64,000 nucleotides of DNA from Octopus bimaculoides (taxonomy: Eukaryota), in NCBI RefSeq assembly GCF_001194135.2, contig NC_068983.1, forward strand, positions 162,472,103-162,536,102. The letters run 5' to 3'. Positions 1-64,000 of the stretch are shown here, piece by piece (position 1 is the stretch's first letter; every line of letters starts with the position of its first letter). The notes beneath the pieces were generated by a model. The model saw nothing but the letters and a program-made list of their open reading frames with translations. It did not search any database and was not told where the DNA came from. Position numbers and translations under genes: made by a program.

Positions 1-1379
1 TTGAGGGAATGATTTCTTTCTAGATACACTTTATACCACCAACCTTTGTAATTATTGACTCTTATTGCTTGTAAGGTGAAAGAGTGCATATTCTAAAACC
101 AGAAATGTGTATATTTATACACAAACACACGTGTATATATTTGTATATTTTGAAGATTTTTTTTTTTTTTGTTGTGATTGAGAAATGTTTTTTGAAAGTG
201 TTTAAACTTTGTATTTTCTGTGATTTTGTCTCTAACTTATGCTATTCTCTGTAATTCTTGACCATGTCTTCATAAAACTCACTTCCACTCACCTGACCTG
301 TTGAAATTACATGTTTTTTTTTTTGTTTCTTTTCTTTTTTGTTTTGTATTTCGATTTATAAATTATGTTAATGATTCTGATTGTGCCTTTAACTTAATCT
401 ATTGTTGAGGTTGTTCATAGCGAAACCCTTGAACACATGAATGTTGTGACAAGGATAGTAATTTTATTGTAGATTATCATAGTTTAAATTTCAGCATCAT
501 TTACAACGAATATTTACAAAATTTAATCAATTGTACAAATTCATTATACTAAATATCCTGAAATATATTGATAATTTTGGTTTTAAGTGATCTCAATAAA
601 AAGGGGAGACTAATTTTGTAAATATCCCTATATTATTACCAATCTTTGAGAAAATTGCCATTGTAGTCTCTAAAATAATCCCACTCTAATTTTCACCAAA
701 ATTCCTTAGTGTCTTTGAAATGGAAACTTTTGACATGGTAATTTGCAGTACTAAAATATAAATCAGATATTCGTGTAATTATTATTCCTTTAATCCAAAA
801 TTCAAAATTATTTATTTGCAATACTAAAACTTCTATTTAAGTCTTATAAACTTGTCATTACAAATTTAAAATAAACCCTATAAAATTGACAACTTTTAAA
901 TCTAAAATTTTTGATAATTTGTCCTTTATTTGATAAACTCTTCAACGTCAATGATTAATGTAGCCTAAATTTCATCTTGAATGAAAAACACCAAAAATTA
1001 CTTTATTTTCTGCAACAAAAAAATCCACCTAATCTTGTATTGCAAAATACCTGTTTCCACCTGTGTAAAGTTACAAATCTCAAGAATTAAATAGTTTCTT
1101 CTGAATATATTTCAAAGAATTAAAACTTTAACACTAATTCAATATTATGTATAAACACTTTAAATCTCAGTACTTATACATAATGTTGACCTTCATCCTA
1201 TGTTGCTTTGTGGATATGCTTGAGTGTGTATGTGTGTGTGTGCAGTTGCATATGTGTATGTGTGTGTATACATGTGAGTGTGCATGTGTGTTTGTCCAAT
1301 TTAATTTTTTTTTTCTCCCTATTTCTAAATATTATTAAATTTCCATTTGTCTGCTTCCAAGTGCGTTCATCTGTTTCAG

Positions 1380-4300
1380 ATGATCTGATCTCACTACTAG
1401 ACGCAGGTGCAGATCATCCAAGCGTGGTCATTGATGCTGATGTCATGTTCAATGAAGACATGTTTGGCTACTCATCCTTGCGCAGCAGAGGGTCAGGTGC
1501 TCGATCCAGGCTTGGTGAGTTTGGTTTGCACTTTTTCCTTAGTTTCTCAAATCTTAAGAAACTATTGACAGCTTTCTGCAGAATTAATATTTCTAAAGAA
1601 TACCTTCCTTGTATTCTTCTTTTGGCTTCTTTATTTTTTTAAAGGAGTCTTTTTCTATTCAATAACTCTGTTAATCCTGGCCAGTTAAAGTTTTTAATCA
1701 CAGTTGTCAACATATTTATTAGACATAATAAATTTATTATATAAAAACTAAAGCCCTAATCCACTTCTTTCAAAATATTAGACTATTTTATATTTGCACT
1801 TAAAAGTTTACATTTTTATCTTAATATTATTTTCCTTTAAACAAACTTGGATATAAAACAGAAATACAGCAAATATTCTTCCTGAGCAAAATTGAGGTCC
1901 TAATCTTAAACTTTCATAATTTGGGGCATTTTAAACAGTTATTTAATAACTTACAGTATATAATTCATCTTTTATTCCATAAGATAAAACATTAAACAGA
2001 AATTAAGTTGTTCTAGAAAACAAACTACAGACTATTTATAAAAAAAAAAAGATCAGCTCTATGTAATTTAAAGATTTTTAGAAATTTTATGTAACTTTAT
2101 GTAATGTATTAAATACTTACTTTTAGTATTTTTAATATTTGCTTGTTAATTATATTTTGTATGTGTTCCCAGTAAATCTGATTTATCAAAAATAGTCTGA
2201 ATAAGACAATATATTTTTTTCCTTTCTTTATTCATTTTGTTATTAAATATTGCATTGTTGTTTTCTTTGCAGCTGGTGAAAGGGAACGTGATATTGATAG
2301 AGATCGAGATCGGGAGTCCATATTTCGTATTAGAGATCGACGGCGACTGATGGAGAGCTCTTTACGAGAAGAAAGCATGAAAGCTCTTGATAGTAAAAAT
2401 GACTCCGTCATTGGTGAAAACAAAAAAGCTGTTACTAGTCCTCCTCCAAGTCCTTTAATTTTTGGAGAAGATTTGCAATTTTGGACTGAGAAGGTGAAGA
2501 ATTTATTTCCTAATCTTATATCATCTACAAGTGACAAATTCAAAATTTCTGTTTTCCTTTGATATATTTTACATTATTTATTGATTTGTTAAATCTAAGA
2601 AAATTTTCTTAATCACTGCCACTTTCTGTATTTTATTTCATTCTTTCATTCCACTTTTAAAATTTGGAGTGGTGAGTGGCGGAGGTTAACCATCTTATTA
2701 TCACCTGGAGATAAAATATTCTACCCTTAATCACTTTTTCTATAACTACTACCACCACTACTGCTATCATATGTATTTATTTCTAAGTGAAGGCTTAGCT
2801 GTTTGGTTGTTAAGTAGTTCTTTTCTGTTGGACAAGTGTCTTCTGGTATAGCCCTGGGCTGACCAAACCCTTTTGGATAACTTTAGTGGTCAGAAACTGA
2901 ATGAAGTCCATCATATGTGTATATACGCCTGTGTTTGTGTGTTAATGTCTTGTTTGCTTCTGCACAAAGTTTCAATGCATGGGCAGTGTTGCTGTTATTG
3001 TTAGTTCATCTGCCAACCAAATCATTTATTAACTTTGCACCTTTGAAGCTACATGGAATAAGATATCCTTACTTGGAAAATAGATAAGGTTTAATGACAG
3101 GAAGAGCCTCAGTAACATTTGTCTAACTCTTGCAAGCATGGAAAAACATGCAAAATGAGCAGTTTTCTGAGTTAACAAATCAAATCTAATAGCATCATTT
3201 GTTTTTCTTTGTGTTGAATCTGATTCACTGTTTTCTGTTTTTCTTTTTTAGTCCAACACCGACTTCCAGTTAACAAATCTCTCTCTCAGCTCTGTCATCT
3301 AATATCACTATGTTCACAGTAGAAACCCTTTTGTCATGTTTTGTAATAAGTGATTTAATGAATACTTTTTTAATAATTTGTATTTTATCTATTTTTCAGG
3401 ATGGTAGTTTCCCCAAATTTTCTCACATAGCTGCAATGCATTCTGAACTTGTAGCTGTAAGCACAAATGGTTGCCTCTATGGTTGGAAATGGTCAGATCC
3501 AGAGCCTTACCGTAGTTCAGAGGTGAGTTGTTTATTATTCTATACCATCACTGTTGTTGAGGTTGTTGTTGTTATCAGAGTTCAACTATTTGTAGTCAGT
3601 GGTGCTAAATTCTTTGTAATAAACATGTTGTTTTTATAGTTGAATAATTTAGGGTAAAAAGAAAATTTTGAATGTGAAGTTTAAAGATATTTCAGCGAGG
3701 CTTTTATTTACATTAAAATCTGTGTAAATATAATTTAGAATTGAAAAAATACAGTTTCTTTACTTGAAATCTTAAACCACTGAGAACTGTTGAATAGTTT
3801 GTAATTAACTTTTAAAGAAATAAAGAAGTTGGCATCACTTAAAAAGCACCTGTGCTGAGCCATGTAAAAAACGCTTGTGCCGGAACCATGTAAAAAGTAC
3901 TCAGTACAGTCTGTAAAGTGGTTGGCATTAGGAAGGGCATTTAGCTATATAGGAACCAGGCCGAATCAGACTGGAACCTGGTTCAGCTCTGGTCAAACCA
4001 TCCAACCCATTCCAGTATGGAAAATGGATGTTAAATAATCATCTAAATGTGACTGATGCCAGTACCCCCCCGACTGGCTCCCATGCTGGTGGCACATAAA
4101 AAGCACTATCCGAACGTGATCGATGCCAGTACTGCCTGACTGGCCCTCATGCTGGTGGCATGTAAAGAGCACCCACTACACTCTCGGAGTGGTTGGCATT
4201 AGGAAGGGCATCCAGCTGTAGAAGCCTTGCCAGATCAGATTGGAGCCTGGTGCAGCCGCTGGCTCTCCAGACCTCAGTCAAACCGTCCAACCCATGCCAG

Positions 4301-7300
4301 CATGGAAAACAGATGTTAAACGATGATGATGATAACGATGAATTGTGTGAATGTGACAATTTCTATTTTCTGCCTCTGTATTAATAATGCTCGTTTTTCA
4401 TGTTTGCTTTCAGAACACTTCAAATCATCATCCAAAAGCTGCTGCTTTAGGACTAACAGGTGAAAAAATAGTTGGTCTTTCAGCGTGTTCAGTGAGAGCT
4501 TCAGTATTCTTGGAGTCTGGTAAAGTGGCTACATGGGTTGATGACAGCCTTAACATTGTTGCTGCCAAACTAGAACATCCAGCTCAGACATTCCCTGAAT
4601 TTCAGACAGACAAAATAGTTTCCCTGCATACTTGTTCTCTCTACACATGTGCTCGATTAGAAAGTGGTGCATTATATTGGTGGTAAGTGATTGATTTTTC
4701 TGCTTGTATTGAATGTTTAAATTGTACGACCTGATTTTATTGTTCCTGTTGTGTTGGGTCTCTAGGGCCTTAAAACTGACCTTGTACTTAATATTAATTT
4801 ATTGCTGATGCAGAGCACCACAAGTAGCTTGGCTGATTTTTATACCACATTGGAGATATTCCATATGACCAGTCATTCTTTATATGGATACCCAGCTCGT
4901 TACATCATAATTGAAGAAATATAAGCTACTTGATAACCCCACTTGTGCTGGTGCCACATGAAAAACACCTAGTACACTCTGTAAGGTCATTGGCGTTAGG
5001 AAGGGCATCCAATCTTAGAGACCATGTGGGCCTGGTGCGGCCTTCCGGCTTGCCAGCGTTTGTCGGACTGTCCAACCCATGCCAGCATAGTTAAAAGATG
5101 ATCATGATGATATTTTGCCAGATATGATTCCCAGTTATTTGAAATGGAATTTCAACAACTCTTGTCATTCAAAATTAGTTTTGTCCCATTTTCCAGTCAG
5201 AATGTTTTAGGAATTATGCTCATTCATTTCTTGAACAGGGGTGTCATGCCATTTGGTCAAAGGAAGAAATTGCTTGAGAAGAACAAATCAAAAAAGAAAA
5301 AAAATAAAGACAGCAGCGTTAACAATGAAGTTGTAGCTGGGTCTTTGGTGAGTTTCATTTGTGTATTGCTGCTTCTTTCCAATGTTTTGGTAATTCCATT
5401 ATAATCACATAAATTTCTGAATTTTCTAAACCATTTTTATTTTACATTCCTTGTAAAGAATTTATTTCAGTATTTTCTTTTTTAGATGCTAAATTAATGA
5501 TTTCTAACTTTGGCAATCTCAAATTTGGTGGAGGGGTGGGGTACAGTTTTAATTATTTTGCCTCAGAACTTAACTGGTGCTTTATCAGTTGTGGAAATAG
5601 GAAAGACAAAGTTTTGATTTCAACTGGATTTGAATTCAGATTGTAAAGAATATCAATCATGAAGCATTTTGTCTGATGGTGCTACTGGTTCTGTCAAATT
5701 AATTAATGTCTAAAGTCAATATTCCTCTAGTTTTTGAGTTCTTTACCATATTACCATATTCTTATTGAATACAAATAAAATATTTTAAGGGAATATAATA
5801 ATCTAGAGAGTTTTAAAGATAAATATGAAAAGGCCTCATTTCTTAAATTAATTTAGCCTTCAACTTTCATTTCTATTTCTCATTAATCCTCATTACTTTG
5901 TAAGGAGCACAGGGCCAGTTTCTTGGTTTCTCGGTGCATGTATCTTCCTCCCGGGACCAAATGCTGGTCCATCACAGGATTACTTATTGATTGTGATTAC
6001 CAGCTGAGTGGAATGGAGTGATGTGAAATGAAGTGTCTTGCTCAAGAACACAATGCATAGCCTGGCCCAGGAATTGAAACCACAATCTTATCATGAGTCC
6101 TGTAACCACCTGTCAAAGTACTGAGCAGTGGAACTGAACCTAAAGCCACTTGTATGTGAAGCAAGCTTCTTAACCACTCATGCATTTTTTGAGAGATATA
6201 ATTAGCTTGTCTGGCTAACGAGACTTGTCAGACATATTTCTTGATATATCTTTGCAGACTACTTATGTCTAAAATATACACTTTCTTATTAAATTATTGA
6301 ACGTGAATTTCAAAATAAAATTTGTGTGGTAAAGATTATTTGCCAACATAACACGGCAGTCGGGGTTTAGGATGAATGTTGCTGTAATTTAGCCCCAGGA
6401 GACATCGTCTCCAGCTGGCTATACGACATGATCTGTGTACTTATATTTTCGAACAAGGACACTCTCTGAGTGGTCTACACTCTCAGTGGTTGGCGTTAGG
6501 AAGGGCATCCAGCTGTAGAAATTCTGCCAAATCAGATTGGAGCCTGGTGTTGCCATCCGGTTTCACCAGTCCTCAGTCAAATCGTCCAACCCATGCTAGC
6601 ATGGAAAGCGGACGTTAAACGATGATGATGATGACACAGATCGTGTCGTATAGCCAGCTGGAGACAATATCTCCTGGGGCTAAATTACAGCAACATTCGT
6701 CCTAAATCAGGACTGCCATGTTATGTTGGCAAATAATCTTGACTCCAAAGTACTGTTACTGAATATCTCTCGTTGTGAGATTTACAAATAGTCATTTTCT
6801 AATTAGAATTTGTGTGTTTTAAATTACTCTTAAAATTTTAAATTAATTTTCAAATTTACCTGTAATTAAAATGAAAAATTTCTATTTCAGGTTTGTTTGC
6901 GTAGCAGTCCTATGTATCACTCAGGGGCATTGGGATTTACCACTGTTGATGGTGTTCCAAAAGTTGGTCAGCTGATGGAATCAGCATGGTCGTTGAATGA
7001 TACCTGTCGTTTCAAGATAATCCGGGTGTCAGTTAGTGATGTGAAGGTGGAGACAAAAGTCGAAAACAAAAGCTCTGACTGTAAACCAGATATGCCTCCC
7101 CCTCCATCACCAGCTTCATCTACATGTAGTGATCACAGTGGAACATCCATTGTTAGTCCAGTATCTCTCAGTAAGTAACAAGTTTGCGCATTTTCATTCT
7201 TTAATTTCTCTCTCATTTTCAGTTGATTTAAATTTATTTTTATAAAGTTGTTTTCCTTCTTAGAAAGGAAGAGAATATTCCATCATTATTCTAATAATAT

Positions 7301-10300
7301 TTAACTAATCAAACTACAGAGCGTAAGAAAACTCCTACACCACTCAAGGAGATGGAGAAAAAAGATGAAGAAAACTGGCCTTTGAAGACTGTAATATTTG
7401 TTGAAGATATTAAAACAGTTCCTATCGGAAAAGTGCTCAAAGTGAGTCAAATATTTCAATTCTTTTGCTTAATTTCTAATTATGGTCAAAGTTTTTAAGA
7501 GTTTTAGTTACACGAATAATCAATACTAATTTTATTTTTCCACTTAAATTACATTTAAATTCTATTTTAATAACATTTTTGTATGTAATCTTGTCTTTCT
7601 GGTTAAAATATTCTGAGGGTTATTAGATGGGTTAGATTTATTCTTGGTTGCATTGATAATGCTATTGGCTATTTCGTTTTTGCATAATATTCCTGTAATT
7701 TGAACCGTCAACCCTTTGTAAGTGATTGTTTAGATATTCTGCTCAATGTAGGGTAGTAGGCTTTGCTGGTCACTGCTGTTATGCTGAACAACCAGCCATA
7801 TTAAGTGTTATATTTTGGAGACCTCCACACCCAGATGGAGGAAGGAAGCAACTCGACTATATTCATGTTATAGTCAGAGACACCACATGAAACTGAAAAC
7901 CTACCAAAATTAATGGGAGACAGGAATTCTTGGCGCAGGGTTGTAAAATCATGTTGGTAGCAGCCACTTGAAGAACTCTGGCAAAATTTTGAAAGAAACC
8001 TACCAACATTATTCTAACCTAGGCATTAATAATAGTAAATAATTATATTTTTCTGTTTGTAAGTCTTTGGTTACTTTTGTTTAGAGTTTTCAGTTTTTCT
8101 CAATTATGGATTTTACATTGACCATTTCATTCCTTGCATAATTTTTGTCAGTCATATTATCACAGGTATCTAAATAAAACTGAGCAACAGACTCTCTCTC
8201 TAATTCTGCTCAGAATCTAGTTTGTAGTACAAATGTATGTTTAAATGTCTCTGGGTTTCATGAGGCAAATGGTTGAATTCTTTGGTAAAACACAGCTGTA
8301 AAATGGTAATGTTAAAAAATATTGAGGGGGGGGGAAGTATTATGGTTGTTATTTGACTAATTACTAGACGTCTGGAATATTTTTAACACGTTGCCTGCCA
8401 CAGGATATCGATATGATCTGCTTCTATTTGCCAAAAGGGTTTTTATTAATTTTCTCAAATCAGAAAGCTGAAATATTTTGTGTGGTGGTATATAGGTACA
8501 TAATACATGTAATTACACTACAATGACGTGATACAAGTTACCTCATTGTAATGCAAAATACTCAGATTGGTTTGCTATGAAGGCTTTGAGGGTATGTTAT
8601 TCATTATTTGACTATGTCTCTTCATTGTATAATGTTTTGTTTATGAACTCACGGAAAATGAACTATTGGAAGATGATATCTTCGAGTCAGAGAGTGAATA
8701 CTCTGATGCTTTGGATAAAAATTATGTAGCAAATACCAGTGATGCCAGTTCTACTGATGAAGATGAACAATTAGTTGCTCGAGGTCGTAAGAGACAACAC
8801 AGTTCTCCTGCACCAACTGCGTCGACATCTAATGCTTATACCTGATATATATATATATATAGATATATAGATATATAGATATATAGATATATATAGATAT
8901 AGATATAGATGTTTTACCAAATATATTTCTTGGCAGGTGCCATGATATGAGTTAACTCATATCATTGGGCAAATAAAGGATGTCTTTAGTGTTTCCACAA
9001 CACACTCACAATGTTAGTTCCAGGCGCCAGTTCATTTTAAGTGCATTACAATAAAATAGACCTCTACGAGTATGCTCGTAGCTGGCAAAATTGTATAGAT
9101 TGCCAACTACGGGATAACTCGTAGTTGGCAGTCAATGTGTTAAAGAGCTACTTTTTCAGATTTACACAACTCTCAAATTAGTGAATTCAGTGTGCAGAGA
9201 AATGGAAATTTCAAATTTAGGTATTGGAAGTGTGTTCCTGATGATTTGAAAGCCAATCAATTAGTCACTGAAATAGCTGCTGAATACCCTCAAATATCAC
9301 AGTGCTCTCTTTCCAAAAAAAAAAAAAAAGACATTTGCTATAATGCAGTCTTTCACCCCTTGAAAACGAAGCGGGTGGTCACAGGCAGGATATCATGGAT
9401 AGCATTCCTGCTGCATCAGAATTCATCTAAGGCTCAGCATTTGATTAGACACAAACTGACAGATCATTTGTGTCCAAAGTACATTAACATAGCTTTAGGG
9501 GAAAAAAAGAAAAAAGAAAACTCATAGAGAACTGGGATAAGACCTGAACAGGATGGAATCTCTTCTTAGATTACAGGGCTTGCTCACAGCAGATGTTATT
9601 ATAATTAATTAGGGGGAGTATCTTGATTTGATTAATTACTCTTAGTGCATTTAAAATAGAAATATTGTGTGAGGATAACATAAAAAGCAGACAAGTTCAG
9701 ATTAGTGCTAGAAAGTAGGGATTAGAGATGCAGACAAATACCTCAGTCAACATTTCATGTGAAAAACCTGGCTAACAGAATGTCAAGCGAGAGAATTTGT
9801 AGAGGTTAAATCCACAGGACATCCCATACAAACCTTTAATTCTAAAGAGATTCAGCAATATTGATTGGTGCATCTATCATAGTGTGTAATAGCAATTAGA
9901 CTTTTAAAAAAATGTTTGTTACATAACTCTTTATTCAAGGTTGTGATCATTTCAAATGGCTAGAGGAACTATTTCATAATACACATTTGTTTGTACATAT
10001 AAATTCATGTAAATCCATGCAATACCTAATTAAAGTTTATTCCCCACCATTCCCATCAAACTTTAAAGTTATTTTGGTAGTTTTTAGAGTTTCAGACAAA
10101 CATATGCTGTGGTAGAGCTGGAGTTTCCATAGTGTCGGTTACAACCGTGAAGTGTTCCCTCAACAAGATAATTCAGCAGATGGAGATTAACTGACATATC
10201 AGATTATCTTTAATTATAAACTTGCCAATACCACAGCCCCAGTTATCATCATCATCATGTCTTTTTATTGTTTGATTGTTATATATGTATACTGAATAGC

Positions 10301-10528
10301 TAAGATGTTTAGTATTAAATGATGCCACGCATTGAAATCACTAACTTAATATTACAGTGACTAAACTCGTATATCTGTTCTTGAATTAGAAATTATAATA
10401 GTCAGGTTACAATGCTTTTATGGCTCAAAATGAGTTATTTTGAAAGTGAAAATCATCTTGAAATAGTGCTTATAATGTTTAATGTTAGTATTATATTTTC
10501 TTTTATGTATAATGTTTAATATTGTTTT

Positions 10529-10566
<38 letters not shown>

Positions 10567-10576
10567 NNNNNNNNNN

Positions 10577-10613
<37 letters not shown>

Positions 10614-12477
10614 CCAAATATATTTAGTATGAAATATTCTTGTCAATATTGTACAAATGCTTGCTTTATAAATACATAATGTTTGGCCTGGTTTGCTTTC
10701 CGTCCTCAGCTTTTGTATTTTTTCCTGCCTTGTATCATGAAAAGTGCGTCTAAGTTTCAGTGACATTCATTGTGGCTTAGTTGTAGGAGCTGCTTTAAAC
10801 AATTTGATAGAAAATTCACAAAAGCGCTTAGTTTGTGCATCAATCTTGTAAAAATAGACACTATATTGTACCATCATTGTTTTATATCTGTTTATCCATG
10901 CTGGCATGGGTTGGATGGAGTTTACATTAGCACACAGCACTTCACCACTTGTTGCAGTCCCTTGTCACCTTAAACACACAGTAAGACAAAGCACCAAGTT
11001 CTGTTATGGTCTATGGCATATTTAAAAATTTTTTTGGCATGTTTTTTCTTTTATGTCCTTCAACCACTTTACAGCATAGACTGGGCATATGTTATCGTGC
11101 CACTAGGCAGGTTCTTTAATAGTAATCTTAAAACATATACCTTTATTATTGTATTAGGAATAGTGGCATTGGAATTTGTTTCGGATTCTTGCAGAACAGT
11201 TTTAGATTATTCGAAGGAACTTTCTAAAAGATACATTTCTATGTCATCAGTTTAAACTTCAGACTCCCTTCTAACCAGTTTACTTTTGTCTAATATGTAT
11301 TATTTTATTTTAGTTATTTATGTTTTGCCGTTTAGTTAGAATTAAATAAGACATTAATATAATATTTTCCTTTTCGCATAGTTATTTAAAATTGAATTCT
11401 AAGAGGTTTTAACCTTGTTTCAGTTGTTTTTGTCGTAGATCTGAAGAAAAATGTGTCATTGGTTGTTTCAGGGATTCTGTTGTTTTGCTTCTTTAAACAG
11501 TATGTCTGATATAATTCTATATTTCTGAGACTAGGAATTTCTCTTATGTGTACTGTTTATATTAGTCAGTGTGGTATCCTCGTCTTCAGTGTTGAACTCG
11601 GTCGATTGAAACTCCGATACAGCAACCGAGTTCAACATAACACCTGAAGAAAGCCGGAGCATACAACAGCCAAAATATAGTGAAAGCTTCAATGAAAGAT
11701 GAAGACATTATACTGACTAATACAAACAGTATATATATATAGTATGTCTGATATTTTTCCAGTGTTCTCTTTTCCTAGTTGAGTCTGTGGGGTAGTTTTG
11801 TTTCTTTGAAGGATTTCTCAGTGTCTTCTCATTTAAATTCCCTCAGCTTCAATAAAAACATTTTTCCCTCCTTTCTTTTTTTACTCCAAGTAAAAACATG
11901 GAAGGCAGTGTCTGTTCAGTCAGTTTATGGAAAGTCTTAGTGTTGATAGCTTCTCCATTTTTTTTTTTTCCCCCCTTTAGGTTGATGGTGCCTATGCTGC
12001 TATAAAATTCCAGCCCAAAGAAACTGATCAGATGGGATCAGCGTCCAAAGAAGATCCTTCAGCTGTGCTGCAAGATTGTCGGCTGTTGCGAAAAGATGAA
12101 TTGCAGGTAGGACAAAATAATCCTTGATTGGATCACTACATTCCACATTGGTTGGAGATTTTAGTTGGATTTGACTGGCTTGATAGAGTGAAATAACAAA
12201 ACCTAACCTATATTTGCCTCACTTTTTCAATCCCTTTCACTCCCTGCTCACTTTTCTATTAGTTACAAATATTAATGTTGATTAGTAAATAACTTTTGAT
12301 GTCTTTGGAAACAAACAAGCCAAAAAAAGTGGGGGTAGGGGTTTCAAATCTAAGCTTAGTTATTTCAAATAATTTTGTTAATCTTCTGCTTGGAATTTGA
12401 AATAATGTTTTTGGGTTTATGCCGAAATAGTTGACAATGCTAATTACAACTATTTAAAAACACATTTCCAAAATTAA

Positions 12478-12512
<35 letters not shown>

Positions 12513-15500
12513 AATATATCTAAAATAGGTTTGCAATTTTCCGCTTGATTTTAGTCTTGCATTTAATTCAAAATTCTCAGAGCTTGCTATTGTTAGTTTT
12601 GTGGATCGTTTTGTCATATCTGTTCTCTATTCAGATCATCATCATCATCATCAGATATCTCTTATATCTGCTTTCTGAGGCAGGGTGGGTGTCTCTGCAT
12701 GTATTTCAGTAATTTATCATCTCAAACAAATGACATACTCGACATTCGTCAGGTGTTTATCGGATACACAACTTGGAACAATTATAGGCATAACAATTTT
12801 TTAGAATTGGCACTGTTAATATCATATCTGACTAGATGACTTAGCAAAGGCAGTATGAAATTCAGCCAGTATAAACAGATGACCAGTTCTTGAATATTTA
12901 CATATGTAGACTAGATTACCAGAAGAATACGTTCATACTAAATCATGAAAAGTATTTGGTGAGGCCTAAAATTTTTTTTTTCTTTTTTAAATTTTTACTT
13001 TCCAGGTGGAAGCTCTGATGATTTTAGTGACTAATTTATTACACACCATAACTAACTAAAAGTTTTGAAAATTTTTAAGAAGTTGTTAGTAAATATTTGG
13101 TTTCAAATTTTGGCACGCGGCCAAGAATTTTATGGGGAGGGAGGGTAAGTCAATTACATTTTACCCCAGTGTCCCACTGGTACCTATTTTCATCATCGTT
13201 TAACATCTGCTCTCCATGCTGGCATGGGTTGGACGGTTTGACTGAGGACTGGCAAGCCAGGAGTTCGCACCAGGCTCCAGTCTGATCTGGCGGAGTTTCT
13301 ACAGCTGGATGCCCTTCCTAATGCTAACCACTTTGATAGTATAGTGGGTGCCTTTTTCATGCCACTGGCATGGGAGCCAGTCAGGTAGCACTGGCATTGA
13401 CCACGTTTAAATGGTTTGTTTTACGTGCCACTGGCATGGGAGCCAGTCAGGCAGTACTGGCATCGGCCTCGCTTCAAAAAGATGAAGGGCAAAGTCGACC
13501 TCAGCAGCGTTTGATCTCAGAATGTAAAGATGACTGAAATACCACTAAGCATTTGGCTGGCTAAACGATCCTGCCAGCTCACCGCCTTATTGTTAGTAAG
13601 TAAATATTATATAGAAGAACGTGTATAAAGGAAACAAAACGTGTATATGTGAAGGGGGGGATTTTCAAATTTACAGTTTTTTTTATGTTAATATAATGCA
13701 TGCAACTAACCAAATTATATCACATTAGAAGAAACAATATTGTTTTCTTGCACTCGTTCCCCCTTGGATATTTTGTTATGCTTTTGCTGTTTCTATTCCA
13801 TTTTTCTTTGCATGGTTTTATTTTTTTGTCATAATTTTAGTTTAAAGATATTAAATTTAAAAACTTAATGTTTTCGTCTTGTAAGATAAACACTTTTAAA
13901 GAATGAATTATTTATTTAAAATTGTTATTCTGGTAACCAAACTGAGTTATGAAATTGGAGGCACAATGGCCCAGTGGTTAGGGTAGCGAACTCATGGTTG
14001 TAGGATCGTGGTTTCAATTCCCAGACTGGACGTTGTGAGTGTTCGAGTGAAAACGTCCAAAGCTGCATGAGGCTCTAGCAGGGGGTGGGGTGGTGGTGAA
14101 CCCTGCTGTACTCTTTCACCACAACTTTCTCTCTTTCTTTCTTCCTGTTTCTGTTGTACCTGTATTTCAAAGGGGCCAGCCTTGTCACACTCTGTGTCAT
14201 GCTGAATCTCCCCCAAGAACTACGTTAAGGATACATGTGTCTGTGGAGTACTCAGCCACTTGCATGTTAATTTCCTGAGCAGGTTGTTCTGTTGATCAGA
14301 TCAACTGGAACCCTCGCCGTAACTGACGGAGTGTCACGATTATGAAATTAAGAAACTAAAATACTTGTAAAACCTAAACTGTTTGTAAGTAGAGTATTTA
14401 AGATTATCAAGAGGACTTACTCCTGGTTTGTACATTTGCAGTTTTTCTGTCTGGAATATCTTTTATTGTTAAAGAAATTAAATGATAGAAATTATTTTAT
14501 ACATTTCTACAGTGATTGTTTATCAAATTGATATTTCTCATTTTAGTGAAATTTACTTAATGAGATCAATTATGCAAGTCGTATCTGTTATTTTTCAGTT
14601 TTTTCCTGAACAGCCTTCTCTCTCTCTCTCTTAAAAACAAATGATTGCATTCTTATTCTCATAGGTACTCAGAGGATCAAGTGCTCCTCGGATACCAGAC
14701 TGCTTTCAGAAGATTCCTAAGAAAGTGACCATTGTTGAAAATGGACAGATTTTAGCTGTTGCTGTGGATTGTGAAGGTACAAGTTTCAAGTTTTCTCTTA
14801 TTTTTTCTTTCCAACTATTTTACTACACATAAGCACAGGCAATGGCTGTGTAATAAGAAATTTGCTTCCCAACCTTACGGTTCCAGGTTTGGTTCCACTG
14901 TGTGATACCTTGTGCCAACCGAAGCCTTCTAAGTGGATTTGGTAAACGGAAACTGAAAGAAGCCTGCCATTTATTTATATTTATTTATATATATATTTCT
15001 GTAAAACTAAAAAAAAAAAAAAAAGTCAGCATCTAAATACATTGTATAAGGAAGGATATAACCACAAGATGTCTCTGGATTGTGTTTTAATTCTTTTCTT
15101 TTTTTTTTTACTGGTATAAATTATCTCATCGTCAGTGATAATTTTAGTTATTACAAGATATCTTGTGATCAGAGCTTCAGTGATTAACAGCCATTTGGTC
15201 GTCTTTATTTTTATCATTTACCACATAAGGTCGTTCGACAGCCAATTGCTTATGATGTTTATTTCTATTTTCAGGCATTCATGTGATTGCTCGATGTGGA
15301 GCCCGTCTCAGTTATATGGTTTACAATCTTAGTTCTGGTAAAGTAGAACAAAACAGCCCTTTTCCAACCGACACCCAGTCTTTCCTTGGCAATTTCGACC
15401 GACCAATTACTCTGCATAACAGTGGTGAGGTAAATATATAAACAATGTCAATGTTTTAAGGGATTACTGATTTTGGGGAAGAGGAACATAACTTTCATGT

Positions 15501-18092
15501 TCAGAGAAGACAACAGGGATTGTGATATGCAATCATAAGTTTACGTCAAGGAAATGAAATCTTGTTTCCCTAAATAAAATTTCATTTAAAACTAAAAAGA
15601 GAGACACCAAGTCTAGAAATTTAACAATTCTGAAGAAATGTGAAAGAATAAATTGAGAACTGGTGCCCAGCGGTCATATTGAGATCTCTGACACTAAATA
15701 AACTAAAAGACTCAATAGAGACAAAAGACTTGTCTTTACTGGTGTTGATTGGATTGTTTCTAGATACAGTCTGAATTTGAGTGAGTTAAAGTGGTGAACT
15801 TCTGATCAATCACTGGCACTGTTGACTCAGTCTGTTTCTCTTATCAAACATCATGTTCAGTTCTTCATGCTGTGAAAATCCTATTCTTTGCTGTGTGTTC
15901 TTGTGTCACTACAACAATATTACTTCTCCACATCTTCGATCGAAACAGAGTTTAATCTACAGGCATATCATTTCTTTCTCAGTTAACGAAAAAATGTCTC
16001 ATTGGATATGTTAGGATTTTCCAGTCTTTCAATACCAACCTGGCTGAAACCACCTCTGGCTCTGTAGTACAAATGTCTTGTTTTCATAGATTTTGAATTA
16101 AAATCTTCCACCAAACTTTAGTCACAATTTATATTCTGTTCTATATTTTAGAGATGAAGAATTCTGTACATTAGTTACATTGGATGGATATGTGTCCTCA
16201 TCTTGTTTGTTGTTACCACAATGTTTCGGCTGATTTACTCTCCAAACTTCATCAGGTATCCTGGTGGAATTTTGAACCCAACCCTGGATTCTCATTCCTA
16301 AGGTTTTTGATTCCAAGTTCAATTCCAGGCAGTGCCTTCAATAAATAATAATAATAATAATATCAAAAATACCTTAGGAATGAGAAGCCAGAACTTGGTT
16401 CAAAATTCCACCAGGACACCTGATGAAGGCTGGAGAGTAAATCAGCCGAAACGTTGTGGTAACAACAAACAGGATGAAGACACCTATCTGTGCAATGTAA
16501 AAATAATGTACAATTTATGTTCCTAACACTAGCTTAATGATAACTAAGATATTTTACTAAATTCTATGTTATATTTAAAATTAGTGCCGGTGGCACGTGT
16601 AAAGTCATTCGAGCGAGATCGTTGCCAGTGCCGCTGGACTGGCTCCTGTGCAGGTGGCATGTTGCCAGTACCGTGTGACTGGCCCTCGTGCCGATGGCCC
16701 GTAAAAGCACCCACTACACTCTTGGAGTGGTTGGCATTGGGAAGGGCATCCAGCTGTAGAAACTCTGCCAAATCAGATTGGAGCCTGGTGTAGCATCTGG
16801 TTTCACCAGTCCTCAGTCAAATCGTCCAACCCATGCTAGCATGGGAAGTGGACGTTAAACAATGATGATGAAACAAAGCATCTCAATAGAAATATGGTAA
16901 CCAAAGGATTAAAGTATTTTGATTCAGGGACACATATATCTAGTCTATAAAACATATTATTAAGACATTCTCATTTACGATAAGAGAACAATAGATTTCA
17001 ACATCACATTATTAAGGTGAGAAAACGGTAGTCTTGTGTCCTATATGCAACTCTATTCTTCGACTTGTAAGTCAATATTCCTTCTCTACAGGTAACAGAT
17101 TTTTCTTTCAATATGGAACTTACCTTTTGTTTTACAGTATTTTTTACATGTTTTTCTGTTTCATAGGAATCTCCAGTTTTGTTACGTGATGGTTGTGGAG
17201 CTATTTATCCTCTGGCCAAAGATTGCACTGATGGCATACGTGATCCATTGTGGCTTGACCTCCCACCTGTGCGTTGCCTCAGTGTTCGAGCCCAGTGTCT
17301 TTCCAATGTAGCCAGTAATATGAAGAACAAAGCTGTGATTATTGTCTTAGCTGTAGAGGTAACACCACACATTTTTAATTCTACTTATTGGATGTTCTTT
17401 TTTTTTAATATATGTATTATGCATTTTTTAATATATTTTATGCTGGAATGAGATGATTGGGTGCTGATGTATGGAAGCTGACAATTTGGCATGGCTGATT
17501 GGACATTTGACCTGTTTTGGCACAGGAAGAAGACACGCGTGCACACACACACACTGAGAAAGAGAGACAACAATAAAAGGATTAGAACGCTTGATGTGAC
17601 ATAAGACAGTGTTGAATTAGAAATACCAAACAGGTGGCACAAGAGTGTCTATGCCAAAATCTTTCCTGCCCATTTTTATACTACTTGTATATTATGTATT
17701 TTATATCTATATTTTTAGTCATTAAATAGACATGTATATAAGGTTGTGTGTTAAGAAGATTGCTTCTCAACCATATAGTTCTGAGTTCAGTCCCACTGCA
17801 TGGCACCTTGGCCAAGTGTTCTCTACTGTAGCCTCAGGCCGAGCAAAGCCTTGTGAGTGGAGATGGTAGATGGAAACTGAAAGAAGCCCATTGTGTGTGT
17901 GTGTGTGTATTTGTCTGTCTACCACCACCATTTGACAACTGGTGTTGGCTTGTCTCACGCAGAAGCTTAATCTGGATCCCTAGTTCCAGCCTCAGCTGTG
18001 AACTTGGGACCTAACGGATGACCAGTTATAGCACTTACTTAGTGTATCCATTTAGATTACCAGTGAACTAAACCCTTCATATTCTATACACA

Positions 18093-18128
<36 letters not shown>

Positions 18129-21100
18129 CTACTTGGGATCATTTATGAAGATGGTCCATTGTTTTTGGAAGAGGTTTAGATTATTTGTGAAAATAAGAAA
18201 CAACATTCGAGTGAGGGCATTGCCAGTGCCGTTGGACTGGCTCCTGTGCTGGTGACACGTAAAAACACTATTTGAGCATGGCCGTTGCCAGTATCGCCTG
18301 ACTGGCCCTCGTGCCGGTGGCACATAAAAGCACCCCCTACACTCTCTGAGTGGTTGGCGTTAGGAAAGGTTTCCAGCTGTAGAAACTCTGCCAGATCAGA
18401 TTGGAGCCTGGTGCAACCATTTGGTTCTCCAGTCCCCAGTCAAACCATCCAACCCATGCCAGCATGGAAAGCAGATGTTAAATGATGAACGTTTGTGCAA
18501 TAAGATGTATAACAAAAATATATGATTGAAGATAATGTTAAATTCTTGTATATATTGATATATTGTTACAGTTTTTCTTAAATATTCTCTTGTAGCATCA
18601 AATGCTAATTCCCCATATTCTTCGATGTGATTTGGAGAAGGTTAGAACTATTATGAGTTCTATGGAGCCAGAACATAATGGTAAGTTACAGTCTGAACAA
18701 ATATAAAACCTCTCTTCTTGAGTAATTAATTTTTCTGGAGTATTTAAAAAAAACCTGACCATTTTCCTTTTTTTTATTATGTGTAAATTCTTTGGAAGAT
18801 TACATTCCAAGAGAAGAAATATTTGGGAGAAATTGTGATTTTGTTAAAAATAACCAGTAGAAAAAAACAGTTCAAAACGATAAGATTCCTTTCCGAATAC
18901 CACGCCAATACAATAAACTGTACTGGGTTTGTGTTTTCATGGATTGGCAAAAGTAGGATTGCCAAGTAACTTGAAAGATGAGACCCCTCAGCTAAGTGTG
19001 CTTGGGGTACTATTGAGAGAGATAGCTTTGTGGCAGATGTGGAGAGGGTGAAGTAAGATAGAGGGACAGGAACAACTGTTGCTGTAGGGGAAAGGGAAAT
19101 AGAATGGTGGAGATGTGGTGTCAGGGCATAGCCTTGACATACAAGAAAATGGACAAAGAATAGGGACAGAGAATCGAGGATGATAGGCTGGGTAGGTTTG
19201 TGAGAGTGTGCAAATAAAAAAAAAAATGTACCAAATTAATGTTTCACAATATTTACTTGTGAGCCTGACCCCAAAAGTAAATAACTCTGATTCCATCTGC
19301 TGACAAAAGCATCAGGACAATTTTCTGGTATGGTTTTGGAATCTTCGTTACTACAACCATACCCTGTCAGCTTGTGCCCTCTACTGTAGCTGTGAGGGGT
19401 GAGATTGGTAGATAGAGTGGAAGAAGCCCAGTGTGTGTGTGTGGTGTGCTTGTGCACAAGGACTTGTATGTAAATTGATGGATAGAAATAGGCATGGGGA
19501 GACAATTGGTATTCTCCTTGTCTGATCCATGCAAATAATGGAAAAACATATTAGAATGACAATGATATGAAGAATGTTTTCTTTATTAAAAGAAATTTCA
19601 TTGCTTAACTATTGATGGTGCTTTTCTATTTTGCTTCTTTTTAGCTTCCACTTCATGTGGTAGTCAGCAGAGTCAAAGAACAGTTCAAGAAGTGTTGACA
19701 GAAAGATGTGATGGTAGCCGCAACATCCTCCATACTTGTGTTGCAGTTTGTGTCCCATCGTCAAATAAAGACTGTGAATCAGGTAATCTTCTTTGATTTT
19801 GGCAGAGCAAGAAATTAAGAATTAAACAACCTATATATTGGGAATTCTTGCTCAAATTTTTTTTTATAAATTAAATCTCCTGTGGGACTCTTGAATTCAA
19901 AATCTCAGAAATTAGTCTAGATCAGTGGTTCCCAACCTGGGGATCCGTGGATTCCTGGTGGTCTACAAAGGTAGTGCTGGGATCTGTGAACTAAATGCAA
20001 AATTTCATATTTATATCATCATCATCATCATTTAACGTCCATTTTCCATGCTGGCATTGGTTGGACAGTTCGACTGGGGTCTGGGAAGCCAGGAAACTGT
20101 ACCAGGCTCCAGTCTAATTTGGCAGTGTTTCCACAGCTGGATACCCTTTCTAACGCCAACCGCTAATGCAATGGGTGCCTTTTACGTGCCACCGGCACAG
20201 GCCAGAGGGGGCTGGCAACGACCATGATTGGTTGGTGCTTTTTACGTGCCACTGGCACGGAAGCCAGTCAAGGCAGCACTGGCATTGGTCATGTTTGGAT
20301 GGCACTTTTTATGTGCCACTGGCACGAGGATCACAACTACAATTTCCATTTGATTTTGGTTTTGATATATGTAAGGATAAGCATATTAAAAAGGGTCTGT
20401 GGGGAAAACTCATTTAAATAAAAGGATTGGGAACTGCTGTGAAAAGGTTGGGAACCGGTGGTCTAGATAAATAAGAGAAATGAAACCCACAAGCCCCTTA
20501 CTAGAGAGAAAAAGCTTCATTTAAGGTGCTGGTCTAACTGGACACCAACATATGGTATTATTATAAAAGTGGTTGGCATTAGGAAAGGCTCTTGTCAAAC
20601 CATCCAACCCATGCCAGCATAGAAAACAGATGTTAAATGTTGATGTTGTTATATCCATGCTTAATGAAATGATTTGTTATAAATGTAATGTCCACCTGTT
20701 AACATTGTTTTAAATCTGATGTCTAAAATGGTGCTGTTTTGTTTCCATTGCAGAGTCTTCAAGCACGGGAAATTACAACCCATGTTTGGATACGTTCAAT
20801 GCTGTCAGTAGCGCAGTTGAGACGCTGGCTTCTATTCAGGCTCGGGGGACAGACTCTACAAATCGTGGGTACGTAAGGAATGCAAATTATCTCTTTCTTC
20901 TTTTTGGTGTCAATTCTTTCCTTGGTGAACAGATGTGGCTGATGTTGCTTGGCAAAACCATTAGAATGCCAAACAAAATGCTTAGCAGCATTTTGTCTGC
21001 CATTACATTCTGAGTTCAAACACTGGGGTCAATGTAATTGTCTTACCTCCCCACAAATTATTAGTCTTTTGCCAAAATTTAAAACCATTATTATTATTAT

Positions 21101-24100
21101 TATTATTNNNNNNNNNNNNNNNNNNNNNNNNNNNNNNNNNNNNNNNNNNNNNNNNNNNNNNNNNNNNNNNNNNNNNNNNNNNNNNNNNNNNNNNNNNNNN
21201 NNNNNNNNNNNNNNNNNNNNNNNNNNNNNNNNNNNNNNNNNNNNNNNNNNNNNNNNNNNNNNNNNNNNNNNNNNNNNNNNNNNNNNNNNNNNNNNNNNNN
21301 NNNNNNNNNNNNNNNNNNNNNNNNNNNNNNNNNNNNNNNNNNNNNNNNNNTGGCCTTTTGCCCAAATTTACAACCATTATTATTATTATTATTGTTATTA
21401 TTACCTCCGCCTTAGCGAAGGTGAGGGTATTGTTTTCAATCGTGTTTGTCCGTGGACGAGATATCTCAAGAACTACTGGAGGGATTCGGATGAAACTTTC
21501 AGGGATGTTTGGCCTCTTGACTGGCATGAACTGATTAGATTTTAGGATTGTTCCAGGATTTCCTATGCGCCATCACAAGTAACAAGTGAAGAAAGAAATT
21601 TTGGCAGAAACAGTTTCAAAGTGTTGATATTAGACTAAATTTAGATTGGTCTCTTCTGTACAGTTTGGAATTAGTAGGATTCTCAATGTTTATCAATTGG
21701 AAGGCAATACTTTAAACAATTTGTTGTTTTAGTTTTTAATATTTAAAAACATATTCTCTGGTGAGTTGTCTAATTAAAATTTTTTTCATCTATTTTAAAG
21801 TGTCAGTCTCCGGGAGATGATGAGAAGAGCATCAACAACTGCTCGTGCTGTTAGTGGTCTTGATGTACGGGAATCGGATTCTATTGCAATTCCTACACTA
21901 AGCTGGCCGACAGATCCACCAGGATTTGATGCTCTCAGAGCAGGTAAGATGTTAAGACAATCCTTTCTAGGCTCTGACCAGTTTGCAGTAAAAAGCACCT
22001 GTTAGTTCCTCATAAAAATTGCACTCTGTACACTCTGCAAAGTGGTTGGCATTAGGAAGGGCATCCAGCTGTAGAAGCCGTGTCAAAACACAATTGAAGC
22101 CTGATGCAACTCTCTAGCTTTCCAGCTGTTGTCATCCCATCCAACCCATACCAGCATGGAAAGCAGATGTTAAATGATGATGCTTTATCTCACTTAGCAT
22201 ATGATAGTCAGTAGATCTATTGATGGAAACAATAATCCATTAAAATCAATTAAATTAGAGGCTAAATGGCTGAGAGGGTGAAGGTATTATACCACCAACT
22301 GGTGTATTTTCTGTTCAAATTTACTCCAGATGTTTCATTGTTATCTCCATCCTTTTAATGCTGTAAATCTGGAGTTAACTACCAATCTAAAATTCCATGG
22401 AATTTCACAAACATTTTGTTTTTAAAGGTTAACAATCAGGGTTTTTAGTTGTATCTTTTAGAAAAATTAAATCTGATCGAACTTGTAGCTGGTATAGTAT
22501 CTTTTTTTTGTTAATAGTTAAACTATTATTATTATCGACATTTTAAAATTTTACAGTAGATATATTAATCAACAATATTTTAAAAGTTCTTTAGTTTTTG
22601 TAACAGTAATATCCATTACAGCTTTGGGCTAACTGGGTTTTTATTTTTTTATTTTTTTAAAATAATGTAAACTTATATGAGCTTCAGATTTAGTTAGTCT
22701 GAATTTAAATAATTTTCAAATGCTGCAGATAAAAAGGAAAGTGATGAAGCATAACGTTATGTTTGATGTTTTGGGATGGGTTTTAGCATCTGAACAACAT
22801 CTGATTATAATGATTTTCTGTAAGAGAAAACAAGGAACAGAAAATTAAAGATTTTCTTATTTTTTTTATTGCCCACAAGGGGCTAAACATAGAGGGGACA
22901 AACAAGGACAGACCAGCAAGCTGGCAGAACTGTTTGCATGCCGGTCAAAATGCTTAGATGCATTTCGTCCCTCTTTACGCTCTGAGTTCAAACTCTACTG
23001 AGGTCTTAATTTGCCTTTCATCCTTTTGGGGGTCAATGAAATAAGTACCAGTTGTGCACTGGAGCCGATGTAGTCGACACATTCCCCTTACCCCAAAATT
23101 TCAGTCCTTGTGCCTATAGTAGAAAGGAGTTTTGTCATTAAATTAATAATTTAATTGAAAGACATGGAAGTGTATTTTAGTTAGAAATATAACAAAACAG
23201 TCGTAGATAAAAATTTGAATTTGTTGTGCTTTATTTGAAGATTTAATGTTGTTGTTAATATTTCTGCAGATAATGAACGTTCAAGTTTATCTCGACAATC
23301 ATCAAGTGGCTTTTCTACTGCTATTGGCAATGTTCAAGAACATAGCACAATATCAATGCCTCCTGTTAAATTAGAAGAAAAAGATAGAAAATATAATGCA
23401 CTTCAAATCCTGAAGCTTCTGTGCGAAAGCCCTGCTTTACAACCTCATCTGTTGGAGCTTCTCTCTGCCAAGTAAGTCTCTCTTTTTCTATTGGTGCTCT
23501 GCACCTTATTAAGCATTCAATGTGTGTGTGTAGGTGCATACACACAGACACAGTCATTAGAAGATGGAAATTAATAGTAGTAAATGGCATCTCTCTGCAG
23601 TTTGTCTTCATAAACTGTTCTCAAGTGATTCTCAATGGGGGTGGGGTGGGTCCCTATAAGATTTTGTTAAAGGTTGTGAGCAAAAAAATAGCTTATACTT
23701 CTACAATGCACAAAATATTTTAGCAATTTTTAAAAATACAATTCCTAATAATAATTATAAAGATCTAAAGGATTTTTTAAAACATTGAATGGATATGCAG
23801 GTCTAGTATAGTGAAATATTTATGCTAGCTGTGGTACTTGGTAATGTTTGCCCACGAGGGGCTCTGCTCTGTCAACCTTTTCCCTCCACCCACATTCCAT
23901 CTAATGCATAAAAAGCACTGGTGCTATGTAAATAGCACCCCAGTACTCTGTAAAGTGGTTGAAGTTAGGAAGGGTCTCCAACTGTAGAAACCATGGCAAA
24001 ACAATGGAACCTGGTGCAGCCCAAGGTCTTGCCAGCACCTGTCAAGCCGTCCAACCCATACCAGCATGGAAAACAGACTTTAAATGATGATGAATATTTG

Positions 24101-27100
24101 ATAATTCCACTGTTATATCATTAAGGTTGGGACCTTCTTGACTTCATTAACTCAACAAAAAGCTTATATATTGGCTGTGTGGTAAATAGCTTGCATACCA
24201 ACCACATGGTTTCGGGTGCAGTCCCACTGTGTGGCACCTTGGGCTAGTGTTTTCTGCTATAGCCTCAGGCCAACTAAAGCCATGTGAATAGAGTTGGTAA
24301 ATGGAAACTGAAAGAAGCCCATCGTATGTATGTGTGTATCTGTGTTTGTCTCCCACCCTACCATAGCTTGACAGCTGATGTTGGTGTGTTTACGTCCCGG
24401 TAACTTAGCGGTTCAGCAAAAAAGACACTGATGGAATAAGTACTAGGCTTACAAGGAATAAGTCCTGGGGTCGATTTGTTTGACTAAAGGTGGTGCTCCA
24501 GCATGGCCACAGTCAAATGACTGAAACAAATAAAAGAATAAAACCTCCACAGCAACCAATATTTAATAACTGAGCAATTTTCCAATGTCTTTGTCTCTAT
24601 TCACATTATTATTATTATTATTATTATTATTATGCATGAGGCTAAACTCAGTGACTGATTTCTCTCTTGGTTCTAATTGAATTGATCCTTTTTTCTTCTG
24701 CTTTCTCTTTGACAACCTTCCATAGTTGCCATTCTCTCGCTAGGCTTCCTCACAATCACTGAGGGCATTTTTTTGCTGGTTTTGTTGCTGATGGGTTTCC
24801 CTTCAATAAGATCTTCTTCCAGTACAAACTGTTTCCAAATTTACTTATTTAAATAATCTTTTTGTTTTGTTTTAAACATACGTAATCTTCATATCCAATA
24901 TTTTTGCTTCTCTTTTAGAAATGCTGAAGGCTGTACACCATTTATGCAAGCTGTATGTGGTCGGGCCTATTCTGCTGCTCTTTTACTTATGGATATCGCT
25001 AAAAAAGTGGCCTTGAAAGACAAAGAAGTTGACAAAAATGTGCTTATGACAATGTTATATCCTACTGGATCAAGCCTAGACAATTCTCCTCTCCATGTGT
25101 TATGTTGTAATGACACATGTAGTTTCACATGGACCGGTGCAGAACATATTAATCAAGTAACTATTTAAATCATTCTTTTATTTCTATTACAACATTTCTG
25201 GGTCTGTTTCATTGAGCCAGGGGTTATGTAATAACTTTACATATTTTATAATGTAATTTACATATTTTCTTTTTAACAAAATTTACATAAATTTACTTTT
25301 GGATGGGATCCCAGCTTCAGTAGTCATGGTAATCGACCCTCCTGCCACTTTTATATAATACAGTATCTCTGTAAAGTCATGGTGGGATTTCAAAACTATT
25401 TATTGGCGTAGCATCCGACACTAGACATTTCATATCCATGTTGAATAACTGACCAACTAATAAAGTTTACATACAGTTTCGTGCAGTTTGATGTGGCTTC
25501 CATTTGTTGTCCTACTCGCATTTAATTCATACTTTAGTCCACAGTTTGCCAAACTTTTTCCACCATCGACTCCCTTCAGCCACTGAAGAGATATCTGGCT
25601 ACCCCAGCTGGAGAAAATATGGTGGGGAAGAGATCATCTCAGGGTTTACTCTCAATGTACAAGAGGATGAATGCGAGGTGGGTGGGAACAGAGGATTGGG
25701 TGAAGAGACCAACAGAGGAGTAAGGGTGTAGGTGATGCCATGAATGACAAACAGGAGGAGGGGGAATGGTCAATGGCAAGTATTTTGTGTGATGGGGGGA
25801 GATGAGAAAGGTGAAAGCAGTAAGTGGGTTTGCTGAATGTGTGAAAGGGGCTAGATGTTAGGTGTTTACAGTTTTACTTCAGTAATCCCCCAAATTCTCA
25901 TTATTGATAAAAATTCTGGACAGTTTCTAAGATTGTTTTCCTCCCATTTCCTTTTGACCCTTAATAATCATGTTGTGACTACAATATCTCTTCCAAATGT
26001 TTTCAGGATATATTTGAATGTCGAACTTGTGGTCTCGTTGGCTCCCTATGTTGTTGCACTGAGTGTGCTCGTGTATGTCACAAAGGACACGATTGCAAGT
26101 AAGTGAAATGGTGTACCATTCATTTTCTGCCGAAATACTGTTTGAAAATTGTGCTTTTTTTTTTTTTTTTTTTTTAATTTTTTTAATTGCATTATCATGT
26201 CACCAAAGACTACAGTTTTGGATCATTTGATTCCTTTAGGCTTTTATATAACTGCATGTGGCCAATGACAGTACCACCTGATTGACACCCATGCTAGTGG
26301 CATGTAAAAAGCACCATTCAAGCATGGTCGGTGCTGGCTGACTGGCTCCTGTGCCGGTGGCATGTAAAAAACACCATTCAAGCTTGGTCAATGCCAGTAC
26401 CGCCTGACTGCCCCTCGTGCCGGTGGCACATAAAAAAGCACCCACAACACTCTTGGAGTGGTTGGCATTAGGAACAGCATCCAGCTGTAGAAATTTTGCC
26501 AGATCAGATTGGAGCCTCGTGTATCCATCTGGTTCACCAGCTCTCAGTCAAACTGTCCAACCCATGCCAGCATAAAAAGCGGACATTAAATGACAATGAT
26601 GATGTTGATGGCAAAAATGCAAAACAGAAAAGTTTCCTGTTCCTTCTTCTGTAAAACCTGAACAAAAGAATTGGACTTTAGTATTCTCCCTTAGTTCTTA
26701 CTACCCTCCTCTCTTACACCTCCAGCCACCTATTATAATTAATACCCTATATTATTAAATACTTGTCTATATAGTCAAAATAACAGTACAGGGTGGCCCA
26801 AAAGTAGTTTTACAGTTATCACGTAGGCACTTTAAATTTCTTTTAAAGCATTCCATTACATTAAAATTTCTATCTTACAATTAACTAAATTAGCATAGTG
26901 TAATGGTTTCATATATTTTTGTAATTAAGATCTAAGCTGTTAATATATGAATGCAAAAGAGATAGTTGAATAACTGTAAACCTACTTTTGGGCCATCCTG
27001 TATATACCAATTAAGATCAAATTTTTTCTTTGATAGTCTTCTATAGATTTTGGTCGACCAAATCCTTCTGAATGGATTTGGTAGGTGAAGGTGAAAGAAG

Positions 27101-30100
27101 CCTTTGTGTGTTTTTGTGTCTTTGTCCCCTACCCCTGCTTGACAACCAGTGTTGTTGTGTTCATGTCACTATAACTTAGCAGTTTGACAAAAGTGACTGA
27201 TAGAATAAGTAACAGGCTTAAAAAATAAGTACTGGAATCGATTCATTTGACTAAAAGATTCTTCAAGGTGGTGCCCAAGCGTGGCCGTAGTCTAATGACT
27301 GCAACAGGATAAAAGATAGTAAGACACACCAATAGAAAGTTATTTATTCTGAATAGCCAAACATACATCTAGTTCAAATTACAACACCCACAGACCCTAA
27401 TGCTAAATTTATTGTTTATAATAAATGAAATTTACAGATCTTATAAATATCAACATTATATATATAAAATAACAAAACAAAGAAATATTTCTTCAATTTA
27501 CTTCACTGAAAAAAATCATTCTTAGGTTTTCTCAACCTCTAACATACAGGGTGTCCACAAAGTCTGGGTACACGGAGTAAATAAAATCGTAACATAAACA
27601 ATTAAATATAAGAAATAATAATTTCTTAAAGTATGTGTTAATCCCCGTGTACCCAGACTTTGTGGACACCCTGGATATACTGTTATTGTTCATACATAAG
27701 ATAAAAATTAACTTAAGCTCTGAGATCAGCACAAAAAATAACTTGAATCACTTCAATAAATAATAATGAGTTTTCTACGGATACATTTCTAGTGCATCAT
27801 CTAATGTGGCTCGGTCATCAAGCATCTTCAGTTTGTTTTGTGAGAGGCTGACAGACTCTGCTCTTAATTTAAGTTGTGAAATCTGATCTTTTAATTAAAG
27901 AATTTAGCTTTGATTATCAGATTTGCTTATGCCAGAATAACCTTGTGTAGATTGTATAATCAATAATTTTTTTCCACCTTTTTCTATTATAATTTTGATC
28001 TTTAAGCACTGCCATGATTTTTATATTTAAGACTGAAGCGAACTTCGCCAACTGCATACTGTGATTGTTGGGAAAAATGTAAATGTAAAGCTTTGATTGC
28101 TGGCAACCCAACTGCACGGCTTGAATTGTTAAATCGACTTCTATCAGAAACTGAATTAGTAACTCTACCAAACAGCAGGTAAATACACTTCAGTTTCTTG
28201 AATTTTATTAAATTTTCAATAATTATGTTACATAATTTTGATTTTGAGCAAGTATTTAACTTATAGAATATTTCTTTATTCTTGTTAAATTCTTTATTTT
28301 TGGAGTTGTGCTGCTGGACTTTAAGTTAATGTAACTCTTTATTTGTAGAGGAGAGAACATTCTGTTGTTTCTTGTCCAAACAGTTGGACGCCAACTGATT
28401 GAACAGCGATCTTGCCGACCCCCAAGAGCTAGAATGGGAGGTCCTAGAAAAAACCCCGTTTCTGAGATTGGTTAGTATCTTTTCTGACTTTGCATTGTCT
28501 GGATTTTTTTTTTTTGGCTTCTTTCTTGTTGTCGTTATTTGAACTTATTTGTATTTTTCTTTCAATAATGTGAATGATGTAGCTGATATTGAAATGCCAG
28601 AACATGATTTAGAGCCACCACGCTTCAGTAGACAAGCTTTGGAAAAAATTCTTGAAAATTGGACTGCTGTAAAAGCCATGCTGCTCTGTGGTAGAAAGGA
28701 ACACTTATCCAGGTAATTAGTTATCACCTATATCCCTATCTCTTTTTTTGTTTTTTATATTTTATTTTACTATAATAACTGGAAGTAGATTTTGGCTACT
28801 TGCGACCCCAGTACCTGAATAGATTCCGAGATTCTGTACATCGTTGAAAAGAGATTCGGCTGTATTCACACTGCTGGATGTCTGTTACTGATGAACCCAT
28901 AGCAGGGTGAAATCATGTGCTCTGGCTGTTTCAGCAATTGTAGCTGATGATTCTCTTGTCTGTTAATGATATAATTTTGAGTGCTTTTATACCCCATGAG
29001 TCCTTATGAGAGATTCTAACATGGTAAATAATGCAGTAATCTGTGTTCTAATCCAGCCACCACATAAAGTTGGAGATTAAGATTACCTTTTCATATTAAC
29101 ACTGCTTCAGTCACTATCAATTATTTTGGAAGTAGATTAGTTTTAAGATACAAATGATGTCTGCTGTGAAAAGTAAGGCTTTTGATTCTCTGATTTTTAT
29201 TTATTCCTTCATCAACTGACATCAGAAAGCCTAAAGCAGAATGGTCTCATCCAAATGCTTGCGGGGTCAAAGAAGCACCAAATAATGTCTTGTTATTCTT
29301 GTAATATATCTAAGGTCTGCTAGAAACCATCTCAGAGATTTGAACTCTGTACTCCAGATTAATGAAATGTTTGTCACTGCTGCAGCCAAGTAATAAATTT
29401 CTTGTAATAAATACACTTGTGTCCTGCATCCAGTAAGTTGACACCATCTCATCTTGCTCGTCCGTAACCCTTAAAACTATGAACCTATATTTTCTGTTCG
29501 TTAGAACTATTTGGATTTGTCAAAACAATCATCAAAAAAATGTAAAAGATTTCTAAATTCAAATAATTCCTCTTTATTATCTTCTCTATAGAAAGTGGAA
29601 TTTGTGTTTGTTTAACCATTTTGTTACCATAATTCTGTTGAAATGTGCCATCTTTGATCAGTTAATTTTGAAAATAATGAAGAATTTAGTAAAATAACCT
29701 TTTCGTTATTAAACTAGTATCTAAAACAAAATAAAAAATAAAAAGCATGAAATTTTGATGGTAGGTTCTAATTTAGATCAATTTAGGAAGTTTGTATCCA
29801 GGGGCAGTTTTAGGTGGGTTAGTAACAAAAGAGTTAAGCTAAATGAGAAAAACAAAATTGAGGATTATATTGTCACACACACACACACACATTGCGACTT
29901 AAGAATTTATATTTATCTTAAAACTGCTCTATAGAGCAACTTTTAACATTGTTTTCTGACATAGGTTTTTTTCTTTTCACATTGGCACTGGTCACAAATT
30001 TGTAGACATGAAATGCAGCCAACTGAATCAATTGTAGTATAAGTTTTGAGGTAAACAAAAGGCGGAATTGTCCTTAGAATGTGTAAATGACACAACGAAT

Positions 30101-33100
30101 ACTGTTAAATTATTCTATGTTTCTGTGTCTGCATTGTTTTTAGAAAATATAAAATATTAATAGGGAATCATACAAATATTGTTTGTCTTAACAATTTCGT
30201 TTTTCACTTCAATGTCACGTGTATTCTTTGCAGCCCCGATATCCTGTATGAAGAACAGGTGTATTTAGAGAGTCAAGGAGGAACTGCTAGACTTGATAAA
30301 TTCACACACTGTTTATTACTCAAATGCACAGGTGTTGATGTAAGTAAACATTTTCTTTTTGTAGAGCAGCTCACAAAGCAAACCCCAGTTAAAAAAAGAA
30401 AAAAAAAAGGATAATAATGAAAATTTAATTAAACCAATATTTAAATTTCTATTTTTACCTGTCAAGATTTTCCAGGTTGTTGTTTTCGTTTCCTCTGCCC
30501 CTCATCTTGACCCCCCCCCCCAAAAAAAAGAACAATCAATATCACAGTTTTAATCCTTTAGCATTCAAATTATTCTGTCAAATGTAATGCTTATTTATTC
30601 ACATTATTTTGAGCTAATCACGAATTATGTTGTAGCTTTGAGATTTCTATGATGTGATTGTTTACTTTTACAATGACATTGTAGGGTAGGTGTAAGAGGT
30701 CAGATCTGGCTGGTTTAAACATAAAACAGAATATTTCAGTTGGATATGGCCAGTTTAAATGCTAAAGGGTTACATAAAGGAAATATTCTTTTCTACTCTT
30801 GGCACAAGGCCCGAAATTTTTTGCAGGATGGGGCCAGTTGATTAGATCGATGCCAGTATGCAGCTGGTACTTAATTTATCGACCCTGTAAGGCAAAGTCA
30901 ACTTCGGTTGGATTTGAACCCCAGAACGTAAAGACAAATGAAATATCGCTAAGCATTTTGCCTAGCGTGCTAATGTTTCTGCCAGAAATATTGCACTGAC
31001 TGGCCAGGAGAATGGTGAAAAGCCAGCAGTGTGACTAGAAGAGTGTTGAAAACTCAACAACTCCTGACAGTAATCTTGAAATTCCTGTACTGAAATTAAA
31101 AAAGAAAAAAAAGGGTTGGGTTACCTGAACACCCGACTAGTCTAAGATAGGATTAAGTTTTACTGTTGTATTCATATTTCAATATTACTGATTAATGTTT
31201 CTTTCATAAATATTATTATTCTGCTATGATAATGATGTTTAATTAATACTTTAACAAACTTTAGTATTACTGCTATTTAGCCCTAGGAAGCTGCACCGCT
31301 TCCTGTCGGCCATGACACATTTCCTGTGTCCTTATGTTTACGACGGGGAGACAAGTACCCCCACCCAGCCAAGCCTGCATCCAGGGACATGTTTGAGTTT
31401 TTGCTCATCATCAGCCTGACTTGGTGGCAGAAGATGCCTGTCAAGCTCTTGTAAACATATAATAATTCTAGTGAAACACATTCACTGATTACAAAAATTA
31501 GAAATGATACATTTCTAAATCTCTCAGAGAGGCTTGGCTGGGTGGGGGTGCTTGTCTCCCCCTCGTAAACATAAGGACACAGGAAATGTGTCAAGGCCGA
31601 CAGGAAGCGGTCCTGCTTCCTAGGGCTAAATAGCAGTAGTATAATTCCCTTCTTGGGGCTGTCACATTAAGTTGATAGCATACAACTACTTTATCGCATC
31701 ACCACTGCTTAAGTCTCTCTGAGAGATTTAGAAATGTATCATTTCAAACTTTGATATGTTCTGCCCGTAAGGCGGTGAACTGGTACAATCAGTAATATGC
31801 TGGGTAAAATGCTTACTGGCATTTTGTCCAGCTCATTACATTCTGAGATCAAATGTTACCAAGGTTAACTTTGCCTTTCATACATTCGAGGGCCAATAAA
31901 ATAAATCCCAATTGAGCACTGGGGCTGATGTAGTTAACTTTCCCCCTCACTCCAAATTGCTGGCCTTGTGCCAAAATGTGTAGCCAATATTGATGATTGT
32001 TTCCTTAAAAAAGACCTAGATTAAGATAATCTTCTCTTGTACAGATGCTGGACACGTTATTGACAACATTGATCCGAGAAATTCAGAACAATAATGTTGA
32101 AGGTAGAAAAACTGAGGCTAAACTTGTTGCAAGACGATTTCTGCGATCAGTGGCTCGCATCTTTGTAGTTTTGAATGTTGAAATGGTGCCATTATCTGGG
32201 AAAAGAAGAAGGTAACATGGTTTTTTTTTTTATATATGTTTTTGAATTTATATGTCATTGACTGGCTGGCTTCCATGCCGGTGGCAAGTAAAAAGCACCA
32301 TCTGATCGTGGTTGATGTCAGCCCCCTCTAGCCCCTATGCCAGTGGCATGTAAAAAAGCACCCACTACACTCTCAGAGTGGTTGGCGTTAGGAAGGGCAT
32401 CCAGCTGTAGAAACATTGCCAGACCAGATTGGAGCCTGGTGCAGCCTCCTGGCTTCCCAGACCCCAGTCAAACCGTCCAACCCATGCCAGCATGGAAGAC
32501 GGATGTTAAATGATGATGATATATTTGTGTTTGAGAAAGAAAGGATGTTGGCACAATGTACATAATTCTGATTGCTTCAGGAGGCCAACACATTGGTTAG
32601 TAAAGTTTGAACTCTCAATCATGTGGTTAGTAGTTCACAACCTTAACTTCAGTCCCACTGTGTAACACCTCGGGGCAATTATCTTTAACTTTATTTTTGG
32701 CTGGCCAAAGAGCCTTATTAGTAGATTTAGTTGTTGGAAACTGTGTGGAAGCCTATCCTGTGTATATATATATATTTTTTTTACATTTGTGCTTTACATT
32801 TCTCTGAAAATCATTGGGCTCCACACAGTGATGTTGTAGCCATTTCCTTCGTCAAGAAATCCATTGACTTGGGGCCTTCAAAGACGTGTGGAATAAGATA
32901 TCCCTTATGTAAAAAACAGATAAGGGTTAGTGACAGGAAAGGCATCTGGATGTAAATCTGTGCCTCAATAATATATTCATCTAACCCATACTAGCATGGA
33001 AAAATGGATATAAACTCAGTGAATTAACTTGATAGGTTCTTTTGTTCCTTTATAAAAATTTTGTTAATAAAATCGTGTTGGGGTAGGACTTCCTTTCTTC

Positions 33101-33942
33101 GCTGTGTGCCTTCATTTACAAGAAATGTCTGTTGTACATTGTTTGATTTTAATGTTATTTGTATTTTAATGTTATTACAGTTTTATATTTAAGAGACGAG
33201 GAATTATGTACATTATTTACATTTGACAGATATTTGCCCTTATCTTGTTTGTTGTTAACATGTTTCGACTGATATACTCTCCAGCCTTCATCAGGTGTCT
33301 TGGGGAAATTTCGAACCTGGGTTTTCATACCTAAGGTATTTTTCAATGTTATTATTATTATTATTCAGGTCACTGCCTGGAATCGAACTCAAAATCTTGG
33401 GGTTAGTAGCCCGTAGGCATAGGAATGAGAACCCAGGTTCGAAATTTCCCCAAGACACCTGATGAAGGCAGGAGGGTATATCAGCCGAAACGTTGTTAAC
33501 AACAAACAAGATGGGGACAAATATCCGTCAAATGTAAATAATGTTTAATGCTATTGTTTGTATTTTCTGTTGCTATAGCACTGGTACCATCCCTTGTCAA
33601 GCAATTTACAAATGTAAACGTGCATTTCAAGCTCTTATTACAATTGCCATTGAAGAACTATGTGAGATAGCTAACTCATTGATTGCACCTGTCCGTATGG
33701 GTGTGGCTCGCCCAACAGCTCCCTTTAATCAGCTAAGTGCTAGCATTGAAGCAATACAGGTGTGTATTTGTTTTCATAATATTTCTATTTCCTCTGTCAT
33801 TCACTCACACTTTATAATTCAATTTCTATCACTTTTTTTTTATTATTAAATCAGTGTTTAAACAAGGGTACATTCAACCTATTAGTGTTCTAATATAACA
33901 AACAATATTTGCTGTATTTTTTTCTAATATGGAGGGTAAATA

Positions 33943-33980
<38 letters not shown>

Positions 33981-35657
33981 TTTATTTGTAAAGCACCCAG
34001 CACACTCTATAAAGTGTAGGGAGGGTATCAACTATAGAAACCATACCAAAACAAATGACTGGAACCCGCTGAAGCCTGGTGCAGCCCTCCGGCCTTGTCA
34101 GCTCCTGTCAAACCATCCAACCCATGCCAGCATGGAAAATGGACGTTAAATGATGAAATATCAATTTAATTATTCTCAACACTCTTCATGTCCTTATAAG
34201 CTCACCATGTTAATAATAGGCAAATCAGTTGAGGCATTACAATGCTTTAGAATTTGGTTTGTATTTATCATCACACCTTGTTCAATGAAATCTCTGAAAC
34301 AACACCTAAAAATAATTGGAAGTTGAGCCAATGGAAACCAAGTGTAAAATACAGAAGTAAGGTTGGTGAGTTTATTCATCAAGGAAAAAGCTCTGATTAA
34401 AATCAGTTGTTAATTAGATGGGAATTTGTAGAAGGAGCAATGTATAGTTTTTCAAGACATTTGATTTTATATATCTTTGACTCTTCACCCTCTCTATTCC
34501 ATGTTTCTTTTGTAGGGAAGTGAGGAAATCTTCAGTGTGGACCCATTACCACCAAGGCCTTCATCTGCTGATCATGACTCTCAACCTATGGCATACATCC
34601 CTCGTAGTGGTTCCCCGCAGCCTATGGAACAAGGAGAAAGAGCTAGAGAACGAGATGAGGATGAAATGATATCAGGAGATGTAGAAGAGGTAAAGACACG
34701 ACCCTTATTTTTCAAAATGCATTTTCCCTCCTTATTTTTAAGACCTTAAGCCTGAATTATGTTTCTTGCTCGATGGGGCTGAGGTCATCCCATGTTAGCA
34801 GATACACGGGTGCCATCGTACTTAGAGCTAACCAGGACCACTAGTGTCTCCAATCACTGGCAGTCCTGTGTGCTAGCCCTTCTGCATCTGCCAATGTGAT
34901 GTCAAGCCTCTGGTGAAGGTAGCCTACCATGGGGCCACTTCTATCCTGCAGCTGCTGCGTTGAAGAAGAGTAAGGCTCTGGTCGAAGGATCTGAATTATG
35001 TCCTAATTTCTTAAACCAATTAAAATGTTTTGTGCACTGACCCTGAGATAACTGGGGTATAGACTATGGAAGTTTCCTGACGGAGAGAATTGTTTAAATC
35101 TACTTTTCTCTGCAATATTCCTGATGTGTGAACATGCTCCAGGTCAAGTAATTAGTGAAAGGGAACCAGTTTTTAAAACCAGATTAAATAACATGAGGTA
35201 GCCCTTACCAAATGGACATAACATTGTTTTCATCCATGCTACTCAGCTAATTTACCAGATATTTATGTCAAATAAATAGTTTTTTTTTATTTATTACATT
35301 AAAACATGCTATTTGCTCAAATGAACAAAATGAATTAATTCATCCAACTTCTTCAGGTTTACGATTCTAAATATCTATTTTTTCCAAATGACAGAAAAGA
35401 AATCTTCATAAACATACATAATTATTTATTTATTAATTACCTTTTAGTCTCTCTCGCACACACAGAATTGAAGTTTGTTTAAAATGTTTCTTCATTGCAG
35501 GTTGAAGTAGTTGAAGGCTTAGTAGGTGATGAAGATCAGTCGGATCGACATTCTGAGCGAGAAGAGGAGCACCAATCTGATCACTCGGACCAAGAACAAC
35601 CACAGCAGGAACCAGATGAAGGTACGGATTATTTCCTCTTCATACTTCCTCTCTCTT

Positions 35658-35706
<49 letters not shown>

Positions 35707-38534
35707 ATGTAATATACTGGGTGTTTGGATTAAATTTGACAATTTACATAAAATGAAAAGAAAGCAGGATATCCTCTCCAAAAAGAAAAATTTTTAAAGA
35801 AAAATCAAGAAATATCAACTAAATTATGGCTGGGAGATGGTTTACTCAAAAGAGCCACCCTTAGCTTCTCAAAATAGTTCCAAAACCCAGTGAATGTATT
35901 CCTCGTGTTTCTGGGAACATCTTTGACTTCCCCCTTGATCTTGGCCACTCAACCACGCCCTACATATATTAATCCATGGGATTACAATCGATAGGATTAA
36001 GGGGCCAGAAATTGGGGCAGGTAAAGTCATAGAAATTTTCCGACAACCACTTCTGACTCTTTCCAGAAGAATGGCAAGGAACCAGATCCTGCTGCCACAC
36101 ATATTGCCTTTCAGCAGCAACCCTCTCCAGCCAGTCTGCAGCAGCTTCACATAACCATCTGAATTTAGCCTAAGGCCCTGTTCAAAGTCTGAACCACTGA
36201 TGTGTCCCTTCTTGTTGGCCATGGCTTTGTAGTTCCCATTGTCATGTCTTACAGCTTTTGCAGTGTTCTTTTGTTACCTGCAGAATAAAAAAAGAAAACC
36301 ACTTTCAAATATTAATGTCTAGAGAACTAACATTGAACTGTGTATGTAAGACTAAAACTCACCTGAAATTAATGTTTACTTCACTGTACTTATTAAAGTT
36401 CTTATTTTCTTTGACAGCTGGTGGTGAAAGTGATATGGATTTAGACCTTCTGGCTGAATCTGAAAGTGATAGTGAGAGCAGTCACAGCAATCAAGACAAC
36501 ACAAGTATCCAACGTAGTGCTGTGACTGTAGCCACTGCTGGATCTGATGCAGGTGAGACTCTTCATCTGATATTTCTCACATTTCATCCTCATCCCCTGA
36601 CAATTTTTATCCACATTTCATCCCCCAACACCCAAAAAGCACTGGTGCTGGTGCCATGTAAAAAGCACTCACTGCACTTTGAAAAGTGGTTGGCATTAAG
36701 AAGGGCATGGTTGATGCCACTGCCACACGAGTGTGGCTGAAACCAGTGCCACATGACTGGCGCTTGTACCGGTGACACATAGAAAGCACCATTAGCCAAT
36801 ACCACTGCTGCCTGACTGGCATGTAAAAAACATCATTCTAGCGTGGCTGATGCTGGTGGCACATAAAAGCACCCACTACACTCTGAGTGGTTGGCATTAG
36901 GAAGGGCATCCAACTGTAGAAACCATGCCAAATCAGATTGGAGCCTGGTACAGCCTCCAGTCCTCAGTCAAACTGTTCAATTCATGCCAGCATGGAAAAC
37001 GGATGTTAAACAATGATGATGATCCAGCTGTAGAAAGCATTCCAAAACAGATAATGGAGCCTGGTGCAGCTCCTCTCCTTGCCAGCCCTGGTCAAACAGT
37101 CCAACCCATGCCAGCATGGAAAGCAGATGTTAAACAATGAGGATTTCTTTCTTGCATTACAGTATTACTGCTGCTGTTGTTGCTCTGTCTTTACTGCTTC
37201 CTTACATTTTCTGTTAATTTGTTATGAATGCAATTAAATGCAAAGGACTTGGTTTATATTTTCATCACAAAACTTCATATTAAAGGTTATAAACTCCTCC
37301 CCTCTCCTTTTTTTTTTTTTTTTTTTTTTTGAAATGCCCAATAATGTAAGTGGTTGATTAAATGAAAATACAAAAATCGTCAATCAATTAGTAATGTGCT
37401 TTTTTTTATTTGTGTTTCAGGTCTTGGAAGTTTGGCTTATTTTTCTGAGGATTCAGGTGAATCATCTACCCAAGATGATGATGATGATGAAAGTGAAGCT
37501 GCTGAAAGTGAAGAGCCAGATGCTGATGAGTTACCTTATCCTGATGAACAATTAGAACGTCGTAGCAATGCTGGTTCCCATGGGCAAAGGACTTTACAAG
37601 CCCCTCAAACCATGCAATGGGCCATTCGTCAACGAGAACCTCCAGCTAACCGAACTCAAACAAGTACTGGCAATACATCCACAACAGGTATAGAGTGAAA
37701 GCTAACTTAATTTTCATTTTATTAAACTTCTCCACAATATTTTCTTGAGTCACTGTAAAAACTGTTGGATTTCACTGTTTTAATCCTTTAATATGTTGCC
37801 GTAGCCACAGGGGGTCAGTGTCTTCCATTACAATGTATAGCTGTGTTACCTTGTACGTCAGCACAAAATACTGACTCTAGGCATGAAGTGATTAACGAGA
37901 TATGTTTTAATAAGCCAACATAATAATAATTTTCCTGTTATCTTTTCATCTCTACAATAAAAATGTTGACATTATATAAAACAATGCAGATGACTAGAAA
38001 TGTTTCTAATCTTGACTAAAAATGGTAATTATACATACAAAATGATATTGAGGTAAAGTGACCATTATAAGCTCCAACTTGTGGAGTTTGGCTTTTATCA
38101 AAAATCTTTATTCAAGACATAGTGTGCTGTCTACAATATGAGTGGATACTTTTGCAGTGAGATAAATAAAATAGACTAATATTTTAGCAATATGATTTCT
38201 TCATTAAAACTTAAATTATATGTTAGAGAATCATCTCCCGCTACGGCAGTGTCAACTGGCTTTCACTTTCCTCGGACTTGACTAGCGCAGATTTTTTCTT
38301 GTGGGGATACCTGAAAGAGAGGGGTTACGTCAAATGGCTGCCATTTAAGCGATGTCATTTTTCACATGTGATGTAGTGGCATTGCAAAATTTTGACTTGT
38401 GCACATTGATTTCTATTAACTCCTTTGTATTGTATCAAAGTTTCATGCATTTATCTGTCGAGTTAAGGAAGTTATTAGAAATTGAAACCCATCAGGGACT
38501 TTTGGGACACCGTGTATATGTATGTGTGTATGTA

Positions 38535-38566
<32 letters not shown>

Positions 38567-41500
38567 TTCAAAAGGTGCATAGTTTAGTGGTTAGTGTTGG
38601 GCTTTTAATCATGAGGTTGTGAGTTTGATTCCCGACCCGGGCTGTATGTTGTTTTCTTGAGCAAGACACTTTATTTCACATTACTACAGCTTAGTCAGTT
38701 GTAGCAAGGAGTTACGATGTCACTGGTGCCAAGCTGTATCAACCTTTGCTTTTCCCTTGGACAACATTGGTTGTGTGGAATGGTGGGAAGGCTGGTATGC
38801 ATAGGTGACAGTTGGTCTCCCACAAACAACCTTTCCTGGACTTGTGCCTTGGAGGGGAACTTTCTAGGTGTAACTCCATGGTTTTGACCAAAGGAGGCCA
38901 TATATATACATATATATATATATATGTATATATGTATATATATCTTAGAAACGTTAGCACATTAGTTGTGTGAAAATGTTGGCCATTTTTTGGAAATGGG
39001 AATTCATGACAGTTTTATAAGCAAGTTTACACTTGTGAGGGAATCACGTTGTGGCACAGAGATGTCTAAAAAGCAATTTAATTGTCCTGTTTCTCTGATC
39101 TTGATGTTTCTTAGGAACTTTACTTAATGCAGGTGGTAGTGGGTTGATATACATCGACCCATCTACATTCCGCCGTACTTCCACTGTTACGACAAGCACC
39201 AGTGCCAGTCAAGAAAGTGTTGTTACCATGGCTACAACAGCAAGTCAGCTGGCACGAGCATTTGGCATTGTAGTACGTCAGATTGCTGATTTGATGGCTA
39301 TGTTGCAAGACTACCACACTTTGGCTCCGAATCTCCGAAGAATATTGGAAATCACTGAGCAAGATGCTCTTGAACAACAGGTAGTTAACCTTCATTTCTT
39401 TCTTTCAACATTTTTCGCTTAGCATTTGCCAGCTTTTAATCAACTTTTTCGTTTCCATCATAACAAAAGATTTCAGAGTGATTTTATAAGTTTGATGTCT
39501 TTTCTAATAATACTTCTATTCTAATGAGATTAATCAAGAATTGGAATTGATTTAGCAAACTAATTAACTTCATTAAGCTGATGCGGCAAACATGTCTGAA
39601 CAAACAGAGTTTGAAGTTATTTGGGAAGATTTGAAAATTAAATTTTAAAAGATATTTTAGTTTTAATTTTGATTGAAGATTGAATTTCAATTTGAGTTTT
39701 AAAAATATTTTTTTAGTTTATTCCTTTCCAGTTCTATTTTATAGCAGTTTCTTAATTTCATCAATTTGAAATATCAAAACTAATTTTCACTGTTCTAATG
39801 TCTTTACAGAATTACTTTCATTTAGTAAATGTGAATAATTGTTTTATATTTTTGTTAGAATTATTTAAATCGTCATCTGAAACCAACATGGGATTGGCTG
39901 ATTACAGTTATGGATTCTACAGAAGCCCAGCTTCGGTTTGGTTCTGCTCTTAGCAACAGTACAGACCCTGCTAGTCCAAGTCACCCACTACATTCAAATT
40001 ATGTCCGAAACTTGCGCGAGAGATCTAATCGAGAAGAGCAGAGAGTTTCCCAAGTTTTGGATAACCGACGAAGAACACGTTTTGGAACATTAGGTATAGC
40101 ATTCTGTTTATTGATCCAATTCCTGTAAAGTTGGTAAAATAACTGTCTCGAAATTTCATATCCACTGTCGGTCAATTGGTCCGGCAGTGTTTTAAATCTG
40201 GGTTGTGTCCCCATTAACCTGGGTGACCAGATCTACCTCAATGCCATAGCAATTGCCCTCACACCATCTCTCCCTGTTTTGGGCGTCCTCCCTCCTCAAG
40301 CCAACCCTCTCAATTTCCTCCTCCACCTGTCTCCTTCACGTTTTCCTCAGTCTACCTCGCTTTCTCGGTTCATTTGCCTCCAACTCAAGCACCCTCCTCA
40401 GAACAAGCTCCTCATCCCTCCTCAACACATGCCCATACTACCACATTCCATTCGCCCTTGCCAACCATTCCACCGATTCCTCCAACCCCAGCATCCTCAT
40501 CAAGTCAACAGTCCTCTCATCAAACAGCTTCATCCCACACATTTCTCTCACCCTTGCTCTTTCAGTCCTTCTCAAAATTGCCATCTCTCTGTATTTTCAG
40601 CAAATAGTCATATGGAAAAAAATTGTTAATTGTTGGGAAAATACAAAGTCTTTAGCTTATAAAGTGTGTAGGACATCACTATTTCGATAAATTTATCAGT
40701 GAAAAAAAATATAAACTGTTGTAGTTTGCTTCTCTTTAATAAGACAGCATAATTAACATTTTTGCTTTCTTAGGAAAGTCCTCCCTGTCCCTCCTCCTTC
40801 AGTAAAGTTGATATTTTCATTTAATGTAATGCAACGTTTAACATAGCCTAGATTCCTGATCATATTGTACCGATAACACCCAGTTATATTGAAATAGCAA
40901 CTATATATGAATGTTAAGGGCTTTATGATCAAAAGAAAGATTGAAAGAAAATGTAATCAAATAAATGCATAAAAATCATACACTTCTTTCATTTCACTGA
41001 TGGAAAAAAAAAAAAAAAAAGATATGGTTTCCTGGTAAGATGGTTCTCTTGCTTACCATAGAGATGATTGACCAATCACCTGTTTAGTATAAGTTTGTAT
41101 ATTTATTTGTATCACTATGGTACATCTATGTGCTCCCACATCTTTGACAAGGTTTAAATTAGAAATATTTCATTTCATGTGTCATTTTTCCTAAATCAAT
41201 TGTTTGCACCAGCATCATAAAAATGGTTTATTTAACATAACGGGAAGGAAATGAACCCACTTTTGATTTAAATGTATTGATGCAAAAATATATTTTACTT
41301 AAAAAAAACCAAAAACAAAGAAACCTTTGCTTGTCCAAAGCGTTTTCAGAAATGTGTCCTAAATGTCCATGATGGTTTTCAGACTCCCAGTTAGCCTTTG
41401 TTTCATATGTTCTGTAGTGCTTTTATTCCCAAGTTACTCTGGTCATTAAAATATGTCTCATGCATGGACACCAGAAAAATGTCCAGTGCATCACCTGTAA

Positions 41501-44477
41501 TACACTAAAAAGGCAAAGGGTTGATACTTTTCCGTTCTTTCTTTTGAAATGAGTCCATTATAAAATTTCACAATTTATAAATTTACATTTTTTTCAATGA
41601 ATTTTTCAGCTGCATCTGATGGTAATTCCGCACGCCGGGATTTTCTCAACTATGCATTATCTCTAATGAGGGCTCACAATGATGAACATTCGGACAGCCT
41701 ACCAATTATTGATATTTCTGCCCTGAGACACGTAGCTTATGTCTTTGATGCTTTGATTTACTTCCTCCGAAGTGGGACGGATACCGATACTGAAGTGCTG
41801 AGAGATGGAATCTCCGTTCATTCTTGGCAAGACCATGACCTAAACGACAACGAGGAACATGACGATGATCCGATGAGTAGTGTGGCCTTAGATGCTGAAA
41901 GTGTTGATGGTGACAGTGATGCTGGTGGACGTACGGGACGAAAACATCCATTCTTTCAACGTTCCGATTCCACCATTTTCCTCGGATGTCCACCACCCGA
42001 TCCGTTTAGTATTCCTCTCATTGAAGCTCTCCCACTTGCTGATCTTCCACATTTGCTTCAACCCAATTCACGACGAGAAGATTTATTTGGAATTGCCCGC
42101 CAAGCCATCCACCCAACAGACGCGAGTGAGTCGAGTGCAGATGTCAGTGGTGGAACGCCTGCTAGTTACAGTGCCAACGTCTCAGGGAGTATATCGACCA
42201 ATTCTTTTGAAAAAAAAATGCCTGTTCACCTGTCATTGTCCCTACGTTTACAAGATACACAGAACACAGCTTCATCTACTGTGGAAGCTTCAACATCGAC
42301 ATCTGATAGGCAGGAAATAGTAAGTACCAGCGTCATTGTAAAACCAACAGCTCAAACAGGGGCCACATCAAATCCACCTGTCACAACTGCTACTTTCTCT
42401 ACAATATCATCCACTTTAAGTACTTCAACACCATCTTCTGGGCTAGAAACGACTGTTGTTTCTAGCACTAGAGCTGCTGCCACATTGATGACTGCTCCTG
42501 GACCTACAGCTATGGAGACATCAGAAATAGATTCTCATTCTCAACACACTCTGCTCCAGTCTCTGGCTAACAGTGCCACTTCGTTATGTGTGTCTTCATC
42601 TCAGGCTGCTGTGCAACTGCCACCCCCGCCCCCGCCGCCGCCACCTCCTCAGCAGCAGCAGCCTCCCAGCTCTGTTTCTCTATCTACACAACAAGCCAGC
42701 GTGATAGTACATGCCAGCTCTGCCCAGAGCAGCTGCAACGCCCCCACTGTTATGTCGACAGGACCCGTCTTTGCCGTCAGTAGCAGTGTTGCTAATAACA
42801 ATAGCAGTAACAACAACCGTGCTATAGTGGTGATGCCGTCAGACTCTAATTCTAATGAAATGGTAACTGCCCTAGCTGCAGCACCACAAACCACAACTCT
42901 TCAACCTGGAAGTACCTCTCCTTTGGCTGTTTCTACATCGACTCCTGTCAACCAAAATAATCCTACTTCTTCGGCCGTTAATGCCCTAGCTCCAGTTTCT
43001 GATGTTTCCACCCAACAACCGAGACCAGGGCTTTCTGTGACAACCCCTTCTGATTCATCAGTTGCTATTGCTGACAGGTTAGGACACCTTTCTTTCTTCA
43101 ATTCATTTCAAATTTATTTAAAATTGTTGATTCGTTTCAGTAAAAATAATCAAACAAATTAAAATATTCAATTGTGAACTTGATATGAAATATATTGTGA
43201 AGGTACATGGCCTTGGGGTTAGGCCGTCTCATTCATGATTGCTAGATCATGAGTTCAATTCCCAGACCTTGTGATGTGTGTTGTGTTGTGTTCTCGAGCA
43301 AATCACTTCATTTCACATTGTTCCATCTGAAAGCTAAAACAATACAAAGTGCATTGTGATGAGCGATGTGTAACAACATCTGATAGTCTGGTTGGTCATG
43401 TGATGAAATATATTGATTTTCTTGATTTCACATTTTATTACAGTTATTGCATTTATGTATCTGAAAGAGGTTTTAAATCTGTCTAACCTCGTCTGCCTGG
43501 CTGACATAGGGTCAAACAATTTAGTAGTTTCTGTCAATGGGCATAATTACTCGTACAATATGCAAATGTTCAATTTCCCATTTCATCCAAATATTGCGAA
43601 ATGGATATTAAATAGTAAAATATACAGGAACAGGTTGTGTGGCAAGAAGCTTGCTTGCATGGCACCTTGAGCAAGTATCTTCTACCACAGCCTTTGGGTT
43701 TCTCTGGCCAGATGCTCTTCCTAACATCAACCACTTTACAGATTATATGCTGGGTGCTTTTTATGTGGTACCAGCATGAGTCAGGTTACCAAGTAACTGG
43801 ATTGAGTTAGGTTGTAATAGAGAGGGAGGTGGTTTTATGAGGGGCTAAAGTGTGATAGAGAGACAGGAATGAGTGTATTGTCTGAGAGGAGATACATGGC
43901 TGGGTGTGTAGCTAATATATATCATCATCCTTTTAACATCCACTTTTTCGTGCTTGCATGGGTCAGGCAGAGTTTATCGAGGTAGATTTTCTATGGCTGG
44001 ATACCTTTCCTGTCACAAACCCTGACCCGTTTGCAAGCAATGTAAGGCTAGACCTTTTTACACATATTAGAAATGAATGATAGTTATTTACAACAACTAT
44101 GTGCTGTCAAAACAAAGTGACACTAACATACAAACACACAAACACACGCGTGGTCTGAAAGCACCTACAAATGAAGTTGTCTATATTGAGACCTATGGGT
44201 CAAAAGAAAGTTGGTGGAACTTATAAATTAGAACAGCCACTAAGTTAAAACACAACTGGCCAGATATTGTTGTGTGGGACCACTAGGAAAAGATAATTCT
44301 GCTGTGGAAATCAGCTGCCCTCTGGGCACCAGTGTGGTCTAAAGAATACAAGAGAAAGAGGACATCTATGAACCATTGATAAAAAGTTTGCATCTCTAGT
44401 ATCCAGGATGCACTTTCAGCTTCATACCCGTTATTTCTTTGCTACAAAGTAGTTGAGCGGTCAAAATTTACTCTTAA

Positions 44478-44508
<31 letters not shown>

Positions 44509-46523
44509 CCCACGCAACAGGCTTCTTTAAATTTCTGTTCACCAAATCCATTTCTAATCCATGCTCTGTGTTTTATGCTTAGACTCTTGCGTGGCTCTTT
44601 AAACACAAATGTGTGTGTATCAATATAAATTGTTTTTTTCTCTGCAGTAATATGCTAGAAATTGTACCAGGAACATCTGATGCCCAAGTAGATTTAGTTG
44701 GTGCCAATGAAAACGTGTCAAATACTGTAGTAATTGAAACTTCCCAAGCCCCATCAGCTGGCGGAGGAGTATGTAGGTAAGTAGATCTTCAAATTATCAT
44801 TGTTGTTTAATTAACACTCAACTTAAGCACTTTAATTCAATCAATATTCTCCTTTCTAATTGTTTTCTAGCTCAACCACACTCTCAGTCTACTAATCTGA
44901 CATTATATATATGTGTGTGTATATGGATAATAATAAATGGAGCAAAACGCATGTCAATAAAAGTTCCTTTAATTCCTACACGTTTCGAAATAAATGAGTT
45001 CTTTCACAAAGAAGAAAGAGCTGTTGGGGTTCCTCATTTATTTCTCTTCAGGGAGTTCATAATAAAACATGTAATAGCAAGACAAAAACGGAATGATGGG
45101 GTAACTTACGAGCAGAGATGTTACATGGTCAGTGACCATTAGAAGGTTTGTTTACATGGAGATATAAAGGGGTCAACGATATTATTCCATGGGTTTTAGG
45201 AGTAAGAACGCTAGTTTACATAGAGATATAAAGGGAGGGTGTTTTTGACGTGATGCTAAAGGTTAAACTCAGAGAGTTATTTAAATATGGGGAGATAAAT
45301 ATGTTGTGGTTCTGTTAAATTAGAGAGAGCTAATTGCTGAGTCAGAAAAGGGGGAGGAAGGGAGGGAACTAAGGTAGTACATCATATGAGGGAACCTAAT
45401 GACATATTTATATGTAGCGAAAAGGTGAATAAAATTGAAAGTGAATGAAACATCGTAGTCTAGTGAAGGTTTGCATATGTGTGTGCGTGCGCATATATAC
45501 ATGTGTACAAACACGTGCGTGCACNNNNNNNNNNNNNNNNNNNNNNNNNNNNNNNNNNNNNNNNNNNNNNNNNNNNNNNNNNNNNNNNNNNNNNNNNNNN
45601 NNNNNNNNNNNNNNNNNNNNNNNNNNNNNNNNNNNNNNNNNNNNNNNNNNNNNNNNNNNNNNNCACATATGCATATGCACACACACACGCATACCTATAC
45701 AAACATACCTGTATATATGCAAACATGCACATACTCGCACACACATACATACACACACATCTACATACACATATATATCATCATCGTTTAAGCGGACGTT
45801 AAACGATGATGATGATGATGATGATATACACACACATATATACACACATACACACACGTCCACCCCCACAAACACACGTATGCATACATACACATATACA
45901 TACACATGTGTTTTGTTTAAGATTATAAAAAATATTAAGCTAAATAACATACTGATTTGAAGCGAAGAACATAAACATGATAAATGAAATACCATTACCC
46001 TGTTATATATTAATATACTTATGTTAGCGCTAATCTATGTAAAAACGAAGTACAGGATGTTTTCTTGAGAAATAATAATAATAATAAAAATTAGTCAACA
46101 GACTATATATTATTCATTCAAAATGCCTATAATAGGACATCTGACGGGTCAGATGTCCTATTATAGGCATCTCTGATGTGTATTGAATGTACACTGTATT
46201 TAAAATGAATTATATATACATATATATATATATATATATAGGTGTGGTATTGCATTCACTGTCACTAGATCATGGGTTCAATTCCTTCCATTCACAGAGG
46301 CAATGACTGAGGCCTTTGGCATTATGTTGTGCTTGAGAAGAAAACCCATCAAGTCAAGCAAAATTGCAATTGTGGTTGGTGACATGTAAAAGCACCCATT
46401 GCACTCTTGGAGTGGTTGGCGTTAGGAAAGGCATCCAGTCGTAGAAACCATGCCAAACCAAACTGGAGTCTGGTGCAGCCTTCCAGTTTGCCAGTATGGA
46501 CAATGGACATTAAATGATAATGA

Positions 46524-46554
<31 letters not shown>

Positions 46555-46946
46555 NNNNNNNNNNNNNNNNNNNNNNNNNNNNNNNNNNNNNNNNNNNNNN
46601 NNNNNNNNNNNNNNNNNNNNNNNNNNNNNNNNNNNNNNNNNNNNNNNNNNNNNNNNNNNNNNNNNNNNNNNNNNNNNNNNNNNNNNNNNNNNNNNNNNNN
46701 NNNNNNNNNNNNNNNNNNNNNNNNNNNNNNNNNNNNNNNNNNNNNNNNNNNNNNNNNNNAACTTCTGGCTTTTCTGCAGATTGGAAAACTGATTCCATTG
46801 CTGGTAGATGATTAAAAGATTAAACCTAAATCTAAGAACTGATCCAATCCATCAGATGGTTCTATCTGTTGAATTTCCATTCGGTCTTTGGTCAATTTTA
46901 ATTTCTGCTAGAAGATATCTGCTAAGCTGCTGTGAGACTGACCTGT

Positions 46947-46986
<40 letters not shown>

Positions 46987-48732
46987 TTCTTGCTTTAAGA
47001 TTTTTTATTTCTTTTTTTTAGTTAGTTTTTACAGCTGGAAATGTGCAGTGAAATTAATTTTCCTATATTTTGTCTCTTTTTAAGACCACAGAATGCCATT
47101 GGTCAACAAGTATCACATGACATCTTGTTAGGGAGATGGCGATTATGCTTGGACCTATTTGGTAGAGTATTTTGTGATGATGTTGGTGCGGAACCTGGAT
47201 CTGTGATACATGAATTGGGGGGCTTTCCTGTTAAAGAAAGCCGGTTCAGAAGAGAAATGGAGAAAATCAGAAATTCACAACAGAGAGACTTATCATTAGA
47301 GGTAAAATCACGTTTTAATTACTCTGAATTGTTAATTATTTAAATCAACCCCAAATGTTCCTTTGTTAATGAAGTTTATTAGAATTTTATTATTTGTACC
47401 TGATTAAATACATTTGGTAATGTTAACAGGAAAGACAGAACTCAAAATTAGTGTGTGCATGCATATATGTGTTTGTTTGTGTGTGTGTGTGTGTGTGTGT
47501 GTGGTAAAAGCAATAGTGACTCAAGGGCCAAGAATTTCATGTGTTAGTAGTCAAAAGTGCTAATGCATGAAGCTCAGAGCCCTTGGGTCACTTTGTTGAT
47601 TCTACTAAATATTAATAAAAAACATATAACTGATTAAATATATGTCATCATCCATCATTTTGAATCCAGATCTACCTCAATGCCATAGCAACTGCCCTCA
47701 TACCATCTTGCGACCATTTAGGCGTCCTCCCTTCTTAAGCCAACCTTCCCAATCTTCTCCTCCACATGTTCCTCAGTCTACCTCGCTTTCACTGTCCATT
47801 TACCTCAAGCACAAGCATCCTTCTCAAAACATGCTCCTCATCACTCCTCAACACATGCCCATACCACCATACTCCATTTAACCTTGCCAGCCATTCCACC
47901 AATTCCTCTAACCCCAGCATCCCCATAAAATCCTCAGTCCTCCTCTTATCAAACAGCTTCACCCCACACATTTCTCTCTCTGTCCTCCTCACAATTGCTC
48001 TCTCTCTATATATATATCTCTCTCTCTCTCTCTCTCCCTCCTTCAATCACCATGTCTCACTCCCATACAGCATAGCAGCTCTCACGCAACTCTTATAGAC
48101 CCTTCCTTTCTTCATCATATGTAATTTNNNNNNNNNNNNNNNNNNNNNNNNNNNNNNNNNNNNNNNNNNNNNNNNNNNNNNNNNNNNNNNNNNNNNNNNN
48201 NNNNNNNNNNNNNNNNNNNNNNNNNNNNNNNNNNNNNNNNNNNNNNNNNNNNNNNNNNNNNNNNNNNNNNNNNNNNNNNNNNNNNNNNNNNNNNNNNNNN
48301 NNNNNNNNNNNNNNNNNNNNNNNNNNNNNNNNNNNNNNNNNNNNNNNNNNNNNNNNNNNNNNNNNNNNNNNNNNNNNNNNNNNCTGGGCCACCGCTTGCT
48401 GTCCACAAAGTGAAAGTGACCTTCAAAGATGAGCCTGGAGAAGGAAGTGGAGTTGCTAGAAGTTTTTACACAGCTATGGCAAATGTAAGCAGTTTTTCTA
48501 ATTAACCTTTTCATTGAAAATGCAAGACTTTTAACATTCAGCTCCTAATTTGTACTTTTTCTTTATTTATTATTGGAACAATCTGGAAAAAGTTGCTGTA
48601 ATCATGGCCTTCTCAGATTCTTTCAGAACACACACACACACACACACACACACAGTGCTGCATTGACCATTACATAAATTTTTGTAAACATCATAAATTG
48701 TTTCTTTTTACTTGGAAATATCAGCGCGCATG

Positions 48733-48764
<32 letters not shown>

Positions 48765-51700
48765 TTACAGTTCCACATTTTGCATTATCCTTCTTTGTGT
48801 TTTTCCTTCTTGCTTTTCTCATGTTTACTCGTAGTCCAGCTTCCTGGTTCTTAAATAGATCCAATGCAAGAACTGAGACTGAAAGACTGCATGGAGATAC
48901 ATTGCCTGTCATATAAATCTGCCAATTTAATGTATCCTAAAAGCATGAAACTATTTATGGCTCTTTTGTAATCACGTATATGAAATGATGTATGTGTGTA
49001 TATTAGTTATATTTTAGTTATTTTCTCTTTCTTAGGCTGTATTAACATCTGAAAAATTACCATCGCTTGAAGGTGTTTTAGTTGGTGGAAGTAAAAGCTT
49101 GCAGTATAGTAAGTACATTATTCCCTCTTGTGTCATATTTACTATTTACCATTAATTTTTTGTCTCCCCATCATTAAAAAATTGCCACATATAATAATCC
49201 AGTGCAATTGTTATGTATTTTAATTGTTATTAGTTTACTGAAAATGGACCAAACATTGTTTCTTTTCCAGATTTGATTCAAAGACTTCGGTCCAGAGAGA
49301 GAGAACGGGAACGGATGAGGTCAGCTCTTCAAAGACGCAGTCGAGAAGCCAGGCGGACACTTTCTTATGATGCTCCACCTTTCTATATGCCTTCTGATAG
49401 TGCAGCCGTTGGGGCTGGTGGTGGTGGTGGTGGTGGAGGAGGTGGCAGTGGTGGTGGTGGTGGTGGTGGCAGCGGCGGCAGTGGAAGCAGTAGTGCTGCA
49501 GCAGCTGCTGCTGGAGGAGCAGGAGGAGCGGTAACAGGAGGTGGAGCTGGTGGCAGTACAGCTGGAGGTGGAGGTAGTGGTGGTGGTGGTGGTGGTAGTG
49601 GTGGTGGTGGAAGCAGCAGCAGTGGCGGTGGCGGTGGTGGCGGCGGCAGTAACAGTAACAATAATAATGAACAGCAGTCTTCTGAGAATGATAGTTCCTC
49701 CAACTACCGGCGCCAGCTAGGAGAAAGACTCTATCCAAAAGTTAGAGACTTACAACCAGTAAGGAAAAACAAAATTTTTGTTTCTTTCTTTCAAAATCTT
49801 AATAGAATTTAATGAAATAAAAGCTTAATTGTAGGCTGTTAACCCTTTAGCATTTAAATGGCTCATATCCATATCCAGCTCAAATATTCTCCTTGTTTTA
49901 TGTTCAAACCAGCCAGATCTGGTGTCTCAAGTCTATCCTATAATCATCATCATCGTTTAACGTCTGCTTTCCATGCTTGCATGGGTTGGACGGTTTGACT
50001 GAGGACTGGCAGGCCAGGAAACTGCACCAGGCCCCAATCTGATCTGGCAGAGTTTCTACAGCTGGATGCCCTTCCTAACGCCAACCACTCTGAGAGTGTA
50101 GTGGGTGCTTTTATGTGCCACCGGCACGAAGTCCAGTCAGGCGGTACTGGCAATGGCCATGTTTGGATGGTGCTTTTTACGTTCCACTGGTGCAGGGAGC
50201 TAGTGAGGTGACACTGGCAACGAACCACGCATGAATGGTGCTTATTGCGTGCCACCAGCATGAGAGCCAGTCAGGTCGCACTGGCATCAGCCACAACTAT
50301 TTCTATTTTGATTTACTTGACTCAATAGGTCTCCTCAAGCATGGCTTGTCGTCCAATGATTCAAAGGTACTTGTTAAATGGGCTGGTTATGTGACACTGT
50401 TATAGGCTATAGCTGTGATCTCGCTTTACTTGCTGAGTCCTCTCAATCACAGCATATCTCCAGATTCAAAAATATGCACTCGGATCCACAAAATTTTTAA
50501 GCTTCAATATAATCTAAATGGTAAGTAGTTAATCTAGGTTGAGAGGAGGAAATACCCTTAGGGTATCCTCTCACTGTTATAGTAGCAATTCTAGAGTTGA
50601 GATAGCAATACTATTACTACTACTACTGTGTATTGTTGATGGAGACAAAACCTGAACAACTTTTTTTACTTCAACCTGATTTCTAAATGGATTAATAGAA
50701 CTGAAGTAAAATCAGACTTTTGGTGGCCCTCTGGAATATTCAGGGCCACAAAACTTTCCTGACACATTGCAAAATGTTTGAAACTAAAATATATTTTAAA
50801 AGTTTAAATTTTGGAGAATTTGTTTGCTTAATCTCTTTTGGCATTGGCATCCTTTTAGACCAATTTCTTTGTCCTTTAAAATAATGTACTACTTGAAGAT
50901 TTTGTCTCAAATCCAATGTTTTGAACTCCTCAGATGGTTTTTCTATTTTTTTATTTTTTTATTTTTTTTTACAGTCAATGGCAGCAAAAATAACAGGAAT
51001 GTTATTGGAACTGTCACCAGCGCAGCTCCTCCTTCTGTTAGCCTCTGAAGAATCTCTAAGACAGCGTGTTGATGAAGCAATGGAAATTATTCTTTCACAC
51101 AGCAAGTAAGTTCTGTATAAAAGTAAAAATCTCATCTAGTCCCTCTTTCTCAGTATTACTTTTTGTCTTCTTTATTTCAGTTTCAACTAAAAAAAAAAAA
51201 AGGATTTGAGTCAATAGTTTTCCTTTGGCAAGCCAAGTAAGACCGTAGTTGTGGCCTATAACAGTGTCGCATAACTGGCCTATTTAAGAGTACCCTTCAA
51301 TCATTGGGCAACATGGTGTGCTTGAGAAGACCTGTTGAGTCAGGTGACATCATTGTCGTGGCCAATGCCAGTACTGCCTGACTGGCACCCGTGCTGGGGG
51401 CATGGAAAAAGCACCATTCAAGTGTGGTCATTGCCAGTGCTCCCATGCCGGTGGCATGTCAAAAAACACCATTCTGGCTACTGTGCCAGTGGCACGTAAA
51501 AAGCACCATTCGAGTGTGGTCATTGCCAGTGCTGCTTGACTGGTTCCCATGCCGGTGGCACGTAAAAAGTACCCACTATGCTTTTGGAGTGGTTGGCATT
51601 AGGAAGGGCATCCAGCTGTAGAAACCTTGCCAGATCAGATTGGAGCCTGGTGCAGCCCCCTGGCTCGCCAGTCCTCAGTCAAACCGTCCAACTCATGCCA

Positions 51701-54477
51701 GCATGGTACACTGGAATAATTTCCCATTCCCTGTGCCATACCCAACAGGGATCATCAACTCAATTGTGTCAGCTACTTAAAAACATTGGTTAATTCTGCA
51801 ATTGGCCTTTTACAGGCTCTGTTTGTATGTGGCACTAATTTGCAACTTGATGCACTCATCGAGAATTACGTATGACTGTCCTTTTGACCAGAATTGTGAT
51901 AATGCATGGATTTGCTTCACAGTTACTGTAATAGGGAGAAATAATAAGTTTCATTTCTTTACAAATGAAAAAAATGGGGTCAAATTAGTGAGAGAATAGG
52001 TCCCCACATTGTTTTTTAATAGAAATACATATTTATATTTAAAAATGAAACTTGATGTGTTGACTGTTTTTCTCAGTTGTTTATTTAGCAACATCAGGGT
52101 TTTCGAGTGAGATCGTTGCCAGTTCCCCTAGACTNNNNNNNNNNNNNNNNNNNNNNNNNNNNNNNNNNNNNNNNNNNNNNNNNNNNNNNNNNNNNNNNNN
52201 NNNNNNNNNNNNNNNNNNNNNNNNNNNNNNNNNNNNNNNNNNNNNNNNNNNNNNNNNNNNNNNNNNNNNNNNNNNNNNNNNNNNNNNNNNNNNNNNNNNN
52301 NNNNNNNNNNNNNNNNNNNNNNNNNNNNNNNNNNNNNNNNNNNNNNNNNNNNNNNNNNNNNNNNNNNNNNNNNNNNNNNNNNNNNNNNNNNNNNNNNNNN
52401 NNNNNNNNNNNNNNNNNNNNNNNNNNNNNNNNNNNNNNNNNNNNNNNNNNNNNNNNNNNNNNNNNNNNNNNNNNNNNNNNNNNNNNNNNNNNNNNNNNNN
52501 NNNNNNNNNNNNNNNNNNNNNNNNNNNNNGTTAAACGATGATGATGATGATGATGATCTGACTGGCTTTTCCATGCACCATCACATATTTTGAAATGAGA
52601 ATTATTTAAAAAAAAGTTTTAAAATCTTTCTGTGAATGACTTTATATTCATCATCATCATCGTCCGCTTTCCATGCTAGCATGGGTTGGACGATTTGACT
52701 GAGGACTGGCGAACCAGATGGCTACACCAGGCTCCAGTCTGACCTGGCAGAGTATCTACAACTGGATGCCCTTCTTAACGCCAACCACTCCGAGAGTGTA
52801 GTGGGTGCTTTTACATGCCACCGGCACGAGGGTCAGTCACATGGTACTGGCAACGGCCACACGCAAAATGGTGTATTTTACGTACCACCTGCACAGGAGC
52901 CAGTCCAGCGGCACTGGCAACGACCTCGCTTGAATGTCTTTTCATGCGCCACCGGCACAAGTGCCAGTAAGGCGACGCTGGTAACGATCACACTCAAATG
53001 GTGCTATTTATGTGCCACTGGCATGGAAGCCAGACAGCTGCTCTGGCAATGATCACGCTGGGACGGTGCTCTTAGATATTGATTATTTAAAATCCAAAAA
53101 CTAATTTTAAAAGGTTTCATGCGTTTTACTTGTCCATCATCATCATCCATAAAGATGTTTATATTTTGCTGATGTTGTTGAGCTGAAAACCTTAAAATAA
53201 GCATCTATTATTTTCTTGAAATGTTTTGTTTGTCTTCACTAAAATATTTCTTGTGTTTTGTTTCTTCAGCAGAGACATGAATCCAGAAAACTTATTAGAT
53301 TTAGATATTTTCAATCTGACCGCTGATAAAAGTAAAAAATGTACCAATTCCGAACGTAGTCGTAATGAAGTTGATGATGAAGATGACTTAGAAGATAACG
53401 CTCCTTTATTTTGGCAACCAGGCAAAAGAGGATTTTATTCCCCTCATCCTGGAAAAAATTCTGCCGAAAGGCTAAATGCGTTCAGAAATGTTGGCAGGTA
53501 TGTCATTTTTAGATATTCTTTTTTGTTCACCTGTCATTAAAATTCCTTTGCCAACACCTGTTATTTCCTGTCCTATTTTCATTGACATTGTTCTATTATA
53601 TATATGTTTTTTTTTCTTTTTTTTTTATCTTTTCAGAGTTATTGGTTTATGTTTGTTGCAAAANNNNNNNNNNNNNNNNNNNNNNNNNNNNNNNNNNNNN
53701 NNNNNNNNNNNNNNNNNNNNNNNNNNNNNNNNNNNNNNNNNNNNNNNNNNNNNNNNNNNNNNNNNNNNNNNNNNNNNNNNNNNNNNNNNNNNNNNNNNNN
53801 NNNNNNNNNNNNNNNNNNNNNNNNNNNNNNNNNNNNNNNNNNNNNNNNNNNNNNNNNNNNNNNNNNNNNNNNNNNNNNNNNNNNNNNNNNNNNNNNNNNN
53901 NNNNNNNNNNNNNNNNNNNNNNNNNNNNNNNNNNNNNNNNNNNNNNNNNNNNNNNNNNNNNNNNNNNNNNNNNNNNNNNNNNNNNNNNNNNNNNNNNNNN
54001 NNNNNNNNNNNNNNNNNNNNNNNNNNNNNNNNNNNNNNNNNNNNNNNNNNNNNNNNNNNNNNNNNNNNNNNNNNNNNNNNNNNNNNNNNNNNNNNNNNNN
54101 NNNNNNNNNNNNNNNNNNNNNNNNNNNNNNNNNNNNNNNNNNNNNNNNNNNNNNNNNNNNNNNNNNNNNNNNNNNNNNNNNNNNNNNNNNNNNNNNNNNN
54201 NNNNNNNNNNNNNNNNNNNNNNNNNNNNNNNNNNNNNNNNNNNNNNNNNNNNNNNNNNNNNNNNNNNNNNNNNNNNNNNNNNNNNNNNNNNNNNNNNNNN
54301 NNNNNNNNNNNNNNNNNNNNNNNNNNNNNNNNNNNNNNNNNNNNNNNNNNNNNNNNNNNNNNNNNNNNNNNNNNNNNNNNNNNNNNNNNNNNNNNNNNNN
54401 NNNNNNNNNNNNNNNNNNNNNNNNNNNNNNNNNNNNNNNNNNNNNNNNNNNNNNNNNNNNNNNNNNNNNNNNNNNNN

Positions 54478-54519
<42 letters not shown>

Positions 54520-57500
54520 AGGGTGGTGAAACTGTTGAGTTGGTTGCTGGAGGTGCTGATATAGAAGTCAACGCTCAGAATGTTCATGATTATGTTAGAA
54601 GATATGCTGAATATCGTATGGTTAAAGTTGCTGAGAAAGCATTAAAGGTATTTCATTTAACTGTTTGGCATTCAGATTTCTCCGCCAAATGTAATGCTTA
54701 TTTATTCACATTGTTTTGGAATTAATCATACGGTACCTTCTAGCTTTGAGATTTCAACAATGTAATTATTTCTTTTAGGCTCCTGTGCGGGTGGCACATA
54801 AAATACACCATTTGAGCATGGCCGTTGCCAGTACCGCCAGGATGGACCTCATGCCGGTGGCATGCAAAAGCACCCACTACACTCACGGAGTGGTTGGCAT
54901 TAGGAAGGGCATCCAGCTGTAGAAACTCTGCCAGATCAGATTGGTGCCTGGTGTAGCCAACTGGTTTCACCAGTCCTCAGTCAAATTGTCCAACCCATGC
55001 TAGCATGGAAAGCGGACGTTAAACGATGATGATGATGATGTAATTATTTATTTTTAGAATGATGTTGTAAAGTAGGTCTGAGAGTCCTGATCTGCTCAGT
55101 TTGAATATAAAACAGGTGGAATATTTGGGCTGGATATGGCTGGAGTTGAATACTAAAGGGTTAAACATCATCGTCGTTGATTAACATCCACTTTCCATGC
55201 TGGCATGGGTTGGACGGTTTGACTGAGGACTGGCAAGCCAGAAGGCTGCACCAGGCTCCAATCTGACCTGGCAAAGTTTCTACAGCTGGATGCCCTTCCT
55301 AACGCCAACTACTCCAAGAGTGTAGTGGGTGCTTTTACGTGCCACTGGCATGAGGGCCAGTCAGGCGACACTGGCATCAACTACACTTGAATGGTGCTTT
55401 TTATGTGCCACCGGCACGGGAGCCAGTCACTATTAAGTAAAACATTCTTTTAAGATATTTTAAGCCTCAATGATCAAATATTTAAGGCATTCACAACTAA
55501 ACATTTCCTGGGGGTTGTTTTAAGAATAATTGTAATTGCTTGAAGTCATCAAAGTATGGCCATACTTTATCAGTTTTTAACGAATAAACAATGTGGATTA
55601 ACATGCGTCTCATTTAAGAAGAAAGACAAATTAAAATTGCATTGTTTTATAAAAATGTGTCAAAAGTTACCAATAATTGTCAAATACTTTGGTTCATTCA
55701 ATATAAGAAATGGTCATCTGATCAATGAAGATAGAACTGAAATAAAACAAAGTTTAACAAAGATACATTCATTAATTAATCCAAATTATTGAAGATGATG
55801 CGAGAGTCTGAGCTTTAAGCTGGAATAAATCTTGGCTTATTTGAATAATTTTATTATTGTTATGGAATATAATTCCATGTGTAATTATAAATGAAAATTG
55901 AAATCTTTTTTTTTTTTTTTTTTTTTTCTTTGTAGCATTTAAAATTGGGTGTATTTGATGTAATTCCTGCCAACTCATTGGATGGCTTAACTGCTGAAGA
56001 CTTCAGGTTGTTATTAAATGGAGTAGGAGATATCAATGTACAAACCCTGATTAGCTACACCTCCTTTAATGATGAAAGTGGTAAAGTTTACTTCCTTCAA
56101 ATATTTCCTTTTCCTCTTACCATTTTTGCCAGTCTTTATTGGTCTATTAGCCTTGAGTTCATGAGTCATGTTTAAATAAACCGGGAACCAATGTTTTCCA
56201 TGATTCCATACCAAAGACACCTCTTTAGATGTATTTTATTGGTGGGGGAAGTCTCTCTTTTAGTACAATGTTAAGTCACTTGCAAGTGAAACCTTTTTGT
56301 TTTATTCGACGTCATCATTTAACGTCTGTTGTCCATGGTTGGGCGGTTTGACTAGAGCTGGTAAGCTGAGAGGCTGCACCTGACTCCAGTCTGCTTTGGC
56401 ATGGTTTCTACAGCTGGATGGCCTTCCTAATGCCAACCACTCCAAGAGTGTAATGGGTGCTCTTACATGCCACCGGCACGGATGCCAGTTATGTGATACT
56501 CACATTGGTCACATTGCCTCCATCACTACATTGAAGATAGATGTACAATATCTGGGTAGTGTAGGGAATGACTGACCAGTATGAATAAACATCTTGTGCC
56601 ATTTGTAATGATGTGTAATTTAATTGGCAATGGAAAAAATGTTTGTGGTTAAGTATTGTAGAAAGGATTATTTTGTATATTGATCATCCTTTCATAAAGT
56701 AAGGTGATGTTTGGAATGAAGTAATATAGTAGGAACGTACTGATTTAAAAGAAATATTTGATATATTCACACACGCTACCCTAGTGATTTAACAGAATCA
56801 ATCTTTTACCTAAAGCAGTAAATTGAAATTTCACATAATTTTAAAATTTGAATAAGTTTGAAAATAAAGTTATTAAATCACAATTTAGGTTAGTTAAAAT
56901 ATGTTTGTCACATATTTCAACTGCTAAAGGCAAATACACTGCAGTTACCGTGGAGAAAAAAAGTCTCTCTTAAGGTAAAAAGGTGTGGAAACATCTGTTT
57001 CAGTGTCGCCCTCTCTCGGGAATCTGATGAAAATTTCTGCAGAATTTTTCCTTTAGCAGTTGGAAAATGTGACAAACATATTTCAACTCACCTAAGTTGT
57101 AATAATATGTAAACACTGCTTAGCGCATTTACTCCGATAAAGTTATTAAAATTTAAATATCAAGTTTATCATTATTTTATAATTAGGAATATTCTGATTC
57201 TCATTAGAATCCCTTCATTGGAGGAAAATATTTAGATTCAGTACAAATGTTAGAGAATGAAGCGATGGAGGGAGAAAAATAGTCTGTGAACATTGTACAG
57301 TGGAAAATAAGTTTACCTGATGGGGGAACATGTTGTTAGTGAAATAGTTACAGGATTTAAGTTGATATTTAGACACTTTTGATAACAGTTCATGATGATT
57401 GTGATGGTAGGGGACTTTCATAAGAACTTTTCCAAAGATTGTCTTCATCCTTTCATTACCATAACCGCATATCTTAGCGTTTGTAAATGTCTTTTTTGTT

Positions 57501-59194
57501 TTATGATAACCTGTTAAGTATTTTCTCACTTGTTTCCTGTCTTTATTTTTCTACACAGGTGAAAGTAGTGAAAAAGTGCAACGTTTTAAACGATGGTTTT
57601 GGTCTGTTGTTGAAAAAATGAATAACCATGAGAGACAAGATTTAGTAAGTCATATTTCTCATCCTAGCAATTTCCAGACAAAACACGTTTCTATTTTCAG
57701 GATTTCTGTTGTTTTATTGGCTGAAAAACTTGATTTAGTTAGAAGGGTTTTTTTGTCATTTTGCAATTTTATCAATTTCCTCTCGGGACATTTTAAACAC
57801 TTTTGTTACCATATAGGTGCAGGAGTGGCTGTGTGGTAAGTGGCTTGCTTACCAACCATATTGTTCCGGGTTCATTCCGACTGCATGACACCTTGGGCAA
57901 GTGTCTTCTACTATAGCCCCGGGCCGATCAAAGCCTTGTGAGTAGATTTGGTAGACGGAAACTGAAAGAAGCCTGTCGTATATATGTATGTGTCTATGTT
58001 TGTCTCCCCCAACATCGCTTGACAACCGATGCTGGTGTGTTTACGTCCCCGTAACTTAGCGGTTCGGCAAAAGAGACCGATAGTATAAGTACTAGGCATC
58101 CAAAGAATAGGTCCTGGGGTCGATTTGCTCGACTGAATGCGGTGCTCCAGCATGGCCACAGTCAAATGACTGAAACAAGTAAAAGAGAGATATTTATTTA
58201 TTTTGAAATGCTCTTTGTTTCAATTTTTAAAACCTTGAAGAATTTAGTTAAAATAACTTTCTCATTAAGCTTGTTTGGAATGTAAATTAACATGAAATTT
58301 TGATGGAAGATTTTTATTTAGACCATTTTAAAACAAGAAATTTGTATCATAGAACCAAGAATGGTTTGGTATTAAAAGGGCCAAGACTTTACAACTGGTT
58401 TTGTTGGTCAAAATATTGTTTTAGTTATATTTTAGAGTTTAGTTTTCATTTGAATGGATGACAGGAAATAACTATTATTCATAATAATAGTTTATCAATA
58501 CATTTGCAGAGACAACAGCTTGTTGAAAATTCTTTTTCTTGTAAAACAAAAAAGGCTTGGCAAGAGTGCAAGAGCATTTGGCTGTAGAAATATTGCCTTA
58601 AATACTTGTCCAAGCCATGCCAGCAGAGATAAATGAACAAAACCGTTCTGTTGTTAGATTAAATTTCATGTTTCACTTTGTTTTCAAAAACCTTAAATTA
58701 CAGAAATTCTTAGTTTGTTGTCTGATATACAAAATTGCTTCACCAAATGAAACCCCGTTGCCAAAATCTTAACCACTGGACCAGTTTTGTTCCATGAGCT
58801 TTACTCGTAGAGTTCTTGGCTCCTGCAAAACCTTTATTGAAGAGGGTCATTGCTTCTCAATAGTGTTGTCTGGCGGTTGAAAGATTCAGATGTATGAAGC
58901 TTTGTTTTGGTCTTTTTGTAGTTGTAAATTTTATTTTTGACCTGACTAAAAGAGGATATTCTTGTGAAATCTTGTCTTCAGGTGTATTTTTGGACCTCAA
59001 GCCCAGCTTTGCCAGCAAGTGAAGAAGGTTTCCAACCAATGCCCAGTATTACTATCCGACCAGCAGATGATGACCATTTACCTACAGCCAACACCTGTAT
59101 TTCACGGCTTTACATCCCATTGTATTCTACGAAAGCCATTCTTCGCAGCAAAGTGTTATTGGCCATTAAAACAAAAGCTTTTGGTTTTGTTTGA
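1380..59194 (+). CDS. UBR5: E3 ubiquitin-protein ligase UBR5 (EDD/hyperplastic discs), multi-exon, 5' part outside window
   Basis: Spliced by hand; each fully visible exon is AG/GT-bounded and phase-compatible with its visible neighbours. Exons: 1380-1514, 2273-2493, 3400-3522, 4414-4682, 5239-5347, 6891-7170, 7320-7441, 11981-12106, 14665-14776, 15275-15429, 17167-17358, 18596-18680, 19645-19782, 20754-20868, 21801-21943, 23270-23471, 24919-25156, 26007-26098, 28032-28178, 28349-28470, 28583-28712, 30234-30339, 32045-32211, 33579-33759, 34516-34689, 35501-35621, 36418-36552, 37421-37687, 39133-39380, 39859-40093, 41610-43077, 44648-44776, 47085-47301, (gap)48384-48484, 49036-49108, 49271-49758, 50975-51105, 53270-53497, 53637-53663(gap), 54522-54647, 55936-56080, 57559-57644, 58982-59194 (TGA). 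Recognised UBR5 peptides: [12 protein letters not shown]-box, [42 protein letters not shown] domain, C-terminal [12 protein letters not shown]...KTKAFGFV*. Confidence 0.97.
6332..6740. repeat. Long inverted repeat (foldback/MITE-like) with an RTE-tail repeat in its loop
   Basis: Arms 6332-6438 and 6634-6740 (about 107 bp, few mismatches). The loop contains the 3' end of the (GAT)n-tailed repeat at 6475-6633. Confidence 0.8.
7745..7965 (+). mobile_element. Old RTE-like LINE C-terminal remnant
   Basis: [25 protein letters not shown]...[15 protein letters not shown]...[11 protein letters not shown], with a frameshift. Confidence 0.55.
8387..9139 (+). mobile_element. Non-autonomous piggyBac-like element
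   Basis: TTAA on both sides (8383-8386, 9140-9143). TIRs CACGTTGCCTGCCA / revcomp CACATTGACTGCCA. Subterminal hairpins near 9065-9130. Internal acidic remnant [21 protein letters not shown]...STDEDE resembles a piggyBac transposase N-terminus. Confidence 0.65.
8847..8908. repeat. (AT)n/(ATAGAT)n microsatellite; many others in the window
   Basis: Other tracts: (AT)n about 10536-10610, 18097-18123, 33950-33975, 46206-46240; (GT)n 12483-12510, 47475-47502; (CT)n 35650-35706; (CA)n 48627-48653, 48732-48759. Confidence 0.9.
11551..11731. mobile_element. Small foldback element with hammerhead relic
   Basis: Outer inverted repeat 11551-11588 / 11700-11731 (imperfect) and a 13-bp inner pair TGTTGAACTCGGT / ACCGAGTTCAACA. 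Confidence 0.55.
11641..11682 (+). ncRNA. Degenerate hammerhead motif (G12 to A)
   Basis: CAC-CUGAAGA-AAGCCG(GAGCAUACAA)CAGCC-AAAA-UA-UA^GUG: same layout as the 16.4 kb motif, with GAAA mutated at a CpG. Confidence 0.5.
13101..13590 (-). mobile_element. tRNA-like SINE interrupted by an RTE-tail repeat (13191-13476)
   Basis: The two halves rejoin into the family also seen at 22915-23128 (+), 30800-30985 (-) and 31767-31988 (+): AAGGCGGYGAGCTGGCAG...TTCTGAGTTCAAAT...AGTACCAGTTG. Confidence 0.7.
13957..14338 (+). mobile_element. tRNA-derived SINE
   Basis: Box A TGGCCCAGTGG and box B GGTTTCAATTCC followed by a body of about 300 bp. Other tRNA-headed SINEs at about 38572-38900 (+), 43200-43390 (+) and 5905-6110 (-). 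Confidence 0.7.
16124..16518. mobile_element. Foldback retrozyme/Penelope-like non-autonomous element with tRNA-like head
   Basis: Inverted arms 16165-16311 and 16362-16512, each with a hammerhead motif. The spacer has a B-box-like AAGTTCAATTCC and (AAT)n. ACAATTTAT is repeated at both flanks (16124-16132, 16510-16518). Confidence 0.7.
16417..16458 (+). ncRNA. Minimal type I hammerhead motif, intact core with one extra A
   Basis: CAC-CUGAUGA-A-GGCUG(GAGAGUAAAU)CAGCC-GAAA-CG-UU^GUG: 5-bp stem II, palindromic stem III, 3-bp stem I. Confidence 0.72.
19923..20460. mobile_element. hAT (Charlie-type) MITE with a nested RTE-tail repeat
   Basis: Perfect 8-bp TSD GTCTAGAT (19915-19922, 20461-20468). 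TIR CAGTGGTTCCCAACCT / AGGTTGGGAACCGGTG. A minus-strand repeat copy is inserted at about 20016-20335. Confidence 0.85.
21391..21555 (+). mobile_element. Helentron/DINE-like non-autonomous element fragment
   Basis: TTACCTCCGCC...GTTTGTCCGTGG...ATATCTCAAGAACTACTGGAGGGATTCGGATGAAACTTT layout is typical of HINE/DINE-1-like repeats. Confidence 0.45.
26007..28178 (+). CDS. UBR5: UBR5 UBR-box zinc finger exons (26007-26098, 28032-28178)
   Basis: Translation [49 protein letters not shown] has the Cys/His pattern of the UBR box. Confidence 0.95.
26789..27000. mobile_element. Tc1/mariner-type MITE
   Basis: TA on both sides; 31-bp TIRs starting CAGGGTGGCCCAAAAGTAG with 2 mismatches. Confidence 0.85.
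27547..27673. mobile_element. Tc1/mariner-type MITE, 127 bp
   Basis: Perfect 29-bp TIRs CAGGGTGTCCACAAAGTCTGGGTACACGG; TA on the left flank. Confidence 0.85.
30550..30772. mobile_element. TTAA-flanked piggyBac-type MITE
   Basis: Ends TTAATCCTTTAGCATT / AATGCTAAAGGGTTA. Same family at 54657-55164 (interrupted) and 49839-49945 (partial). A sister family with ends TTAACCCTTTTGTTACC lies at 29612-29837, 16022-16912 and 57793-58381. Confidence 0.75.
31265..31744. mobile_element. Compound foldback element with internal hammerhead relic
   Basis: Arms A 31265-31376 and A' 31530-31641 (about 112 bp, few mismatches), plus a perfect 30-bp pair 31502-31531 / 31715-31744. Confidence 0.7.
31382..31418 (-). 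ncRNA. Degenerate hammerhead motif (G12 deleted)
   Basis: CAGG-CUGAUGA-U-GAG(CAAAAA)CUC-AAA-CAUG-UC^CCUG: 4-bp stem I, palindrome ACAUGU, GUC site, but GAAA lacks its G. Confidence 0.55.
33155..33544. mobile_element. Foldback retrozyme/Penelope-like element, second copy of the 16 kb family
   Basis: Inverted arms 33210-33333 and 33420-33544. The minus-strand unit reads tRNA-like head (GGG-CTACTAA-CCC, GAGTTCGATTCC), (AAT)n, hammerhead, tail. Confidence 0.7.
33456..33497 (+). ncRNA. Minimal type I hammerhead motif, same family as 16.4 kb
   Basis: CAC-CUGAUGA-A-GGCAG(GAGGGUAUAU)CAGCC-GAAA-CG-UU^GU. Core intact, one mismatch in stem II, only 2 bp of stem I. Confidence 0.62.
35815..36225 (-). 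pseudogene. Decayed Tc1/mariner DD37D (maT-like) transposase fragment
   Basis: Minus-strand frame [50 protein letters not shown] has 37 residues between the last two Asp; stops and a frameshift are present. Confidence 0.75.
38230..38516 (+). mobile_element. 3' end of a Tc1/mariner element (transposase C-terminal remnant plus TIR)
   Basis: [29 protein letters not shown] resembles [20 protein letters not shown]; ends GGGACTTTTGGGACACCGTG-TA. Confidence 0.7.
40225..40600 (-). mobile_element. RTE-clade LINE 3' fragment
   Basis: Minus strand: [56 protein letters not shown]...RGRLRKT. Confidence 0.8.
44155..44440 (+). mobile_element. Remnant of a restriction-like-endonuclease non-LTR retrotransposon (R2/R4/NeSL group)
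   Basis: [25 protein letters not shown] / VEISCP...[27 protein letters not shown] matches the HNRPDIV...EISCP...EK..Y RLE motif. Confidence 0.65.
44971..45057 (-). ncRNA. Type I hammerhead ribozyme motif (Penelope/retrozyme-like), intact core
   Basis: Minus strand: UCC-CUGAAGA (45051-45045), 12-bp perfect stem II GAAAUAAAUGAG/CUCAUUUAUUUC, GAAA (44986-44983), CGUG, UA^GGA. Stem I is UCC/GGA. Confidence 0.8.
46123..46170. repeat. Perfect 23-bp hairpin palindrome
   Basis: ATGCCTATAATAGGACATCTGAC-GG-GTCAGATGTCCTATTATAGGCAT. Confidence 0.9.
47645..48127 (-). mobile_element. RTE-clade LINE 3' fragment
   Basis: [20 protein letters not shown] and [43 protein letters not shown]; closely related to 40225-40600. 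Confidence 0.85.
49411..49647 (+). repeat. Coding (GGN)n repeat encoding a Gly-rich tract in UBR5
   Basis: 79 in-frame codons, 52 of them Gly, inside exon 49271-49758. Confidence 0.9.
49700..51105 (+). CDS. UBR5: UBR5 MLLE/PABC domain (end of exon 49271-49758 plus exon 50975-51105)
   Basis: [17 protein letters not shown]|[39 protein letters not shown] contains the KITGMLLE signature. Confidence 0.95.
49945..50460 (-). repeat. Longest copy of the dominant RTE-like 3'-UTR/SINE repeat with (GAT)n tail
   Basis: Shared core CACTCTCGGAGTGGTTGGCGTTAGGAAGGGCATCCAGCTGTAG...CCAACCCATGCCAGCATGGAAAGCGGACGTTAAACGATGATGAT. Other copies, approximate: + 3838-4033, 4050-4334, 4943-5112, 6475-6633, 16584-16871, 18205-18488, 22000-22182, 23905-24092, 26262-26625, 32255-32520, 33990-34155, 36635-37142, 46300-46526, 51232-51710, 52090-52556, 54779-55041, 62705-63167, 63545-63724; - 13191-13476, 20016-20335, 43920-44050, 52628-53070, 55166-55430, 56312-56490, 63980-64000. 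Confidence 0.85.
53270..59194 (+). CDS. UBR5: UBR5 HECT catalytic domain exons
   Basis: [15 protein letters not shown]...[49 protein letters not shown]. The catalytic Cys codon is TGT at 59096-59098. Part of the N-lobe is hidden in gap 53664-54478. Confidence 0.95.
53664..54478. other. Assembly gap hiding HECT coding sequence
   Basis: N run. Other gaps: 10567-10576, 21108-21350, 45525-45663, 46555-46759, 48128-48383 (hides the start of an exon), 52135-52529, 59509-59776, 61079-61353. Confidence 0.98.
56897..57083. mobile_element. MITE-like element with about 48-bp imperfect TIRs
   Basis: AAATATGTTTGTCACATATTTCAACTGCTAAAGG...CTGCAG is mirrored at 57037-57083. Confidence 0.65.
57815..58190 (+). 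mobile_element. tRNA-derived CORE-type SINE (octopus OR-like), near full length
   Basis: Box A TGGCTGTGTGG, box B GGTTCATTCC, core CACCTTGGGCAAGTGTCTTC. Related copies at about 24165-24540, 17738-17960, 27045-27315, 14826-14970 and 2790-2960. Inserted into a TTAA MITE. Confidence 0.75.
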
Positions 59195-59378
59195 GCTGAT
59201 AGCATTTTTTCATTGAACAATTTTGTTGTTTATTTTTTTTTTTTTTAATTCCAAACTTGGCAACTGATTACCAGAACCAGCTGGCTGTGACTAACCATGA
59301 AACTTAAAACCAAAAAAAGACAAATGTATTGGTGATCATCGTGTTTAATTACTGGCTACATTGGATGCCTTGGACTTC

Positions 59379-59384
59379 AATAAA
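59379..59384 (+). promoter_or_regulatory. Candidate UBR5 polyadenylation signal AATAAA
   Basis: First AATAAA about 185 nt after the stop codon; another at 59470-59475. Usage is unverified. Confidence 0.4.
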
Positions 59385-61558
59385 AAGCTTTGTTTTAGCT
59401 AAAAAGGTGGGGTACACAAACACAAACCTATCAGCCTTTCTAAATATATATTAAAAAAAAACCAAAACAAATAAAAAAAAATGGTACATTACATTAGTGG
59501 AAGCCATTNNNNNNNNNNNNNNNNNNNNNNNNNNNNNNNNNNNNNNNNNNNNNNNNNNNNNNNNNNNNNNNNNNNNNNNNNNNNNNNNNNNNNNNNNNNN
59601 NNNNNNNNNNNNNNNNNNNNNNNNNNNNNNNNNNNNNNNNNNNNNNNNNNNNNNNNNNNNNNNNNNNNNNNNNNNNNNNNNNNNNNNNNNNNNNNNNNNN
59701 NNNNNNNNNNNNNNNNNNNNNNNNNNNNNNNNNNNNNNNNNNNNNNNNNNNNNNNNNNNNNNNNNNNNNNNNNNNNGTTTCTTTTTCAGTTATAAAAAAA
59801 GAAAGAAAAAAAGAATTCCTTCATATTGACAGCCTTGATTTCCTGTAGAATCTATTCTTAAATATTTCGTTCTATCAAGAATGATGTATTTATGTTTTCG
59901 GGGTCCAAAGAAAAAAAAAAAAAAAAATTATTTTAGTATTTTAATAATCATCACTTGCAATAACTTGCTTGAGGTGTTGCCTGTTTGGCCTTTAGCTTAC
60001 TAATGGATTGGTTGTGCTTTGTTAATTTCCCAGTGTTAATTGTAATTTGTATATAAAAGAATCTCCTTACTACAAGAGAAAATGGATGGCTCTACACAAA
60101 TTCCAACAAAAGTGAATTGGAAGCAAATTTCTTCCTTTAAAACATACTTTTTTGGTATCTGCTAACTTCCCAAATTTTTCTATATTTTAATTATTACTGA
60201 TTTATTTTAATGTGTGTGTGTGTGTGTAATTATATATATACACACATAAGTTATGTTGAAGGACATGCATGATGGTTAACAAGACAAAAAACAGGCATGG
60301 GTTTGCCTATTTCATCATTTAAAAAAAAAATTCAGTTATGATTTTGGTGCTGGAAAATGTTTATCATTTTCCAGGGTCTCCAAACAGAACAAAACCCAGT
60401 CTTAGGACAGGGACAGAAGTGTGGTGTGAAAACAAGAAGGTATTAAAGATGGTGGGGGGTTGGTTTGAGAGAAGGAGGAGGCTAGCATAAAGGGGGGAAT
60501 TAGATTTTTGAAGAAATACAACCTGAACATAGAGAAATATATTTGTATGTGGTTAGTGTAAAAAGCTCATGGAAGTGAGAAGATATAAGATAGAGCAAGT
60601 GCAACAAATACAATAAAAATATACGTAAGAGTAAGAAACAACTCCTTAAACAACAGTGAAAGAAGGTCATTGCACTGACAATGTAAAGGGGAAAAATTGG
60701 ACCTGGATAAAAAAACCCTAGTTTCTCAGCTAAATTTTTAACTTGGGTTATTTAATGGTTTTGACAGTGCAAAAATTTGGTATTGCCCATCTGGAAAGTG
60801 TATGGATATACACACAAGCATTTGAAAAAAAAAAACAAAAAAAAAATCTTGTAAACTGTGAAGCATTATTTAATTTATTTACATTTGATTAATAATGTAA
60901 CACAAGATATGCCTCTTTTATAAATACTTCAAATAATGAACATCTTGTAATTTCTTTTTATGATCTAATGTTAGTTTCTACAGGAACTCCAAATCCTGTC
61001 ACAGGTTCCTCCTATAGCTTTGTTCCCTCCCACTTTTTATATGCAATTCATGTAAATACCTCTTCCTTAAACCTTCCCNNNNNNNNNNNNNNNNNNNNNN
61101 NNNNNNNNNNNNNNNNNNNNNNNNNNNNNNNNNNNNNNNNNNNNNNNNNNNNNNNNNNNNNNNNNNNNNNNNNNNNNNNNNNNNNNNNNNNNNNNNNNNN
61201 NNNNNNNNNNNNNNNNNNNNNNNNNNNNNNNNNNNNNNNNNNNNNNNNNNNNNNNNNNNNNNNNNNNNNNNNNNNNNNNNNNNNNNNNNNNNNNNNNNNN
61301 NNNNNNNNNNNNNNNNNNNNNNNNNNNNNNNNNNNNNNNNNNNNNNNNNNNNNGTGTTTAAAACGACGACAGTTTCCTAGAATAATTTTAATCTTCAGGC
61401 CAGTGCTGCACTCAATGCAGTTTGGCTTTGACACATAATTTATATTTAAGAAAAATTTGTAAAGTATTTTTTGTAGGAGAGTGTTGTAGTTCGCTTGAAG
61501 CATTGTATATTGTTTGTAAAGAATAAAAAGCTTTGAATGATACAACAGTGCACTATAA

Positions 61559-61779
61559 TACAAAAAATGGACTATATACCTGTTGTAATTTAGTTATCCA
61601 TAGTATGAAAATATTTCAGAATAAAATTCCTTCTTCAGATATTCTTAGATGGAGTTGCTGCTATAATCCGTTTTCCAAGCAGTGGCTCTATCTAAGAATA
61701 TCTGAAGGAATTTTATTCCAAAATATTACCAGCCTATGGATGAATAAATTACGACAGGTATATATAGCCCATTGTTGTA
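61559..61779. mobile_element. Foldback element with a hammerhead motif in each arm
   Basis: Inverted arms 61559-61650 and 61690-61779 around a loop of about 40 nt. Confidence 0.7.
61604..61641 (-). ncRNA. Hammerhead motif downstream of the PDCD2L stop, sense to PDCD2L
   Basis: UAU-CUGAAGA-A-GGAAU(UUU)AUUCU-GAAA-UAUUU-UC^AUA. A decayed inverted copy lies at 61702-61727. Confidence 0.6.
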
Positions 61780-61809
61780 CCATTCAAAACTTTATAGTAT
61801 TTTTTTGTG

Positions 61810-63405
61810 TTACATAGATTGTTCATCTTGTACAAAACATTCTTCTTCTCTCCATTTGTCCTTCTGGTCATCCCAACAACTCAGTGAACAACTGTAGCAA
61901 ATAATGGTTCCAAACTCTACAGCACAATCTGAAATGTACGAAATGCATTGAATTCTATGGTCCATGGTGAAACAAGTAACTAAGTAATGCCAGGTTTTAA
62001 GATTATGGGCAACTCTAACTTACCATTGCTACCAAGAAAATTGAGGTCTTTGACGAGAGCTGGCATTAACTGGAATTCAAACTGTCGGTCTGCTCCACAA
62101 TAACTACAGCAGCCTGGATCAGGAGCATTCTTTGTTAATGTGACTGGTTTCCCACCCAGCTCATACCTGTTCAACATAATGAAAGATGGAATACATACTT
62201 AAACTGCTATATACACACACACACAGTATAAAACTATTATGTCATATGATGCAATTAAGAAATAGGTTTACCTTACACACTGTTCTGGCCATTTTGATAA
62301 AGTTTTATAAAATTTGTACACAGATTTATCTCCATGTTGCACATTAGTCTTTTCATAGGTTTCTGTACACCCAGCGGAAGTTTTCCCTCCTCTGTGGAAA
62401 GAAAGACTTAAATTACTGCTTTGTTAAGCTGATAGATGAAATTATGTGTGTATGCACACAGACAGACAGACACACGTGATCACACAGTTGCAAAATCTGG
62501 GGGAGAGAATAGTTCTCAAATTCCAAAGATAGACTAAAATATGGTATTTCTGTTGAAGCTGAAGAAACTTCAAACATGATTACTCAGAATTTCCTCTAAC
62601 CGTTGTGAGTATTCAGAACTCAAGTCTGAGCAGTTACATGAAACTGAGTAAGTTTTTGAAGTCTTTTTTCAGCTTGAGTAAAATTATATATATCTATAGA
62701 TAAAACCCGGCAACTAATGTGAGATTGCAGCCACGCATGTCCGGCCCTGTTAAGAATACCCCTGATGCATCGGGCGATACAATATGCTTGAGAAGACCTG
62801 TTGAGTTAAGTAAAACCAATATCGTAACTATGGCCATTGCTACTTGACTGGCTCCCATTCTGGTGGCATGTAAAAAAGCACCATCCTAAGGTGGCTGATG
62901 CCAGTACCCACTGACTGGCCCCTCTGCTGGTGGCGCGTAAAAGCACTGTCTGAACGTGATCGATGCCAGGCCCGACTGGCTGGCTCCTGTGCCAGTGGCA
63001 TGTAAAAAGCACCCACTACACTCTCGGAGTCGTTGGTGTTAGGAAGAGGATCCAGCTGTAGAAACATTGCCAGATCCGATTGGAGCCTGGTGCAGCCGCT
63101 GGTTCTCCAGACCTGAGTCAAACCGCCCAACCCATGCCAGCATGGAAAATGGACGTTAAACGATAATACAAAAACAAACGCAGAAACGTTAGGTGTTATC
63201 AACTCACTGAGCAGCACTGATCATTTCCTCATAAGCTTTTCCCTCTCTTCCTTTATAGTTTTCTAGAAGCTGTTGGATGTGCTCAGAGTGACTGCTTTCT
63301 TCCGATTCTTCGTATACATTTAAATAATAAGGCTTGAGGCACGGTTCATCTTTGTAGTTTAGTTGATGGTTTTGGTGGGAAGTTGAGGTCGTTTGTGGAA
63401 AGCAT
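61810..63405 (-). CDS. PDCD2L: Programmed cell death protein 2-like, last four exons (PDCD2_C domain)
   Basis: Exons 63405-63208, 62391-62272, 62166-62024, 61928-61810 (TAA), all AG/GT and in phase. Translation ...CLKPYYLNVYEE...QQLLENYKGREG...ETYEKTNVQHGDKSVYKFYKTLSKWPEQCVRYELGGKP...CSYCGADRQFEFQLMPALV...VEFGTIICYSCSLSCW...EEECFVQDEQSM* follows the PDCD2L C-terminal motifs. Confidence 0.9.
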
Positions 63406-64000
63406 CTTTATTAAAAAAAGAAAAAAAATACATATATATATATAAATAATATGATCTTAGGGAGAAATTTATTTTATCAACTAAGAAAAATATTTTTCTG
63501 TAACAAAAACAAAAAAAAAATACAATTTTTTTTTTTTTTCACATGTCAGTACCATGTACAAAGAAGTATACTCTCTAAAGTGGTGGGCATTAGGAAAGGC
63601 ATGCAGGTGTAGAAACCATTCCAAAATCGACAATGGAATCTGGTGCTGCTCTTGGGCCTTGCCAGCTTCTGTCAAACTGTCCAACCCATGCCAGCATGTA
63701 AAGTGGACATTAAATGATGATGACAATCAAGATTTATAATTTTTTTTTTAATTGATATTAAAGCTAATGAAATCATGTGAGAATAAAGAGTTTCGTGTTT
63801 TCAAAGACCAAGTCTTTCTTGGCTTGATTTAACCACGTCAGGTATGGCTGAATATTTCAAGTCACTGGATTACAGCCATGTTGGGTTTTAATTTTTATTT
63901 GGTTCTTATTTTATCAAATCTTGTAAGAACAAAAAGTCACACCTAGTGTTTAAGGAAGACAACTTAGCTACAGCTGAATCATCGTTTAACGTCCGCTTTC

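What the first reader, a model, noticed from the sequence alone, without database searches (positions are those of the whole stretch)
61559..61779. Hammerhead foldback just downstream of the PDCD2L stop, also supplying a candidate poly(A) signal
Seen: the element starts about 30 nt after the PDCD2L stop. The arm sense to PDCD2L has an intact core (predicted UC^ cut between 61607 and 61606). The two arms show complementary CpG decay, ATTCTGAAA versus ATTCCAAAA, which reconstructs an ancestral perfect stem II GGAAU/AUUCC followed by GAAA. The proximal arm contains AATAAA on the minus strand at 61717-61712. Inference: transcripts ending at that signal avoid the ribozyme, while read-through transcripts include a 90-bp hairpin and a potential self-cleavage site, a possible 3'-end switch.
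Basis: partly seen in the sequence, partly recalled or inferred. Interest (0 to 1): 0.72.

Follow-up and report, generated by a model that had tools for sequence, protein, structure and literature searches.

The report
Decayed hammerhead-bearing foldback in a 3' UTR
Right after the stop codon of a PDCD2L-type gene sits a 285-bp inverted-repeat relic, most likely two truncated Penelope-like retroelement ends joined head to head, one of which still spells a minimal hammerhead ribozyme motif that almost certainly no longer cuts, so this is an ordinary transposon fossil rather than a ribozyme-based 3'-end switch.

Summary
It starts 8 nt after the TAA stop (61812-61810) of a PDCD2_C-domain gene.

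The minus-strand motif UAU-CUGAAGA-A-GGAAU/AUUCU-GAAA-UAUUU-UC^AUA (61641-61604) is not a chance string. A Penelope-type minimal-hammerhead descriptor hits only this site and one arm of an independent hammerhead foldback family in the same window. It gives 0.007 hits per shuffled window and no hits with 191 permuted-core decoys.

The motif has an unpaired base after A9. Its G10.1 pairs with C11.1 in the CpG-restored ancestor. It is one of two copies on opposite strands. These are published traits of Penelope-like-element minimal hammerheads.

It is nevertheless a decayed relic:
- the other arm's core is broken;
- no Rfam hammerhead model matches;
- helix I is 3 A-U pairs and helix III is 1 pair;
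- the hammerhead fold costs +39 kcal/mol against the -126 kcal/mol hairpin in a read-through RNA;
- published single minimal hammerheads show no detectable cleavage.

The AATAAA is real but occurs at chance frequency. A downstream ATTAAA with a GU-rich element is at least as good a poly(A) signal. The ribozyme 3'-end switch is not supported.

The parts
61810..61928 (-). Last coding exon of the PDCD2_C-domain (PDCD2L-like) gene. Acceptor AG at 61930-61929; stop TAA at 61812-61810.
   Evidence: Translation ...DCAVEFGTIICYSCSLSCWDDQKDKWREEECFVQDEQSM*. Pfam PDCD2_C E = 9.6e-20 for the two last exons joined. Splice sites were read from the sequence.
61518..61802 (.). Whole foldback (imperfect palindrome), 285 bp, 31% GC, single copy in the window.
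   Evidence: Inverted repeats I1-I3. Arm alignment: 104 of 125 aligned positions identical, 13 transitions, 8 transversions, 20 gap columns. RNA MFE -125.7 (minus strand) and -127.9 (plus strand) kcal/mol; z = -16.6. No other copy found by blastn or nhmmer.
61678..61802 (+). Right arm, proximal to the stop codon. Read on the plus strand it is the outward-reading paralogue of the left arm.
61663..61677 (.). 15-nt central loop or spacer (ATAATCCGTTTTCCA).
61518..61662 (-). Left arm, distal in the mRNA. Read on the minus strand it carries the intact hammerhead-type motif. It contains a 17-nt insertion or tandem duplication at 61556-61572.
61604..61641 (-). Minimal type-I hammerhead-like motif. 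Helix I UAU (61641-61639) pairs with AUA (61606-61604). Core CUGAAGA 61638-61632. Unpaired A 61631. Helix II GGAAU (61630-61626), loop UUU, AUUCU (61622-61618). GAAA 61617-61614. Loop 3 UAUUU 61613-61609. U16.1-C17 at 61608-61607, with the predicted cut between 61607 and 61606.
   Evidence: Sequence. Descriptor hits. Shuffles and decoys. The window-family covariance model aligns to exactly 61641-61607 but scores only 9.1 bits, E = 4.8.
61702..61730 (+). Decayed paralogous motif in the other arm: CTGAAG-GAATTTTATTCC-AAAA-TATTA-CC. It lacks 3 nt in the core, G12 has become A through CpG decay, and U16.1 has become C.
   Evidence: Arm alignment
61712..61717 (-). AATAAA hexamer, 92 nt after the stop codon. 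It is the antisense of the loop and 3' strand (UUUAUU) of the decayed helix II.
   Evidence: It is the only AATAAA in the 459 nt between the stop and the assembly gap; about 1 is expected from composition.
61360..61392 (-). Alternative, possibly ancestral, poly(A) signal. ATTAAA at 61392-61387 is followed 16 nt later by the GU-rich UGUCGUCGUUUU (61371-61360). It lies 417 nt after the stop, or about 130 nt if the foldback is removed.
   Evidence: for the hexamer. The GU-rich element was read from the sequence. Its use as a signal is inferred.
61513..61517 (.). Possible target-site duplication TTTGT, left copy. The right copy is at 61804-61808.
   Evidence: Read from the sequence. Both flanks are T-rich, so this is weak evidence.
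61804..61808 (.). Possible target-site duplication TTTGT, right copy.
   Evidence: Read from the sequence; weak evidence.

Best explanation
The 285-bp foldback is a transposon fossil. Most likely it is two 5'-truncated 3'-terminal pieces of a Penelope-like retroelement, or of a non-autonomous element that uses its machinery. They inserted head to head a few bases after the PDCD2L stop codon.

Each piece read outward from the centre and carried a minimal type-I hammerhead (min-HHR) about 70-90 nt from its outer end. Such ribozymes serve the retroelement's own RNA processing and work only when two same-strand copies dimerise.

Since insertion the two arms have drifted apart neutrally to 83% identity. 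In the right arm the core was destroyed: 3 nt are missing, and the C11.1pG12 CpG decayed to CA. In the left arm the core letters survived, with the same CpG decayed to TG, giving a G10.1-U11.1 wobble.

Today the motif is not an active ribozyme. Any mRNA that reads through the element folds it into a long A/U-rich double-stranded hairpin. Such a hairpin would be a typical substrate for ADAR hyper-editing and other dsRNA-binding factors. The AATAAA in the proximal arm is a by-product of the antisense helix-II loop. It may or may not be used as a poly(A) signal.

Shown: the anatomy, the non-randomness of the motif, its decay and the energetics. Inferred: the Penelope-like origin, the insertion event, ADAR targeting and poly(A) site choice.
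For: 1. Anatomy.

2. The motif is non-random. A min-HHR descriptor allows an optional unpaired base after A9 and requires G at 10.1, helix II of at least 4 bp, GAAA, 2-8 nt, UH, and helix I of at least 3 bp.
- It hits only 16420(+) and 61638(-) in 64 kb.
- Shuffles give 0.007 hits per window.
- None of 191 permuted-core decoys hits the real sequence.
- The result is stable across 24 settings.

3. Published hallmarks of Penelope-like-element min-HHRs (PMC4209133) are partly present here. [quoted passage not shown]
- The unpaired A is present.
- G10.1-C11.1 appears in the ancestor inferred independently from the TG/CA arm difference.
- Helix I is 3 bp and helix III is 1 bp.
- Two copies sit on opposite strands, both reading outward, with equivalent cleavage positions about 126 bp apart.

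4. The same window holds a clear min-HHR foldback family with the same architecture, at 16165-16512 and 33210-33544, plus a fragment at 11641-11682.
- Its motif is CUGAUGA-A-GGCUGG..UCAGCC-GAAA-CG-UU.
- The core is 12/12 invariant, against 67/112 for the rest.
- Such elements are therefore common in this genome.

5. Inverted 5'-truncated copies are a typical insertion form of Penelope-like elements (PMC8557442).

6. Signs of neutral decay:
- G:U wobbles are 7 on the plus RNA and 6 on the minus RNA.
- Both strands fold equally well.
- The motif region is as diverged between arms as the rest.

7. Signs of inactivity: plus the published lack of cleavage by single min-HHRs.

8. Repeat-derived hairpins are the main ADAR substrates across metazoans, octopus included (PMC9989829).
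Against: - No second copy of this particular element is in the window, so no family consensus or covariation could be obtained.
- There is no detectable sequence homology to the 16165/33210 family: Smith-Waterman p = 0.2-0.9 and no nhmmer hit. That family's covariance model gives only 9.1 bits, E = 4.8.
- No Rfam hammerhead hit.
- Helix II is 5 bp and A/U-rich, against 6-8 bp reported for Penelope-type min-HHRs.
- Loop 3 (UAUUU) is not palindromic. In the alternative loop-free register, AUAU is palindromic but helix I then fails.
- The 3-nt indel in the core leaves it open whether the ancestor had CUGAAGA at all.
- None of the six long ORFs scanned matched a reverse-transcriptase or GIY-YIG family.
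- The termini are blurred and the 5-bp TSD is weak, so a DNA-transposon MITE or a local inverted duplication cannot be excluded.
Confidence: 0.55

Rival explanations
1. The foldback is an unrelated inverted repeat: a MITE-type DNA transposon, or a local inverted duplication of the 3' UTR. The hammerhead-like string in one arm is a coincidence of A/T-rich, locally palindromic sequence.
For: - The window holds at least 8 foldbacks from several unrelated families, some with crisp transposon-like termini, such as 27544-27676 flanked by TA.
- Only one arm has the core.
- No hammerhead covariance model matches.
- A possible 5-bp TSD (TTTGT) flanks the element.
- GGAATTTTATTCC is a simple local palindrome.
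- A descriptor hit rate of 0.007-0.045 per 64 kb still means hundreds to thousands of chance hits in a gigabase genome (inference).
Against: - None of 191 permuted-core decoys gives a hit on the real sequence, while the true core gives two.
- The motif shows traits that descriptors do not ask for. These are the unpaired base after A9, a CpG-restored G10.1-C11.1 pair, outward orientation, and the dual opposite-strand arrangement.
- Genuine min-HHR foldbacks occur twice in the same window.
Confidence: 0.3
2. The left-arm hammerhead is active in read-through PDCD2L transcripts. Together with the AATAAA in the proximal arm it forms a 3'-end switch: short isoforms escape, and long isoforms are self-cleaved.
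For: - The core letters are intact on the mRNA-sense strand.
- The AATAAA is upstream of the motif, so the logic is coherent.
- Hammerheads in 3' UTRs that lower expression are known from rodent CLEC2 genes (my own knowledge: Martick et al. 2008).
Against: - The hammerhead fold is +4 to +8 kcal/mol for the isolated arm.
- In the read-through RNA it costs +39 kcal/mol, an equilibrium fraction of about 1e-28.
- The complementary arm is transcribed first.
- The motif has a G10.1-U11.1 wobble, a 3-bp A-U helix I and a 1-bp helix III.
- No Rfam match.
- Single min-HHRs show no detectable cleavage in vitro.
- There is no sign of constraint on the motif or of strand-specific RNA selection.
- The AATAAA is at chance frequency, and a downstream ATTAAA with a GU-rich element exists.
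Confidence: 0.03
3. Whatever its origin, the hairpin has been co-opted as a structured RNA element of the PDCD2L 3' UTR. It could be an ADAR-edited or nuclear-retention hairpin, or a source of siRNA or miRNA. Choice between the inner AATAAA and the outer ATTAAA would decide whether the mRNA carries it.
For: - The hairpin is very stable on the mRNA strand (-125.7 kcal/mol).
- Rfam's only hits are long-hairpin miRNA precursor families.
- Repeat-derived hairpins are prime ADAR targets in octopus and other animals.
- Two candidate poly(A) signals bracket the distal arm.
Against: - The miRNA hits are far below gathering scores (39 against 140 bits) and reflect hairpin shape only.
- G:U wobble counts show no preference for the mRNA strand (6 against 7), and the plus strand folds slightly better. 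Neutral DNA-level decay explains this as well.
- No expression data or orthologues are available.
Confidence: 0.1

Closest known systems
Minimal type-I hammerheads (min-HHRs) of Penelope-like elements, including the 'dual motifs on opposite strands' of truncated copies (Cervera & de la Pena 2014, PMC4209133)
   Same: - Type-I topology and a CUGANGA...GAAA core.
- An unpaired nucleotide between A9 and 10.1.
- G at 10.1, pairing with C11.1 in the CpG-restored ancestor.
- A very short helix I and an almost absent helix III.
- Two copies close together on opposite strands.
- Dispersed occurrence away from any ORF.
- Expected inactivity as a single motif.
   Different: - Helix II is 5 bp and A/U-rich rather than 6-8 bp.
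- Loop 3 is not palindromic.
- One of the two copies is broken.
- No family consensus or covariation, and no link to a Penelope-like ORF or terminal repeat, could be shown.
- The paper's main text contains no word beginning 'mollus', and the hammerhead + octopus/cephalopod searches found no such report.
The hammerhead foldback family in the same window (16165-16512, 33210-33544, fragment 11641-11682)
   Same: - A foldback of about 285-350 bp.
- The hammerhead core in each arm reads from the centre outward.
- The same CUGANGA-A-GG...CC-GAAA layout.
- The same CpG decay at C11.1pG12 in old copies.
   Different: - No detectable sequence homology.
- The core sits 32 nt from the centre, against 82 nt.
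- That family has G/C-rich helix II, ACGU at positions 15.1-16.1, and all four cores intact.
Metazoan non-LTR retrozymes (Cervera & de la Pena 2020, PMC7229834)
   Same: Type-I hammerhead in a short, low-GC, non-coding repeat of a few hundred bp, possibly mobilised by Penelope-like machinery (bioRxiv 10.64898/2026.07.22.740005, abstract).
   Different: Retrozymes are head-to-tail tandem repeats whose same-strand hammerheads release circular RNAs. Here there is no tandem repeat, and the two copies are inverted.
Discontinuous hammerhead in rodent CLEC2 3' UTRs (Martick et al. 2008; my own knowledge, not checked here)
   Same: A hammerhead inside an mRNA 3' UTR that could couple 3'-end choice to transcript fate.
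   Different: The CLEC2 ribozyme has stable helices and tertiary contacts, is conserved among orthologues and cleaves efficiently. None of this is shown here, and the energetics argue against it.
Inverted-repeat transposon pairs in 3' UTRs, such as inverted Alu pairs, as ADAR substrates (general principle supported by PMC9989829)
   Same: Two inverted copies of a retroelement in a 3' UTR form a long intramolecular dsRNA.
   Different: Here the two copies abut, with a 15-nt loop, and probably arose in one insertion event. Editing has not been examined.

Membership tests
Hammerhead ribozyme (Rfam clan CL00010) | Conserved core C3-U4-G5-A6-N7-G8-A9 / G12-A13-A14 / A15.1-U16.1 / H17 | tested here: met
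   The left arm on the minus strand has every core letter. The paralogous right arm does not: 3 nt are missing, G12 is A and U16.1 is C.
Hammerhead ribozyme (Rfam clan CL00010) | Three helices around the core that are stable enough for the active fold to be populated | tested here: not met
   Helix I is 3 A-U pairs; helix II is 5 pairs including G-U; helix III is 1 pair. The hammerhead-compatible structure is +4 to +8 kcal/mol against an MFE of -7.3 for the isolated arm. It costs +39 kcal/mol in the full hairpin context.
Hammerhead ribozyme (Rfam clan CL00010) | Match to a curated hammerhead covariance model (Hammerhead_1, _3, _II, HH9, HH10) | tested here: not met
   No hammerhead hit at E<=10 in 61350-62000 or in the 96-nt arm alone. 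Positive control: 28869-28945 gives HH9 at 23.6 bits, E = 5.7e-4. The clear min-HHR family at 16380-16520 is also missed, so these models are insensitive to minimal variants.
Hammerhead ribozyme (Rfam clan CL00010) | Site-specific self-cleavage | not testable with these tools
   Needs in vitro transcription or cleavage-end sequencing.
Penelope-like-element minimal hammerhead (min-HHR) | Unpaired nucleotide between A9 and 10.1 | tested here: met
   A at 61631 lies between CUGAAGA and GGAAU. The hallmark is listed in PMC4209133.
Penelope-like-element minimal hammerhead (min-HHR) | Conserved G10.1-C11.1 pair | tested here: inconclusive
   The pair is G-U today. The TG (left arm) against CA (right arm) difference implies an ancestral CpG, giving G10.1-C11.1 followed by G12. 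This is an inference about the ancestor, not the present sequence.
Penelope-like-element minimal hammerhead (min-HHR) | [quoted passage not shown] | tested here: inconclusive
   In the register with helix I, loop 3 is UAUUU and is not palindromic. In the loop-free register, A15.1-U-A-U16.1 (AUAU) is palindromic in both arms, but no helix I then forms. Read from the sequence.
Penelope-like-element minimal hammerhead (min-HHR) | Long helix II (6-8 bp) and helix I of 2-5 bp | tested here: inconclusive
   Helix II is 5 bp, slightly short. Helix I is 3 bp, within range.
Penelope-like-element minimal hammerhead (min-HHR) | Belongs to a genomic consensus family with covariation; located in the terminal repeat of a Penelope-like element or a truncated copy; dual motifs 100-700 bp apart on opposite strands | tested here: inconclusive
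   The dual opposite-strand arrangement is present, with equivalent cleavage positions about 126 bp apart. No further copy is in the window. No reverse-transcriptase or GIY-YIG family was found in the six long ORFs scanned.
Metazoan non-LTR retrozyme | Head-to-tail tandem repeats of 170-400 nt, each with a same-strand type-I hammerhead | tested here: not met
   No tandem or direct repeat. The core-like string 240 nt downstream (61398-61373) has no significant similarity to the arm (p = 0.45).
MITE (non-autonomous DNA transposon) | Terminal inverted repeats with defined termini, a target-site duplication of superfamily-specific length, and many copies | tested here: inconclusive
   The inverted repeats span the whole element, but complementarity fades at the ends. 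A possible TTTGT duplication lies in T-rich flanks. The element is single-copy in the window; genome copy number is not testable.
microRNA precursor | Score above the gathering threshold of a curated family; a 60-80 nt hairpin with strand-specific conservation | tested here: not met
   The best hits (MIR2606 39 bits against 139.7; MIR4208 34 against 140; MIR8562 31 against 211) reflect only long-hairpin shape. There is no G:U strand bias.

The most novel reading that the evidence does not exclude
The relic acts as a transposon-born dsRNA toggle in the PDCD2L 3' UTR. Polyadenylation at the element's own AATAAA (61717-61712) would give a hairpin-free mRNA. Use of the outer ATTAAA (61392-61387) would give an mRNA carrying a hairpin of about 120 base pairs that is hyper-edited, retained or diced. 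More broadly, head-to-head Penelope-type hammerhead foldbacks may be an abundant and so far undescribed source of such hairpins in octopus genes. Residual ribozyme activity would be an optional extra, and I rate it at about 3%.
Probability: 0.12. Interest if true: 0.5.

Novelty: new member of a known kind. Interest (0 to 1): 0.3.

Why it matters
If the reading is right, the locus is one more example of Penelope-type minimal hammerheads scattered as truncated, inverted copies. The class has been known since 2014. I found no report of it in cephalopods: papers holding 'hammerhead ribozyme' and 'octopus' were only incidental.

It shows that a ribozyme-looking core next to a gene can be statistically real and still be a dead transposon part. 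This is useful for calibrating scans of this genome.

The practical consequence for the gene is not catalysis. It is that read-through PDCD2L mRNAs would carry a long double-stranded hairpin, in an animal group noted for heavy RNA editing. A transposon-supplied AATAAA could let some transcripts avoid that hairpin.

Tried and rejected
1. Rfam at gathering thresholds on the whole window gave nothing. At E<=10 on the whole window, the region and the single arm, there was no hammerhead hit at this locus.

2. Homology of the arms to the clear hammerhead foldback family at 16165/33210:
- MAFFT did not align the cores.
- Smith-Waterman against shuffles gave p = 0.2-0.9, and nhmmer found nothing.
- A similarity I saw by eye (TCCAYC..CTGAnGAAGG, GGTAAC..ACAGG) is therefore not significant and was dropped.

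3. A covariance model built from that family's four motifs gives 9.1 bits, E = 4.8 at 61641-61607, which is within the noise.

4. Other copies in the window: blastn and nhmmer found only a weak match at 21581-21654 (E = 0.18-0.32), where C3 is replaced. Treated as chance.

5. A type-III or discontinuous hammerhead using the inner and outer hairpin as helices I and III was rejected. The palindrome puts G, not H, at position 17 and adds a fourth helix (read from the sequence).

6. A same-strand partner for a dimeric ribozyme: the CUGAAGA...GAAA string at 61398-61373 passes only relaxed descriptors and has no significant similarity (p = 0.45).

7. tRNA-like or SINE origin: no tRNA-like sequence.

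8. Assembly artefact was rejected, because the arms are only 83% identical, with indels.

9. Orthologues and family copies from public data:
- The protein search with the C-terminal 92 aa found nothing.
- An 18-mer shared by both arms gave 26 metagenome contigs, all chance matches of 18-28 nt.
- The supplement of the Naiad paper is not held.
- No octopod genome was reachable, so the orthologous-locus test could not be run.

10. A Penelope-like ORF in the window: six long ORFs gave no reverse-transcriptase or GIY-YIG match.
Full report
**What is there**

The window is draft eukaryotic DNA: 36.5% GC, CpG observed/expected 0.37, nine N gaps.

On the minus strand, two exons (62177..62024 and 61928..61810) encode the C-terminal part of a PDCD2_C-domain protein (Pfam PF04194, E = 1e-19; ORFs). 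They end in TAA at 61812-61810. I could not verify PDCD2L as opposed to PDCD2, or the species, because no cephalopod data were reachable.

- left arm 61518-61662
- loop 61663-61677
- right arm 61678-61802

The arms share 104 of 125 aligned positions (83%). They differ by 13 transitions, 8 transversions, a 17-nt insertion or duplication in the left arm (61556-61572) and a 3-nt indel.

As RNA, either strand folds into one long hairpin: -125.7 kcal/mol for the mRNA strand (z = -16.6 against shuffles) and -127.9 for the other strand. The 17% arm divergence rules out an assembly artefact.

All of them check out. On the mRNA strand the distal arm reads UAU-CUGAAGA-A-GGAAU-UUU-AUUCU-GAAA-UAUUU-UC^AUA (61641-61604), with the predicted cut between 61607 and 61606.

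The other arm, read on the plus strand, has CUGAAG-GAAUUUUAUUCC-AAAA-UAUUA-CC. TG in one arm against CA in the other is what two independent deaminations of one CpG produce. A second TG/CA pair occurs near the loop. The inferred ancestor ...AUUCCGAAA gives a perfect GGAAU/AUUCC helix II and a GAAA box in both arms.

AATAAA on the mRNA strand is at 61717-61712. It is simply the antisense of the helix-II loop region of the decayed copy.

**Is the hammerhead resemblance chance?**

I expected so, but the tests say no.
- I then read the paper that defined the minimal hammerheads of Penelope-like elements (PMC4209133). Its hallmarks are type-I topology, a nucleotide between A9 and 10.1, a conserved G10.1-C11.1 pair, a short helix I, a helix III reduced to nothing or one pair with palindromic 15.2-16.2 or loop 3, and action as dimers.
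- A descriptor built on those hallmarks again hits exactly two places: 16420(+) and 61638(-). Shuffles give 0.007 per window.
- I kept the real sequence and permuted the core boxes instead (192 combinations). Only the true hammerhead core gives any hit.
- This holds across 24 parameter settings, with decoy means between 0 and 0.26.

**Context in the same window**

The other hit belongs to a family of two foldbacks (16165-16512 and 33210-33544) plus a decayed fragment (11641-11682).
- All four arms read CUGAUGA-A-GGCUGG...UCAGCC-GAAA-CG-UU^GUG from the centre outward.
- The 12 core letters are invariant in all four arms, while only 67 of 112 other columns are.
- This is the published min-HHR pattern, including ACGU at 15.1-16.1.
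- It matches the paper's remark that dual min-HHRs are found about 100-700 bp apart on opposite strands in truncated elements.
- Penelope-like insertions typically carry an inverted 5'-truncated copy next to the main copy (PMC8557442).

The locus under study has the same architecture: a foldback with two outward-reading copies, an unpaired A after A9, and GG...CC flanking helix II. C11.1pG12 is a built-in CpG of such hammerheads. The old fragment at 11641-11682 shows the same CCGAAA-to-CCAAAA decay as the right arm here.

**What argues for caution**

- The arms have no detectable homology to that family, and the family's covariance model scores this motif within the noise (9.1 bits, E = 4.8).
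- No other copy exists in the window.
- Rfam's hammerhead models do not match. However, they also miss the clear family, so they are insensitive to minimal variants. They do pick up a separate HH9-like site at 28869-28945.
- Helix II is short and A/U-rich, and loop 3 is not palindromic.
- The 3-nt indel leaves open whether the ancestor spelled CUGAAGA.

I therefore give about two chances in three that the motif descends from a real min-HHR. About one in three remains for a look-alike inside a MITE or a local inverted duplication. The window has at least eight foldbacks from several families.

**Does it work as a ribozyme or a 3'-end switch?**

The evidence is against it.
- The hammerhead-compatible structure of the isolated arm has positive free energy (+4 to +8 kcal/mol) against an MFE of -7.3. 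The arm folds no better than shuffles.
- In a read-through RNA, C3, U4, G12-A15.1 and C17 are at least 99% paired with the other arm. G5-A9 and U16.1 are partly open. Forcing the hammerhead costs 39 kcal/mol.
- The complementary arm is transcribed first, so it can capture the core co-transcriptionally (inference).
- The published min-HHRs gave no detectable cleavage as single motifs and only weak cleavage as same-strand dimers. Here the partner is on the other strand and is broken.
- Divergence between arms is as high inside the motif as outside it. G:U wobbles are split 7 to 6 between the strands, so there is no sign of selection on the mRNA-strand structure.

**Polyadenylation**

The AATAAA is the only canonical hexamer in the 459 nt before the assembly gap, but one is the number expected from base composition.

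An ATTAAA lies at 61392-61387 and is followed by UGUCGUCGUUUU. It would sit about 130 nt after the stop if the foldback were removed, so it is a plausible original signal (inference).

Whether either site is used cannot be decided from sequence. If the outer one is used, the mRNA carries a long hairpin of the kind that ADAR enzymes hyper-edit in animals, including octopus (PMC9989829).

**Verdict**

The locus is best read as a decayed, head-to-head pair of truncated Penelope-type retroelement ends. One of them still shows the letters of a minimal hammerhead. This makes it a new member of a known kind and of modest interest. The decisive tests, which I could not run, are a genome-wide family consensus, orthologous empty sites, 3'-end mapping and in vitro cleavage.

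Noticed in passing
window 16165-16512 and 33210-33544; fragment 11641-11682: Two foldbacks of about 340 bp belong to one family (72-75% identical). All four arms carry an outward-reading CUGAUGA-A-GGCUGG..UCAGCC-GAAA-CG-UU motif, with the core 12/12 invariant against 67/112 elsewhere. They fit the listed core hallmarks of Penelope-type minimal hammerheads, although helix I is only 3 bp, and they fit the 'dual motifs on opposite strands' pattern. A third, decayed copy scores 24 bits with the family model. Rfam models miss them.
   Followed up: partly
window 28869-28945 (+): A separate type-I hammerhead-like sequence, CUGAUGA-ACCC..GGGU-GAAA-UCAUGUGC-UC. It matches Rfam Hammerhead_HH9 at 23.6 bits (gathering 52); E = 5.7e-4 in a local search. 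It is not in a tandem or inverted repeat, and its fold is no better than shuffles (z = -0.8).
   Followed up: partly
window 6329-6743, 27544-27676, 31265-31641, 54778-55424, 56877-57103: Five further foldback elements. 6329 and 54778 share an internal segment (86-93% identity over about 160 bp). 27544-27676 has 97% identical arms starting ACAGGGTGTCC/TCCAGGGTGTCC; read with its inverted repeats starting at CAGGGTG, it is flanked by TA on both sides, like a Tc1/mariner-type MITE. Foldbacks occur about once per 8 kb in this window.
   Followed up: partly
window 61398-61373 (-): A second CUGAAGA...GAAA string on the mRNA strand, 240 nt downstream of the first and next to the N gap. It passes only relaxed hammerhead descriptors and has no significant similarity to the foldback arm (p = 0.45).
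   Followed up: yes
window 21581-21654 (+): Weak similarity to the hammerhead region of the foldback arm (GTGAAGAAAGAAATTTTGGCAGAAAC; nhmmer E = 0.32, blastn E = 0.18). Probably chance, but it is the only candidate relative in the window.
   Followed up: partly
window 41597-43162 (+): An uninterrupted 521-codon ORF with no Pfam match, which is unusual for this intron-rich, A/T-rich sequence.
   Followed up: no
window 46834-48863: Five weak, similar-scoring SCARNA7-like Rfam matches on both strands (17-22 bits) between assembly gaps, which suggests a local repeat family.
   Followed up: no
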